Shown: positions 1-57,470 of the stretch, in pieces
How the letters are laid out: the number at the start of each line of letters is the position of its first letter
How positions within the stretch are numbered: the first letter of the stretch is position 1
Virus record (IMG/VR): IMGVR_UViG_3300026097_001066
Span: 1-57,470 of that record
Direction: 5' to 3' (one strand)
Origin: a virus
Lineage: Duplodnaviria; Caudoviricetes
Length of the DNA stretch: 57,470 bases
Position numbers and translations under genes: made by a program
Notes under the pieces: generated by a model
Told to the model about the DNA's origin: nothing
What the model saw: only the letters and a program-made list of their open reading frames with translations
The model's database searches: none

Positions 1-1
1 A

Positions 2-109
2 CTTGCTCTTACACAGTACAGTTTACCCATTGATCCAGATTCAGTAGACTGCTTCGATGAATTCCATGAGCGATATGGTAAGTATATTACTGCCGCCCAA
101 AAGGCGTAA
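2..109 (+). CDS. 3' end of upstream gene, probably MoxR-type AAA+ ATPase (partial)
   Basis: Frame 2 reads LALTQYSLPIDPDSVDCFDEFHERYGKYITAAQKA* (TAA 107-109). The ATPase call rests mostly on its position upstream of a DUF2201/VWA gene, the usual MoxR partner; no ATPase motifs are in the window. Confidence 0.5.
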   Translation, partial: LALTQYSLPIDPDSVDCFDEFHERYGKYITAAQKA

Positions 110-113
110 CTGC

Positions 114-147
114 AAGAGCTGGACAACTCTTAAAACTGTCCGTTCTT
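114..147 (+). terminator. Possible stem-loop/terminator after the upstream gene
   Basis: AAGAGC-T-GGACA (114-125) pairs with TGTCC-GTTCTT (137-147), followed by a pyrimidine-rich tract. Imperfect stem, 11-nt loop. Confidence 0.35.
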
Positions 148-149
148 AC

Positions 150-178
150 TTGACTTTTCCTTTTCTTTCCTGTACTAT
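150..178 (+). promoter_or_regulatory. sigma70-type (early) promoter
   Basis: TTGACT (150-155), 17-nt spacer, TACTAT (173-178); SD AGAGGT at 195-200 before ATG 208. Confidence 0.75.
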
Positions 179-207
179 ATACATATAGTAACAAAGAGGT
201 TATACAC

Positions 208-1494
208 ATGAGCATAGATACCAAAGGGTTTCAACCTGATCCAGACATTACTCCAGAAGCTTTAGAAGCTATGCGCACTGATGTGCAGGATCGTGTGATT
301 GTAGCTCGCATAGGATTACTGTTGCGTCATCCTTTCTTTGGCAATATGGCTACACGACTTAAAGTAGAAAACTGCGACGACTGGTGTCCTACAGCCGCTA
401 CAGACGGTCGCCACTTGTACTACAACACACAATTTTTCAACGCACTGTCTAACAAAGAAATTGAGTTTGTAATTGCACACGAGATCATGCATTGTGTGTT
501 TGATCACTTAACACGCCGTGATGACCGAGATCCTCAACTGTACAACATTGCTGCAGATTATATTGTAAACAATACACTGGTCCGAGACCGCATTGGAGAC
601 ATTCCTAAACTGATTCCTTGTTTCCAGGATTTTAAGTATGAAGAGTGGACTTCAGAAGAAGTATACGACGACTTGCTGGAACAAGCGAAAGAAAAAGGCA
701 AAGAGATACTGGATGAACTAGGCGAATTGCTCGACGAGCATGTGGACTGGGAAAGTGATCCAGACGAAGGCAATGATCAAGAAGGCAAAGGTAGCTCTCG
801 TCCTAGATATACCAAAGAAGAGCTCAAAGAAATACGCGACGAAATTAAAGAAGCTACAATTAATGCAGCACAGGCCGCAGGTGCAGGTAATGTACCCGGT
901 GCAATACAGCGCATGATCAAAGAGCTAACTGAGCATAAGATGAGTTGGCGTGAACTATTACAACAGCAAATTCAAAGCACAATTAAGAATGATTTTACCT
1001 TTCAGCGTCCAAACCGCAAAGGTTGGCATACTGGAGCAATACTTCCAGGACAGAATTTTGACCAAACAATTGATGTTGCAATTGGACTTGATGTATCAGG
1101 AAGTATCAGCGACAGACAACTTAAAGACTTTTTAAGTGAAATTAAAGGAATCATGGACGAGTACAAAGACTACAATATTAAAATCTGGTGCTTTGACACA
1201 GAAGTAAGTGGTGAAGATGACTTTACTGCAGACGATGGAAGAGACCTTCTGGACTATGAAATCACCGGCGGTGGCGGCACTGACTTTATGTCTAACTGGG
1301 AATACATGAAAAAACACGGCATTGAGCCTAAGAAGTTTATCATGTTTACAGATGGCTATCCGTGGAATTCTTGGGGTGACGAGGATTACTGCGATACAGT
1401 GTTTATTATACACAGTCACCATGACAAAAATCTACATGCACCGTTTGGTGTGACAGCACACTATGAAGAAGATCGTGCAAGACAAGAAGCTTAA
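208..1494 (+). CDS. DUF2201-type metallopeptidase plus VWA domain protein
   Basis: TAATDG and HEIMH (HExxH) in the N-terminal half; MIDAS DVSGS, GGGGTDF and FTDGY in the C-terminal VWA domain. Confidence 0.85.
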   Translation: MSIDTKGFQPDPDITPEALEAMRTDVQDRVIVARIGLLLRHPFFGNMATRLKVENCDDWCPTAATDGRHLYYNTQFFNALSNKEIEFVIAHEIMHCVFDHLTRRDDRDPQLYNIAADYIVNNTLVRDRIGDIPKLIPCFQDFKYEEWTSEEVYDDLLEQAKEKGKEILDELGELLDEHVDWESDPDEGNDQEGKGSSRPRYTKEELKEIRDEIKEATINAAQAAGAGNVPGAIQRMIKELTEHKMSWRELLQQQIQSTIKNDFTFQRPNRKGWHTGAILPGQNFDQTIDVAIGLDVSGSISDRQLKDFLSEIKGIMDEYKDYNIKIWCFDTEVSGEDDFTADDGRDLLDYEITGGGGTDFMSNWEYMKKHGIEPKKFIMFTDGYPWNSWGDEDYCDTVFIIHSHHDKNLHAPFGVTAHYEEDRARQEA

Positions 1495-1753
1495 TCCTTT
1501 AAACTTCTTTGAAATAAGACAACTTGAAGTGCCTGCTCCGCACTTTGAGTATCTTATTATTCCTATGAGATATAATCTCCAATCAAGCATAGAAAAGTGG
1601 ATTGCAGATAATCTCAAAGGCAGATTTTATGTAGGTAAATGTGTAGATATAAACAGCGAAGATAAAATAGACACCATGATAAAAATAGGTTTTGAAGAAC
1701 CTAAAGAACTGTCCTATTTCACTTTAGCCTGTCCACTTTTAAAATACAAGTAA
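1463..1753 (+). CDS. hypothetical phage protein (96 aa)
   Basis: ORF overlapping the end of the VWA gene, same strand, fills the gap. Confidence 0.7.
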   Translation: MKKIVQDKKLNPLNFFEIRQLEVPAPHFEYLIIPMRYNLQSSIEKWIADNLKGRFYVGKCVDINSEDKIDTMIKIGFEEPKELSYFTLACPLLKYK

Positions 1754-1756
1754 ATA
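1750..1756 (+). promoter_or_regulatory. putative T4-like late promoter (GTAAATA)
   Basis: Variant of TATAAATA upstream of SD GAGGAG (1775-1780) and ATG 1787. Confidence 0.4.
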
Positions 1757-1770
1757 AAATGCGCACATTA
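1755..1770. promoter_or_regulatory. 16-bp palindromic motif copy (TAAAATGCGCACATTA)
   Basis: 13/16 match to the consensus TTATRTRCGYAYATAA; intergenic. Confidence 0.45.
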
Positions 1771-1786
1771 TATTGAGGAGGCCCCA

Positions 1787-2023
1787 ATGAGCGAACAAGA
1801 AAATAAAACAGAAGAAACAGTAGCTTCAACTGATGCTACACAAGAAGCACCTGCGGCGGAACTAACCGTACAAGATTTAAATGCTATCAAACAAATTATC
1901 GATGTTGCTAGTCAGCGTGGTGCATTTAAGCCCAACGAAATGACTGTGGTAGGCACTACATATACAAAACTAGAAACATTTCTTAACGCTGTTGCTGAAC
2001 AGGGTCAAGCACAAGGAGAATAA
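1787..2023 (+). CDS. hypothetical phage protein (78 aa)
   Basis: Strong SD GAGGAG; helical-looking ORF. Confidence 0.8.
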   Translation: MSEQENKTEETVASTDATQEAPAAELTVQDLNAIKQIIDVASQRGAFKPNEMTVVGTTYTKLETFLNAVAEQGQAQGE

Positions 2024-2025
2024 AC

Positions 2026-2643
2026 ATGGCTATAAAACATGTAGGACGATTGAAGTCTAATCAAAGAAGAGTGGTTGTAGCATATAGAACTGTTCCGGGT
2101 GATCCATTAAGTGCAGTGGTAGTTCCTACAGAAATTCTTGCTTCAGAAGAGCATGATGCGTTAATGCGCTGTGTTGAAGGTGCAGCAGGACAGGAAGCCT
2201 ATGAATTTGCTGAAGCTATGGCTAGATTCACACTGCCAGACGGCAGAAATATGTTGGCAGGATTTCATACAACTGGCAAAATGGTAAAAGTTGCTACTTC
2301 TGAAGTTGAGATGATTCCTGATACTAAAACCAAAGTTAGTTTGGACGAACTTAATCGTATTATTGCAGAACAAAAAGGTGTTTCTCTTGAAGATCTTGCT
2401 CTTGCAGAAGGTAGTACTAAACCAAGCAATAGCACAGAAAAAACTGAACCTAATCTAGAAGTCATTGATGATATTGTACAGCCAAGCGTTCAAGAAACTC
2501 CTGATGTTCTTTCTGATGAAGATCTTGCAGCGAAATACAGATCGGATGCTGATAGACTATTTAAAGAAGCTAAAAAACTTAGAGAACAAGCAGAAGAGCT
2601 TGCTCCTTCAAAGAAAAAGACTTCTAATAAAGAAAGTGTCTAA
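2026..2643 (+). CDS. hypothetical phage protein (205 aa, C-terminal coiled coil)
   Basis: SD AGGAG before ATG; C-terminal heptad-like LAAKYRSDADRLFKEAKKLREQAEEL. Confidence 0.8.
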   Translation: MAIKHVGRLKSNQRRVVVAYRTVPGDPLSAVVVPTEILASEEHDALMRCVEGAAGQEAYEFAEAMARFTLPDGRNMLAGFHTTGKMVKVATSEVEMIPDTKTKVSLDELNRIIAEQKGVSLEDLALAEGSTKPSNSTEKTEPNLEVIDDIVQPSVQETPDVLSDEDLAAKYRSDADRLFKEAKKLREQAEELAPSKKKTSNKESV

Positions 2644-2947
2644 AAAAAGACTTCCCCAAGATGTAATTGATCAATGGCCTGAAATTTTCAATGATGTTAA
2701 TGTAGAGGTAATACCTTTATATTATTTAGACTCAGTGAGAGTTACTTTTCAAAATGGAAAAGTGTGGGATATTGATACCAGCAAAGCGTTATCCGAAGGA
2801 GCAGATGAGGATCTCGAATCTGCTCTCGACGATATTTTTAACGAGTATGAAGAAGAAATTGTCAATGTTGACTTTCGACTTGATATTGAGAAAGTTAAAA
2901 AAGATATACAAAAAAGAACCAATCGATTTCTTAAAAAAAGAAAATAG
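2636..2947 (+). CDS. hypothetical phage protein (~103 aa)
   Basis: Track ORF 2465-2947; the more likely start is GTG 2636 (MSKKRLPQDVIDQWPEIF), overlapping the previous stop. Confidence 0.7.
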   Translation: MSKKRLPQDVIDQWPEIFNDVNVEVIPLYYLDSVRVTFQNGKVWDIDTSKALSEGADEDLESALDDIFNEYEEEIVNVDFRLDIEKVKKDIQKRTNRFLKKRK

Positions 2948-2964
2948 TCTTATTGTCTAAAAAG

Positions 2965-2971
2965 ATAAATA
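2965..2971 (+). promoter_or_regulatory. putative T4-like late promoter (ATAAATA)
   Basis: Upstream of SD GGAG (2991-2994) and a virion structural gene. Confidence 0.55.
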
Positions 2972-3000
2972 CATTATACTAATGTTTCCAGGAGCATATA

Positions 3001-4437
3001 ATGGCATTAAGACTAAGACGCGGTACAGATGCAGAACGATTGACCATCACGCCTGAGGCAGGCGAACCACTATATACCACAGATACAAAACAACTTTATG
3101 TAGGCGACGGTACTACATCTGGCGGTATTCTTGTGGGTCCTATTACAGCAATTGCAGATATTGTCGAAGATGTTACTCCACAGTTAGGCGGCAATTTAGA
3201 TCTAAATGGTAATAATATCATTGGTTCTGGAAATATCAATATTACTGGAACAATTACTGCTACTGGAAACATCAATCTCGGTGACGGTGTAGAAGACAAT
3301 GTTATTGTAGGCGGAGAAATTGGATCTAATCTTACACCAACTAGCGACGCAGCATTTAACCTTGGAAGTGTAAGTAAAAGATGGGGCAATGTATATGCTC
3401 ACAGTGTAGTGGTTGACGGTCAACTTGATGCAGAAAACATTAACGCTAATTTAATAGCTGATGACAGTGTAGTAGCATTTGATTCTGCAACAGGACAATT
3501 CAAAGGATTACTAGACGGTGATTTAGTTGGTAGTGTGTTTGCAGATGACTCTACAAAAATTATTGATGGGCAAACGGGAGAAATTTTTGGTAATCTAACT
3601 GGAAATTTAACAGGTATTGTAAACGGAACATTAGATGGCGAAATGATTGGTAGTGTATTTGCGGATAATTCTACAAAAATTATTGATGGGCAAACGGGAG
3701 AAATTTTTGGTAATCTAACTGGAAGTCTTACAGGAAATGTTATCGGCGATGTTGTGGGAAGTGTGTTTGCTGATGATTCAACGCTCATTATAGATGGTAT
3801 TAATCGATCATTATCTGGATTAACAGTCAAAACAAGATTTATCGAAAGCGACTTTGAGGAATTATCGTATACTTCCACAACAGGAAATTCGTCTTTTTCT
3901 GTAACTTCGGATGATGATGCAGGACTTCTTGTGCTAAGAAAAAACTCATCTTCTGATCTAAGCGGGTCAACAGCTGCATATGGAAGAATTATTTTTGCTC
4001 GAAATGATATAAACGGATCATCTTTCCATTCGTTAATTGCTGGATCTGACACAGCTTTATCATTTGGAGTAGACGACACTGGCACATTTTCAGATTTATC
4101 AAAATTTGTTACATGGACTGGAACTAATTTTGGAATAGGAACATTAAATCCTGCTAGTGCTTTAGATGTAAACGGTAATGGTAATTTTTCAGGCAATGTA
4201 GAAGCGGCAGCTTTTAAAGGGTCAGTTGTTAGTGACGATTCGACTATAATGATCGATGCTGTTGAAAACACTATCACTGCTGGTGGTTTCATACAGTTTG
4301 GTAGTTTGACTTCGTCAGAGCGAGACGACTTGACAGCGACAAACGGTATGGTTATATATAATACCACTAATAACAAGTTTGAAGGTTATCAAAATGGAGC
4401 GTGGATCAATCTAGACGACGGCACAGCAGCTTCGTAA
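3001..4437 (+). CDS. virion fibre-like protein with Mtd_N/hyaluronidase-like N-terminal domain
   Basis: N-terminus MALRLRRGT...GEPLYTTDTKQLYVGDG is typical of Mtd N-terminal domains; Gly/Thr/Asn-rich beta-repeats; GIGTLNPASALDVNG; C-terminal GMVIYNTTNNKFEGY. Confidence 0.7.
   Translation: MALRLRRGTDAERLTITPEAGEPLYTTDTKQLYVGDGTTSGGILVGPITAIADIVEDVTPQLGGNLDLNGNNIIGSGNINITGTITATGNINLGDGVEDNVIVGGEIGSNLTPTSDAAFNLGSVSKRWGNVYAHSVVVDGQLDAENINANLIADDSVVAFDSATGQFKGLLDGDLVGSVFADDSTKIIDGQTGEIFGNLTGNLTGIVNGTLDGEMIGSVFADNSTKIIDGQTGEIFGNLTGSLTGNVIGDVVGSVFADDSTLIIDGINRSLSGLTVKTRFIESDFEELSYTSTTGNSSFSVTSDDDAGLLVLRKNSSSDLSGSTAAYGRIIFARNDINGSSFHSLIAGSDTALSFGVDDTGTFSDLSKFVTWTGTNFGIGTLNPASALDVNGNGNFSGNVEAAAFKGSVVSDDSTIMIDAVENTITAGGFIQFGSLTSSERDDLTATNGMVIYNTTNNKFEGYQNGAWINLDDGTAAS
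3550..3724 (+). repeat. intragenic direct repeat (55 bp identical, 120-bp period)
   Basis: TCTACAAAAATTATTGATGGGCAAACGGGAGAAATTTTTGGTAATCTAACTGGAA at 3550-3604 and 3670-3724, encoding STKIIDGQTGEIFGNLTG twice. Confidence 0.9.
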
Positions 4438-4469
4438 TTCTATTTTTCTTCTCATAACTTTTACTTTTA

Positions 4470-4476
4470 ATAAGTA
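4470..4476 (+). promoter_or_regulatory. putative late promoter (ATAAGTA), leaderless geometry
   Basis: 5 nt upstream of ATG 4482, no SD. Confidence 0.45.
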
Positions 4477-4481
4477 GTAAT

Positions 4482-5282
4482 ATGGATTATAAGTTATTGA
4501 ACAACTGGGCGATAGAGCTCAACAATGTTGACCTTAAAACTCTAAGCCTTGCAGAAGCACAACAAATAGGACGAATGGTTCTAACTAATCTAGTTGTGGT
4601 AATAAAATCGCAAAACTTATCAGAACAAGATCAAATCGACTTTTGTTCGAAAATCGGATCAGTTCAGCAATCCGATAACAAACGCACCGATCATATGCGA
4701 TTAACAAACGGTATTTTAAGGGTTACCGGACAAAAAAACGAACACGGTGAAGAAGGATTATTCGGACATACATCAGCATTAGATTGGCATGCTAATCAAG
4801 CCAGCAATAAAAATCGAATGCCGTTGATTTGGCTTTATGGGGTTACTGGAACACACGGAAGTAGAACAAGTTGGATTAACAATAAGTTGTCTTACGAAGC
4901 ATTGCCGTCGGATATCAAAGACCAGATTAATGATATAAAAATCACCTTAGGGTTCGAAGCAGGTAGATACAGTCCTAGCACATTTTTTAACAATCACCAT
5001 CATGAAGATGTGCCTTTCGATTTAGTGCATACAAATGGAGCCGGATTGACTGGATTGTATTTTCCTTTTTTACAGGTATTCGGCGGCATAGATAAAGATC
5101 TATACGAAATGCTAAAGAATCATATTTTAAAAGAGGAGTTTGTTTATCATCATGATTGGGAAGATGGTGATGTTATAATAAGTGAGCAGTGGTTAAGTAT
5201 ACATAAACGATGGGAATTTGAACAGATGGATAAACGCATACTGCACAGAATTGCATTTGATTATACGAGATTATCAAAATGA
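4482..5282 (+). CDS. TauD/TfdA-family Fe(II)/2OG dioxygenase-like protein (atypical HxN motif)
   Basis: LVVVIKSQNLS, WHANQ, WEDGDVII...IHKR, RILHRI. Confidence 0.75.
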   Translation: MDYKLLNNWAIELNNVDLKTLSLAEAQQIGRMVLTNLVVVIKSQNLSEQDQIDFCSKIGSVQQSDNKRTDHMRLTNGILRVTGQKNEHGEEGLFGHTSALDWHANQASNKNRMPLIWLYGVTGTHGSRTSWINNKLSYEALPSDIKDQINDIKITLGFEAGRYSPSTFFNNHHHEDVPFDLVHTNGAGLTGLYFPFLQVFGGIDKDLYEMLKNHILKEEFVYHHDWEDGDVIISEQWLSIHKRWEFEQMDKRILHRIAFDYTRLSK

Positions 5283-5980
5283 AAACTACTCATAAACTAT
5301 TATTAAATCATATTCTATGCCATCTAGCACTTATTCCAGGATTTATATATGGAAGTGCTTGGATGTTTATCGCAGGATTCGCATGGTATTATGTAATAAC
5401 AATATGTTCATCTAGTGCAGGATATCATAGATTCTATGCTCATAACTCATACAAAGCAAATCGATGGTTTGAATGGTTTACTAACTTTTTGAGTCTTTTT
5501 GTAGGATCAGGTCCTTATCTTACCCGTGCAGCGATTCACCGTCAGCACCATGCTTACGCAGATACAGAAAAAGATCCTAGTTGCCCTGTGCATCATGGAT
5601 TTTGGAAGATTTATTTTAACATTTGGGGCTTAGATAATAAAATAGAAAGAAAGTTTTTTAAAGGACTTATTGACAATAAGATATTGATGTTTTTCCATAA
5701 ACACTATTGGAAGTTGGTTTTCGGATTGATATTTGCTCTGCTACTGATAGATCCATTATTGTTAGTATTTGGTTATTGTCTGCCGTGTGTGTTAAGTTCG
5801 CATCTGTTTGGATTGTTCAATGCCTACTTGCACAAAGACGGCGAAGCGGCCAATAGTCATTGGCTGAACCTGTTCACAGCAGGTGAAGGCTATCATAAAA
5901 CACATCATGATGATTCTAAAAAACTAAGGTTAGGATTGATAGATCCTACATATTTTTTTATTAAAGTTATTAAGGTATGA
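5279..5980 (+). CDS. membrane fatty-acid desaturase (delta-9/DesC-like)
   Basis: Three His boxes GYHRFYAH, IHRQHH and GEGYHKTHH; DTEKDP; hydrophobic segments. Confidence 0.85.
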   Translation: MKTTHKLLLNHILCHLALIPGFIYGSAWMFIAGFAWYYVITICSSSAGYHRFYAHNSYKANRWFEWFTNFLSLFVGSGPYLTRAAIHRQHHAYADTEKDPSCPVHHGFWKIYFNIWGLDNKIERKFFKGLIDNKILMFFHKHYWKLVFGLIFALLLIDPLLLVFGYCLPCVLSSHLFGLFNAYLHKDGEAANSHWLNLFTAGEGYHKTHHDDSKKLRLGLIDPTYFFIKVIKV

Positions 5981-6534
5981 TAAAAACATTCGAGATTGCC
6001 CCGCCTGATGTTGCAAAAGATATAAAATACATATACAATACAGTAGTGTCGCTGAATGGAAAGCGTTCAAAAAATTATTTAGAAGAAAACTTGCGAGAAC
6101 CTGTTTTAGGTGTTTCGATAAGATATGACGAAGAAGGAAGACCAGTCTCTACAGCACGAATATTGCACAGAACATGTTATGACAATTCTGTAAGAGTGTT
6201 CGATCGATATGCATTAATAGAAGGCAATTCAGGTTTGCTTCCTAAAAATTATGATGGATTATTCAAAAAACCCTCGTCAGAATTATTAGAACAACAAACT
6301 GAATTCTGTAAAGAAAAAGGATTCGGATGTATTTTTATTTCTATGGATATGCGAGCAAAACGCACATTACAAAAAGTAATAAAAGGACACAATCAATATT
6401 CAAAATATCAATGGAACTTTGATGGTCCTCACTATGTTACATATCCAAAGACGCCCGGCGGATTACAATATATAGGATATACAGGAACGGAGTTTAGAAG
6501 AAACGATGGATTATATTACTCAGAGCTGGAATAA
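5977..6534 (+). CDS. hypothetical protein, possibly GNAT-like fold
   Basis: Translationally coupled (ATGA). RVFDRY...ELLEQQTEFCKEKGFGCIFISM resembles GNAT motif A/B spacing; weak. Confidence 0.55.
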   Translation: MIKTFEIAPPDVAKDIKYIYNTVVSLNGKRSKNYLEENLREPVLGVSIRYDEEGRPVSTARILHRTCYDNSVRVFDRYALIEGNSGLLPKNYDGLFKKPSSELLEQQTEFCKEKGFGCIFISMDMRAKRTLQKVIKGHNQYSKYQWNFDGPHYVTYPKTPGGLQYIGYTGTEFRRNDGLYYSELE

Positions 6535-7231
6535 AAGAGATTTAACACCACTGGTCAATAATGAAATAGATCTGGTTATTATAAAAAATGCACCAGCATC
6601 CCAACTTACTTTGTTTAGATTTTTAACAGAATATTATGATATAGCACCGCAGGATCCGATGGATAAAATCTTTTTAGATATTTCTCTAAGCGGAGTGCAT
6701 CATGAGTTATACGGAAATACCGATCTAGAATGGCACATCGATAAAGGATACACACAGAATCCTGTTAATGTGACAGGATTGTATGCTTTAGAGGCAGAAG
6801 GCGATGTCGGCAGAACAATGTATGTTGATAATAGAATAGATTGTCCTGTGAAAAACAAAAAAGTTACTGTAGACATGGATCGGTTTACCAGTGATGAAAG
6901 ATACGGTTACAGATTTCGAAGCGAAGCAGAAAGAAGATGGTTTAGAAGAAAACACCGAAATGTTTGGCATGATTTAATTCAAAAAGATAAACGCGGAGAA
7001 TATGTCTATTATTGTGAAGCATATACAGAGTTGCCAAAAATAGAAAAAGATTCAATAGAAAGTATCCTATATCATCCTGATCGTATTTACTATCACAAAT
7101 GGGAGAAGGGAGATTTTGTTGTAGCAAACAACAAAGCTACTAATCATAAGAGAGAAGCTTCCAGCATAGGATCAAGACATCTATGGAAGATAGAAGGATA
7201 TTCGAAGTCTGAGTTGACAGAGGATTGGTAA
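6506..7231 (+). CDS. TauD/TfdA-family Fe(II)/2OG dioxygenase
   Basis: WHIDKG (HxD), GRTMYVD, HKWEKGDFVVANNKATNHKR, RHLWKI. Confidence 0.8.
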   Translation: MDYITQSWNKRDLTPLVNNEIDLVIIKNAPASQLTLFRFLTEYYDIAPQDPMDKIFLDISLSGVHHELYGNTDLEWHIDKGYTQNPVNVTGLYALEAEGDVGRTMYVDNRIDCPVKNKKVTVDMDRFTSDERYGYRFRSEAERRWFRRKHRNVWHDLIQKDKRGEYVYYCEAYTELPKIEKDSIESILYHPDRIYYHKWEKGDFVVANNKATNHKREASSIGSRHLWKIEGYSKSELTEDW

Positions 7232-7235
7232 GGCG

Positions 7236-7856
7236 CTACATTTTGCTAATTATGTAGTCTGTAATATACTCATCCAATCTACAGTTGATAACTATCCAAT
7301 AACTGTCGTTAAACGATGAATTTGCAAGGGAATGTAGTTTAGCAGTATTTACAAAATACATTTTACCCGATTCCCAGTTTAAAATTTGGTCTTCTATAAT
7401 AAAATTTACTGATGGCGGACTTATGTTTTTCAGCGGAATAATTAATCTACAACTGTCTACTTTATATTTTGTGAAATCTCTATGTGGAGGGAAAAATCCG
7501 CCTGGTTTTAATTTTAGAATATGCGTCCTAAAGATATAATCTCTAAATGGATCTAAAAGTTTTTTTAGTTCTGGGTGTTTGCTAACTGGAGTAAAACAAG
7601 TGAAGTCTTGTTCACGATAATGAACATTATTTTCTTTATTGTATTCTCTGAGACTATCTAAGTCAGGAATACCTGATACGCCTCCGTCTAAACTGGTAAT
7701 ACTAAGACCATACCTATTTACATCTTTTCTAGGATTGTATTTGACATATTCAAAGTTTAGTTCTGTCCATTGTATAAAATCATCAATATTGTCCATACCT
7801 ATGCTTAACTGACTTTGATCTCCAAAACTACTTAATGTTAGATGGTAATGATTCAT
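7236..7856 (-). CDS. aspartyl/asparaginyl beta-hydroxylase-like 2OG-Fe(II) oxygenase
   Basis: RTHILKLKPGGFFPPHRD, RLIIPL, WESGKMYFVNTAKLHS. Confidence 0.75.
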   Translation of the reverse strand: MNHYHLTLSSFGDQSQLSIGMDNIDDFIQWTELNFEYVKYNPRKDVNRYGLSITSLDGGVSGIPDLDSLREYNKENNVHYREQDFTCFTPVSKHPELKKLLDPFRDYIFRTHILKLKPGGFFPPHRDFTKYKVDSCRLIIPLKNISPPSVNFIIEDQILNWESGKMYFVNTAKLHSLANSSFNDSYWIVINCRLDEYITDYIISKM

Positions 7857-7933
7857 TGATATATCTCGAAAAAAAATTTACTATAGTATATATTACTTAA
7901 ATATATTATATAATGTTAAAATGGATCTAAAAT

Positions 7934-8452
7934 ATGATGCCTTATTTTTTTTGTATAGACGATTATATACTTTCTCAATCTTGTAAAACTAACATTTATA
8001 ATTATGCAGTCAATCAAAACACAAAATTCACAGCATATCAAATGAAAGGTGGCGGATATGACGGCAATAATTATTTAAAATTTAATTTAGATTTAGAAGA
8101 AATAGTAAATTTAAACAAAAAATGCAAATTAAAGTTTTATACTATGTTAATCATGCATAAACCTTTTGCAACTGTTGTGAAACACAGAGATGGTCCATTT
8201 GGCAGAAATTGTGTTCTAAGTATTCCTATAAATCCCAAAATAAATTACCCTAGCACCAAATTTTACGACGATAATAACAATTTTGTTTCTGAGTGTAAAT
8301 TTAACAATTTGCAACCAGCTTTTCTTAATACACAGCAAACACACGGGTTAAAAAACGGCAACAACATGCGTTTGAATTTACAACTATGTTTTGAAGAATC
8401 ATTTACATGTGTAGTTGATCTTTATAAAAAAGACAAGCTGTTTAAAAATTAA
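7934..8452 (+). CDS. 2OG-Fe(II) oxygenase-like protein
   Basis: VKHRD, CVLSIP, FLNTQQTHG, RLNLQL (HxD...H...R pattern). Confidence 0.6.
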   Translation: MMPYFFCIDDYILSQSCKTNIYNYAVNQNTKFTAYQMKGGGYDGNNYLKFNLDLEEIVNLNKKCKLKFYTMLIMHKPFATVVKHRDGPFGRNCVLSIPINPKINYPSTKFYDDNNNFVSECKFNNLQPAFLNTQQTHGLKNGNNMRLNLQLCFEESFTCVVDLYKKDKLFKN

Positions 8453-8985
8453 ACAATAAATTTTTCAAATAACTTAATTCCTTCTTTAAAACTTAATATT
8501 TCTTCTTCTGCTTTCCACTGAGGCATAACAGAAATACAATATCTACCTAAGGCGTTTGTAGTTACATTATGTGGTATACCAACTTGAACCAGACTAGGAA
8601 ATCCTACTTTTTGAGAATGTAATATTTTAACATTTTTTTTAGGGTAAGACTTGTATTTTATACCAAGCTGAGTTTTTTGCCAAATAGGTTCAGTTGTAGA
8701 TTCATACCAGTGCATCAAACTGTCGTCACCGCCTATCACCCAATTAATCTTTAACACATCGGAAATATCACCACCGTCCTCATGTATTTTTATACTATTC
8801 CAAGGTGGTATGTAAAATGTTTCGGCAAGACGGATTGAAAGATCTAACCTATCTAAAAAATCTAACATTTCATTTGATATTTTAGATTCTTTTTTATGTA
8901 TAATATTGTCGCCTAACGATTCAGGCAGAATATTAGTATGACATATTGGTTTATTTAAATTTAAATCTACACAGAATGTATTCAC
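8449..8985 (-). CDS. 2OG-Fe(II) oxygenase-like protein
   Basis: KIHED, KINWV, SLVQVGIPHNV, RYCIS (HxD...H...R pattern); GTG start. Confidence 0.6.
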   Translation of the reverse strand: MNTFCVDLNLNKPICHTNILPESLGDNIIHKKESKISNEMLDFLDRLDLSIRLAETFYIPPWNSIKIHEDGGDISDVLKINWVIGGDDSLMHWYESTTEPIWQKTQLGIKYKSYPKKNVKILHSQKVGFPSLVQVGIPHNVTTNALGRYCISVMPQWKAEEEILSFKEGIKLFEKFIV

Positions 8986-9027
8986 TGCTAGTTCCGATTG
9001 TAAGTTTTATTTAGGCCAACTTCTTTT

Positions 9028-10143
9028 TTATAAATTTTTTATTTTTGGAATTTTACTGTCTGCACTGCTAACACAACTATCCGTTATACACGGTTGTGGT
9101 TTATCAAATAACTTAAAACCAGTTTCTATGTTTCCTAAAGGGTTATCATGACAGCTATAAGATCTTTTAACACTACCATCAGGCTCGCGAATAATTATAC
9201 CACTGTAGCCTGCCTGGCAATTCCATCCTTTAAATTTGTTAAAGTTGAATGCATTAAACCGTTCTGCTTGATCCATATACCATTTTTTACCGTATTTGTC
9301 GGTAAATTCTACTTGAAAGTGCCAAGGAACGCTTGCATCTTTCTCGCTCATAATTCCTGGCGATATGTCGAAATTTGGTTTTGGTCTATCGGCCCATTTT
9401 CTTTTACTTTCTGTATATGCTCTCTGCGGCATTCCGTTGTATAATTTTTTTAGGTGCTCGTCTGTATAGCCATCAACAACTCTGCTTGCTGTAGGGTCGC
9501 TTTGAGGCTTTAGTGTGACGTTTATACCTTGCTCATGAAAGAACAGTGCATTGTCCCAATCTCGTTCAAACCATTCAGGCACCATAACCATATTGATTGT
9601 GACCTGAACATCATGCTCTTGACAGAATATCAGTTTGTCTGCAAACTCTTGTTTTTTTTCCGGCGTATTGATATATTCGGTGTGCAGACTTGCAGTTATA
9701 CTAGCGCGATGAAACGGTTTTGCATACTCCACATAAGTTTCAAACCAAGACATTTTTCTGCTACAGTTTGATGTCATATGGATACTGGTGTAGTTTGTGT
9801 TAGGCACGTCGTTGGCAAGATGTTTTAGAATATCCAAATAGCCGGGATGAAAAGTAGGCTCGCCGCCACTGAGACTAAAATGAAAACTGTTGAATCCGTT
9901 GGCACGAGCTTGACGTTTTATTTCATCAACAGTGAGTAGACATAATTCAGTAGGTCTGTGATCTTTTCTGTCGCTCCGTGCATAAGGCCAGCAATAAGAG
10001 CAGGAGTAATTACAAAACCTACCAAGAAGCCAACTGACCGTGAAGATATCTCTATAAAGAAGCGTTCTTTGACCCACTTGAACGATATCTTCGAAGGGAA
10101 TTTTTGTAAAGTCATAGTTGCTCCATTTTAAATTTTCAGTCAT
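9028..10143 (-). CDS. radical SAM protein with C-terminal twitch-like Cys cluster
   Basis: CNYSCSYC, SGGEPT, TSN; C-terminal FKGWNCQAG...SC...PCITDSC. Start taken as ATG 10143 (track gives 10155). Confidence 0.88.
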   Translation of the reverse strand: MTENLKWSNYDFTKIPFEDIVQVGQRTLLYRDIFTVSWLLGRFCNYSCSYCWPYARSDRKDHRPTELCLLTVDEIKRQARANGFNSFHFSLSGGEPTFHPGYLDILKHLANDVPNTNYTSIHMTSNCSRKMSWFETYVEYAKPFHRASITASLHTEYINTPEKKQEFADKLIFCQEHDVQVTINMVMVPEWFERDWDNALFFHEQGINVTLKPQSDPTASRVVDGYTDEHLKKLYNGMPQRAYTESKRKWADRPKPNFDISPGIMSEKDASVPWHFQVEFTDKYGKKWYMDQAERFNAFNFNKFKGWNCQAGYSGIIIREPDGSVKRSYSCHDNPLGNIETGFKLFDKPQPCITDSCVSSADSKIPKIKNL

Positions 10144-10696
10144 GCCATTTCTCATCTTGCATAGGATCTATACTAATTTCGTTTATGTTAACATTAAGTG
10201 GTTGATCTATTAACCATTTAATGTAAGCGGCTGCATGTTGTAATTCTAAACATTTTCTCTCTGGATGTTTTTTTTGATTGTTAGAAAGTGTTCCGAAACT
10301 GATGTATGATACTTTAGGCGACTGCGTCCAAACTCCTAATAGCCCTAAACTGTTAGAGTAATCCCTAAGTGCTTTCTTTTCAGCATTATAACGCCATGCC
10401 GTGGCTTTCTTTACTCTGTCAGTAGTGCTTCCCACATTAATTATATGTGGCGAATGATTGTTTTTCTCGCATTCTTTCCATATTGTTTCTAACAAATTTA
10501 CCTGTTCAAATTTCCAAAGAGCTACACAATTTACTATGACATCATGTTTAAGACATAGTTTTGCAAAACTTTCTTGATCTGTTCTATTAGTTAATTCATA
10601 CCCTGTAGTTCTACTACAGAGCGTTGCCGTAGGATATATTTTATATAACTCTGCAGAAAGACCATAGTATTCATTACCAGTTATCAAAACTTTCAT
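10136..10696 (-). CDS. short-chain dehydrogenase/reductase (SDR)
   Basis: MKVLITG..GLS Rossmann start, DVIVNC, HIINVGS, YNAEK (YxxxK). Confidence 0.8.
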   Translation of the reverse strand: MKVLITGNEYYGLSAELYKIYPTATLCSRTTGYELTNRTDQESFAKLCLKHDVIVNCVALWKFEQVNLLETIWKECEKNNHSPHIINVGSTTDRVKKATAWRYNAEKKALRDYSNSLGLLGVWTQSPKVSYISFGTLSNNQKKHPERKCLELQHAAAYIKWLIDQPLNVNINEISIDPMQDEKWHD

Positions 10697-11871
10697 AGAT
10701 CCATTTCCTTAAAACTTTTACGCCAACTAATATTTCTCGATTGGTCTAGGTCTTCGAGGTACTGCATAAATGTTGGACCTAGAGGTTTCCAGTTGTCTTC
10801 TTCGAACATGTGAGTAACATAAAATTGTACTTTTTCTGTGTATTTGCCAAAATCATAGTTTTTAATTTTCTGTTTTATTTGATTCTTTATATTGTTGGGT
10901 AAAACCTTTGCACTCATATGACTAGGCCATTCTACAAAATTTCCAAAGATAAACTTTATAAGTGGGTAGTTGTTTTTTATATAATCGTATGTATCTGTTA
11001 AATAGAACATACTTATGTTACTACAAGTCCATTGTACACCAATATCTAAATTTGGATTTTGTTCTGCGTAACTGTGCATTAAATCTAACTTCGTTTTAAA
11101 ATCATCCCATTTTATTGGAAATCTAAAATATTCTCCTGGCTCTTTAATTGCATCTAAACTTAATCGTATTATAACATTTTTAAATTTAATTAATTGATCA
11201 AAAATTTTTTCTGTAAGTAACGTACCGTTACTAACATAAGAAAGAGTAATATCTTTTGCGCAATCGCTAGCACTTATTTCTTTTAAAAACTTATTATGCT
11301 CTTTATTAGCAAAGGGTTCTCCGCCTAAAAAATTAAAACGCTTTGTCTGATATAGATTTTCTTTTATGTTGTCCCATATAAAACTATCTTGTTCAATCCA
11401 TTTATTGTCTATATCATAAAATTCGGTGTTAGGATATTTGTTGAGCATCGATTTATCTTCGTTCCATTTAGAACTTGCGCCTGTACCACAGTGTATACAC
11501 TTCAAATTGCATATTGTGCCAACCCTAATATCAATATTAGTAGGATAATATGGAACGCTGCCATCGGGCAGCGTTTTAGCAATAAGATGTTCGTTAGGTT
11601 CATAGTGATAACGATTTTCCTCAATTCGTTTACTGCTTCCGCCTAATTCTTCTACATACTTACAGCGTTTACAATTTTCAGGGTACCTGCCTTCTAAGAA
11701 TTCTTTTCGTATACTTTTAAAATACTCATTATTCCATTCATCGGCAATTGTACTGCCTTTTAGTTTTACCTGTGCTGCTTTTACCGTAGATTGATCAGCA
11801 TAACCGCAGGTTCGAGGCCTGCCGAATGTGTTAGTGCTAAAATTTATCCAAGGCAAAATACAAGGTTTCAT
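10693..11871 (-). CDS. radical SAM protein with N-terminal twitch-like domain
   Basis: CILPW...RTCG...CKRC N-terminal domain; CNLKCIHC; LGGEPF; YFRFPIKW. Start ATG 11871 (ATGA overlap). Confidence 0.88.
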   Translation of the reverse strand: MKPCILPWINFSTNTFGRPRTCGYADQSTVKAAQVKLKGSTIADEWNNEYFKSIRKEFLEGRYPENCKRCKYVEELGGSSKRIEENRYHYEPNEHLIAKTLPDGSVPYYPTNIDIRVGTICNLKCIHCGTGASSKWNEDKSMLNKYPNTEFYDIDNKWIEQDSFIWDNIKENLYQTKRFNFLGGEPFANKEHNKFLKEISASDCAKDITLSYVSNGTLLTEKIFDQLIKFKNVIIRLSLDAIKEPGEYFRFPIKWDDFKTKLDLMHSYAEQNPNLDIGVQWTCSNISMFYLTDTYDYIKNNYPLIKFIFGNFVEWPSHMSAKVLPNNIKNQIKQKIKNYDFGKYTEKVQFYVTHMFEEDNWKPLGPTFMQYLEDLDQSRNISWRKSFKEMDL

Positions 11872-12611
11872 ACAAGTCTTCCAAATGCGTATGCTCTTTC
11901 CATACAAAACCAGCACTGTCCACAATGTGTGTATTCTTGAAATCCGTTAACAATATTAGTTTTTGTTTTTTCTTCTGCTTTACTGTTTTCACAACTATAT
12001 GTTAATGGCAATAACTCATCCGTGACATTATTTTCTTTATACATTTTTGCAGTACTATGCCTCTTATCTCTACGAACAAACGGATGAATTGCATAAAATG
12101 GAACTTTAGTATCAGACCAGCTTCCTATTGGCTTTTTAGATAGATCGTCTCTTGCAAAATCTTTTTGTTTACACATCTCAAATACTTCAGCGTGTGTATT
12201 AAGAAAAATTCCCGAAACATGTTGTGCAATATTAGCTTGTAGTTCTATAGGTGGATTTTGTGTTAGGCCGCCGTACCACACATTTGCCTTACCTTCTGAT
12301 ATTATTTTATATGCATTGTCGTCTTGTTCTCTGATATAATCTTCAATTGTCCATGGGTTTGACAAAAATCTAATCCTGTGTTCGACTGGCTCAATGCCGG
12401 TGCGATCTTTTGTGAAAGTAATAACTTTTTTTGCATAATGACTATACCAAGGTTTAGTTTCGGTATCTAAAGTAGCACAGTAAATAGGTATGTCAAGATT
12501 TTTTTCAGCTATTTCTTTACATAACCTATAATATATTATCGAACTGTCGGCGCCGCCAGATAGTTTCATTACTATCCCGATAGTATTATTTGGTAATAAT
12601 TCAGTAAGCAC
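11868..12611 (-). CDS. QueC-like PP-loop ATP pyrophosphatase
   Basis: LSGGADSS PP-loop; HPF...DK; TYSCE...HCGQCWFCMER Zn-binding motif as in QueC. Confidence 0.75.
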   Translation of the reverse strand: MLTELLPNNTIGIVMKLSGGADSSIIYYRLCKEIAEKNLDIPIYCATLDTETKPWYSHYAKKVITFTKDRTGIEPVEHRIRFLSNPWTIEDYIREQDDNAYKIISEGKANVWYGGLTQNPPIELQANIAQHVSGIFLNTHAEVFEMCKQKDFARDDLSKKPIGSWSDTKVPFYAIHPFVRRDKRHSTAKMYKENNVTDELLPLTYSCENSKAEEKTKTNIVNGFQEYTHCGQCWFCMERAYAFGRLV

Positions 12612-12640
12612 TTCTGTAATAATAGTTTTCCTCCTAAAAT

Positions 12641-12647
12641 TATTTAT
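12641..12647 (-). promoter_or_regulatory. putative late promoter (ATAAATA) for the QueC-like/rSAM/SDR unit
   Basis: TATTTAT on + strand, upstream of SD AGGAGG (12635-12630). Confidence 0.5.
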
Positions 12648-12650
12648 CTA

Positions 12651-12666
12651 TTATATACGCACATAA
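12651..12666. promoter_or_regulatory. 16-bp palindromic motif TTATATACGCACATAA
   Basis: Identical (reverse complement) to 56617-56632; lies between divergent genes. Confidence 0.7.
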
Positions 12667-12669
12667 ATA
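12663..12669 (+). promoter_or_regulatory. putative late promoter (ATAAATA), leaderless geometry
   Basis: 5 nt upstream of ATG 12675, no SD. Confidence 0.55.
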
Positions 12670-12674
12670 CACTT

Positions 12675-13517
12675 ATGAGAGACAACATAAAAAGAGAATA
12701 TACCCAAGAATGGCTGCAATATGACAGACCACAGCCTATGTATAGCAGAGAAATTAATAAATTTTATGATCGTTTTTATCAAGAAAATCCGGTTCATACT
12801 CCGGATTTAGATCAACAGTTTAAAGATACTTTTATTAAATGGTTAAAAGATCATAAGTTTAGTGCATTCCTCGGATTGGATGCATTTCCGAGAAGAGATA
12901 TTATAAATGGCTGTACACAGTTTATAGACGATTTATATCAACGCTGCGGAACATTACAAACATTCGAAAACGATTACAAGTATCACTGGAGACTTAATCC
13001 GGATATTGTATACACTACACTAGACACATTAGATCCTAGCAAAGAACTATTAATTTCCATGCCATTTCCGTTCTATGGCGATGTACATCCGGACATGCAA
13101 AAAATACTAGATACTGCATACAAAAAAAATATTCCTGTACACATAGACGGAGCATGGATCAGTTGTATAAGGGACATCGAGTTTAACTTTGATCATCCTG
13201 CTATACAGACTGTAGGCATTAGTTTAAGTAAAGGCGGTATGGGAGGGAATCGTATTGGATTAAGATTTGCTCGTTCAACACCTGAAGGTTCTGTAACTAT
13301 TATGAATGATTTTAACATGAATAGTCAAGCACTTGTAAGCATGGGTATAAAATTTATGACAGAGTTTGGACCTGAATATTTTTGGACAAGTTATCAAGAA
13401 GCATATTATCAAGTTATTAAAGATTTTAACCTAGAACCTACAAAAGCAATTCATCTTGCTAGGAGAAATGATAACCCTGTTGGAGTTAGACCATTGTTAA
13501 GATTTTTACAACCTTAA
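12675..13517 (+). CDS. PLP-dependent fold-type-I enzyme (aminotransferase-like, short)
   Basis: NGCTQ, ISMPFPFYG, HIDGAW (DxA), ISLSKG (Schiff-base Lys), RIGLR. Confidence 0.65.
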   Translation: MRDNIKREYTQEWLQYDRPQPMYSREINKFYDRFYQENPVHTPDLDQQFKDTFIKWLKDHKFSAFLGLDAFPRRDIINGCTQFIDDLYQRCGTLQTFENDYKYHWRLNPDIVYTTLDTLDPSKELLISMPFPFYGDVHPDMQKILDTAYKKNIPVHIDGAWISCIRDIEFNFDHPAIQTVGISLSKGGMGGNRIGLRFARSTPEGSVTIMNDFNMNSQALVSMGIKFMTEFGPEYFWTSYQEAYYQVIKDFNLEPTKAIHLARRNDNPVGVRPLLRFLQP

Positions 13518-13577
13518 TTGATGACTTTATTAATCTATTTAAATACATAAAAAAATTTTGTTTTTTAATTACACACA

Positions 13578-14747
13578 TTAGATGTTATCAATAGTCCATC
13601 CTAGAAAGTTCCAAGTATCAGTGCCCCGCCATTTATCAGTCATGTTAACATGATGTTTAAACATTTCTAATTGGACAACTTCTTTGTCTTGTCTTAATAA
13701 GTTAATTAATTCTTCTATATTTTGGATTTCGTTGCTGTAAAACTTGTATTTCGATATAATATTTTCAAGTTTGTCGGCCTCTTTTAATCTAAGTTCCTTA
13801 GGAGAATTTTGTAAACTATACCACATAGTCCCATTTAACCAACTAAAGCCAATTTGAAATCTTTCTACATCACCTGTATAACTTTTAAACCAATCTATAC
13901 TATCATATAAATTATCTATATTCAAATTATGCGGAACAACAATAAACTTACATGATAACCAAGGATATTTTTTTAAAATATCTACACTTTTTACAGTATC
14001 TTCCCATTTTAACGGCCATCTTAGATGTTCATAATGTTTTTTGCCTACGCCGTCAATGCTAAAATTAATATGGCAATGATCAAAATTTTGTAATTTTTTA
14101 ATTTGATTCTCAGAAAAGCTTCCATTTGTAGTAACACTTAAAATTGGTAATTCTTTTTCTGAACTAATAAGTTTATCGATTAGATTATCAAAATGCACAT
14201 TAATAAAAGGTTCACCGCCGCTTATTTCTAATTTATTAATTACATCAGCCTTATTCACAATACTATCTGTTATATTTTTGTACCAAATTTTTGTTTTATT
14301 CCATTCAAACTTTTTCTCCATAACTTTTTTTAAATCAGTATATTCTACAGTATCAATCATGTTTTTATATTGTTTTTCTACTAAGCTGCTACGACTAACA
14401 TTGCATATCCTACATGCAGTATTACACTGATTTCCAAAAGTTATCATTATATGCTCAATGTTATCAAGATTTGATTTTTTCTTATTATAATATTTTACAC
14501 GTCGCTCACGCATACTTTCAGTTTCTTGATCTTCTTGTTTCCAACATATGTTGCATCCAGGAATTTTTTCTCCGTTGTCTAAAGATTTTTTGATAGAGTC
14601 GAGCCATTTACTAGAAACATAGTCGTCTATGTTATCTATACCATGATCTCTATTACCTATATATTGGCAGCAAGGCCCTAAATTTCCTCTACTGTCAAAA
14701 TGAACTTGTTTATAAGGCTCTGTACAAAATGTCTTTGATTTAGTCAT
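13578..14747 (-). CDS. radical SAM protein with N-terminal twitch-like domain
   Basis: FCTEPY...PCC...CNIC; CNTACRIC; SGGEPF; TTNG; FSIDG; HLRWPLKW. Confidence 0.88.
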   Translation of the reverse strand: MTKSKTFCTEPYKQVHFDSRGNLGPCCQYIGNRDHGIDNIDDYVSSKWLDSIKKSLDNGEKIPGCNICWKQEDQETESMRERRVKYYNKKKSNLDNIEHIMITFGNQCNTACRICNVSRSSLVEKQYKNMIDTVEYTDLKKVMEKKFEWNKTKIWYKNITDSIVNKADVINKLEISGGEPFINVHFDNLIDKLISSEKELPILSVTTNGSFSENQIKKLQNFDHCHINFSIDGVGKKHYEHLRWPLKWEDTVKSVDILKKYPWLSCKFIVVPHNLNIDNLYDSIDWFKSYTGDVERFQIGFSWLNGTMWYSLQNSPKELRLKEADKLENIISKYKFYSNEIQNIEELINLLRQDKEVVQLEMFKHHVNMTDKWRGTDTWNFLGWTIDNI

Positions 14748-14755
14748 ACATGTTC

Positions 14756-15397
14756 CTATTTAAAAAAAATTGTAGTTTTTCTTTTATCCCATCCCATATT
14801 TGTGGTAATAATTTTATATTCGTTATCGTAAGTTATAATATTTTCTGTTTTAAATTTTATTTTATTTTGCATGAATCTATTAGATAATCTTTGGACCATT
14901 CGTGCTTGAATTTTTTTATTTAGGGCTGCAAAAATTATTCCTCTGTGAATAAAAAAAGGGAAACATTTGCACTCTAAAATTAACTTAGACACCAAAAGAG
15001 TATTACAAGCGTTTCCGCCAAATGCATAAAATGATACACACATCTTATTCTTTATCTTTGAATAATTTTCTATAAAAAAATTGTATAGATCATTATCGCT
15101 TACATCTATGTGTAAATAAGTTGAAGCAGTAGAAAAATTAACTCCATTTGTCTCTTTTATTTCTAAAATTGGCACCTGTTGTTGCCATTTTTTATATAGT
15201 TTACAGAATTTATGTCTATCGGAAATTGCTGAAAAATTTTCAAATAATGTAATTTTGTCTAGTTCGTCCCAATTGTTAACGAAATTCGCACAGAGATATT
15301 CACCGTCGAATACTCCTATTATTTCTGTTGATGAAAACATTTGTGGATAACAAGGAATTAATTCACTCAAGATAGGATTTTGTTCATTAATTATCAT
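14756..15397 (-). CDS. hypothetical protein
   Basis: Fills the gap in the operon; probable start ATG 15397 (ATGA overlap), track gives GTG 15424. Confidence 0.6.
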   Translation of the reverse strand: MIINEQNPILSELIPCYPQMFSSTEIIGVFDGEYLCANFVNNWDELDKITLFENFSAISDRHKFCKLYKKWQQQVPILEIKETNGVNFSTASTYLHIDVSDNDLYNFFIENYSKIKNKMCVSFYAFGGNACNTLLVSKLILECKCFPFFIHRGIIFAALNKKIQARMVQRLSNRFMQNKIKFKTENIITYDNEYKIITTNMGWDKRKTTIFFK

Positions 15398-16284
15398 TGC
15401 ATTTTCGATTGCTCTAATCTCCACTTGTCTAGTAAATCTTCGTCTAACTCTATAATAAATGTCATAAGCAATCCCATTTTACTATTCCATTTTTTAGCAG
15501 GTTCTGTGCCTTTAGTACCTTCATTTGTTGCGTGTAATTGAACAGCATCAAAAATACACGGAGATCCGGGAACCCAATCAAATACAGATTCTGGGTTTAA
15601 TCCTTGAACTCTGCGATAGGGTGTATTTAAATATTTCTTATGAAAATCTTTATCAAATGGCTCATTATTGTGTTCGATTGGACAGCCATTTCTATCATAA
15701 AACTGCAAATAACTGTAATCAGTCACAATTTCGTATATACTCGCAATGTTTGGAGTTAGTGCACCACCATTGTACACTTTTGCCCACCCTATATCTCGCT
15801 GTTCAAAGAATATAATTTGTCCTCCGTCGACTTCATCCAAATGTGTTCCTATCCAAAGAGGAGTAATTATATTTTTCCATGTTGTATATTTTCGCTGAGG
15901 ATGACTTAAAGGTACTTCTTCGAGCATGCCATTATAACCTTTTTTACGCATAGCATCTTGATGTAAACCGTACTGTTGCGGAGTAATAAAATAGTTGCCT
16001 CCGATGGTAGGAGATTTCCCTGCGACAGAACCTAACACTGTGTCAAATTTTTCTTTATAACGCTGATAGATTATTTCCATATCAACATCTACAATAACAG
16101 TACCGTTACGATTCAATCGAGGTTTATTAAAATCAGCAGTAAAAGCATTATGCCACATCCATTCTAATTCATCTTCTGTCCATAAATTTTCAATACATTC
16201 AGCTTTACTACTATGTCTTCTTACATTTTCTATTGCAATAGGATGGTCCATCGGTAGTAAATAGAATCCCGGTTCGTCAACCAT
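15394..16284 (-). CDS. 2OG-Fe(II) oxygenase-like protein
   Basis: YGLHQD (HxD), NIITPL, GGQIIFF, WVPGSPCIFDAVQLHAT, KMGL. Confidence 0.6.
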   Translation of the reverse strand: MVDEPGFYLLPMDHPIAIENVRRHSSKAECIENLWTEDELEWMWHNAFTADFNKPRLNRNGTVIVDVDMEIIYQRYKEKFDTVLGSVAGKSPTIGGNYFITPQQYGLHQDAMRKKGYNGMLEEVPLSHPQRKYTTWKNIITPLWIGTHLDEVDGGQIIFFEQRDIGWAKVYNGGALTPNIASIYEIVTDYSYLQFYDRNGCPIEHNNEPFDKDFHKKYLNTPYRRVQGLNPESVFDWVPGSPCIFDAVQLHATNEGTKGTEPAKKWNSKMGLLMTFIIELDEDLLDKWRLEQSKMQ

Positions 16285-17349
16285 TTATTTCTCCATATAT
16301 TTTTTTAGTAAAGGATTATGGTTACCAATATCTGTATGTAATGCCATATCCATATCTGATGTATATTTTCTAAGTTCTTCAAATTTTCCATTATACTGGA
16401 TGCTTGGTAAATATTTTTTATTAAAACTATCTGTAGTTTGTTGTATATAGGAGGAAGGCAAACTATTTACGCTAAGATATTCAGGTACTTGTAATAAACT
16501 ATTATGAAATTCTATACCTAATTCGTCAGCTAGGGCTTTAATATTTTTAACATCGTGAAAATTATATGCCTGAACTGTTGTAAACACAGAAAGTTTCAAA
16601 TTATCTGATTTACTTTTGTATTTTGACCAACTATGTATTGTTTCATAAATTACACTCCATGATTTTCCGTGTCTAATATATTCATTTACAGGGCCAATAC
16701 CATCGATACTTAATTCAACACTGAGTTTTTTCAGTTTTTTAAAATATGGTAAAAATTTTGAAGGAAAATAGGTTGCATTTGTATTACAAATAAAATGTAT
16801 ATTCTCAAGTAAATTATTTTGATTTAAAAATTTGAATAAATCCCAAACTTGTGGTGTTACAAAGGGTTCACCTCCTAAATATTTGATTCCTTTAAGTTTT
16901 GAAAGATCAATAGAAGCAAACACTTTTTCTATGTCAATAAATGGTTGATCATACGGTGAGTGGTATTTTTGTGCAAGTTTTGTTTTGCGCACAAATTTAT
17001 CCCATTTAGTGCTATATGCAGGACTACACATTCTACACATTAAATTACATTCATTAGAAACACTTATTTCGATATATTCAATTTGATCTTCTCCAGACCA
17101 ATTTTCATTCATTGTTAATCTTAAACTTTTGTGTCCGCGTTCTTCCTCAGTTTTACATTTTAAACAGCCTTCTGACCAGCCTTCTTCCATGTCTGTGATA
17201 ATTTTTTGATAGAATTCATTATTTTTATATTCGTCAAAAGGTGTATCAAAAATTTTTACATTTGGAAAATTTGCAAATCGGCAACACGGACGCCAAGAAC
17301 CTGTTACTGTTACACACATATGGTTTTTTAATGCATTACATTTAGGCAT
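16285..17349 (-). CDS. radical SAM protein with N-terminal twitch-like domain
   Basis: KCNAL...PCC...CLKC; CNLMCRMC; LGGEPF; NTN; LSIDG; YIRHGKSW. Confidence 0.88.
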   Translation of the reverse strand: MPKCNALKNHMCVTVTGSWRPCCRFANFPNVKIFDTPFDEYKNNEFYQKIITDMEEGWSEGCLKCKTEEERGHKSLRLTMNENWSGEDQIEYIEISVSNECNLMCRMCSPAYSTKWDKFVRKTKLAQKYHSPYDQPFIDIEKVFASIDLSKLKGIKYLGGEPFVTPQVWDLFKFLNQNNLLENIHFICNTNATYFPSKFLPYFKKLKKLSVELSIDGIGPVNEYIRHGKSWSVIYETIHSWSKYKSKSDNLKLSVFTTVQAYNFHDVKNIKALADELGIEFHNSLLQVPEYLSVNSLPSSYIQQTTDSFNKKYLPSIQYNGKFEELRKYTSDMDMALHTDIGNHNPLLKKYMEK

Positions 17350-18810
17350 TTATTTTTGTACCTTTTTAGATTGTAAAATATCTTGTATTTTTTTCTTGAC
17401 CATCCAAGTTTGTTTTTGTCCAAAATATTTTTCTATTAAGGTGTTAACTTCTAGTAATCTTTTAAGACGAGTATCGAGTGTATTATCTTTGTATTTCCAG
17501 TCAAACTCATTGTGATAATAATCTAAATCATTAACTACCTTTTGCCATAATGGTTGTGTGTCGTCTAACATTAATATGTTTGCAAAACTAAAATGAACAA
17601 CTTTTCGGTTACCTATCCAAGTATATTTCTTTTTATGAAATTGTTTTAGAACTTTTTTAGTTATTTTGTGATCTTTTTCAGTTTCTGTAGGGTATCCGAC
17701 GAATGCAAGTACAGTATATTGGATTTCATATTTATTTAACATTTCAAAACACCACCACATGTCCTCTTGTGAGAATTTTTTACCCATATCGTATCTAATT
17801 TTTTCGCTAAAGGATTCTATTCCTATTTCTAATCCTTGACAGCCTGATAATTTCATTAGTTCAAAATCTGATGCAGGACTGTGTTTTTTATCTCTAACAA
17901 TCCACTGACTATGCCAAGATATTTTATTATTTTTGTCCTGATTTGCATTATAATCTGCTAATATATTTAAAAGTCGTCTAAAAGATTTTAAGCTTCCGTT
18001 AATTAAACTATCTGTAAAAATAAAAGTCTGCCTATTGTATTTTTTTTTAAGTGTTATAATTTCCTCTGCAATTTTCTCTCCTGACCTAAATGTATATTTT
18101 GGCCACATTTCAAAAACATTACAAAAATCACATCTTTTAACACATCCTCTACTGCCCGTAACATATACTGAATTTTTAAAACTTTGATCATCTATATAAG
18201 GGTAGTCGTTCCAATTTATATCGTCATAATTAGGAATAAGGACTGAATCTAAATTTTTTAATTGTGCCGGTCCGTTTTCATTTATACCTGGCGCATATGG
18301 ATTTCCATTTAACAGTTCTACTAAAGACTCTTCTGCATCACCAGAAATATAATAGTCTAACAACCCTAATTCCTTTACATATCTTCCTCTATATTGAGAA
18401 ACCTCTGCTCCTCCCCAAATTATTATAGTTTTTGGTAAGTGCTGTCTTATCAATAATGATAATTTAAGGGCAACTGCACTACTCATGTAAGTTAAAAGAC
18501 TTAAACCTATAAATTTAGGATTTTTTTCTTTAAAAATTTCAATCCATTTATCAAAAACATACTTATATTTTTCATATGTTTGACCAAAAGTTTGGTCTAA
18601 CTTTTTTATATCTCGTTCTTTAAAAACTAAATCTCTATCAAAAAATAAATCAATATCACCTTTTTTTTCAGCCTCTTTATATAAATCTATGTTTAAATCC
18701 ATTACTTCTGCCACGAACCCGGCGTTTTCTAGATGTGATTTTAAAACGGCTGGACCTACAGTAGGAGCTCTTGGTAAAATTTTAGGAACAATGCAAATTA
18801 TGATATCCAA
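17350..18810 (-). CDS. cobalamin-binding radical SAM protein (class B methyltransferase-like)
   Basis: N-terminal B12-domain features (DLN, FIGLS, IIWGGA, GDAE); GSRGCVKRCDFC; FTDSLING; IGIES; GYPTET. TTG start. Confidence 0.85.
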   Translation of the reverse strand: MDIIICIVPKILPRAPTVGPAVLKSHLENAGFVAEVMDLNIDLYKEAEKKGDIDLFFDRDLVFKERDIKKLDQTFGQTYEKYKYVFDKWIEIFKEKNPKFIGLSLLTYMSSAVALKLSLLIRQHLPKTIIIWGGAEVSQYRGRYVKELGLLDYYISGDAEESLVELLNGNPYAPGINENGPAQLKNLDSVLIPNYDDINWNDYPYIDDQSFKNSVYVTGSRGCVKRCDFCNVFEMWPKYTFRSGEKIAEEIITLKKKYNRQTFIFTDSLINGSLKSFRRLLNILADYNANQDKNNKISWHSQWIVRDKKHSPASDFELMKLSGCQGLEIGIESFSEKIRYDMGKKFSQEDMWWCFEMLNKYEIQYTVLAFVGYPTETEKDHKITKKVLKQFHKKKYTWIGNRKVVHFSFANILMLDDTQPLWQKVVNDLDYYHNEFDWKYKDNTLDTRLKRLLEVNTLIEKYFGQKQTWMVKKKIQDILQSKKVQK

Positions 18811-18815
18811 AGTGA

Positions 18816-20225
18816 TTATAAATCCTTAAAAATTTTTGTCATTTCTGGAAAATTTTTTAAAAAATCTGTGTTACGCTGTTTGTCACATAACTCTAAAAAT
18901 TCTTTAGTTTCAGGAAGTCTTATACTCCAATCTTCACTCTCCATAAATTGTAACATGCCTTTTAGCCTATTTATCCCGTAAGGTGCGTTTATAAATTCTT
19001 CTTTCGTAACCTTACCTTTATGCCAGCTAGGAATACCAAGATCCCAATTTTCTTCCCACCACGGATAAAATTCCTCGTATTTTTTGCGAACTTCTGCTTT
19101 AAACCATTCAGGCAACACCTTGACGTTTAGATGAGGCGGATGATATACAAAATGATAGTTAATTGCTCCTGCTCCAAACGGCCACATATTAATTTTATTA
19201 AACCCCTGTTCTAGCTTCCAGCGTATAAAGTCCGGTATGTAGTAGATATTCAGTGCCTGAACTGCACATGCAACTGTAACTTCTACATTGTTGCTAGTTT
19301 CTTTATCTAGGATGTGAAATACTTCTTCTGTTCTAGACCATTTACTAGGATATCTTATATATTCGTTTCTTTCAAAAATATCGTCAACTGAATAGTGGAA
19401 GCGAACCAATTTAAATTCTTTCCAAAGATCAAACAGATCGTCGCGCCACTCAACTCCGTTGGAGTTATAACGCAGTTCAAGATTTTTTGCATAACCCATT
19501 TTGATTGCATATTCGAGGATTTCATAATGCTCTTCAATAATTAGACTTTCGCCGCCGGCAAAGTAAATCTGTTGCATGCTAGACATTTGCTCATAAAACT
19601 GCTCCCAGAACTTAGGATTTTGTTTGTGCCAATTGTAACTACTGCCATTGTAACTTCCTTTATCCTGCCATTGCATAGTTTCTTTTAAAGATGCATTTTC
19701 AACTGCTGGAAAAATTGCTTTGTAATCTTTAATCCAACCTGAACTATCGTGCGGTGAACACATGACACAGGCAAGTTGACACTTGGTGCCAAATCGAAGA
19801 TCGATGTAAGCCAATTGCGGTGGCACACTCCCATCTTCTGCTGTGTTTTTTATTAGAGTATCAACATCGACTCGCTGGCTCCAATATTTTGTTTCCCACA
19901 TCCGTTTGCTGTTATGTCCTGCTGCTTCTTCTTTGAAACATTTAACACAACTGGGAGGTATTTCGCCATTTAACATTTGTTTGCGGACATTTTTCATGTA
20001 ACTGCTGTTCCAAGCAGTTTCAAAATCACTTACATTTAGATTGTTAGGTTTACCGTCGTCAGTTTTAAGAATACCAACCTGGCCGCCATGTTCTTTATCA
20101 TTAGTAGGACCAACTGAACTGGCATTTGCCGTGCAACACACTCGCATACTTCCATCTGGTCTGGTGCTTAGATGAACCCAGGGTAATATACAAAAGGTGT
20201 TCGAAGGGGATTTTTTATTTGACAT
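18816..20225 (-). CDS. radical SAM protein with N-terminal twitch-like domain
   Basis: FCILPW...VCC...CVKC; CQLACVMC; AGGES; NSNG; YIRYPSKW. Confidence 0.9.
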   Translation of the reverse strand: MSNKKSPSNTFCILPWVHLSTRPDGSMRVCCTANASSVGPTNDKEHGGQVGILKTDDGKPNNLNVSDFETAWNSSYMKNVRKQMLNGEIPPSCVKCFKEEAAGHNSKRMWETKYWSQRVDVDTLIKNTAEDGSVPPQLAYIDLRFGTKCQLACVMCSPHDSSGWIKDYKAIFPAVENASLKETMQWQDKGSYNGSSYNWHKQNPKFWEQFYEQMSSMQQIYFAGGESLIIEEHYEILEYAIKMGYAKNLELRYNSNGVEWRDDLFDLWKEFKLVRFHYSVDDIFERNEYIRYPSKWSRTEEVFHILDKETSNNVEVTVACAVQALNIYYIPDFIRWKLEQGFNKINMWPFGAGAINYHFVYHPPHLNVKVLPEWFKAEVRKKYEEFYPWWEENWDLGIPSWHKGKVTKEEFINAPYGINRLKGMLQFMESEDWSIRLPETKEFLELCDKQRNTDFLKNFPEMTKIFKDL

Positions 20226-20229
20226 AATG

Positions 20230-20237
20230 TATTTATA
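20230..20237 (-). promoter_or_regulatory. T4-like late promoter TATAAATA, leaderless geometry
   Basis: Exact TATAAATA on - strand, 4 nt upstream of ATG 20225, no SD. Confidence 0.6.
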
Positions 20238-20270
20238 ATGCTTGATTTTTAAATTTTTAGTTATTGAAAT

Positions 20271-21359
20271 TTATTCCCTAAATTTATTTTTTGAAAATTC
20301 TACATCTCCACTTTCTAACATTGTTATCTTATGCTCTATTTCCCATCGTTGTCTATTATTTACGCTACAAGTATTTGTGCATACGGGATTTCTACTGCAG
20401 GGTGTTAACTTTTCATGATCTACATTATTCCAACTTTCAGTTAAATCGTTTTTAAAAAAAGAATGTTCTAATATTTTATCTATGTGATGATAGTAAACAT
20501 TATTCCAATTTTTTCCGTATACATTATCATATCTTTTCCAATGTTCTTCAAAGTCTACTACTCTATATCGTATGTTATACATGAAACAACAAGGAAAAAT
20601 TTCTCCTGTATGCGCAACAAAATATGCTTTTTCGTCGTTTGCAGTTTTGCAATATATATTACCTTTAAACCTTTTGAGAGCGTGTACATATTCAGACCAA
20701 GATAAAGTGTGTCTCCTTTTTTCGTTTTCGAATTTTTTTGATAATTCGTGTAAATCTAAATTATCTAAACTTGTATCGTTTCTCTCTCTAAAAGAACGAA
20801 ATCCCATTGATTTTGCAAGTTGTTTTGCTTCTTCAATTTGATGTTTATTCCAAGGAAAAACTACCCATTGCCAACTAGGACTGCCGCCTGCTGATATAAA
20901 GGCGCGAGCGTTCTCCATAATTTTTTTAAAATTTGTTCCTCTTCTATAGATATGATTTGTATCTTCTAATCCGTCTACACTAAAATTTAAGGTATACTTT
21001 GTTCCTTTTAAAATCTTAGCCATATCTTGCCAGTAACTCGACGATCGTAAACTAGCATTCGTATGTATAATAATTCTAAAATTTGTGTGTTGAACTATAT
21101 AATATAACATATCAAGAAATCTAGGATGCATTAATGGATCGTCTATAGATGCACAAAATTGTATTTCTTCAACACTTTGAAATCGTTTTGCATGTAATAT
21201 TTCTACAAATTTATCAAAATCTAAAAATTTGTTTTTTGGAATTCTAGGATTTAATTTTAATTCGTTAAATGGATCAGCTCGGCTGCACCCTATACAATTT
21301 GCATTACAATTGCTACTAAGTTCAAACTGCACAGCCTTTGGTTCTTCTAAATAATGCAT
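20271..21359 (-). CDS. radical SAM protein with C-terminal twitch/SPASM-like domain
   Basis: CNANCIGC; CASIDDP in place of GGEP; HTNAS; FSVDG...YRRG; C-terminal YC...PCC...CTNTC. Probable start ATG 21359. Confidence 0.87.
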   Translation of the reverse strand: MHYLEEPKAVQFELSSNCNANCIGCSRADPFNELKLNPRIPKNKFLDFDKFVEILHAKRFQSVEEIQFCASIDDPLMHPRFLDMLYYIVQHTNFRIIIHTNASLRSSSYWQDMAKILKGTKYTLNFSVDGLEDTNHIYRRGTNFKKIMENARAFISAGGSPSWQWVVFPWNKHQIEEAKQLAKSMGFRSFRERNDTSLDNLDLHELSKKFENEKRRHTLSWSEYVHALKRFKGNIYCKTANDEKAYFVAHTGEIFPCCFMYNIRYRVVDFEEHWKRYDNVYGKNWNNVYYHHIDKILEHSFFKNDLTESWNNVDHEKLTPCSRNPVCTNTCSVNNRQRWEIEHKITMLESGDVEFSKNKFRE

Positions 21360-21378
21360 TTTTTTTAAATTTTCCTTT

Positions 21379-22323
21379 TTATTTTTCTTTGCTGATTTCA
21401 ATATCACTTCCACAAGTACATTCTGCATATTCACATATGACTGGTTTTTTTAACAACAAAAAATTTTTAGGATCTTTTTTGATATTTCCCATTACAATTT
21501 GTTGATTGCAAGCATTAGCAGGAACAATATCACCGTTGGCTTTAATTACTAGTAGATCTCTGCCAATATTACATGCCCAACCTTTAAACTTATTTCGACC
21601 TGCTTGTATTAGATCATGATTAGTTTCTTGTGTTACTGTGCCGTTATCGTAATAACAATTGATACCCAGACTTGTAATATTTTTTTTAGTACTAGGCCTA
21701 TATGCTGTTGATTTATGTGCTTGCTTCATCCATTTAATTTGAGCAGTTGTATATTGCATCCAATCACTTTTTCCAAATTCAACTTGAAGTTTTTTGACTT
21801 GTATTGGTACTACTGTATTATCTCTTAGTTTTTCATAAATAGAGACACACTTGTTCCAATTGTTTACATCCATTAGCATTTGTATATTTGTTTGGCAACT
21901 ATTTTTTATATTATTAACGACTTGAATCGTATGATTAACATCAGCCTGTTCGTGGTGATAGCTAATACTAACTTTGTCAAGATACTGCTTTGTCCGATTC
22001 CACCAATTAATGGTCCTACTTCCGTTAGTCAAAATATTAACCATACTGTTCGGATCTGTATTTTTAATAATTTCACTTAGTCGTGTAAAGTACTTCCATA
22101 CCGTAGGTTCACCACCTAGTATAGTATAAATTCTATAATCGTGATTACTTTGTTCAGTAATTCTTTTTACAATAGTTTCGCATTGGTAGATATCTGGCCA
22201 GTATAGATCGCCGCCATTACTGTCTGGTGTACAATAGCTGCATTTAAAGTTGCATACATTTGACAGTATCCAATCTACAACTAATATATTATTTCTGGTT
22301 TTAATTTTTTGTAAATTTGCCAT
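21379..22323 (-). CDS. radical SAM protein with C-terminal twitch-like domain
   Basis: CNFKCSYC; LGGEPT; TNG; FKGWACNIG...AC...CEYAECTC. Confidence 0.88.
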   Translation of the reverse strand: MANLQKIKTRNNILVVDWILSNVCNFKCSYCTPDSNGGDLYWPDIYQCETIVKRITEQSNHDYRIYTILGGEPTVWKYFTRLSEIIKNTDPNSMVNILTNGSRTINWWNRTKQYLDKVSISYHHEQADVNHTIQVVNNIKNSCQTNIQMLMDVNNWNKCVSIYEKLRDNTVVPIQVKKLQVEFGKSDWMQYTTAQIKWMKQAHKSTAYRPSTKKNITSLGINCYYDNGTVTQETNHDLIQAGRNKFKGWACNIGRDLLVIKANGDIVPANACNQQIVMGNIKKDPKNFLLLKKPVICEYAECTCGSDIEISKEK

Positions 22324-23461
22324 CTGCTTTTTCGATCATGTATCGCATATAAGGATATTGTTCTAGGTATTTAACATTACATTTATAATTCCAAATATCT
22401 TCGCTGTAATGCTTTAGCATGTTGCACTCTTGTTGAGTAGGTTCTATATATTCGTATATTAACTTATCTTTAAACATTTGCCAGTTGATATTACCATTTT
22501 TTACTTCTAAAGTTTTAAAATTATTAATTAAATTTTGTCTTTCCTCTAAAGGAACATACCTATAATTCAAAAAACTAGGATGATCAACTTCGTTGTAAGA
22601 GACTCTTGATTTTGGAAATTGATTTGCCCAAGTTATAAACTCTGCCATATTTAAAAGATTTAAATGTGTTAGGCACGGAGTAAGAGATACTTTGCAAGAT
22701 GTGTTATACATTTTTATAAAATTTTTTTCAATAGTAGCCCACCGTGCTGGATATCTTTGATATTCTAATGCTCGACCAGTTCCATCTATACTGCACATTA
22801 ATTCTACTCTTTTAAATTTTTCTAATGTGTCTAACACCCTTGTTTTTGCACTTGTACAATTCGTAATAAATTCAATATCTAATTCTGTTTTTCCTCTTTC
22901 TACTAACTTGAATAAAAACTCTTCAACTTCTGGCATAATAAAAGGTTCGCCGCCTGCGAATCTTATTTTTTTAAGACTAGGTAATTCTAAAACTAGATTT
23001 AGCAATTTTTCTGTATCAGAAATAGTAGGAACACAGGTTTTATATAGATCATTATCAATTCCTTGATTATAAAGTTCAGTAGCAAGATTTGCAATTTGAT
23101 CGCTTGCGCCGCCGTAGCACATCTTACATTGTAAATTACATTTATTGCTTAATCTTAAATCTACAAATTCTAGATCAACTATGCGAGGTATTATTTGGTC
23201 ATTTAAAGTTCTGTGACGTTTACTTTGTGCATTTTTATTTTCATACTTCCAGCATGATTCACATGCTGAATTTTGTATTCCATTTTTTAAATCATTTCTA
23301 ACATCATTTAACCAACTATTTGTTTTATACCATTCGTTTAAATCTGATATAGATTGCCAATCTTTAATTTGTACATCCCTAGACTGTGTACAACAATGAC
23401 CTATCCAACCTGTGGTACTAACTGCTAAACTATTGTATACCAAAGGACAATTAATCATCAC
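22301..23461 (-). CDS. radical SAM protein with N-terminal twitch-like domain
   Basis: NCPL...HCC...CESC; CNLQCKMC; AGGEPF; CSIDG; YQRYPARW. Confidence 0.88.
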   Translation of the reverse strand: MMINCPLVYNSLAVSTTGWIGHCCTQSRDVQIKDWQSISDLNEWYKTNSWLNDVRNDLKNGIQNSACESCWKYENKNAQSKRHRTLNDQIIPRIVDLEFVDLRLSNKCNLQCKMCYGGASDQIANLATELYNQGIDNDLYKTCVPTISDTEKLLNLVLELPSLKKIRFAGGEPFIMPEVEEFLFKLVERGKTELDIEFITNCTSAKTRVLDTLEKFKRVELMCSIDGTGRALEYQRYPARWATIEKNFIKMYNTSCKVSLTPCLTHLNLLNMAEFITWANQFPKSRVSYNEVDHPSFLNYRYVPLEERQNLINNFKTLEVKNGNINWQMFKDKLIYEYIEPTQQECNMLKHYSEDIWNYKCNVKYLEQYPYMRYMIEKADGKFTKN

Positions 23462-24480
23462 TGCACTCCGTTGTATAGAGGTAAAGGTCTTTTAACTCCT
23501 GCACAATTATTACAAATATCAATAGATTGTGCTTGCCATGCAGGATGCAAATCCTCAACAAAATAATTTACTATATCAGATAGACTTTGTTTTAATATGT
23601 GGTTATTTTTATATTTAACATAATCAAAATTTGTTTTCTTATCTATTTGTCGGCCACTTATATAACAACAAGGCCATACATTGCCCCAGGGATCTATTTG
23701 TATCATTCCTTCTTGTGCATATGGGCATTTAAATTTTCCTTCTGGAGTATTAACTTTAGTAGACGGAGTACGAACACTATAGGCAAATACATCTTTTCTC
23801 ATATAGTTAGTCTTAAATTCTCTTTGATCAGGAGAAGTTAATTGCTGTGCTGGAAAATTTCTATAAGCCTTCATTTGTAGAGGGTTAGATCTATTTCTAT
23901 TTGTCTGAAATGCCATACAGCCTAGATCTTGTGCTAATTTGCTCATTTCGTCTAGCTGATATTTATTGTAATCAAATACTATACATTTCCATATACTGTT
24001 ACCACCGGCGGTATTAAAACTTTTAATATTTTCAATACGCTTAGTCCAATCAATCCCTCTACGATAAATGGCATGTGTTTTTTCTAGGCCGTCGATACCA
24101 AATTTTATATCGTGTTTGACAAATTTATTAAGAACTACAGCAAGATCATGCCAAAATTGTGCGTTTCTTGCACCACCGTTAGTATTTAGATTTAGATATA
24201 GATTTGTTTTTTTTGCAGCTAGCATTTCCATCATTTCAATAAAATTTGGATGCATACTAAAGTCTCCAAAATTGCCATTGAAAATTATTTCATTTATCTG
24301 ATCTATCATAGGATCATCAACTAATCGTTGCCATACTTCTAAAGACAAATGATTTTGTTGTAGTCCTTTCACTTTTTCTCCGCCAGAAACATTTCTATCA
24401 CAGGCACCACAAAATGCATTGCAGAAACTTGTGCAGTCTATTTCGATTTTAGAAATACTTTTAGGTGAATACAGATTCAT
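23458..24480 (-). CDS. radical SAM protein with C-terminal twitch/SPASM-like domain
   Basis: CNAFCGAC; NGNFGDF; NTNGG; FGIDG...YRRG; KCP...PCC...CNNC. Confidence 0.87.
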   Translation of the reverse strand: MNLYSPKSISKIEIDCTSFCNAFCGACDRNVSGGEKVKGLQQNHLSLEVWQRLVDDPMIDQINEIIFNGNFGDFSMHPNFIEMMEMLAAKKTNLYLNLNTNGGARNAQFWHDLAVVLNKFVKHDIKFGIDGLEKTHAIYRRGIDWTKRIENIKSFNTAGGNSIWKCIVFDYNKYQLDEMSKLAQDLGCMAFQTNRNRSNPLQMKAYRNFPAQQLTSPDQREFKTNYMRKDVFAYSVRTPSTKVNTPEGKFKCPYAQEGMIQIDPWGNVWPCCYISGRQIDKKTNFDYVKYKNNHILKQSLSDIVNYFVEDLHPAWQAQSIDICNNCAGVKRPLPLYNGVQ

Positions 24481-25559
24481 TTAAATTGCTCTGCGAAGGG
24501 ATCAAATTCTGATCCGCATTTTTGCGCACACACTCCTAGTTTTCCCTGTTCGATGCTGTTTAGGTTCCAACTTGAAGTAATGCTTTCGATTAACTTGCCA
24601 TTCACAACATCTTCAATTTCGTTTTCAATTACACTAATACCTTGTTTTCCGCCTGCTACATCGATATGATCCCATATTTGTTCTACTCGAGGATCACTGT
24701 GCCACCATTTATACATACGCCCAGCGGTCCAGCAACAAGGCATTAATAGTCCTTCTGCTGTGATGAAAATACTACCCTGTTTTGCTACTTTGCACTCAAC
24801 ATTGCATCTGTCTAAATATTCACTCATACTACCATATGACTTGACAATTTCTTTTTGTTTCAGTAATGCAAGATTTTGGTTTTGTTCTTGTTTGGGTTTT
24901 TGTAATTTTGCAGTTTCTTCACCTTTTCGATTTACTGCCTGATGAGCTTCTTTAGGCTTAATATCGCTTGTGACAAATCTTCCTGATTTCTTTTTAATAA
25001 ATTTTTCGAAACCCCATTCACCGGACAGTTGTTCAGCTTCTTTAACTTGGTGTTCGTTGTGCTGAAATACCAGAAAGTCCCATCTTCCTCTGCCTCCGGC
25101 ACTGGTAAATGCTTTCATTGAACGCTCTACATTATCCCAGTTTACACCTTGGCGATATATATGATTAGTATCCCGTAGGCCATCAACGCTGAAAATAACA
25201 GCACCCATCTTGCCGAAAATTTCTGCAAGTTCTCTCCACCATGTTTCATCTCTTGCTCCTGCGTTTGTGTTCATACTCAACCACATGTCGGGATTATGTT
25301 CTCTAAAATATCGAAATATTTCTAATGTATCTCGTGCTACAATAGGATCGCCCAAATTGCCGCACATGTACATTGTTTTTAATTGTGCAATAAACTCGGG
25401 TTTAAAAATACACTTGCAGTCTTCTAAACTTAATTCAGCATTTGTAATATGCGGATTATCTGCGCCACCGTTCATGTTACGATCGCACATAGGACAAGCA
25501 GCTTGACATCTTTGTGTTATTTCAAGATGCACTTCTTTTATATCTTGATATCTATACAT
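24477..25559 (-). CDS. radical SAM protein with C-terminal twitch/SPASM-like domain
   Basis: CQAACPMC; CGNLGDP; NTNAG; FSVDG...YRQG; EC...PCC...CAQKC. Confidence 0.88.
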   Translation of the reverse strand: MYRYQDIKEVHLEITQRCQAACPMCDRNMNGGADNPHITNAELSLEDCKCIFKPEFIAQLKTMYMCGNLGDPIVARDTLEIFRYFREHNPDMWLSMNTNAGARDETWWRELAEIFGKMGAVIFSVDGLRDTNHIYRQGVNWDNVERSMKAFTSAGGRGRWDFLVFQHNEHQVKEAEQLSGEWGFEKFIKKKSGRFVTSDIKPKEAHQAVNRKGEETAKLQKPKQEQNQNLALLKQKEIVKSYGSMSEYLDRCNVECKVAKQGSIFITAEGLLMPCCWTAGRMYKWWHSDPRVEQIWDHIDVAGGKQGISVIENEIEDVVNGKLIESITSSWNLNSIEQGKLGVCAQKCGSEFDPFAEQFK

Positions 25560-25782
25560 AATTGTCCATTACTAATTTTACATCTTTTCCGGGACCTGTC
25601 CTACTTGGCAGATCTCCATATTCTTCAATATACCATTCAATAACTGCTTTATACCAATTTTGACTGTTATGATGAGCCAGTTTATTAAATTTATAGATAT
25701 TATTATTTGTTGCCTGCATAGTACTTAGTGCTCTAGCACTTTCTGTCTGTAATTTTCTTAGATTTAAATCATCTAAATTCAT
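25552..25782 (-). CDS. small hypothetical protein (76 aa)
   Basis: Overlaps both neighbours (translational coupling). Confidence 0.7.
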   Translation of the reverse strand: MNLDDLNLRKLQTESARALSTMQATNNNIYKFNKLAHHNSQNWYKAVIEWYIEEYGDLPSRTGPGKDVKLVMDNYV

Positions 25783-26663
25783 GGTCGTCCTATCATCATA
25801 AATCTCTTATAACCATACAGTTCTTTTTCACCTGCATATTCAAGCCTACTCATCGGAAACTTTTTCTGCATGTGATCTAAACTATGTACACATAAGTGAT
25901 GTTCCTCAACATCGAATAAGTTATTTGTTTGTATAATAAACAACGGATCAGTTTGCATCGGACGATTTATCATTTTATGATACCAGATACTACTCATATG
26001 CTCTGCACTTGAATTTATAATTAAATCAGGCATTGTTTTTTCTTTATAAACACTATCTTTATTAAAATTTTTTACTTCGTACTCAATACCGGTTCTAGTT
26101 ACCCAAGACATATTTTTTACTTCTTCAGAGTCTTGATTATTAGGAAGTTTTAATTTAGTTGCTTTTACTTTAAAGTTAGAAATACATTGATTGTTAATAA
26201 TAGTATCACTTATTTTACAAGCGGCAGGATCAGCATCAAATATACGAATTTTTTTAAAATTAATATTAGCTGCATCAAGATACAATCGTATTTGCCCAAA
26301 CCAACCTGCATGAACATGTATTGTATTAAAATTATCTTTAATTTTTAATAATTCTTGTGCTAACCATATTTTACTATTGACCTGCCCTCTACTAAATGCA
26401 TCTTGCAACTGTTTAGGATCATGACCTTCTCTAAAATATTTGTAAATTATATCTATTACATTATTATCTGCATATTTCCTAAGCTGAAAGATAAATTCAT
26501 TTATATCTAAAGTATTGTTAATTTCAATAGGAGAATTATTAGAGTAAAGTAGTCCTAAAAAGAAATCAACATATTTTTTAGCATCTATATCATTTGTAAA
26601 TTCTAAATAATCTTGTAAGCCGTGTAGCCAGCTTATAGGATTTGTATTAGTTTCTGCGTTCAT
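25779..26663 (-). CDS. class I SAM-dependent methyltransferase-like protein
   Basis: FSRGQVNSKIWL; VHAGWFGQ (motif I-like); IFDADP (acidic motif II); DLIINSSAEHM; RFMMIG. Confidence 0.55.
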   Translation of the reverse strand: MNAETNTNPISWLHGLQDYLEFTNDIDAKKYVDFFLGLLYSNNSPIEINNTLDINEFIFQLRKYADNNVIDIIYKYFREGHDPKQLQDAFSRGQVNSKIWLAQELLKIKDNFNTIHVHAGWFGQIRLYLDAANINFKKIRIFDADPAACKISDTIINNQCISNFKVKATKLKLPNNQDSEEVKNMSWVTRTGIEYEVKNFNKDSVYKEKTMPDLIINSSAEHMSSIWYHKMINRPMQTDPLFIIQTNNLFDVEEHHLCVHSLDHMQKKFPMSRLEYAGEKELYGYKRFMMIGRP

Positions 26664-28275
26664 TAAACTGCTCCTCTAACCATTCAAAGTCGTTTATTTT
26701 TTTAAGTGCTTCTATGTCGCCTTTATTTGCTTCACCGTAAGCTCTGCCAGCAAGTGCTCCTGCAATAGCATACTCGCCAAACGGCCTATCTTTGCCTGCG
26801 GTGCACCATACATCTAATCTATCTTCAGTTTCTTTGTTTTTTTGTCTATCTATTACTTTACTGGATAGTTTACAACATTCTCTAAACGCACTTCTCCAAG
26901 TGTTAAAAGCATCTGTATTGAAAGCAGTAGTATTGCTAATCTGATTTATTTTTTTAAATTTTGAACTGATACTGGTTGTCATGTCAGGTTTTGTTGTATC
27001 CATCTCTGCTGTTAGCTGTCTCGGTAACAGTTTGATGGCTCCATAACCGTATTCTAAATCGTTAATAGGATTTTTACTATTACACACATGCACAACATCT
27101 AGATCCCATTTCGACACTTCATAATCAAAATTAAAATTATCGTTAATAACAGCATCGCCGTCTACTACCCAAAACATTTCAGTATCACACATTTTTGCAG
27201 CAATTTGATGTGCATGGTGTATTCCGTCAATATTGTTTAATCGTTTAGCCTCAGGATATTTTTCTTTTAACTTATTATAATTTTCATCTGCATTTGACTC
27301 ACCATAGGTTATCATTACAATATCATATTGTGTAGTTTTTGTTTGCTTTTTAGCAGGGTCTATCACTAATGGACTTTTCAGTCTAGGTGGATTTTTGTAA
27401 ATTGTTTTCAAAAATTTACTCTGGCCCGGTGTTAGCGGATCGTCAATAGGAATATCTAGTTCTTGTTTAAGCATATGTCCATAAGAAATTGCGTCTTCTA
27501 ATACTCCGGCGCCCGCATCATACTCTTGTTGCACTTCCTTCCAAAGGTTATTCAAGTATTCAAAATCTCTTACATTGACATAATCCCAGTCGGTGCACAT
27601 TGTTTTATAAAGACCTTGTCTTGCACCTAAAATTGCCCATAATCCGTGATCTACATCTGCACCAACCATGAGCCAAATCCAAAGGCGATGTTGATTTTTC
27701 CAATGTCCTTTTAGAAATTCGTCTTTGGTAGGTCGCACTCCTTCGCTGAGTGCCATCTTAACTCCTTCTCTAAACCCTGCTCGCCAGGCTTGATGTGGTG
27801 TTGCATTATTGTGCACCGTGCTAAAACAGCCGTCTTGTTGAATATATTCCATGTCCCAACAAAAGTCTACTTGAGCACGAGGATTATCAGGTTCGGCATT
27901 CTCGTGAGTTTTTATTTCTAATACATGATCTCTTGGCCAACATTTAATTCCTCCATTACCGTAAGTAAGTCCGTTAATAATATTCTTACCGCACCAGCTT
28001 ATAACTGCTTTGGATAAATCAGCCGTATCATAAAAATCTATTTCCTGATTTAAAAAATTTGGATCTATAATGTTGTCGCCATCTATGGTTATGAATCGAT
28101 CTGTTTCAGCAATCCTAGCACATGCTTTGTGAGCAGAATCGCTGCCTTCTACACCATGCACCCTTTTTGCCCAAGGAACTTTGGAACATAAATCTGCATA
28201 ATTTTTTTCTGCATTTGGTTCGTCATAGCTAAGGTATATTATATCGCAGTCAATGACTTTAAACTTCTTGGCCAT
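26647..28275 (-). CDS. glycosyltransferase-like protein with two tandem GT-A domains
   Basis: Duplicated SYDEPNAE/TYGESNAD, GSDSAH/GIHHAH, IDGD/VDGD (DxD), INGLTYGNGGIK/INDLEYGYGAIK, AWRAGFRE/TWRSAFRE. Confidence 0.7.
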   Translation of the reverse strand: MAKKFKVIDCDIIYLSYDEPNAEKNYADLCSKVPWAKRVHGVEGSDSAHKACARIAETDRFITIDGDNIIDPNFLNQEIDFYDTADLSKAVISWCGKNIINGLTYGNGGIKCWPRDHVLEIKTHENAEPDNPRAQVDFCWDMEYIQQDGCFSTVHNNATPHQAWRAGFREGVKMALSEGVRPTKDEFLKGHWKNQHRLWIWLMVGADVDHGLWAILGARQGLYKTMCTDWDYVNVRDFEYLNNLWKEVQQEYDAGAGVLEDAISYGHMLKQELDIPIDDPLTPGQSKFLKTIYKNPPRLKSPLVIDPAKKQTKTTQYDIVMITYGESNADENYNKLKEKYPEAKRLNNIDGIHHAHQIAAKMCDTEMFWVVDGDAVINDNFNFDYEVSKWDLDVVHVCNSKNPINDLEYGYGAIKLLPRQLTAEMDTTKPDMTTSISSKFKKINQISNTTAFNTDAFNTWRSAFRECCKLSSKVIDRQKNKETEDRLDVWCTAGKDRPFGEYAIAGALAGRAYGEANKGDIEALKKINDFEWLEEQFNERRN

Positions 28276-28840
28276 TTTTTATCCTTTTATATTGATATGT
28301 ATTAAATCTTCTTGTGGTGTAAATGCTCAAATCAACTAGTTTGTTTTCAAATTCTTCTGTGAAGGGCAAAGTTGAATAATTTTGTTTTACAGTTTCTGCA
28401 AAATCTACAACAAAAGTCTTATATAAAATGTTAGGGTCGTTTTTCGCAGTAATACTGAATTGTAGTTTTTTATTTAAGCTTACTGTTTGATTGGTAATAT
28501 TTTTTTTGAAATTTTTACCTATAAAAAATTTCCAACATGTATTATCAAAGTCTTGCACCAGTGTTAAATCAGGGTCTGTTAGGTTATCTGCAGGAATTTG
28601 ATAAATTAGATTGTTAATATTCGGTGTGTTTATTTCTAGATCATCTTTAACCTTAAATTCATAAGTGTTTTTTTCTAAATTATATTTGACCATATATGAA
28701 CATGTAGGTTCTTCGCCTGTTTGTAACATCATAACTTCACTGATATCAACTTCTACATAGTTATCTGTATCATAAACTTCGTTTGCAATTCGCAGTATTT
28801 CACCACTATTTAAATCAAAACACACATACATTTTATTCAT
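28259..28840 (-). CDS. hypothetical protein
   Basis: 193-aa ORF overlapping both neighbours in the GT operon. Confidence 0.7.
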   Translation of the reverse strand: MNKMYVCFDLNSGEILRIANEVYDTDNYVEVDISEVMMLQTGEEPTCSYMVKYNLEKNTYEFKVKDDLEINTPNINNLIYQIPADNLTDPDLTLVQDFDNTCWKFFIGKNFKKNITNQTVSLNKKLQFSITAKNDPNILYKTFVVDFAETVKQNYSTLPFTEEFENKLVDLSIYTTRRFNTYQYKRIKNGQEV

Positions 28841-29669
28841 GCTGTAATCCTAGGAATTGTTCATATTGTAACAGAATTTTGTCTGTAACAAAAGAGTTTT
28901 CTGTATAATGAAATACAGTATTTTGCAAATGATTTCCTATTTTCAACTGTAGGTCGTCAGTGAAATACACTCCTACTTTGTTTTGCCAGGACTCGGTAGG
29001 ATTTTGCCAGTTCTGTGCGTAGGGTTTCATATGAATAAACATTGGAAATTCTGCATTTTTATTGACTATACTAGGATAACAGTCTAAAATTTTACTGGCA
29101 ATGCTCACAGAAATATCCATGCTGGGAATTTTTGGACAATACTCTTTGCAATGCTGTTCATAAAAAGGTTTCCAATCTGTTGCTATAATTTCTAGCCATT
29201 TATAAAATTCCTGCGCTGTTTTGCATTTCTTAAAGAAATGTATGCCGTTATATATACTAGGAAGTTTGTTCGCTGTAAATGCTTTGCGATAATAATCTGA
29301 AGTTACAGGTTGTTTTCTATATGTATAGGCTTTATCAAGATAGTATACATCGCGGGTTTCTAAAAAGTTCCACCAGGTATCAAGATTTTGTAGGACCAAT
29401 ATGTCAGTGTCTAAAACTATTGTGTGTTCATAGGGACTAGCATCATATATTTTCCAGCGATGCGCTGTTTGAAATCTGCTATCGTCTTTTTTATAACACG
29501 GTATATCTATAATTTGATCAAACACACGCTTGTATTTTGTTGGCACAGTATCACAAGTCACCACGCTTACTGGATAACTATTACCTGTTGCTCGAATACT
29601 CATTGCACACAGATATGCCTGTTTTAGATATTCTTCTCCGACAGCAAATAACACAAACCCTTTAGTCAT
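28833..29669 (-). CDS. GT-A fold (GT8-like) glycosyltransferase
   Basis: KGFVLFA, YLKQAYLCAMSI, SPYEHTIVLDTD (DxD), YNGIHFF, FIHMK. Confidence 0.7.
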   Translation of the reverse strand: MTKGFVLFAVGEEYLKQAYLCAMSIRATGNSYPVSVVTCDTVPTKYKRVFDQIIDIPCYKKDDSRFQTAHRWKIYDASPYEHTIVLDTDILVLQNLDTWWNFLETRDVYYLDKAYTYRKQPVTSDYYRKAFTANKLPSIYNGIHFFKKCKTAQEFYKWLEIIATDWKPFYEQHCKEYCPKIPSMDISVSIASKILDCYPSIVNKNAEFPMFIHMKPYAQNWQNPTESWQNKVGVYFTDDLQLKIGNHLQNTVFHYTENSFVTDKILLQYEQFLGLQHE

Positions 29670-30519
29670 TTAAAATCTCATCTATACATCTGTTAAGACT
29701 GAACTTGTTCATCACATGCAGAGTTTTGTTTTTCCACTTACACGCAGTATATTCGCCTAGATGATTTTCTTTTTCTAATAAAATTAATATTTCATTGTTG
29801 TGAATTTGCCAACAGATATCTTTATCAGTGGTGTAGAATAACTTGCCCGGCATTGATCCAGCAAATTTACCTTCTTGATATCCATTCATTATGTGGATTG
29901 CAATACTGAATGCATGATCATTACGATACACACTGCGATTTATTTGAAAGATCGAATTGTAGTGTCTCCAATTTTCTTGTATGTGTTGCAGTAAATCAAA
30001 AAAGATTTTGTTCTCTGTGGTTTTTCTAAAAAACACACAAGTTGCCCAATAAAATTTTATTCCTGTGTCACTGACAAAATCAAATTCAGAATAATCTCTA
30101 AAACCTGCAAGATCGTAGGCTTGATCATAAATTAAAAAATCTTGTGTTTGTTCAAAACAAAACAAATAACTATCGTCTAACAGCACAATATCACTGTCAA
30201 GGATCAGTGTTTCGTGATACGGACTTAGATTGTAAGCTAATGTTCTTGTTTCGTTTTTAAACTCTAATTTTGTTTGCTCACAGGATCCATCGTAATAACT
30301 TTTAAATGTATGATCCGACGTTTCACATACAGTTTCTATAACATGATCAAATACCATTTCATAATCTGGATATGCAGAGGCAAGATATTCTGTGTTGTCA
30401 GTTACCACAGTTGTGGGTAAATCTAATATGGTTTTTACCTGTTTTGCTAGGAAGTATGCTTGCTTAACATAGTCAACTTGGCTGTTGTTTCTAGCAAAAA
30501 CTAGAACTCCTTTAGTCAT
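29662..30519 (-). CDS. GT-A fold (GT8-like) glycosyltransferase
   Basis: KGVLVFA, DYVKQA, SPYHETLILDSD (DxD), WATCVFF, RNDHAFSIA, HVMNK. Start ATG 30519 (track gives TTG 30525). Confidence 0.7.
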   Translation of the reverse strand: MTKGVLVFARNNSQVDYVKQAYFLAKQVKTILDLPTTVVTDNTEYLASAYPDYEMVFDHVIETVCETSDHTFKSYYDGSCEQTKLEFKNETRTLAYNLSPYHETLILDSDIVLLDDSYLFCFEQTQDFLIYDQAYDLAGFRDYSEFDFVSDTGIKFYWATCVFFRKTTENKIFFDLLQHIQENWRHYNSIFQINRSVYRNDHAFSIAIHIMNGYQEGKFAGSMPGKLFYTTDKDICWQIHNNEILILLEKENHLGEYTACKWKNKTLHVMNKFSLNRCIDEILND

Positions 30520-30862
30520 ATTCAACCAATTTTTCGACGTTTCTGTTTTTCTTCAGTTTATTGTATTCTGCAAGGAATTTATTGGATGCAGAAAGATATG
30601 TATCGCAGACATCATTATTAAACAAGGACAAATCTTCTATTTTGATCGGAATGTTGTTATCGTCTACTAAAACTAAAGTATTTTGCTTGTTGTTCAGCAT
30701 GGTTTGGCAAAAACAAATTAGTTCTTTTGTTGCTGTGAACTGTCCGCCTTTATAATATAAAATAAGATCCTGGTAATAAGTCTCTTGTAAAACTCTCTTT
30801 TGGTTGTTAAGAGTGACCATAAAATTAGAAAAGTCAAGTGCTTTTTTGAGTCTTTCGTCCAT
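30512..30862 (-). CDS. hypothetical protein (116 aa), first gene of the GT/rSAM operon
   Basis: SD GGAGG; directly downstream of a consensus sigma70 promoter. Confidence 0.8.
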   Translation of the reverse strand: MDERLKKALDFSNFMVTLNNQKRVLQETYYQDLILYYKGGQFTATKELICFCQTMLNNKQNTLVLVDDNNIPIKIEDLSLFNNDVCDTYLSASNKFLAEYNKLKKNRNVEKLVEYD

Positions 30863-30879
30863 AGAGCCTCCTCTAGTTA

Positions 30880-30908
30880 ATTATATATTAAAGAAGGCCA
30901 AGTGTCAA
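30880..30908 (-). promoter_or_regulatory. perfect consensus sigma70 promoter
   Basis: TTGACA (30908-30903), 17 nt, TATAAT (30885-30880) on - strand. Confidence 0.85.
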
Positions 30909-30914
30909 GAATTT

Positions 30915-31865
30915 TTAGAGAGTTGAAGTGTTTGAATAGCTAGGACTAGGTACGCTAACATTTGATCCTGTTGCACGGAATTGTTGAATTGTGCTAGTGA
31001 TTGTTCCGTTTACATTTTCATCAACTGCTGGTCCAGGTAAAAATCCACCTTGTTGATCCCCAACATCGTCGTCTTGAAATCTTACTTCGAACTGAATTTG
31101 ACTGCTCGAGTTGGATTTAGCTCTTACAATGTAATCATTTTCTGCGTAAACACCACTACCGCTTTTTTGAAATATTTGTTGATAAGAACCTGACAAGTCA
31201 TAATTACCTATAGATGATCCTGTGCCTGTTCCGGTTGAAGTAGTGCTTGTATAATTAAATTTAATTGTTCCCATGTTAGATAACATGGTTCTCCAATCGT
31301 TGGTCTTTGCGCCGCTACCGCCTGAAATGTTTGCAGTAAATCTAATTTCGCCGCCTGCATTAAAAAAATGTCTACGATGATCTGCATTATTAAATGTTAC
31401 TGTAAAAGAATGTGTAATTGTTCCGTTCCAGGCTGTTGTTCGTTGACTAGTAATTGCTGCTTCCACTGATGCCTGATTTGGATTAACTGTTAATTTATTA
31501 CTTTCAATTGTTGTCATTAACGAAAAATAATCATTGAATCCTTTAGTGGAGTCTGTCATATTACTGGTACCAACACCGGCAGTGGATCCAGTATTACTGG
31601 CATTAGCTCCAACGATGTTGCCTACTTGTATATTGCCTAGATTTGAATTTGTATTTTCTTGGTGAGCATAGGCTTTATTCATATCAGTTCTTAGCTGATC
31701 CATTCTTGATGCTGTAATATTAGTTACATTTGCAGTTACTTGAGAGCTTGAAAGACTTTGCCCGTATCCAGATGTTCCAGAACCATTTCCTAGAATATTA
31801 TTTATTCTACTTTGTAATCCGTTGTAATCTGCAGCATTTATATCGTTACCAGAACTGACAGTCAT
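30915..31865 (-). CDS. Ser/Thr/Gly/Asn-rich virion structural protein (tail-associated)
   Basis: Last gene of the tail module; RRHFFNAGGEIRF; composition typical of virion beta proteins; late promoter upstream. Confidence 0.65.
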   Translation of the reverse strand: MTVSSGNDINAADYNGLQSRINNILGNGSGTSGYGQSLSSSQVTANVTNITASRMDQLRTDMNKAYAHQENTNSNLGNIQVGNIVGANASNTGSTAGVGTSNMTDSTKGFNDYFSLMTTIESNKLTVNPNQASVEAAITSQRTTAWNGTITHSFTVTFNNADHRRHFFNAGGEIRFTANISGGSGAKTNDWRTMLSNMGTIKFNYTSTTSTGTGTGSSIGNYDLSGSYQQIFQKSGSGVYAENDYIVRAKSNSSSQIQFEVRFQDDDVGDQQGGFLPGPAVDENVNGTITSTIQQFRATGSNVSVPSPSYSNTSTL

Positions 31866-31879
31866 ATTTTAACCTCTAA

Positions 31880-31895
31880 TAATATACGCATATAT
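31880..31895. promoter_or_regulatory. 16-bp palindromic motif copy (TAATATACGCATATAT)
   Basis: 14/16 match to TTATRTRCGYAYATAA; intergenic, just downstream of a late promoter. Confidence 0.55.
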
Positions 31896-31907
31896 TATTT
31901 ATTTATA
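31896..31907 (-). promoter_or_regulatory. T4-like late promoter (TATAAATAAATA)
   Basis: Exact TATAAATA at 31907-31900, upstream of a structural gene with SD GAGG. Confidence 0.6.
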
Positions 31908-33390
31908 CTTTTAGGAAACATTCAACTAGCTTTTCTTCTTGAGAGGAATTAGTTTCTAAGGCTATACCAACTAGGTCGCCGTTGCCCAATGCACTTGCTA
32001 TACCGTCTTGTTCAACAAATACTTTGTCGCCTTTGTTAACAGGTCCATACACTCGAACCGGAACTCTGCCTTTCAGTGCAACTGCTTGACCCTGTGCTTC
32101 GGAATTCATTAGATATGCTGGATTTTCTGAAATAACGCCTGCAACCACGTCGGATGCATTTGCTAGTTCCATTTCGTGATCTATGTGTTCACAAATTGCC
32201 ACTACTGTGCCAACAGAATATTCCTGTTCTGTTGTATATTTTTCTGCTAAATCTGCGTATCGAGCACTGGTTGCTGTTCCTCTAAACAGATTAGCAAATA
32301 TATCTCCGTTTGAATCTCTTACTGCTACTGTGTTAGCAGTTGCACTGGTTGATCCAGATCTTTCATTGCCAGAAACTTTCAGTGTAGATGATGTGGTTGC
32401 AGTTCCTGTAAAAGTAGTTGCATATACATTGTTAAACTGTCTCGTAGTTGAGCCAAGAGTAACCACTTCTGTAGTGGTTTGATCTGCTTGAAGACCTGGA
32501 ATAACACTGTTTGCTTGAATTCGCAATGGATTTTTAATATTGCCTAGCCCGTCTTTGGCTCTAAAACTAATTAATGTTCCTACTTCGTTTGCAATTACTG
32601 CTTGATTGTCATTTTCAATTTTAATTTTTAAATCGTTTGAATCACCAACTGCTATACCGGCATCTGCAAAACTTACCAAAGTTCCAAAGTTGGCATTTCC
32701 AGTTTGTACATAATTAGCTGCGCTGATGCCGCCAAGTTTGTCAGCGTTTGAAGCTGTTCCCCAAAAACGATGATCAGTACTAGTAGCACCGCCTGTGGAA
32801 TTGGTTGTATTTTTAAGTGTGACTCCTTGACGAACTACATCAAACCCTGCGATAGCATTTTCAGCATCTGAGCTATCTATTGTAAATTGCTGAGAACTGA
32901 TTATATGTATAATTTCGTCATTAACCAGAGAAACAATCACTGATCGACTATTTCCTAGAGTGTCACGCACTGTGCGAGATTGCATTTGTGTAACGCCGTC
33001 TCCTGCATCTTGCGGTCCTACTAAAATAAAGTCCGTGCCATTATATGCATATAATTGTTCATTGGCTGTGTCCCACCAAAAATCACCTTCGGTTAATCCG
33101 CTCGGAATTGTTGGACTTACTTCTGCACCGCCGGTTGTACGGAATTTGGCGCCATCATAGAATTTTAATTTTTTACTGGAGCTGTCAAACCATACTTGTC
33201 CGCTGACTGCTTTGGGAGGAGGATTTGCGCCGTTAAAATTTTCTAACAGAAATACAAAATTTTCATTTTGTATTTCACCATAACCTGCATAATTTTTACC
33301 AACCAGTTTAAGATCGGTGGTTTGATCAATTGTTCCATCTTCAACAACTGTTAATAATGTATTGTTATATCTATCAATAGTATACGCCAT
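31903..33390 (-). CDS. tail fibre-like protein with C-terminal intramolecular-chaperone/autocleavage-like domain
   Basis: Shared fibre N-terminus (LVGKNYAGYGE...LLENF...GQVWFD); C-terminal ARYADLAEKY...GVISENPAYLMN...VALKGRVPVRV. Confidence 0.75.
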   Translation of the reverse strand: MAYTIDRYNNTLLTVVEDGTIDQTTDLKLVGKNYAGYGEIQNENFVFLLENFNGANPPPKAVSGQVWFDSSSKKLKFYDGAKFRTTGGAEVSPTIPSGLTEGDFWWDTANEQLYAYNGTDFILVGPQDAGDGVTQMQSRTVRDTLGNSRSVIVSLVNDEIIHIISSQQFTIDSSDAENAIAGFDVVRQGVTLKNTTNSTGGATSTDHRFWGTASNADKLGGISAANYVQTGNANFGTLVSFADAGIAVGDSNDLKIKIENDNQAVIANEVGTLISFRAKDGLGNIKNPLRIQANSVIPGLQADQTTTEVVTLGSTTRQFNNVYATTFTGTATTSSTLKVSGNERSGSTSATANTVAVRDSNGDIFANLFRGTATSARYADLAEKYTTEQEYSVGTVVAICEHIDHEMELANASDVVAGVISENPAYLMNSEAQGQAVALKGRVPVRVYGPVNKGDKVFVEQDGIASALGNGDLVGIALETNSSQEEKLVECFLKV

Positions 33391-33413
33391 CTGCGAACCC
33401 CTCTAATATATTG

Positions 33414-33420
33414 TATTTAT
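33414..33420 (-). promoter_or_regulatory. putative late promoter (ATAAATA)
   Basis: Intergenic, upstream of SD GAGG and ATG 33390. Confidence 0.55.
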
Positions 33421-33431
33421 CGTATGTGTTT

Positions 33432-35333
33432 TTATACAGTGCTTTGCCAAACCCAGGATCCTCCATTAGAACTGAATGTCATTAAAGACCTAGTTGGTGA
33501 TAGTACCGCGGAGCCGCTGGCAGCGCCAAAGTTGATGTCCTGAACAACTGACTCACTGGATGCATTATTATCTTTGTCAACACTGATATAACTTTTTGTC
33601 ATTGCTGATTGTACATCAATTCCAGATACTGTAGCTCCTGTGTAAGATGTACAATGTATTCTAGCAATTGATCCTGCTTTAGCAGCCGCAGGATATAATG
33701 ATTCTAATATACCCACAACATCAGTGTAAGGATTTCCTGAACTAGGATTAGATAATCCAGTAATATCTAGAGCCATTACAATTGGTTCGTTTTCTAATGC
33801 AGTATCTACATATCCTTTTGTAGGTACATAACTATCAGAATCCCCGCCTGTGTATGTAAAGTCTGATTGTCTAGTTCCTCTAGCAGGTGCAGCAACACCA
33901 TTAATTTTTTGACTGTCAACTAGAATGTCACCTTTAGCAACAATGTTAATACCTGCGCCGTTTATTCTTTCTATGGAAACTCCATCGATATAAATGTTGT
34001 CCACAGTAAGCTCTTCTAGCACACCTAGATTTGTTAAACTACTGTTAACAACAGTTGACCCTAGTGTTGTGGAATCTAACACCAATGCATCTGCAATTCT
34101 GTATGACTTTCCAGTTGATAGATCAATATTTTGGTTTGATGTCCAATTTCCTGTAGATTGCTCCCAGGTTAAATCCTTGCTACCGTCAGTTGATCTTACG
34201 ATAATACCAGCACCGTCTACAGTAGCATCATTTCCTTCTGTGCTGTCATCCAATAATCCTAATTCAATGTTTTTATCTTGCACTGTTAGAGTAGAAACAT
34301 TCAAATATGTTGCATCACCCTCTACTAGTAGATTACCGCCTACTGTTAAGTCTCCACTAAATTTTCCTGCACCAGTTACATCTAATTCTACAGATGGTGT
34401 ATTGTTCCACACTCCTAGTTTTAATTCACTGGCATCTACATACATGCTCGAGTAGAAACTGTTGCCTTGACGCACTCTAAATTGCATGTCAGATTCAGAT
34501 ATTTGCCCTTCTAAAGTACTGGTATTTCCTGAGACTTTCAATATAACATACTCTGTATCACCGACACCAACACTTAGACCCGCACTATTTTGAACTTTCA
34601 AACTTCCAGTAGTAAATCCATTTGAATCTGAAGGAATAAAGTTTGCCGCAGTTTTTTCTACGCCTGCATCGTCTACTAGTGCTCTAGAAGAATCTGCTAT
34701 TCCTCTAAAATTAAAATCAGCAGAGCTCACAGGATTAAATCCTTGTTGAATTAATTGTCTGTTTGGACTAGCAGTATCGTTAGGATCAGATGGATAACCA
34801 GGTATTGTTTGTGGAGGGAGGTAAAAAGTTGCATTTGCAAAAATTCCTTGCAGAGTTCCTCCTATGTATAACATCAATAATGTTCTATCAACACTTGTCG
34901 AGTCAATTGAAGATATTACTTCAAATCCTGTTTTTCCCTGTTCGGCATTGTATTCAGGACCTACTAGAACTAGATCAGTGCCATCGAAAAAGTAGAGTTT
35001 GTTATTTTCATTATCAATCCATAGATCACCTGCAACCATTTGAGGTTGTTGATTGCTTACAATAGGGCCGCCGGCTGCTTTAAATGTAGAACCGTCGTAG
35101 ACCTTTAATCGCTGGTCGCTGGTGTCCCACCATAGTTGTCCTGACAATGGATTACTAGGAGCACTTGTGCTAGAAAAATTTTCCAATAATTTGATATAGT
35201 TTTCATTTATAAACTCACCAAATCCTTTGTAGTTTCTTCCTACAAGCGTGATATCTGTAATCGAATTATCAATTTGGCCATCTACTAGATCTACAAGTAA
35301 GTCGCCGTTGGTTTTGTTGAGTCTATATGTCAT
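33432..35333 (-). CDS. tail fibre-like protein
   Basis: Shared N-terminus (LVGRNYKGFGE...LLENF...GQLWWD); VQDKNIELG...GAGI, SSLTNLGVL and TKGYVD fibre motifs. Confidence 0.75.
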   Translation of the reverse strand: MTYRLNKTNGDLLVDLVDGQIDNSITDITLVGRNYKGFGEFINENYIKLLENFSSTSAPSNPLSGQLWWDTSDQRLKVYDGSTFKAAGGPIVSNQQPQMVAGDLWIDNENNKLYFFDGTDLVLVGPEYNAEQGKTGFEVISSIDSTSVDRTLLMLYIGGTLQGIFANATFYLPPQTIPGYPSDPNDTASPNRQLIQQGFNPVSSADFNFRGIADSSRALVDDAGVEKTAANFIPSDSNGFTTGSLKVQNSAGLSVGVGDTEYVILKVSGNTSTLEGQISESDMQFRVRQGNSFYSSMYVDASELKLGVWNNTPSVELDVTGAGKFSGDLTVGGNLLVEGDATYLNVSTLTVQDKNIELGLLDDSTEGNDATVDGAGIIVRSTDGSKDLTWEQSTGNWTSNQNIDLSTGKSYRIADALVLDSTTLGSTVVNSSLTNLGVLEELTVDNIYIDGVSIERINGAGINIVAKGDILVDSQKINGVAAPARGTRQSDFTYTGGDSDSYVPTKGYVDTALENEPIVMALDITGLSNPSSGNPYTDVVGILESLYPAAAKAGSIARIHCTSYTGATVSGIDVQSAMTKSYISVDKDNNASSESVVQDINFGAASGSAVLSPTRSLMTFSSNGGSWVWQSTV

Positions 35334-37363
35334 TATACATTCCTACCAGTGTAAATTATATAATTTACGGTCATTGTTGGGTTCATTGTATTTAAAGGAG
35401 TTCCAAGAGTTTCGCCTATACCGGTTATAACGCCTCCGCTGTCTGACAAGGCTTGGCCGTTGCCTGTTGCAGTAGGAGCATCGTAAATAATTGCTTCATC
35501 GTCATTGGGTGTACCACTGACATCTCGAATTGCATAGTACTGATCTCCGCTGTCGCCTCTAAGGTTGTGTTTGTGTTCTGGTAGATTTTCCACTAAAATA
35601 TTTTCAGTTTCGGATCCGTCTGTAGCACCAATAACATCTGCCGAAGGTGCTGTAACAACATTTGCACTTGTTCCTCCCATGTTATCTGCACCCAGCGGTG
35701 TTCTTCCTCTAAGATCAGGAACTTTAAAAACTCCGGTTGGTAGTGAAGAACGGCCGCCAAAATTGTAACCTATAATGTCAAACAATGCCTGATAGTCCGC
35801 TATTCTATATTGACCTCCGTCGCATAACAGCCATCCTGTAGGTGCAGCATTACCTCCATATGGTAAAATTACACCTGGCGGATTAGTTGGCACAGCATCC
35901 AGGAGATTTCTTCTGCTAATTTTAAATAGTCCTGTATTTCCTGAAACTCTGTTAATCAAGAGTTCGTCATCGACCTGAGAACTTAGTACTTCATCTTTGG
36001 CTGCAACTATTTGGTTACTAATTGTAGTTGTAAAAGTTTTTGTACTTCCGCCAGTTTGGCCGTCAAAAATAAAGTCGTCAGCAATTACATCTCCTGACAT
36101 TCTGAAAGTTGTAGCACTAGTAATTTTATCGGCAGATCCTGCTCTGCCTGTGATCGTACCGCTTACATTTCCTTCTAAATTTCCTTTAAAAGTAGTTGCG
36201 TTTACTTCTCGCCACTTAAAGGATGCAGTTCCCAAGCTTCTAGTATTATTTGTGTCTGGTACAATGTTTTGGGTTGTTGTTAAATTAGTAAATTTTACAT
36301 CGCCTGCAACATTTAAGTTTTTAGCAATGCCAACTCCTCCCTTGACTATCAAGCTACCGGTTCCGAATGTGTTACTTTCTGTGGTGTCGTTTAATAATAT
36401 CTTTCCGCTTGTTTGTACATTACCTGTAACATCTAGTGCTTCGTCTGGTGCTTCATTGTTAATACCTACTCGTAGACTCGAGTCGACTCGCATCACCGTC
36501 TGTGTGGTGCCCGAATTTCTTACTCGAATATCAATATTAGATCCTTCAATTTGATGTTGAATAATTCCAGCAGTTCCTTCGACGCCTATGTTAAGTTCGG
36601 CATTGACGCCGTAATTAATTCCCTGGTTGTTTTGAATATTAATAGGAAACAGTGTTGTTCCTGTTACATCTTTTCTTACAAATTGACCAGCATCTACTGT
36701 TTCCCCTGCTACTATTAAGCTTTCCGCTTTTTGTGCAGTTCCATAATATTTTGGACCGCCGTCGCCTGCTATGTCTCTCGTAGATAAATTTATTCCTGGA
36801 TTAATTGTTGTAAATCCAGGAATAGTGGTTTTTGGTGTAAATGTTTGATTTGAAATAATTGCAACTGGCTGAGCAGATACTTCAACAAGTATTGCTGTGT
36901 ATTCGCTGTTGTCTGTTCCGGTGATTGTGGTTGGCGATGCGCCTGTGGCTAGACCTGCACTAAATTGTGGGCCTACTAGAATCCAGCCCGAACCTGTAAA
37001 AAGATATAATTGCTGGTTATCTGTATCAGCCCATAAATCGCCAATTTGACTGTTTACTGCATCAGGTTCAGTTGTTGCTCTTATAATTCCACCGGCAGGA
37101 ACCCAATTAGTACCGTCATAGACTTTCAATTGTTCTGCACCTAAGGAAGTGTCATACCAAAGCTGTCCTTCTACTGGACGATCAGGTTCTGTGTTGTTTG
37201 CGAAACTTTCTAAAAGATGTAAAAAATTCTCTCCGATGGCTGTGCCGTAGGCTGTGGTATTTCTGCCAGGTATATCTAAACTAGTTTCTTGATTTAATAC
37301 ACCATCTTCAATGGTAATTGTGCCTTTATTAGCCTGGTCGGTATATGATATTTCGTATGCCAT
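35333..37363 (-). CDS. tail fibre protein with phage tail-collar domain
   Basis: Shared N-terminus; PPGVILPYGG...GWLLCDG...LFDIIG...VPDLRGR collar domain; LPEHKH (HxH tip motif); MNPTMTVNYII. Confidence 0.85.
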   Translation of the reverse strand: MAYEISYTDQANKGTITIEDGVLNQETSLDIPGRNTTAYGTAIGENFLHLLESFANNTEPDRPVEGQLWYDTSLGAEQLKVYDGTNWVPAGGIIRATTEPDAVNSQIGDLWADTDNQQLYLFTGSGWILVGPQFSAGLATGASPTTITGTDNSEYTAILVEVSAQPVAIISNQTFTPKTTIPGFTTINPGINLSTRDIAGDGGPKYYGTAQKAESLIVAGETVDAGQFVRKDVTGTTLFPINIQNNQGINYGVNAELNIGVEGTAGIIQHQIEGSNIDIRVRNSGTTQTVMRVDSSLRVGINNEAPDEALDVTGNVQTSGKILLNDTTESNTFGTGSLIVKGGVGIAKNLNVAGDVKFTNLTTTQNIVPDTNNTRSLGTASFKWREVNATTFKGNLEGNVSGTITGRAGSADKITSATTFRMSGDVIADDFIFDGQTGGSTKTFTTTISNQIVAAKDEVLSSQVDDELLINRVSGNTGLFKISRRNLLDAVPTNPPGVILPYGGNAAPTGWLLCDGGQYRIADYQALFDIIGYNFGGRSSLPTGVFKVPDLRGRTPLGADNMGGTSANVVTAPSADVIGATDGSETENILVENLPEHKHNLRGDSGDQYYAIRDVSGTPNDDEAIIYDAPTATGNGQALSDSGGVITGIGETLGTPLNTMNPTMTVNYIIYTGRNV

Positions 37364-37367
37364 TCAA

Positions 37368-37982
37368 TTACCCCTCATTGAACCCTGTTAGACTTTGAAC
37401 ACGAACTGTGTAATCAATTTGAATTAATCTGTTTAATGACTTTTGTACAGGATGAAAAACTACATGAGTCAACAGTCGACCTGATCCGGAAGAGCTATAA
37501 GATCTAAGGCCTAGTTCGTCAAAAACATATAAACTATCTATGTCAGTTGCATTATCAAATGCATCTTGTCCTGTTGGTTCACCGTAATCTAACAGACAAG
37601 TTACTAGTATGTCTGTATAATTTGTTCCGCTTACATGTCTTGTTTCTATTTTATTTCTTACAGGGTCTACATTGTTTACACTGCGATCATCTACTACTTT
37701 GGAAAAAGTTTGATTATACAGACTTGCATTTGTACCGGTAGAGTTAGGAGTTAAGTAAGTGATAATACCAGTTGGATCAACACTGGTTCCACCGTTGCCT
37801 AAAGACATTTCATAAATCCAGCCTTGTCCGCCATTGCCTAGACTTTCTGCAAGGCTAATACTCATATTTTCATAGTGAATTGCGTTTCTTTTATCTATCA
37901 AGACTTCTCCAGAATTTGGATCCGATATTTTTATATGTCCCTGAAGTAGAACGCCGTTCATGTCTTTAAATTTGTCTGTCAT
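37368..37982 (-). CDS. baseplate/tail-associated structural protein
   Basis: Between the wedge and fibre genes; MSLGNGG, FDELGL, THVVFHPVQKS. Confidence 0.65.
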   Translation of the reverse strand: MTDKFKDMNGVLLQGHIKISDPNSGEVLIDKRNAIHYENMSISLAESLGNGGQGWIYEMSLGNGGTSVDPTGIITYLTPNSTGTNASLYNQTFSKVVDDRSVNNVDPVRNKIETRHVSGTNYTDILVTCLLDYGEPTGQDAFDNATDIDSLYVFDELGLRSYSSSGSGRLLTHVVFHPVQKSLNRLIQIDYTVRVQSLTGFNEG

Positions 37983-38000
37983 TTTGTTTTCCTGCTTGTG

Positions 38001-38007
38001 TATTTAT
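38001..38007 (-). promoter_or_regulatory. putative late promoter (ATAAATA)
   Basis: Overlaps the stop of the giant ORF; upstream of ATG 37982. Confidence 0.45.
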
Positions 38008-41000
38008 CGCGGTAAATCAACTGTTTTTGCTCTTAAAAATCTTCCAATATCTGTGTCAGCATTGCTTAAAGGTGTACCAGGATCTGTCCATAGTTTTCCT
38101 ATTTTACGAACTATAATAACTTTCTGATTAACACCTGGCGGCTCTAAAAGTGTCAGCGTATTATTTTCTACAGCGAATTCTGCTGGTAATATTACATCAC
38201 CTTCTGGAGAATCTTGTGCAATTGAAGAAATAACTTCTCCATTACTGGTATACTCAAATTGATATGCACTGATTGCATTTTTTCGTAGTCTACGACCGGC
38301 AACAAATACTTCAAATTCGTGTACTCCAGAAGGTGTAAAATCTAATTCAAATGTATTTGTTGTTTCATCGCCATCAAAAATAGTAGTTGCAGTCTCGTCT
38401 TTATACGGCATTACAGTATCTCTACTTTGATTTTGCACAGCAGTGCCTGTTAAATGTACCAAAGGTACTCCAGTACCTAATGTTCCGCGTCTTAGTTGTT
38501 TTAATTCATTGCCGTCTTTAACAAAATACTCTATTCTTTCTCCGTTAATAAACACTACACCTGGCAGTCTATTTGTAGGAGTTGGCAAGTTATCAGCATC
38601 ATTTAGTACTATAGTTCTGTCATACCAGTTTAATTCTCTGATTAGAATATTCGAAGACGAATTATCAATCCTATGATATGCAGTTCTATTTAACATATCT
38701 TTAAATTGGCGCCAGCCGAATTTGTTTTTTAATCTAACATTTGCAAAGTGTATTGTTTCTATTACATCATTTTCTTCTAAGCCGTTGACCAATTTAACAT
38801 AGCGACGATTTTCCGTGACATTATAATCAACACTTGGATTTAGTAAGTTTCCATTTTTTACCACCCACACATATTGTGTGTCCAGTGCCTTACTGCGCAA
38901 AGGAATTAACCCTGTACGAAGCTGACGAAGCTCGTAGTAATCATTTGACTGCAATGTCAATGGTGTGCGTTCTATTACATCGTAATTCTGTCTGTCAATA
39001 CCCTGAGATTTATCATTGCTGAATTGATAGACTGTTATAGTATCTCCAATGTTATAAGGATCGTCTAGGTATAATGTACCCGGTGTTGATACAAAAGCAT
39101 CGTAATCATCAGATGTTGAATCTTCAAAATAACCGAATCTATATTCGCCGTTACTAATTACAAAAACTCTTAATTTATCGCCGGTTGTTCCTATATCGTC
39201 TTTTAGAATTATTGTGCTGCCTGCTTGAGTATCCAATGATTGTTGTGGGTCAAAGGCTCCTGCTCCTTCAAAACTCCAATCTTGTAAAAATGTCAATTTT
39301 TCATCATTTAAATAAACTTCTACTTCACCTGCATTGATTGTTCCTGTTGGTATTTGATAAAGTTTTAATTGATATTCTCTTATAGATGATATTTCAAATA
39401 TTTCATTGTATCCTGCATTTAAAATTTGATCATTGACTTTTACAATAGTGTAAAAATTTCCAGGAGTACTTTCAAACAATGACCGACTTAGTTCAAATGC
39501 TGTAGTGCTACCGTCTGCTTCAAATTCATCAATTACCACTGTGCTATAATTTTGTGTTTCTCCTTCGAACAATGCAAAATTAACTTTTGCATCTTCTGCA
39601 GGTGGTTGTGCAAATCTAATAACAACATTTTCAGGAACTTCAAAAGAATCATCTGATTCTACAAGTATGCTTGGAAGTATTTCTCCATTAACTGTTGCAA
39701 TATAATTTAGATTTTCTCTCCAACGAACATTTGTCAAGAAATCATTGGTGGATCCGTCGCCTGTAAAGCTATCTATGTCTAACACACGATTGCCTGATAT
39801 TCCTATAATTAGAATATTAATTCTTGAATTGTCAGACGGGGGCGTGTCAAAAGTAACTGTTTGAGCCTCATAGTCAACGGTATAATTCGACGGTGGTTGA
39901 ATCGAATAATCTATTTTTACAAACAGTGATTCTTCAGTCAAAGGTTCTGTGCCTAAATTGTATGTTTTAGTACTTCCGTCGCCTATGTAATTTCTTAAGG
40001 TAATTAATCCGCCGCCTTGTATTGGTTGCTCGTATACTTGTATGTCAACTGTGTCTAGTACTTGACCTGGTATGACTTCCTCAGGTCCTTTGCTAGTCAT
40101 TGGCGTTACAAATCCGTCTCCGTCTATGTTTATGTGTTCTGCATTAAGTCCTGTAGCAGTAGAATAAGCTAGATTTCCACCTTGGATTATTGTATCGTAG
40201 CTGTCCGGACTTGGTAAGAAACTTCCGTCGCTGTCTATCTTTCTTACTACAAATACATCTCCCGAATTTGCAGGGATATCATAATCTCCTAGATTTATAG
40301 TCTGAATTTGTCCGTCACCAATAAAGCTAGGTAATAGGGCATTTGGATTAGTTTCGTTGCCGGTTCCAAACAAAGGATCATCAATTCTTACATTATTTTT
40401 ATAAATGTTATATGTTACGCCATTTGCCAAAGGTTGTGCAAGATCTAATGCCAGTGTGGATCCGTCTAATTCAAAAATTTCATCATCAAATGTAGTATCG
40501 TAGGTATCCCATATGCCATTATACCAATCATCAGTATCCCATCCAGATATTCCGCTGAATTCAAAACTCTTAACTTCAACGCCTCCGTAGTCAATTCCGT
40601 CCATTAATTGACCTAAATCTTTTCCATATTGTCCTGTGCTAGGATCGTAAAAAAGATTTATTCTGTCTTGAGCAGATAATAAATTGATCGATTTTCTATA
40701 ATTTACAACGATATTTGCGTTTGCCGTTGGCGGAGTAGTAAATTCTATGGTTCCGAAATATCTATCATATCCTTTACTTGTGTCTTTGACATTGTAATAT
40801 GTATATTCACTGCTTAGAGCTAGATTTCCATTGACGGTTACTTCGATGGTTGTATTTCTTAGATCCATTGGCCAAACAAGTTGATATATGTATTTGGAGC
40901 CTGAACCAACAAATGTTTCAGTTTCTGCAAGTTTAGTAACTTGAAAGGTTCCGCTGATTCTGTCAAACTTGATTGCCGTATGCATACTTCTTACTAGACC

Positions 41001-44000
41001 GTTGCCTATTATCACTGACAGTTGTGCAGGAATGCCGCTTTCGGTCTGTGTGCCTTCAATGGTTGCAGTAGGTGCACTGATATATCCGCTGCCGGTATTT
41101 GTAACAACTACACTTGTGATAGACCCGTTGTTACCTAAAATTGCCTGAGCTTCGGCACCTGAGCCGCCACCGCCTTCTAGGGCAATCACAGGTGGAAATG
41201 TGTAACCTGAACCACCGTCTGCTATTTCAATGCTTGTTACTTCGTAGGCAACATTGTCTAACCAATGTCTATTAGGGTATGTTTCTAGATCAGCATTTGT
41301 GCCTATAATATTATTATCTACTACTCTAACTGTTTGCGGAAGAATTTGTTTGAAAGTTTCATTATAAGCAGGTGCCAGATCAAAATCTGTAACCATTGAC
41401 TGAGTATTGTCTAATTTTTCATAGCTGCTCAAATATTCTCTTAGTTTTGTTTTGTATGGTTTTACTTCATTTAAGTATTCCTCATAGCTAGGTAAATTGT
41501 CATTATTAAATGTAATATCTTCTCTTAATTCACCAACATTGTGTTTTGCTTTTACAAAACTTGTTTTAAATGCCCAATCTACATATCCTTGTTCTGCAAA
41601 TACATATCTTAAACTTGCAAAGAATAGTGCATTGTATTCAATTGCTAGTTCGTCGATTAATAGATTATTCTTCAAGGCATTTAAAATAATTCGTGTTTCG
41701 ATAGTAGGCTGACTGTCAAAGAATTTGGTGTCATAACTAATACTGTCAAACCCTACTAAACTTAAACTATTGTCAAACAAAGTATCTTTAAATTGCACTG
41801 TGCCGTTTTGTCTGCCTATTGTTCTGTAATTGACTGTGTAATCGGGTGTATCTTGTTCATCAATTTTTTCTAATAACAGCCAACCGCCGGTGCCGATATT
41901 AGAAATTTTAACTATATCACCTATGTCGTCGTCTAAGCTCTGAAGTTCGTAACTTTCGTCGATCAAATAATCAATATTTGTAAACTCACTGACTCCATTA
42001 GCATACCAATCTACATAGTCCCAAAAAAGAGTTACATCGTAGGCTTGACTTTCTGTCCTCAGCCATTCTCGAGTATCGCTGTTTCGTTCATATAGTGCCC
42101 ACTTGCCTTGAATAGTTTCATCATTGATTACTAATGCAGTGAATCGTCTCACTGAAAGAACAGTGTTGCTATTATAATTAAACCCTTGGTTAATAATTGT
42201 AACACCACTGATTTTACCCAGAGAATCTATACTAGTTTGTATTACTGCATCCGATCCTTGACCAGATATTGTCACTGTTGGCGGAGTTAAATATCCTCTA
42301 CCTGCATTGTCAATAATAACACGAGTAATTTTGCCGTCTTCGATTACAGGTGTTAACACAGCCCGATCAGCTCTTGCTACACCTACAAAATCGAGATCTG
42401 CTACAGTATCCACAGTGGTATCGTATAGATTGGTAAGCGTTGACGGAGGCGGATCACTTTCCAATAACGGTGTTATATCTTTATCATCGATGATTAGATT
42501 TTCTTTTAGTACACCATTGACTCTTTCAATTACTTGTTTTAAAGCTTCAAATCTATTAACAAACCAGCTCTGTCTTGGTCTATTCAATATACCATATTTT
42601 TGTTTTGTGGATATATTAGGATCCGGAACTATTCTAAATTGTTCGTCATATCCAATCAAACTATCAAACCATTTTCTTTCAATGTCTGTGCTAGGAAAAC
42701 TTGATTCTAACCCTTCTGTGAGAATTTGATATTGATTATGAATATTATTTTCTTGATTTTCGATGGTCCAATACTGTATACTAAGTGCTACATCTTTGTT
42801 TTTAATTAAATTATCACAGTTATGTAAAACAAAACTGTTATCACTTATAAAGTTTATAAACCTATATCCTTGAGATGCAGGATCTGTTATTAATTTTGCA
42901 ACATTGTTAACAGAGATATTTCTCCACTCAACATCGGGTACGGTGGTTTTATCTTTTACCCAGAAGTAATATTTGTTTGTAAAACTTTGAGCAATACTGT
43001 CGTATACCTGTTTTTGAACATACACTGCATTACCGTATCGACTTTTTCCGCTTACTCCTTGAGTAATGCCTTCTTCGGTATCGGCTATTTCGTCCCATTG
43101 ACTAGGTAGCACATCGCTTTCAACCCACTCGTAGATATCTATGGTATTTGAATCAAACAAGGTATTCCAATTGTTGGCACTGAATATAATATTTCCTTGG
43201 TACGGATTCAAAAATTTAGCATTTGTTAGATCCCACCAAACACGGCCTACACTTTCTTCTCCCCAACTGTTAGTATTGTCCACATTAACACTGGATGTTC
43301 CCTGTGTATATGTGGCAGGATCGAGATAGGTTTTAAAACTAATTTCTTGTTCTGCAGGTCCTGCTACTTTTCCTTGTATGGGGTCAATGTAATCAAGATA
43401 CTGTAGGAGTTCATTTTCTTTGGTGTTGTATAGTATTACTCTTTTAATTTTTTCTAAATTAACAGTAAATTTAGGCTCTCTTAATGTCTCCCAAAGACTT
43501 ACATCCTCATTGCGTCTATAATCAACCAGTGAACCTTGTTTACCTGCCTGGCTAATGAATCTCGGTAACCCAACATAGACGTGATTATTTTTAATTAAAA
43601 TATTTCTACCAAAATAATCAACAGCACTGTCTGTGTATGACAAAGTTTGTGCATAAACCAGTGTGTTATTAATTCTTTCGTACACATAAATTACGCCACT
43701 GTCGTTGTCATAATTTTTGTATGTTGTAAATCCGTTATCGAATATTGTTGTATTTGTGTCAAAAGTCGTAGTTTCTGAACTATCAGCATTTTTTCCTGTA
43801 ACTATTAATGTATTATTATCAAAGTTTAGATATTGGCCAAAAATTTCAGCACTTTCATTGTTAGGACTATTAAGGATCTGTGTTTGTACAAAAGTTCCAT
43901 TAATTTGCTCGTAAATGTGAACTTGACCTTGATCTAGTTTTTTAGAGTCTTCAAATGGAAGTCCTATTGCAATAATTGTGCCATCCGAACTAATACTAAT

Positions 44001-47000
44001 CACATCACCAAATCCTACAAGGTTATCAGGAGCTTCTATGGTCTGCGATTTTAAATAATTGCCGTTATACGATCTGTAAATTAACACTTGATTAGGTGCT
44101 GAAGTTCTGTTATTATTAGAGACTACCAGTACTTCGCCATTTTCTGATACATCAAAATCTATTGCAAAAGCTAGAAGATCTTCTGTGGCAGATAACACCG
44201 TGCTAGAATCTTCTCCTAAAATTAGATCAGTGTCATTGGGTATGTATCCTACATATTCAGTGCGTTCTTCATCTGGTATCAATTGCCAGTCATTGTTATT
44301 AAAAGATCCTGGAGTAATATTTGTAGTTGCTGAATAAAGTTCTCCATTATGAAACACTACATCGTTTTCAATATAAGACACTGAGGTATTGAACTGGCCA
44401 GCAAAGTTTTTATCTCTTGCAAAGTCCCAGGTCCAGGTATTACCAAAGTTATCAACACCTTGATTAACAAAATATATTCTACCCCAAGATGTAAAGTCTT
44501 CATCATTGCCAGTTATATCTCGATCACCTGTGGCTTGTACAAAAAGTCTATATAAACTATTAAATTTAGTTAATTTAATCTTTGAGCCTAACTTAAAATT
44601 ATTCTGTTTTTCTGCAACCGAATAATCGTTGACTAAACTGAATCTGCCACTGCCTTCTGCTATATAGACCGAATAAAGCCCTTCGTTACTCAGACCGCTG
44701 GCAGTTCCTAAAACTGTTGCTGGGATATTAAATGCTCTTTGCCAGTCGTTGTTGTCTTGTCCTGGAATGCTGGCTGTTCTTGGTATACCAAGCACATCTT
44801 CTTCTCTGTATAACCAGTATTCGTTGTCAACAATGATGTCTTGGTCAGGTACAGAAATATTAGCTCCATTGCTTAATATTATTAATTTTCCAATTCCGGC
44901 ATTGTCAAATCCAAGACCAATAAACTGTGTTTGTCCCATAACCTGATCATTACGATATGCAGGATCAGGATCCCCAGGCGTTCCTAGATATTTGATTTCT
45001 GCATTGTCTCCGTATTGATTGCCTAGACTCCAGTCTCCTGTTACATCTTTTACAAATATAGTTGCATTCAGTGAATTTCTTTGATAATAGGCTACTGTAG
45101 CCTGAGCACCAGTTGTTACATCTTCAACCGTATCACCTATTCTAGGTTCGTACGGTTCTCCTGTAGCTGTGTTAAGAACTGTGAAGTCCAAATTGATATA
45201 TCCGTCCCATAGATCATAAACAGTGTGTCTACGATTAAATGTGGAATAACTTAGATTAATATCCTGTAAAACTGTACCAAATATATTTGTTGAAACTACA
45301 TTTACAAGAGTCTGGCTTCTTTGTATTTGTAGGAGATCAGTAGGTTCGAATTCAATTCCAAGGTCATCAAAATAAATTCTTGTTTGTTGTCCATCACCAA
45401 TTATTGTTGCAGTTTCTGCATTAGGATTTGTTTGCAGAGTAGTTCCAAAAAACGGATCATCCACTCTTACTCCGTTTACAATAACAAAGTACTCTACATT
45501 GTTTTCCAAAGGCTGTGATAGGTCTATATAATATCTTTGCAATAGAGGCATATAAAGATCAATCTGGTCATTGCCTTGATCCCCTGGAGTTATCACATTT
45601 AAAGTATCAGTTAACTCTTTTGGTGCTCTAACAACAAATAAATCTGATAAGAAAGGATCTGTGCTTCCGCCTTCACCGCCGCCCGGTGACTGGTACGATA
45701 GGACTTTTACATAACTATTCAAAGTGTTTTCACTGCTAATAGCAGTGGTATCAAAATCTAATATATTGTAGTAGAATCTATTTGTATCTGGTTGACCATT
45801 TGGAATAAAGTCAACATACACTAGCCCTCTGCCCTCGTCCTCAGTGGCGGAGACTACATCGTAATCAGGTGTATTAATCGCCCAAAAACCGCCATACTCA
45901 TTTGAGGTGTCTATGGTTTCTGCTGGAGCTACTCTTTCATACTCACCTACGAAATCACCTTCTGAAGTAAACAAACTATCTGCTTGTGGAAATTGACCAT
46001 TTACATCTTTAAGGTATATGGTCAGTCTTGCTCCTTCGAGGTAGGTATATTCTACTGTTCCAAACGCATTTTCTACTTCTACTCTAGATCCCACGCTTGG
46101 AACATTTGTCGAAGCATCAACAAACAAAATTGCATCAATCTTAAATCTAATTTCGTGACTGTCTGTTAAGAAAGTTTGATCGATACCTGATATTTCATTG
46201 TCAAACGGCTGTCTTTCTTGGATTACTGTTTGATCTTGATTGGCAAATGTTAACAGATTCCATTTTAATTTTATTTGATCACCAATTGCTGATCCTTCAT
46301 ACATATCTCTAGGAGCTCGTATGATTAAATGATCTGTTGTTTGATTTTCAAAAGGATAATTACCAGTTAATATAGTATTAACTTTTTGAGATTGAAATCT
46401 ATCAATGTCTAAGTTTTCAATGGATTGCGCTACTCCCGCAAAGCTTCCGAATACAATGTTAGATTCGGCTCCTTGTACATCTGTGACAGCTTGCCAAAGA
46501 ACTTCTTGATATTTTACTATATCACCTGTAAGGTAATCTGTTTGGGTTGCGTAGTTTCCTTTGAAATTAGTTTTAACATTGGATGCATCAGGGGAGCCTA
46601 CAACCAAATACTGACCGTCAGGTGACATTGCAATAGAATGACCGTACCTTTGGCTTGCATCGGCAACTCCGCTGGGCTCTAGTGTCTGCGTTAATTTCCA
46701 ATTAGAAGAATTGCTTCCTCTAAAATAAATGTACACCTTTCCGTCTTCGTGATTAGGAGCCCCGACTGCTAAAACTGTATTTGCACTGTTAGTTGCTAGT
46801 GCATAAGCATATTCTTGATCAGTGCTATCGCCTTCGTGATTTGCTACAGTTTCAAGTAGATCAAATCCTTGATTATTTTTTAATACCGTCCATTGTCTAG
46901 TGTCGTCGTCATCTACCCAAATAATATCATTGGCGTTAACGCCTTGTTGTGCAAATTGATTTGCATTTAAAAGATTACTGCTTCTTGCACTTGTAAATCT

Positions 47001-50000
47001 ACTGACTTTTCCTTTGCACTGTTCTATATCATCTATTTTTTCTGTGGTCTCAAATATAATTTTGTTCAACACCACATCTTTGACTTTATAAAAACTGCCA
47101 ATTGCTGCTGTGGTTTGAGTAATAATTGGATAGGTACTGTCCTCTACAGTAATTTCGGTGGTTATTAAATCATAGACTCCTAAAATTTCTCCTACTTCTA
47201 TGTCTCGAGGAGTAGTATCTAAAACAATTGTAAACTCGGTCTCACCGCCAATTACACTTTCTATCAACCAATCAGTGTCTGTGTGTTTATAAACATTCCA
47301 AGATACCCCTTCGTTACCTACCCAGATATAATCATTGTTTTTGCAATCAGAAAAATCGATGTCTAATATTGCATTGTAGTCAGATGCAATGTGCTGGACA
47401 TCTTCTGGATTAACATATCCACTGTTTTTAGTGTACCCGTCATTTATATACACTGTTGGAAACGGAGTGTGGTCATAGTTTTCTGTTTTTTGATAAACTT
47501 CAAAAGGTCTTATTCTATAAATTAAGTCTGTTTCTTCGCCTGTTGTTGTTTGCACTAGCTCAACAGGTTGAGGAGCCAATCTAAACTTTTCTTCATCTAA
47601 CAGAAACTCTATTTCTTCAAAGCCATCTGACACTCCATATTGTCCAGATTTAATAGCCCACTCTTCATAAAACTCTAAACTATCCTTTTCAGTATTACCC
47701 AACACATCGAAAAGTTTGGTTAAAGAATTTTTAGTTCCTTTGTCTTGTATAAATCCTTGGTAGAACTTATATTGGCTTACATCATCATTAATAATATTTG
47801 CTAGATAGTTTCTATTTTGATATCCGATCAAATGTTGTGCAAATCGTTGTTGCTCTATGTCAAAATTATCACTGTCTAGATCGTAAAAATCTGCAAATTG
47901 ATTTACTTTGTAATCAAAATTAGTTAACAGACCTGCTTCTGGTCGTTGTGGTAGTCTGTTCCATTCCTTACTGTCAAAAGATTCTTTGCCTGATATTTTT
48001 GTATCTGCGGCGTAATAAAATTCTTTGTATTTTACAAGATCTCCGATTGCATAATCTTTCCAAGATTCCCATTCAGATACAGGTGCTTCGTCAAAGATAA
48101 ATCCAGGAATGTTTAAACTTCCGTCCCAGTCTGCTGTTCTATAACCTAGTGCCCTAATGCGTTCTTGCCTATATCCCGGTTCTAAATCATAGATGATATC
48201 ACCAAATACTGTGCGATTATCTAATAGTATAACATGTTCTTTTTGTACTAAAGGAAGTTTAATCGAGTATATTCCATCTGCTGTATTTTTAGGTTTTAAG
48301 GTAAACTGGTTGGGATTTTGCCTACTTAAACTTGAAAATTCTTCAACTAATTTTTTGCCGTCAGCTTTGTATAAAGTATATCCATAGAAGCTATCAAACA
48401 CATTATCAACTGTGGAATATTCAGATATTAATTTAACTTGTTTTGCACCAGGACTTACACTTAAAACTGATCCGGCAGCCCAATTCTGTGTTGTCCAAAA
48501 CATAAATTCCTTGGCAGATTTTTTCCAATCGTTGACCGTTTCATCTTCCTCGTCAAAATAATCAAATACAAACCCCACTGTTTCGAGGTGTCTCTCATAT
48601 CCTAATAAAAAATCTACAACATCTTGAATTGTTTTGAATAAAGTGCCATATGGAATTTCTGAGACATTTTTTTCAAAAAACTTTCTTCTAAACAAAGCAG
48701 AGCGTCCGCCAATCAATGGCAGAGTCGGTAACTTGGAAAATTTTTCGATGTCAAATGCAGGAGAACTTGTATGCTGTTCTATGGTTCTATAATACGACCC
48801 TTCGTATTCCACATTTTGTCCAACTGTATAGGTTTTATTACTATCCCAGGTTACAAAAGGTTCAGATATACCGCCTACTGTAATAACCGGATCGTTGTCT
48901 AATGCAATAGCTCGATAAAATTTAAAAACAGGTTGTTCTTGATCGTAACCTCTTACAACAAACCCACCTGGTTGTTTTTCTATAATAACTCCACTGTAAT
49001 TTAAAGTATTCACCGGAGTACTAGTATTCAAGAAAATTTTATAATTCTCTTCCGGAATAAAAACATTGCCTTGATTTAATGGAGTACGACTGTCTAAAAT
49101 TAAATTAAATTTACTTTTGTCTGTAAACCCTCCAAGTTTAAATCCTATTTGATTGCGGACTTGTTTTATCTTATCTTGATAATTTTCAAAAGGTGTTGTT
49201 ATATTAGCGGCCATGTATCCGGCAATATAGTTTACAAGTCCGCTGGTGAATCTTTGTTCGGTTTCATTTTCTGTGTTTGGAAAAACTAGATCCTCTAATC
49301 TAATATGCGTACTAGTAGGTGAATAAATTAGTTCGCCTGCTATATTTCTAACTTGACGGAATCTATCAAATCCGACACCGAATAATTTACTCGGCTGAGT
49401 TAACGCCCAAGCAGTTATTAGTGCAAACGGATATTCTGAACTTCTTCTCCATGCTGTTTCTACGGGAGCTTGGTCTCCAAATTCGAAACTATTGTCAATG
49501 TTAGTAGTAATATAATTTTTAGCATAACCGGACGATGCAGGACTTAATAAATTGCCTTGATCGTCCACTGGAAGATGTCCAGTAAGTCCTGGTCGTTGAT
49601 ATTTTTTATCAACGGTAAATCTTTGATCTTGTTGTCTAATTACTCCTTTTTCTAAATCCTCCCACAATAATAAATTATTGCTGGTGTAAGGAGCAGGACC
49701 GTATTCATTTTCCCACCATGTTGGTTTAATTGTAAACCCGAGCATTTCCCAAGGATGAGTATGCGGACGATCTGTGTCGTATGCATGCTTGTACACAGCT
49801 CTCCAAAATCCAGGCAAACTATTTTCCTGCGAATCTGTCATGGAACTATAATTCCAAGTGAAAGAGTTAGATCTTTCAAAAGAATTATTTTCTGCATAAT
49901 CATCGTCAATTAGTTGAGTCCATTGAATAAAATCAGCTAGGAATGCGTTATTGATTTCTTTGGCATCAAAGCCGCCTGTTCTGTGCTCACCGTTTTTAAA

Positions 50001-53000
50001 TTCGTAAATGTCAACATAATTTACATCATACTCAATCTTAATGTTGTTGTAAATTCTACGCTCTAATTCTAATAATAATTCGTCGCGGAAATCATTGAAT
50101 GCTAGACTTATACTACCGTCGTGTCCTTGGATTACATTTGCAGTTTCAATATATGTGTCATCACTATACATTGTAGGTTCGAACTTTGGATACAATCCTA
50201 GTTTAGTAGGAGTCGGAGGAACATAACTACCATTTGTAGTTTCATATTCGTATACATCTACGATGTCTCCTACCTGCTTTGTTTTTGTTAAAACAATAAA
50301 TCCTTCATCGTTGAATGTGTAATCTTTATCATGTATCAACTGTGTTCCATTGAGATACACTTGCACAGCTTTTCTACTAGGTGTGTTGAGATTAAATACT
50401 TCGCTTAAACCAAAAAAGTTTTGACTGTCGGCATCTTCTATTTCAATTGTGGTTCTTTTTGCTGCACCTAAAGGTACCATATCTGAAAAATAAAACGGCA
50501 TTGACTGTGTTTTGTCTTTTACAATTTTTTGTAAGATTCTATCTACATGTTCTTTGATTGGACCGTCATATCCTAATTCGTCGGCTGTTTGTAAAAATAG
50601 TCTTTTAAATTTACCGTACTCTCTGCGAGCATACCTCAACGATTTTATAATATTTGCTTCTTTGTCCACTGTATGGTATAATGCTAAATTTAGAGGAGAA
50701 CTGTGTTTAATAAACTTCTTGCCGTATACACTGAGTGGACCTGCATCTCTTAAATTACTAACGCCCGGAAACGCTCCGCTAAAACTATCTAATTCTTCTA
50801 CAATGCTAGAAACATGATCATTTACTTCACCGAGAGTAAATTCTGATAGATCATTGTTCAATGGATTTTTTTCAAGATTACTGGCTATTTCATAATACCC
50901 ATTATTGTTTTTAGGTGCGGTGCTTTTTGTCTTTATAACAATTACATCACCGATGGTTAAATCGTTATTAAATACCACAGTTAAATTGTTGTTTGGCGTT
51001 GTTTGTATTACAAAGTCAGTGTTTTCAAATTTAAGTTCATTGTTAACATAAACTTTTATCCACAGGTCATCTATATTGCCACTGTTATCATAAACATCTA
51101 TATCAAACGAATTAAAAGAATTATCAAATACATATTGTCTAATAACAGGCTGACTGCTTAAATTTTCTGCCTTAATCCAAGCACTTTCTTTTTTAAAAGT
51201 ATTAATATCAGAATAAGATCTAACAAATCCTATGTTAGTCCCGCGGGTAAATAATTCATTTTCAATTTGATAGTTGAAAGTATCTTGTAACAAGTCAAAA
51301 GAAAAAGTTATATCACCAACATTTTCAATGGTTCTATAACTCAAAGGAATGCCTAACTCCGAGTCTATAGGACCTGTGCTTTGTTTATAACTAAAAATTC
51401 TAGTCCCTGTGAAAGTCGTTGCATCATAAACATCAGAGTCCTGATAACTTGATCCGTTTTCGTCAAAGACATCAAACAATGGTGGCTGATTTACACTTGT
51501 TTTTGATTGTGATGCGGCCCAATTACTTCCGTTATAATAAAGGATGGTACCGCCATAGGTGTTACCTTGTTTTACTAACACAGTTTCGTTTTCGTTAGGT
51601 TGTGTATCAGTAACATCTACTAGAGTAATTTGTCTATTATTAAACGATCCGCTTGCAAAGGTTATAAATTGTACTTCAAATATTCTATTTTTTACTAAGA
51701 TATCAGTATCAGCTGTGAAAAGAATTCTCATTCCTTCGGTAATGTTAACACCATCAATATTATAGCCTGCTGAACCTTCGATTGTAGAAAAAATATCAAC
51801 AGTAAAGTCGTCTACTAGATCAACATCATTTTTTGCAAAAGTACCAAAGTTAGCTAGTTTTAATCCAGCATTAAATTCAATGATTGGTCTTTTTGCTCGT
51901 TGACTTTGATCAACATTTATTGTTTGGTTATTTGCTCTTGCACTTTCTTCTATAACTGATCTATGAAACCATCTATTATATCTACTCCATAAATTTCCAT
52001 CTTTTGAAGCCCGGTTTACGATAAAATAATCTTTGGCTGATGGAAATCCTATAGCCTCATCAAACGGTGCCCTGTCAAAGCCTTCTGTGTCAAATTCAAT
52101 TGGCAGTGTGCTGGCAAACACGCTTGCAACATTCAATGAACTTTCGTTGATTAATTGTATGCTATCACCAACACCCTCAACATACCACTCATTGTCTTGA
52201 TAAATCGACGGCGTAACTTCACCTTGAAACTTGAGTTTCATTCCGTTAGATAAAGTAATGCCGTTGCTTGATGTATAAGTTTTTTTACCTATAATTTCTG
52301 ATTCAACATCTATAAAACTTGCTTCTTCAATGTTAGCTACTTTTATCAAGCCAGATGCATTGATGTCGTTCTCTGCTACATAATAGATATTGTCAGGAGC
52401 TTCGGATGTTAATTGAATTTCTACAACACCGTCTTCTACTGATTGCAGTGATATTCCTTCATTAAGAAGAAATTCTTCATTTAAATTTCTTTTAGTTTTA
52501 AAAGTAATAGGCAATCCGGGAGTGTCTATTTCAAACCTATACTTTACGCCTCTGTACAGTTTTAATGTAGGATTTTGTGTTAATCCATCTGGACTAAACA
52601 CATAGGCATAATTGTCGAGATTATCTGATAACTTTACTGTATATGTGCTGACAATTTCAGTGTTTTGACCTACAATGTTTATTGTTTGAGGGCCGTTTGG
52701 TAACCAGTAATATTCACGAAAGTTTACAAATTTATCCCAATTGATGTGGGGATTCCAGGCATAATATTCTTGTTCATTTAATCGACTATGATCATCGGTA
52801 TTGCCGTTAAAGTTTTTTATTTGATTAATATAATCATTGTAGTCTTTGTAAAACTCGACATTTCCTAGTTCGTCTGTGATAACAGCCGCAGGTTCTAATT
52901 GATAATTTTCTCTGCTAGAACTTACATCCTTGAGATAACTGTCATTTTGTTGATATGCTTTGGCAACTTCTCTACCAATATAAGAATTAATTTTTTCAGC

Positions 53001-53153
53001 AACACCTGGTTGCATTAATTGATCAAGAGTGCTAGATAAGAATTTACTGTTTACCTGTGTTCTAAAATATTTTGGTAGGTGTCTTTCAGAACGACGCCTT
53101 TCTTCGCCGTCTGCTGGTAAAGGAAATTCATTTTGATCGTTATCATATGCCAT
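38004..53153 (-). CDS. giant (5049 aa) baseplate wedge-like structural protein (gp7-like position) with beta-propeller, CBM-like and Ig-like repeats
   Basis: Uninterrupted 15.1-kb ORF after gp6; FG-GAP-like blades (LAVGAP...GKVYIY, LVVGSP, IAIGLP...GQVHIY); GSGY repeats; FxGDGST repeats. Confidence 0.8.
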   Translation of the reverse strand: MAYDNDQNEFPLPADGEERRRSERHLPKYFRTQVNSKFLSSTLDQLMQPGVAEKINSYIGREVAKAYQQNDSYLKDVSSSRENYQLEPAAVITDELGNVEFYKDYNDYINQIKNFNGNTDDHSRLNEQEYYAWNPHINWDKFVNFREYYWLPNGPQTINIVGQNTEIVSTYTVKLSDNLDNYAYVFSPDGLTQNPTLKLYRGVKYRFEIDTPGLPITFKTKRNLNEEFLLNEGISLQSVEDGVVEIQLTSEAPDNIYYVAENDINASGLIKVANIEEASFIDVESEIIGKKTYTSSNGITLSNGMKLKFQGEVTPSIYQDNEWYVEGVGDSIQLINESSLNVASVFASTLPIEFDTEGFDRAPFDEAIGFPSAKDYFIVNRASKDGNLWSRYNRWFHRSVIEESARANNQTINVDQSQRAKRPIIEFNAGLKLANFGTFAKNDVDLVDDFTVDIFSTIEGSAGYNIDGVNITEGMRILFTADTDILVKNRIFEVQFITFASGSFNNRQITLVDVTDTQPNENETVLVKQGNTYGGTILYYNGSNWAASQSKTSVNQPPLFDVFDENGSSYQDSDVYDATTFTGTRIFSYKQSTGPIDSELGIPLSYRTIENVGDITFSFDLLQDTFNYQIENELFTRGTNIGFVRSYSDINTFKKESAWIKAENLSSQPVIRQYVFDNSFNSFDIDVYDNSGNIDDLWIKVYVNNELKFENTDFVIQTTPNNNLTVVFNNDLTIGDVIVIKTKSTAPKNNNGYYEIASNLEKNPLNNDLSEFTLGEVNDHVSSIVEELDSFSGAFPGVSNLRDAGPLSVYGKKFIKHSSPLNLALYHTVDKEANIIKSLRYARREYGKFKRLFLQTADELGYDGPIKEHVDRILQKIVKDKTQSMPFYFSDMVPLGAAKRTTIEIEDADSQNFFGLSEVFNLNTPSRKAVQVYLNGTQLIHDKDYTFNDEGFIVLTKTKQVGDIVDVYEYETTNGSYVPPTPTKLGLYPKFEPTMYSDDTYIETANVIQGHDGSISLAFNDFRDELLLELERRIYNNIKIEYDVNYVDIYEFKNGEHRTGGFDAKEINNAFLADFIQWTQLIDDDYAENNSFERSNSFTWNYSSMTDSQENSLPGFWRAVYKHAYDTDRPHTHPWEMLGFTIKPTWWENEYGPAPYTSNNLLLWEDLEKGVIRQQDQRFTVDKKYQRPGLTGHLPVDDQGNLLSPASSGYAKNYITTNIDNSFEFGDQAPVETAWRRSSEYPFALITAWALTQPSKLFGVGFDRFRQVRNIAGELIYSPTSTHIRLEDLVFPNTENETEQRFTSGLVNYIAGYMAANITTPFENYQDKIKQVRNQIGFKLGGFTDKSKFNLILDSRTPLNQGNVFIPEENYKIFLNTSTPVNTLNYSGVIIEKQPGGFVVRGYDQEQPVFKFYRAIALDNDPVITVGGISEPFVTWDSNKTYTVGQNVEYEGSYYRTIEQHTSSPAFDIEKFSKLPTLPLIGGRSALFRRKFFEKNVSEIPYGTLFKTIQDVVDFLLGYERHLETVGFVFDYFDEEDETVNDWKKSAKEFMFWTTQNWAAGSVLSVSPGAKQVKLISEYSTVDNVFDSFYGYTLYKADGKKLVEEFSSLSRQNPNQFTLKPKNTADGIYSIKLPLVQKEHVILLDNRTVFGDIIYDLEPGYRQERIRALGYRTADWDGSLNIPGFIFDEAPVSEWESWKDYAIGDLVKYKEFYYAADTKISGKESFDSKEWNRLPQRPEAGLLTNFDYKVNQFADFYDLDSDNFDIEQQRFAQHLIGYQNRNYLANIINDDVSQYKFYQGFIQDKGTKNSLTKLFDVLGNTEKDSLEFYEEWAIKSGQYGVSDGFEEIEFLLDEEKFRLAPQPVELVQTTTGEETDLIYRIRPFEVYQKTENYDHTPFPTVYINDGYTKNSGYVNPEDVQHIASDYNAILDIDFSDCKNNDYIWVGNEGVSWNVYKHTDTDWLIESVIGGETEFTIVLDTTPRDIEVGEILGVYDLITTEITVEDSTYPIITQTTAAIGSFYKVKDVVLNKIIFETTEKIDDIEQCKGKVSRFTSARSSNLLNANQFAQQGVNANDIIWVDDDDTRQWTVLKNNQGFDLLETVANHEGDSTDQEYAYALATNSANTVLAVGAPNHEDGKVYIYFRGSNSSNWKLTQTLEPSGVADASQRYGHSIAMSPDGQYLVVGSPDASNVKTNFKGNYATQTDYLTGDIVKYQEVLWQAVTDVQGAESNIVFGSFAGVAQSIENLDIDRFQSQKVNTILTGNYPFENQTTDHLIIRAPRDMYEGSAIGDQIKLKWNLLTFANQDQTVIQERQPFDNEISGIDQTFLTDSHEIRFKIDAILFVDASTNVPSVGSRVEVENAFGTVEYTYLEGARLTIYLKDVNGQFPQADSLFTSEGDFVGEYERVAPAETIDTSNEYGGFWAINTPDYDVVSATEDEGRGLVYVDFIPNGQPDTNRFYYNILDFDTTAISSENTLNSYVKVLSYQSPGGGEGGSTDPFLSDLFVVRAPKELTDTLNVITPGDQGNDQIDLYMPLLQRYYIDLSQPLENNVEYFVIVNGVRVDDPFFGTTLQTNPNAETATIIGDGQQTRIYFDDLGIEFEPTDLLQIQRSQTLVNVVSTNIFGTVLQDINLSYSTFNRRHTVYDLWDGYINLDFTVLNTATGEPYEPRIGDTVEDVTTGAQATVAYYQRNSLNATIFVKDVTGDWSLGNQYGDNAEIKYLGTPGDPDPAYRNDQVMGQTQFIGLGFDNAGIGKLIILSNGANISVPDQDIIVDNEYWLYREEDVLGIPRTASIPGQDNNDWQRAFNIPATVLGTASGLSNEGLYSVYIAEGSGRFSLVNDYSVAEKQNNFKLGSKIKLTKFNSLYRLFVQATGDRDITGNDEDFTSWGRIYFVNQGVDNFGNTWTWDFARDKNFAGQFNTSVSYIENDVVFHNGELYSATTNITPGSFNNNDWQLIPDEERTEYVGYIPNDTDLILGEDSSTVLSATEDLLAFAIDFDVSENGEVLVVSNNNRTSAPNQVLIYRSYNGNYLKSQTIEAPDNLVGFGDVISISSDGTIIAIGLPFEDSKKLDQGQVHIYEQINGTFVQTQILNSPNNESAEIFGQYLNFDNNTLIVTGKNADSSETTTFDTNTTIFDNGFTTYKNYDNDSGVIYVYERINNTLVYAQTLSYTDSAVDYFGRNILIKNNHVYVGLPRFISQAGKQGSLVDYRRNEDVSLWETLREPKFTVNLEKIKRVILYNTKENELLQYLDYIDPIQGKVAGPAEQEISFKTYLDPATYTQGTSSVNVDNTNSWGEESVGRVWWDLTNAKFLNPYQGNIIFSANNWNTLFDSNTIDIYEWVESDVLPSQWDEIADTEEGITQGVSGKSRYGNAVYVQKQVYDSIAQSFTNKYYFWVKDKTTVPDVEWRNISVNNVAKLITDPASQGYRFINFISDNSFVLHNCDNLIKNKDVALSIQYWTIENQENNIHNQYQILTEGLESSFPSTDIERKWFDSLIGYDEQFRIVPDPNISTKQKYGILNRPRQSWFVNRFEALKQVIERVNGVLKENLIIDDKDITPLLESDPPPSTLTNLYDTTVDTVADLDFVGVARADRAVLTPVIEDGKITRVIIDNAGRGYLTPPTVTISGQGSDAVIQTSIDSLGKISGVTIINQGFNYNSNTVLSVRRFTALVINDETIQGKWALYERNSDTREWLRTESQAYDVTLFWDYVDWYANGVSEFTNIDYLIDESYELQSLDDDIGDIVKISNIGTGGWLLLEKIDEQDTPDYTVNYRTIGRQNGTVQFKDTLFDNSLSLVGFDSISYDTKFFDSQPTIETRIILNALKNNLLIDELAIEYNALFFASLRYVFAEQGYVDWAFKTSFVKAKHNVGELREDITFNNDNLPSYEEYLNEVKPYKTKLREYLSSYEKLDNTQSMVTDFDLAPAYNETFKQILPQTVRVVDNNIIGTNADLETYPNRHWLDNVAYEVTSIEIADGGSGYTFPPVIALEGGGGSGAEAQAILGNNGSITSVVVTNTGSGYISAPTATIEGTQTESGIPAQLSVIIGNGLVRSMHTAIKFDRISGTFQVTKLAETETFVGSGSKYIYQLVWPMDLRNTTIEVTVNGNLALSSEYTYYNVKDTSKGYDRYFGTIEFTTPPTANANIVVNYRKSINLLSAQDRINLFYDPSTGQYGKDLGQLMDGIDYGGVEVKSFEFSGISGWDTDDWYNGIWDTYDTTFDDEIFELDGSTLALDLAQPLANGVTYNIYKNNVRIDDPLFGTGNETNPNALLPSFIGDGQIQTINLGDYDIPANSGDVFVVRKIDSDGSFLPSPDSYDTIIQGGNLAYSTATGLNAEHINIDGDGFVTPMTSKGPEEVIPGQVLDTVDIQVYEQPIQGGGLITLRNYIGDGSTKTYNLGTEPLTEESLFVKIDYSIQPPSNYTVDYEAQTVTFDTPPSDNSRINILIIGISGNRVLDIDSFTGDGSTNDFLTNVRWRENLNYIATVNGEILPSILVESDDSFEVPENVVIRFAQPPAEDAKVNFALFEGETQNYSTVVIDEFEADGSTTAFELSRSLFESTPGNFYTIVKVNDQILNAGYNEIFEISSIREYQLKLYQIPTGTINAGEVEVYLNDEKLTFLQDWSFEGAGAFDPQQSLDTQAGSTIILKDDIGTTGDKLRVFVISNGEYRFGYFEDSTSDDYDAFVSTPGTLYLDDPYNIGDTITVYQFSNDKSQGIDRQNYDVIERTPLTLQSNDYYELRQLRTGLIPLRSKALDTQYVWVVKNGNLLNPSVDYNVTENRRYVKLVNGLEENDVIETIHFANVRLKNKFGWRQFKDMLNRTAYHRIDNSSSNILIRELNWYDRTIVLNDADNLPTPTNRLPGVVFINGERIEYFVKDGNELKQLRRGTLGTGVPLVHLTGTAVQNQSRDTVMPYKDETATTIFDGDETTNTFELDFTPSGVHEFEVFVAGRRLRKNAISAYQFEYTSNGEVISSIAQDSPEGDVILPAEFAVENNTLTLLEPPGVNQKVIIVRKIGKLWTDPGTPLSNADTDIGRFLRAKTVDLPR

Positions 53154-53166
53154 TAAGTGTCACCTT

Positions 53167-56100
53167 TTATGAACTTTGTATGCCTGTGTTAGATGTAGTG
53201 CTAGTAGTTACTACTACTCCAGATGCTTTAAGTCTGGTAGCTGTTACTGCATCAATTATTTCGACATCGTCTACGGTAGCTCCGCTTATAAAAATTTCAT
53301 CTGATTCAGATTTAATTTCGAACAAGCTACCAAAACTCTGTGATTCTTGTACTGGAACAATTACAAATGTAACCAGGTCTGGTGATAATTCATTCATAAC
53401 ATAACTGCTTAGTTCGCTGAAATAAAACTTGTCTCCGAAATCCCAATTTTCTAAAGCAAAAAATTCATTAACTGACGCAATAACTCGAGATTTCACATCA
53501 TTGTCATTAAGAACTAGATCAGGATTTTTTACAATCTTAAATGTTGCCTGCAAATCTGTTTCAGCCTTTGTACCAAATAATATTTTATACTTAACAGGAT
53601 GATAGATTATTTCATCGCTTAGTGATTTAATTTGATTTAATTGCGAGCCGTAACTTGTAAACAAATTATCACTGCTAGGCGGCAACGGACGATTTGCTAC
53701 AGTACCGTCTAACCATTGTCTAAATTGAATGTCATAGGCCTTTGTGAGTATATACATATCAATAAGATTACTTGCACTTGGGTCAATTCGTGAGTTGGAG
53801 TCGGCTGCGTGAATATACTGGAATTTTAAATCATCTCTGCCTAATCTAGCCCGATAATTATTAACTGTTGAAAATGTACCAGTTGTTTTATCTAGAGTTT
53901 GAAATATATCTTCTTGTGCAAAATAAAAAAGCTGTCCATCTTGTTCTTGACTGATTATAATTTGACTGTTTTTATTTTCTTTTACCTTGACATTCAAATC
54001 TGCATTACTGATATATCTAAAATCGTCAACTCCGTCTGCTGTAGTAACTTTTTCTAGAAAAATATATTTTGTTAAAGTAAGAAATTCTTCATTTACGATG
54101 TCTTCAAATAACTGCGGATTATCTACTACACCGTCATCGTCTTCGTCAAAAAAGCTGATTTGTATTTTTTTACTGTCTACATATCCCTCAGCATCTCGAT
54201 ATTCTTCTATAATTTCCCAGTCAAAATCTACAGTAAATGGAACAATATCATTCGGCTGTGTGTTTATATTTAAAATTTTAATTTTATCTTTAACAATTTT
54301 TCCTGTAAGATTATTATAAATTTTATCACTACCGTCATAGTAGAACCGTATTTCTTCATCACTTTCAAAAACATATCTCATTCCACGAAATGTAATTGTA
54401 TAAGTTTCGCCGTCCGTTTCGAATAATAGCAGCCAACTGGCATCTAGTTGCTGGTTAGTTGTATCACCTGTTTTACCAGTTGAAAACTCATCTGCTACAT
54501 TAAGATTATTCTCAGTGACTAATCTCCAGGCTTGTTGTCCTTGTGCATATCTAAGTCCAAATGTTTTGTAAGCAAATATTTGATCAATTACCTGTGTTGC
54601 TACATCATCCTCTAGAGAATTCGGTAAACTGGTGCGTATTTCAGTTAATAGTGCAGTGCTAGGTATAGCATCATTGAGTGCTACTGGCCCCGACCCATTG
54701 TCTTGTGTTACGGTTCCGGCTCCGTCTACACTTAATACTTTAACCCATTTATAAGACACTGATCCTTTTACATTTTCAGTGGTTAGCTCTCCGGTTGGTG
54801 TAAAATAATATCCTTGCGGAGGAACAAATTTTAAAAGAGTTCCAGGAACAACTAAACTTAGTATACTTCCTGTAAAACTTCCTAGTTCTGCAATAATACC
54901 GTCACGGTTTTGCAGATACCCAGTGCTTAAATTTGTGTCTGAACTAAGTTGTGTCCAAGAAACTTGTAGATCGCCTACTAATACTTTAGGAAAACTGTTA
55001 TAATAATAATTCCTAATTTTTTTATCGTTCAATATCGGCTGTATAGTGTTAACAATCACTCCTTCTACATCAGTTCTAGTATTAAATGTAAAAGTAGTTT
55101 TAGGAGTTAAAAATTCTTTATACAATACACCGTCAGTGCCAAATAAATTAGTTTTTGAATATTTTCCTGTAGCATCAATTAAATCAAAATATCTAGAAAT
55201 ACCGCTGGCAGTTCTGTTTACACTTTTTACTTTGACAATTTCTTGACTAACATTCAAAGGTGCAACCTGATAATCTTCGGCAGTTACCATTCTGTTTTGT
55301 GTGTAATAAGTCGACGGTGCATTGCGCTTAATACTTGCATTTGTTTCTGAGGTTGAACTGTTGTCTATGGTGTACTTCAGTTCAAATGTCATTGTTAGAT
55401 CTTCTACTTTACCAGTTCTAGTAATATAAGGAATAGTAATCGATATACCACTCATATCGTCAGGAGTAACAATTACTCGTTCTTTACGACTTGTTCTATA
55501 GTAAACACGAAATGTTCCTTTGGGTAGATTACCAAATGTGCCATCTGAAAAAATCAATGAAATTCTGTCTTCTGCTCGTGTCAACACTGAATATATGTTT
55601 CTAATTGATTTAGATAAACTGTTGTAGATTATATTGTTGCCTTCAACTGCATCTACTCTGGTCCACTGTTCTTCTTCATTACCGAAGCTGTCTAATTTAT
55701 ACAACCAAATATCACTGTTGTTTACATTTGTTGCATCAACAGCAATCACTTGATTGGTACTAGGATTGGTTACAGTAAACACTCCTTGATCTAGGCTGCC
55801 TTGTCTAAAATGACAAAAAAATCCTGAGTTAGAGCTTGCAGGTCCGCGGCCGTCATCTCTATATAACAAAGCAAAGTTATTGCCCGGAAATGGTGATTCT
55901 TCTTGTATAATGCTGTCTACTATATCTGTCGATGTAATTTCAAATCTAGTGCTGCGTCCGTCAACTGTTTTAGAAAAACTATATACAGGTACTTCTGAAT
56001 TATTAGAACTTAAACGGTATTGTTCTGTAGGAACTCCATTTACTGTATCTCTTTTGGCAGGTTTACCAAATGTTCCGTTTACAGGCAAGGCTGTATTTAG

Positions 56101-56577
56101 AACTTTAATAAATTGTTCGTACCAATCAGGATTGCTTGGATCGTTCCATACTATGGTTTGGTTTTCTAGATTTAAATTATTTGAATCTCTGATTTCTTCT
56201 GTGGTTCTAATACTTTCTAACTTTAAAAGCCCGTTAGCGGCTTGTACTCTCTTGGGATTGTAAGAAAGCAAACGAGCAAGCCTAAGCACACTTTCTCTGC
56301 GTTCGGCAAGTTCTAGATAATTTTCTCTTGCATTAAGATCTATACGGAAGGCAATGTTTTGACCTAGATAGGCTATAAGATCTATGAGAGCAAGATATTC
56401 AGAACTTTCAATGTAGTCGTTGAAGTCTTCTGGATAATTCTGTCTAAGATAGTTTATCATTGTTCTGCGGAGATTATCAAAGTCATAGCTTTGAAAATCC
56501 GCATTACGGAAGGTCTGATATACCCGCTTCCAATCTTCTGCTAGTAGTAGTCTGTTTTGTCTATCTGTGGATGACAT
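53167..56577 (-). CDS. gp6: baseplate wedge subunit, T4 gp6-like
   Basis: SYDFDNLR...DFNDY, LIDLIAY, ENYLELAERRESVLRLARLLSYNPKR, FSDGTFG, IKRNAPSTYYTQNRMVTAEDY. Confidence 0.85.
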   Translation of the reverse strand: MSSTDRQNRLLLAEDWKRVYQTFRNADFQSYDFDNLRRTMINYLRQNYPEDFNDYIESSEYLALIDLIAYLGQNIAFRIDLNARENYLELAERRESVLRLARLLSYNPKRVQAANGLLKLESIRTTEEIRDSNNLNLENQTIVWNDPSNPDWYEQFIKVLNTALPVNGTFGKPAKRDTVNGVPTEQYRLSSNNSEVPVYSFSKTVDGRSTRFEITSTDIVDSIIQEESPFPGNNFALLYRDDGRGPASSNSGFFCHFRQGSLDQGVFTVTNPSTNQVIAVDATNVNNSDIWLYKLDSFGNEEEQWTRVDAVEGNNIIYNSLSKSIRNIYSVLTRAEDRISLIFSDGTFGNLPKGTFRVYYRTSRKERVIVTPDDMSGISITIPYITRTGKVEDLTMTFELKYTIDNSSTSETNASIKRNAPSTYYTQNRMVTAEDYQVAPLNVSQEIVKVKSVNRTASGISRYFDLIDATGKYSKTNLFGTDGVLYKEFLTPKTTFTFNTRTDVEGVIVNTIQPILNDKKIRNYYYNSFPKVLVGDLQVSWTQLSSDTNLSTGYLQNRDGIIAELGSFTGSILSLVVPGTLLKFVPPQGYYFTPTGELTTENVKGSVSYKWVKVLSVDGAGTVTQDNGSGPVALNDAIPSTALLTEIRTSLPNSLEDDVATQVIDQIFAYKTFGLRYAQGQQAWRLVTENNLNVADEFSTGKTGDTTNQQLDASWLLLFETDGETYTITFRGMRYVFESDEEIRFYYDGSDKIYNNLTGKIVKDKIKILNINTQPNDIVPFTVDFDWEIIEEYRDAEGYVDSKKIQISFFDEDDDGVVDNPQLFEDIVNEEFLTLTKYIFLEKVTTADGVDDFRYISNADLNVKVKENKNSQIIISQEQDGQLFYFAQEDIFQTLDKTTGTFSTVNNYRARLGRDDLKFQYIHAADSNSRIDPSASNLIDMYILTKAYDIQFRQWLDGTVANRPLPPSSDNLFTSYGSQLNQIKSLSDEIIYHPVKYKILFGTKAETDLQATFKIVKNPDLVLNDNDVKSRVIASVNEFFALENWDFGDKFYFSELSSYVMNELSPDLVTFVIVPVQESQSFGSLFEIKSESDEIFISGATVDDVEIIDAVTATRLKASGVVVTTSTTSNTGIQSS

Positions 56578-56600
56578 ATACGCTTTCCTATATTACAAAG

Positions 56601-56607
56601 TATTTAT
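56601..56607 (-). promoter_or_regulatory. putative late promoter (ATAAATA)
   Basis: Upstream of SD AGGA and ATG 56577. Confidence 0.55.
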
Positions 56608-56616
56608 TTGATTGAA

Positions 56617-56632
56617 TTATGTGCGTATATAA
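56617..56632. promoter_or_regulatory. 16-bp palindromic motif TTATGTGCGTATATAA
   Basis: Exact reverse complement of 12651-12666; intergenic. Confidence 0.7.
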
Positions 56633-57079
56633 TTAATTGAGGATTCCTGCATTTTCGTCAAAGGTTAATCGAAGTTGCTCGGAAATATTATACGGTAAGT
56701 AGACCAGTCTACATTCAATTTGTATGCCGCTTTCGTAACTGTCAACAGTGATCTGTTCTACTTGCACTCTAGGATCATAATTTACAATTCTTTGCACATT
56801 TAATATAATTGCTTCTCTTAAATTATCTGTAAGAGGTTCAAAAATTACATCCCAAATAATGGTGCCAAACTCGGGATCACTTAGTTTTTCTCCTTGTCTT
56901 ATATGAAAATGATTGATAAGGTCTTGTTTGATAAGAGCAATATCATATAGTACCCAGCTAGTATTATCCGGATTGACAGTGCTGATGCCCCGATATGCAC
57001 GACTTCCGGATGCAACTTCAATCTTATTGTTACCCTTAACCGTAATTTGTTTGTATAAACTTTTTTCTCTTGTGCTCAT
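56633..57079 (-). CDS. gp25: baseplate wedge subunit gp25-like (GPW/gp25 family)
   Basis: LIKQDLINHFHIRQGEKLSDPEFGTIIWDVIFEP...YDPRV. Confidence 0.88.
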   Translation of the reverse strand: MSTREKSLYKQITVKGNNKIEVASGSRAYRGISTVNPDNTSWVLYDIALIKQDLINHFHIRQGEKLSDPEFGTIIWDVIFEPLTDNLREAIILNVQRIVNYDPRVQVEQITVDSYESGIQIECRLVYLPYNISEQLRLTFDENAGILN

Positions 57080-57084
57080 ATCAA

Positions 57085-57091
57085 TATTTAC
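57085..57091 (-). promoter_or_regulatory. putative late promoter (GTAAATA), leaderless geometry
   Basis: 5 nt upstream of ATG 57079, no SD. Confidence 0.5.
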
Positions 57092-57469
57092 CTAGGTAGA
57101 TTTTCGGAATGTATCGGGTAAATTTAAATCTGTTAACTTAACTTCTGTTGGAACTTCGGCAGTTGTAATGTCTGTTTTTTCAAATGTAAAATTTGCAGGA
57201 TTTAAATTTTCATGCTGTGGCCACGGTTCGTGTTGTGGTAGCCTTTTGTGTAAAGATTCTGATGCTGTCACAGTTTCGCCCGATAGATCAAAAGTATCTA
57301 AAGGTTGAGCTTTTTGTGCAACAGGTCCATTCATGTCAATTCTAGTAGCTGTTTCTGTGTGGTTGCCGCCGCTGTTGATATCAATATTTCCTATTGTTGT
57401 AATTTTATTGTCGCCGCCTACATATATTTGCCAATTTTTTACACTTTCTAGATTTACATTGTTATTTGC
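57092..57469 (-). CDS. C-terminal part of gp5-like baseplate spike (partial)
   Basis: Frame open to the window edge: ...VGGDNKITTIGNIDINSGGNHTETATRIDMNGP...RLPQHEPWPQHEN. 8-residue beta-helix periodicity; located upstream of gp25. Confidence 0.7.
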   Translation of the reverse strand, partial: ANNNVNLESVKNWQIYVGGDNKITTIGNIDINSGGNHTETATRIDMNGPVAQKAQPLDTFDLSGETVTASESLHKRLPQHEPWPQHENLNPANFTFEKTDITTAEVPTEVKLTDLNLPDTFRKST

Positions 57470-57470
57470 T

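Follow-up and report, generated by a model that had tools for sequence, protein, structure and literature searches.

Five of the eleven radical SAM genes packed within 9.0-25.6 kb of the window (the whole 57,470-nucleotide stretch of viral DNA that was analyzed) belong to the N_Twi_rSAM family, whose twitch-type cysteine module lies in front of the radical SAM barrel. One copy is a conserved core gene of its island; the remaining four are cassettes that occur rarely and diverged long ago. We propose that the array tailors a sugar or glycan by radical chemistry, the carrier probably being a virion component, and give this reading a probability of about 0.5; its substrate and chemistry are the parts that we infer.

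The window covers part of the ~360-kb genome of an uncultured marine myovirus whose relatives are phages of the Atu_ph07/Rak2 type, and its structural genes are closest to those of Atu_ph07/Phosso/Rak2-type giant phages (30-55% identity). Upstream of the array lie three tail-fibre genes, a GT8-like pair and a methyltransferase-fold gene. The reading frames of the array overlap or abut in the ORF layout of the window, and its genes run in the same direction as the tail-fibre genes and are packed together with them (Table 1).

Table 1. Features of the radical SAM array and its surroundings in the window.
Position	Strand	Feature	Basis
9028-10155	-	Radical SAM, 375 aa, third member of conserved trio	Pfam Radical_SAM 51.7 bits
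10693-11871	-	N_Twi radical SAM, RTCG variant, cassette copy, 392 aa from ATG	NF033640 310.8 bits
11868-12611	-	PP-loop ATPase (SGGADS), C-terminal 4-Cys site	30-homologue alignment
12675-13517	+	Aminotransferase-like protein (tentative), 280 aa, sole plus-strand gene inside array	Weak model match
13578-14747	-	N_Twi radical SAM, cassette copy, 389 aa	NF033640 209.9 bits
16285-17349	-	N_Twi radical SAM, cassette copy, 354 aa	NF033640 222.2 bits
17350-18810	-	B12-binding (class B) radical SAM, 486 aa	Pfam B12-binding and Radical_SAM
18816-20225	-	N_Twi radical SAM, core copy, 469 aa	NF033640 422.0 bits
20271-21434	-	Radical SAM, 387 aa, 24477-type paralogue	Pfam Radical_SAM
21379-22323	-	Radical SAM, 314 aa	Pfam Radical_SAM 46.3 bits
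22301-23461	-	N_Twi radical SAM, cassette copy, 386 aa	NF033640 225.4 bits
23458-24480	-	Radical SAM with C-terminal SPASM, 340 aa	Pfam Radical_SAM; SPASM 21.7 bits, residues 252-326
24477-25559	-	Radical SAM, Cys-rich SPASM-like C-terminal end, 360 aa, core partner	Pfam Radical_SAM
25552-25782	-	Conserved 76-aa ORF	Translationally coupled, between methyltransferase-fold gene and 24477 radical SAM
25779-26663	-	Class I SAM-methyltransferase fold protein, 294 aa	AF2 pLDDT 87, Foldseek
26647-28275	-	542-aa protein, two internal repeats, each with DGD (DxD-like) motif	Sequence reading by eye
28833-29669, 29662-30525	-	Two GT8-like glycosyltransferase paralogues	Profile match
30915-31865	-	Ser/Thr/Gly/Asn-rich protein, 316 aa	Composition; just downstream of tail-fibre genes
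31903-37363	-	Three tail-fibre-like genes, common N-termini	PHROG tail-fibre, tail-collar, virion structural; Pfam Collar, Peptidase_G2

Membership was assigned with the NCBIfam model NF033640 (N_Twi_rSAM), which has 398 positions and a curated cut-off of 170 bits. All five copies exceed it (209.9-422.0 bits) with matches that run nearly end to end, from model positions 1-5 to 360-397. The first-pass annotation had counted five paralogous radical SAM ORFs and proposed this family name, and both the count and the name were correct; the five minus-strand ORFs are all intact. The ATG of the 10693 copy overlaps the upstream stop as ATGA, and the ORF list extends this gene to a TTG at 11925. A six-frame NF033640 search of the record gave ten matches, of which the same five copies were above the cut-off, and none of 14 control genomes reached it. 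Pfam PF04055 (Radical_SAM) is present in all five (33.8-53.5 bits, cut-off 29.5). Grouping with the housekeeping enzymes MoaA or anSME was not seen: the five reach 18.7-46.6 bits with MoaA models, whose cut-offs are 231-325, and TIGR03942 (anSME) is absent among the matches of all five copies. The family model and the window copies share the N-terminal 4-Cys module, CxxxCxxC and GGE, with no structural difference in the window copies. Membership in NF033640 names an architecture, not a function; literature searches on the family found no paper and no assayed member.

Identity of the four cassette copies to the 18816 copy, whose residue numbering is used here, is 22-31%. The five-way alignment keeps invariant the N-terminal C...C(C)...CxxC (C12, C30, C93 and C96), the CxxxCxxC (C149/C153/C156), G224-G225-E226, S279-x-D281, E288, R291 and W296, with the spacing C12-x17-C30-x62-C93-x2-C96 followed by C149-x3-C153-x2-C156; the last residues bear out the S(I/L/V)D...(Y/H)xR...W motif that had been read from the five genes. 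Among 88 diverse family members, mostly below 60% identity to one another, the 4+3 Cys, GGE, N256, S279 and R291 are the columns that do not vary. The RTCG reported in place of CC in the 10693 copy is real, and only the second Cys, which is also not invariant across the 88 members, is lost, while all four cluster Cys are kept. The motifs and their conservation lead us to propose that the five genes encode active enzymes. The AF2 model of the 18816 copy is compact and of high confidence (pLDDT 91.5, pTM 0.91) and has an extra helical C-terminal region of ~110 residues, and a fold search gave generic radical SAM core matches alone (TM 0.25-0.5).

The twitch-type Cys module is N-terminal to the barrel throughout, in the five window copies as in each of the 88 aligned members. 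For a profile built on residues 1 to ~115 of these members, the best solved match is the C-terminal twitch domain of BtrN (PDB 4m7t, E 2.4e-7); BtrN residues ~158-257 are aligned and all four Cys are matched, which supports the twitch-like N-terminal domain of the first-pass annotation. In two copies Pfam SPASM was placed as well, at residues 4-66 and 12-96, with scores at or near threshold. By profile comparison, then, the N-terminal module is a homologue of the BtrN twitch domain, and a second [4Fe-4S] cluster ligated by the four Cys is predicted on it. BtrN is the butirosin 2-deoxy-scyllo-inosamine dehydrogenase and the founding twitch radical SAM enzyme (PDB 4m7s/4m7t); four Cys ligate its auxiliary cluster, and it oxidises a secondary alcohol of an aminocyclitol, a sugar-type substrate. 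Both proteins thus have a homologous auxiliary-cluster domain beside a radical SAM barrel, and a fully Cys-ligated auxiliary cluster in that position suggests an electron-relay role. They differ in that the twitch follows the barrel in BtrN and precedes it in the N_Twi copies, which also have the additional helical C-terminal region; outside the twitch module, a below-threshold match around the CxxxCxxC segment is the only one to BtrN.

The distribution of the copies separates the core gene from the cassettes. Close relatives of the 18816 copy number 332 in viral contigs (80-89% identity) and 10 in species genomes, all ten of them MAGs, and the ESM-Atlas clusters nearest to it are 97-100% viral. 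The earlier suggestion that the family is largely phage-borne is only partly supported. The 18816 copy speaks for it; against it, the family is above the cut-off in genomes of one bacterial phylum (that of G002; 31 of the 151 sampled), where some carrying contigs are 2.6-3.8 Mb, the family profile recovers 9,990 clusters of 50% identity at E<=1e-30, and the tree interleaves cellular and viral copies. On the family tree no two window copies share a placement, and each has orthologues of its own; this agrees with the earlier idea that each paralogue may act on a different position or substrate. Of 90 related loci, 79 have two to eight N_Twi ORFs each. The 313 N_Twi proteins compared make up 91 groups below 60% identity. 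Copies of at least 50% identity were found in three of the 90 loci for the 10693 gene (a viral pattern scan gave one locus at 55% identity), in two for 13578 and in one for 22301, the last two with tree partners in L063. For the 16285 copy neither these loci at that identity nor the viral pattern scan gave any, and a large protein database holds full-length orthologues at 33-84% identity.

The cellular N_Twi loci are glycosyltransferase/ABC-exporter (glycan-type) loci, an association and not a proof. In five of six Bdellovibrionota-type loci, GT2, GT1 or GT9 genes are present within about 10-20 kb of the N_Twi genes, and one of these five also has an ABC-2 exporter pair; another Bdellovibrionota-type locus has kinase and nucleotidyltransferase, SGNH and nitroreductase genes. 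No GT was found among the ORFs scanned in the remaining cellular locus, L087.

Six further non-N_Twi radical SAM genes, left out of the earlier count of five, are present in the same block. The 24477 gene has a copy of at least 50% identity in 77 of 90 loci and also lies next to the core copy in loci from MAGs, and the 9028 gene has one in 37 of 90 and is adjacent to the core copy in L087, L088 and L089. The 20271, 24477 and 23458 proteins form one cluster. The 17350-18810 protein is likely of the C- or P-methyltransferase type, its best NCBIfam models being PhpK and RiPP C-methyltransferase, both below cut-off. Next to the 24477 gene lies the 76-aa ORF, for which no Pfam or PHROG family was found; the radical SAM gene that it adjoins is outside the five-copy set.

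SPASM/twitch radical SAM enzymes more often modify peptides, and most of the characterised ones are peptide maturases; the proteusin/polytheonamide and sactipeptide pathways are models for such direct modification. The array could act in the same way on a protein or peptide, either a phage fibre protein or the 76-aa product, by epimerisation, C-methylation, crosslinks or hydroxylation. The best solved matches for the radical SAM core are the peptide maturases TigE, SkfB, CteB and SuiB, the island holds TauD-type dioxygenase and Asp/Asn beta-hydroxylase-family genes beside the B12 radical SAM, and one cellular locus has an M16 peptidase. The 76-aa ORF is found in 67 of 90 loci (67-82% identity), and of the 67 with both genes, about 31 have it directly in front of the 24477 SPASM-type radical SAM gene. 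This ORF, however, is conserved over its full length (28 invariant columns in 44 sequences) and lacks a variable core, its window copy has no Cys, and it is missing from Bdellovibrionota-type loci which retain the radical SAM trio. Pfam and NCBIfam gave no RRE or PqqD-like domain in any of the eleven radical SAMs, no leader peptidase or exporter was found in the window, and the cellular N_Twi loci are of glycan type. We consider direct peptide modification unlikely.

A profile of the GT8-like pair (17 homologues) matches glycogenin-1 (E 1.9e-5) with D87/D89 invariant, and the first copy also matches Pfam Mannosyl_trans3 (23.7 bits, cut-off 22). The 26647-28275 protein is possibly a tandem glycosyltransferase from its repeated motif, and no Pfam or PDB support was obtained for it. 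Nearly every one of the 50 best listed Foldseek matches of the 25779-26663 protein is a SAM-dependent methyltransferase or has the methyltransferase fold, and in other loci a protein of this type is fused to one of the 26647 type. The 30915-31865 gene, with TATAAATA 35 nt upstream and no PHROG or Pfam family match, encodes a speculative candidate acceptor. Since the island lies in the tail-fibre module and no exporter is encoded, the target would most likely be a virion component.

The island sugar or glycan could instead be fed into the host envelope pathway, altering the cell surface and blocking superinfection. PMC7029224 proposes the same for GT8 genes in a host-recognition cluster, and cellular N_Twi loci include O-antigen-type exporters and GT9. 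The window, by contrast, has no priming transferase, flippase, polymerase, transporter or exporter; TM-like segments occur in only one of its 37 proteins, which is desaturase-like, and its GT-like proteins are all predicted soluble. The co-orientation and packing of the array with the tail-fibre genes also argue against this reading, and a slow surface change would be of little gain to a lytic giant phage, making it quite improbable in our judgment.

Two further genes lie inside the array. The PP-loop protein, present in 55 of 91 sources, keeps S18-G20-A21-D22-S23 and C207/C230/C233/C236 invariant in 30 homologues. Its layout is QueC-like, and membership in QueC was rejected, as it has no NCBIfam match and is matched weakly by QueC and PP-loop models, by QueC over the C-terminal part alone. 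The 12675-13517 protein matches a valine-pyruvate transaminase model far below cut-off (E 1.3e-8), with no Pfam match. Hypermodification of phage DNA or nucleotides, or production of a diffusible small metabolite such as an aminocyclitol-type antibiotic, would agree with the PP-loop protein and with the BtrN substrate. Vibrio phage QD01 carries distant relatives among nucleotide-metabolism genes, adjoining a QueC-like gene, a thymidylate-synthase gene is beside one related locus, and carbamoyltransferase and nitroreductase genes are in others. A passage of PMC12801897 names a cyanophage radical SAM, aminotransferase and amidinotransferase set 'antibiotic synthesis genes'. Against this stand the poor QueC matches, the position in the fibre module and the association with glycosyltransferases; NCBIfam, Pfam and PHROG searches found no DNA transglycosylase, base kinase or glycosylase in the window. 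This is the least probable of the three alternatives, and we regard it as very unlikely.

Under the preferred reading of sugar or glycan tailoring, each N_Twi enzyme would bind a SAM-cleaving [4Fe-4S] cluster on its CxxxCxxC, and its auxiliary domain would be a BtrN-type twitch moved in front of the barrel. The substrates may be nucleotide-sugars or a growing glycan; as a point against this reading, NCBIfam and Pfam searches found no recognisable nucleotide-sugar synthesis gene (e.g. nucleotidyltransferase, 4,6-dehydratase) in the window. The 5'-deoxyadenosyl radical would take a hydrogen from a sugar C-H and the auxiliary cluster would accept the electron or give it back, yielding a keto-sugar by oxidation, an epimerised product or some similar rearrangement. 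Elaboration of the intermediates would fall to the products of the aminotransferase-like, PP-loop, short-chain-dehydrogenase-like, methyltransferase, B12-radical-SAM and dioxygenase genes, and the GT8-like transferases would attach the finished sugar. The 18816 N_Twi enzyme with the 9028 and 24477 radical SAMs forms the conserved core, and the other four N_Twi copies are exchangeable cassettes through which the product would differ from one related phage to another.

This scheme resembles the capsid glycosylation of chlorovirus PBCV-1, in which soluble glycosyltransferase and methyltransferase domains encoded by the virus assemble an unusual virion-protein glycan in the cytoplasm. GT-methyltransferase fusions occur in relatives of the window island as well; PBCV-1 is a eukaryotic virus and, to our knowledge, has no radical SAM enzymes. 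The hypervariable host recognition cluster of pelagimyophages and cyanomyophages has the same ingredients and cassette behaviour as the window, as far as the consulted passages of PMC7029224 (Zaragoza-Solas et al. 2020) describe it: the window holds tail-fibre PHROGs, the GT8-like pair and a variable N_Twi content in 90 related loci. That paper mentions radical SAM cassettes and GT8 genes of the pelagimyophage island in passing and favours host-surface modification, and its passages on the island do not give the radical SAM family, architecture or numbers. It places the island of T4-like pelagi- and cyanomyophages between VrlC and the neck protein gp14. No neck gene is reached within the window, whose structural genes differ from those of the pelagimyophages in being Atu_ph07/Phosso/Rak2-like and not T4-like.

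A wider and more doubtful idea, which we offer tentatively, is that N_Twi may be a very large class of radical sugar-editing catalysts whose cassettes are shuffled by giant aquatic phages, writing a strain-specific exotic glycan on their fibres. If true, it would be a virus-borne radical-chemistry counterpart of O-antigen diversification, exchanged with predatory bacteria.

Five intact open reading frames lie on the minus strand between 10693 and 23461, and each of them covers nearly the entire 398-position NCBIfam model NF033640 (N_Twi_rSAM, 'twitch domain-containing radical SAM protein') with a score above its curated cut-off of 170 bits. Genes are named here by their lower coordinates and are collected in the table. 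The first-pass annotation had placed five such genes here and had named the family, and both points are borne out by the model search. Searching the entire record in all six frames returned the identical five, and the cut-off was reached by none of 14 control genomes. The proteins also do not group with MoaA or anSME: the MoaA models scored 18.7-46.6 bits where 231-325 are required, and no match to the anSME model was obtained. Common to all five (18816 numbering) are C12, C30, C93, C96, C149-x3-C153-x2-C156, G224-G225-E226, S279-x-D281, E288, R291 and W296. The replacement of CC by RTCG in the 10693 copy, noted earlier, is seen in the alignment; the pair loses its second Cys, a residue that varies within the family, while the other four N-terminal Cys are invariant in an alignment of 88 members, mostly below 60% identity to one another. 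For the 10693 copy the probable start codon is the ATG at 11871, overlapping the stop codon upstream.

Features of the virus record and their positions
Position	Strand	Feature	Remark
208-1494	+	DUF2201_N (putative metallopeptidase) and VWA-like domain (Pfam)	PHROG label 'HNH endonuclease' looks wrong because of these Pfam domains
3001-4437	+	478-aa protein	N-terminal Mtd_N domain (major tropism determinant N-terminus), 45.7 bits
4482-8985		Two TauD-family proteins, Asp/Asn beta-hydroxylase-family protein, desaturase-like membrane protein	Other side of array; also three small ORFs with HxD-type motifs, spotted by eye
9028		Radical SAM gene, not N_Twi	
10693	-	N_Twi gene	NF033640, 310.8 bits
13578	-	N_Twi gene	NF033640, 209.9 bits
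16285	-	N_Twi gene	NF033640, 222.2 bits
18816	-	N_Twi gene	NF033640, 422.0 bits
20230-20237	-	TATAAATA	Upstream of 18816
22301	-	N_Twi gene	NF033640, 225.4 bits
24477		Radical SAM gene, not N_Twi	
		PP-loop ATPase with C-terminal 4-Cys site	Interleaved in radical SAM block
	opposite to array	Aminotransferase-like gene	Interleaved in radical SAM block
		Short dehydrogenase-like gene	Interleaved in radical SAM block
		Two genes without assigned family	Interleaved in radical SAM block
25552-25782	-	Conserved 76-aa ORF	Upstream of array
25779	as array	Class I methyltransferase-fold protein	Upstream of array
26647	as array	Two-repeat protein	Upstream of array; DGD motifs seen by eye
30915	as array	Ser/Thr-rich protein	Upstream of array
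31900-31907	-	TATAAATA	Upstream of 30915
	as array	Two GT8-like genes	Upstream of array; glycogenin E 1.9e-5
	as array	Three tail-fibre genes	Upstream of array
38004-53153	-	Single 5049-aa ORF	After baseplate wedge gene; CBM_5_12 carbohydrate-binding module is the sole Pfam match

An N-terminal twitch-like domain had been proposed for these proteins, and profile comparison agrees with it. When the first ~115 residues of the 88 members are made into a profile, its best solved match is the C-terminal twitch domain of the radical SAM dehydrogenase BtrN (4m7t, E 2.4e-7), with all four Cys paired with BtrN Cys; the match was also recovered with the full-length 88-member profile. The Pfam SPASM model also has matches in two N_Twi copies, at residues 4-66 and 12-96. 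In BtrN the twitch domain is C-terminal to the barrel, whereas in the N_Twi proteins the homologous module is N-terminal, and as judged from these alignments the inverted architecture, with the twitch module ahead of the radical SAM core, is real. For the 18816 protein, the 88-row alignment yielded a compact AlphaFold model of high confidence (pLDDT 91.5, pTM 0.91). A fold search of this model against the PDB recovered only generic radical SAM cores (CteB, SkfB, SuiB, anSME, viperin and BlsE; TM 0.25-0.5) and indicated no substrate.

The gene 18816 is the conserved gene of the island. Its 120 best database proteins are at least 80% identical, and 332 viral relatives were picked up by a pattern scan; 80 of them (80-89% identical) were kept and joined with 10 from MAG-titled genomes into a sample of 90 loci. 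Copies at 50% identity or more were found for 18816 in 89 of these loci, for 24477 in 77 and for 9028 in 37; the other four N_Twi copies were found in 3, 2, 0 and 1, and direct viral scans for two of them gave 1 and 0 viral loci. Full-length orthologues of the 16285 copy (33-84% identity) are nevertheless present in a large protein database. Arrays of N_Twi genes are the rule in related loci, with 2-8 N_Twi-like ORFs within 10 kb in 79 of the 90. Among 1,602 genes of these loci and the window, the N_Twi cluster (323), the 24477 type (193) and the 9028 type (96) sum to 612, and 313 N_Twi proteins fall into 91 groups below 60% identity. A recent tandem duplication of the five copies is rejected on their identities of 22-31% to the 18816 copy and because each is closer to copies on other contigs. 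In a FastTree of 95 sequences they take five separate positions and three have their partners on a single contig (L063), the deep branching order being unsafe because the method is quick and several branches are long. About 40 of the 150 best family matches are 750-1470 aa long with two or more matched stretches, and appear to be tandem fusions.

The family had also been supposed to be largely phage-borne, and this stands in part. The ESM-Atlas clusters nearest to the 18816 protein are 97-100% viral, but the family is carried above cut-off by 31 of 151 sampled genomes from the phylum of one MAG (G002), including on contigs of 2.6-3.8 Mb, and a phage-only distribution is not upheld. Relatives of 18816 in species genomes number only 10, all MAGs; five of these hold 6 to about 16 copies each above cut-off, spread across several contigs in four of the five, and none of the five has a homologue of the window baseplate gene. 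That all MAG matches are mis-binned phage is ruled out for the G002 phylum, in which the copies neighbour housekeeping genes on Mb-scale contigs. For a second MAG (G001) mis-binning is perhaps the explanation: all its copies are on one 80-kb contig, and it is the sole positive among 151 genomes of its phylum (0 of the 150 others). The distribution in cells is therefore patchy, with 31/151 in one phylum against 1/151 in another. The 88-row profile matched 9,990 representatives at E<=1e-30 among 1.84 billion.

The block between 9028 and 25559 holds 11 radical SAM genes, the six besides N_Twi being one B12-binding, three SPASM-like and two more. The genes upstream of the array lie on the same strand with frames overlapping or abutting. 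The oxygen-dependent enzyme cluster at 4482-8985 adjoins these eleven oxygen-sensitive genes. Against the PDB, the 26647-type profile matched nothing but designed armadillo-repeat proteins, and those marginally; the 25779-type profile gave no informative sequence match, and the PP-loop-type match was confined to the P-loop. In five loci (L044, L054, L057, L010 and L056) the 26647-type protein is ~1050-1130 aa long and combines 6-7 copies of a ~22-residue repeat (NVHSLFRLLG..EDLRKAV.E) with a 25779-type methyltransferase-fold domain; because of these fusions, the two window genes are read as a split form of one protein. The 76-aa ORF overlaps both neighbours by a few bases and is among the best-conserved island genes (67 of 90 loci, 67-82% identity), with the motif LQxESARALSTMQATNNNI...AHHNSQNWYKAVIEWY...GDLPS..GPGK. 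It is without family assignment and is missing from the Bdellovibrionota-type loci; complex prediction with the 24477 protein scored 0.00, 0.50 and 0.00 in separate runs, which speaks neither for nor against a complex. The T4 late-promoter consensus TATAAATA has only 2 matches in 57 kb against ~10 expected. Each sits on the coding strand just ahead of its gene (4 nt from the start codon at 18816), and they are too few for an argument on expression timing.

The neighbourhood in bona fide cellular DNA is the strongest independent clue to function. Glycosyltransferase genes (GT2, GT1 or GT9) are found no more than about 10-20 kb from N_Twi genes in five of six Bdellovibrionota-type loci, which are flanked by housekeeping genes on both sides. 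An ABC-2 exporter pair is also present in one of the five, and a second encodes an APH-type kinase and a MobA-like nucleotidyltransferase, together with SGNH and nitroreductase proteins. Our best-supported guess is that the N_Twi enzymes carry out radical tailoring of a sugar or glycan, in which the four N-terminal Cys would hold a predicted electron-relay cluster. This is favoured because of the cellular glycosyltransferase neighbours, the GT8-like and methyltransferase genes of the window and the twitch homology to a sugar-type dehydrogenase. The enzymes may instead modify a protein or peptide directly, which we regard as unlikely. Chemistry on DNA or a small molecule, set against the same glycosyltransferase neighbours, is improbable. 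As to the target of sugar tailoring, we favour a virion component over the host surface because an exporter is absent and the genes are packed with fibre genes, and this is the weakest step. Membrane-like segments were found in 1 of 37 proteins checked, namely the desaturase-like protein. Alteration of the host surface has been proposed for pelagimyophages (PMC7029224) and is here unlikely; that paper remarks in a single sentence that radical SAM cassettes differ between two pelagimyophage islands, and its supplements may list more.

The record is linear with an estimated completeness of 15% (IMG/VR). Three of its proteins have their nearest relatives (29-55% identity) in giant myoviruses of the Atu_ph07, Phosso, SCTP-2, PA5oct and Rak2 type: the baseplate wedge, a 204-aa protein and the giant 5049-aa protein. 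Over its first 1000 residues the 5049-aa ORF is similar (29% identity) to structural proteins of the virion in Atu_ph07 and PA5oct-type phages, and the Mtd_N domain suggests a possible additional receptor-binding role for the 478-aa product, encoded at the island's far side. The same baseplate gene is present (58-69% identity) in four related viral contigs of 99-182 kb rated 26-51% complete, from which lineage genomes near 360 kb are estimated. Megablast of 10000-24000 against cultured-phage records gave zero matches, and protein search against cultured phages gave only distant ones at 20-24% identity (Ralstonia phage RsoM2USA and several Vibrio phages). Three proteins of Vibrio phage QD01 match NF033640 end to end at 110-132 bits and are rejected as N_Twi members, being under 170. 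The three genes, at 132-157 kb of the QD01 record, adjoin QueC-like PP-loop and heptosyltransferase-like genes, and QD01, which infects a laboratory strain of Vibrio natriegens, is a possible culturable model.

A literature search on the N_Twi or twitch radical SAM family, including NF033640 by accession and marine jumbo phages, found no paper. In PMC12801897, whose supplements may list more, a cyanophage radical SAM gene and two amino-sugar-type neighbours are named 'antibiotic synthesis genes'. The family comprises roughly 10,000 sequence clusters without known reaction, and in abundant marine giant phages it makes up a large gene share of a fast-changing island beside host-recognition genes. 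The conserved trio 18816, 9028 and 24477 is a defined first target for biochemistry. If the N_Twi proteins are sugar-editing enzymes, they would bring new radical chemistry to glycobiology, and phages would be shown to coat themselves or their hosts in glycans of combinatorial variety, with a bearing on host range, superinfection and the escape of virions from recognition.
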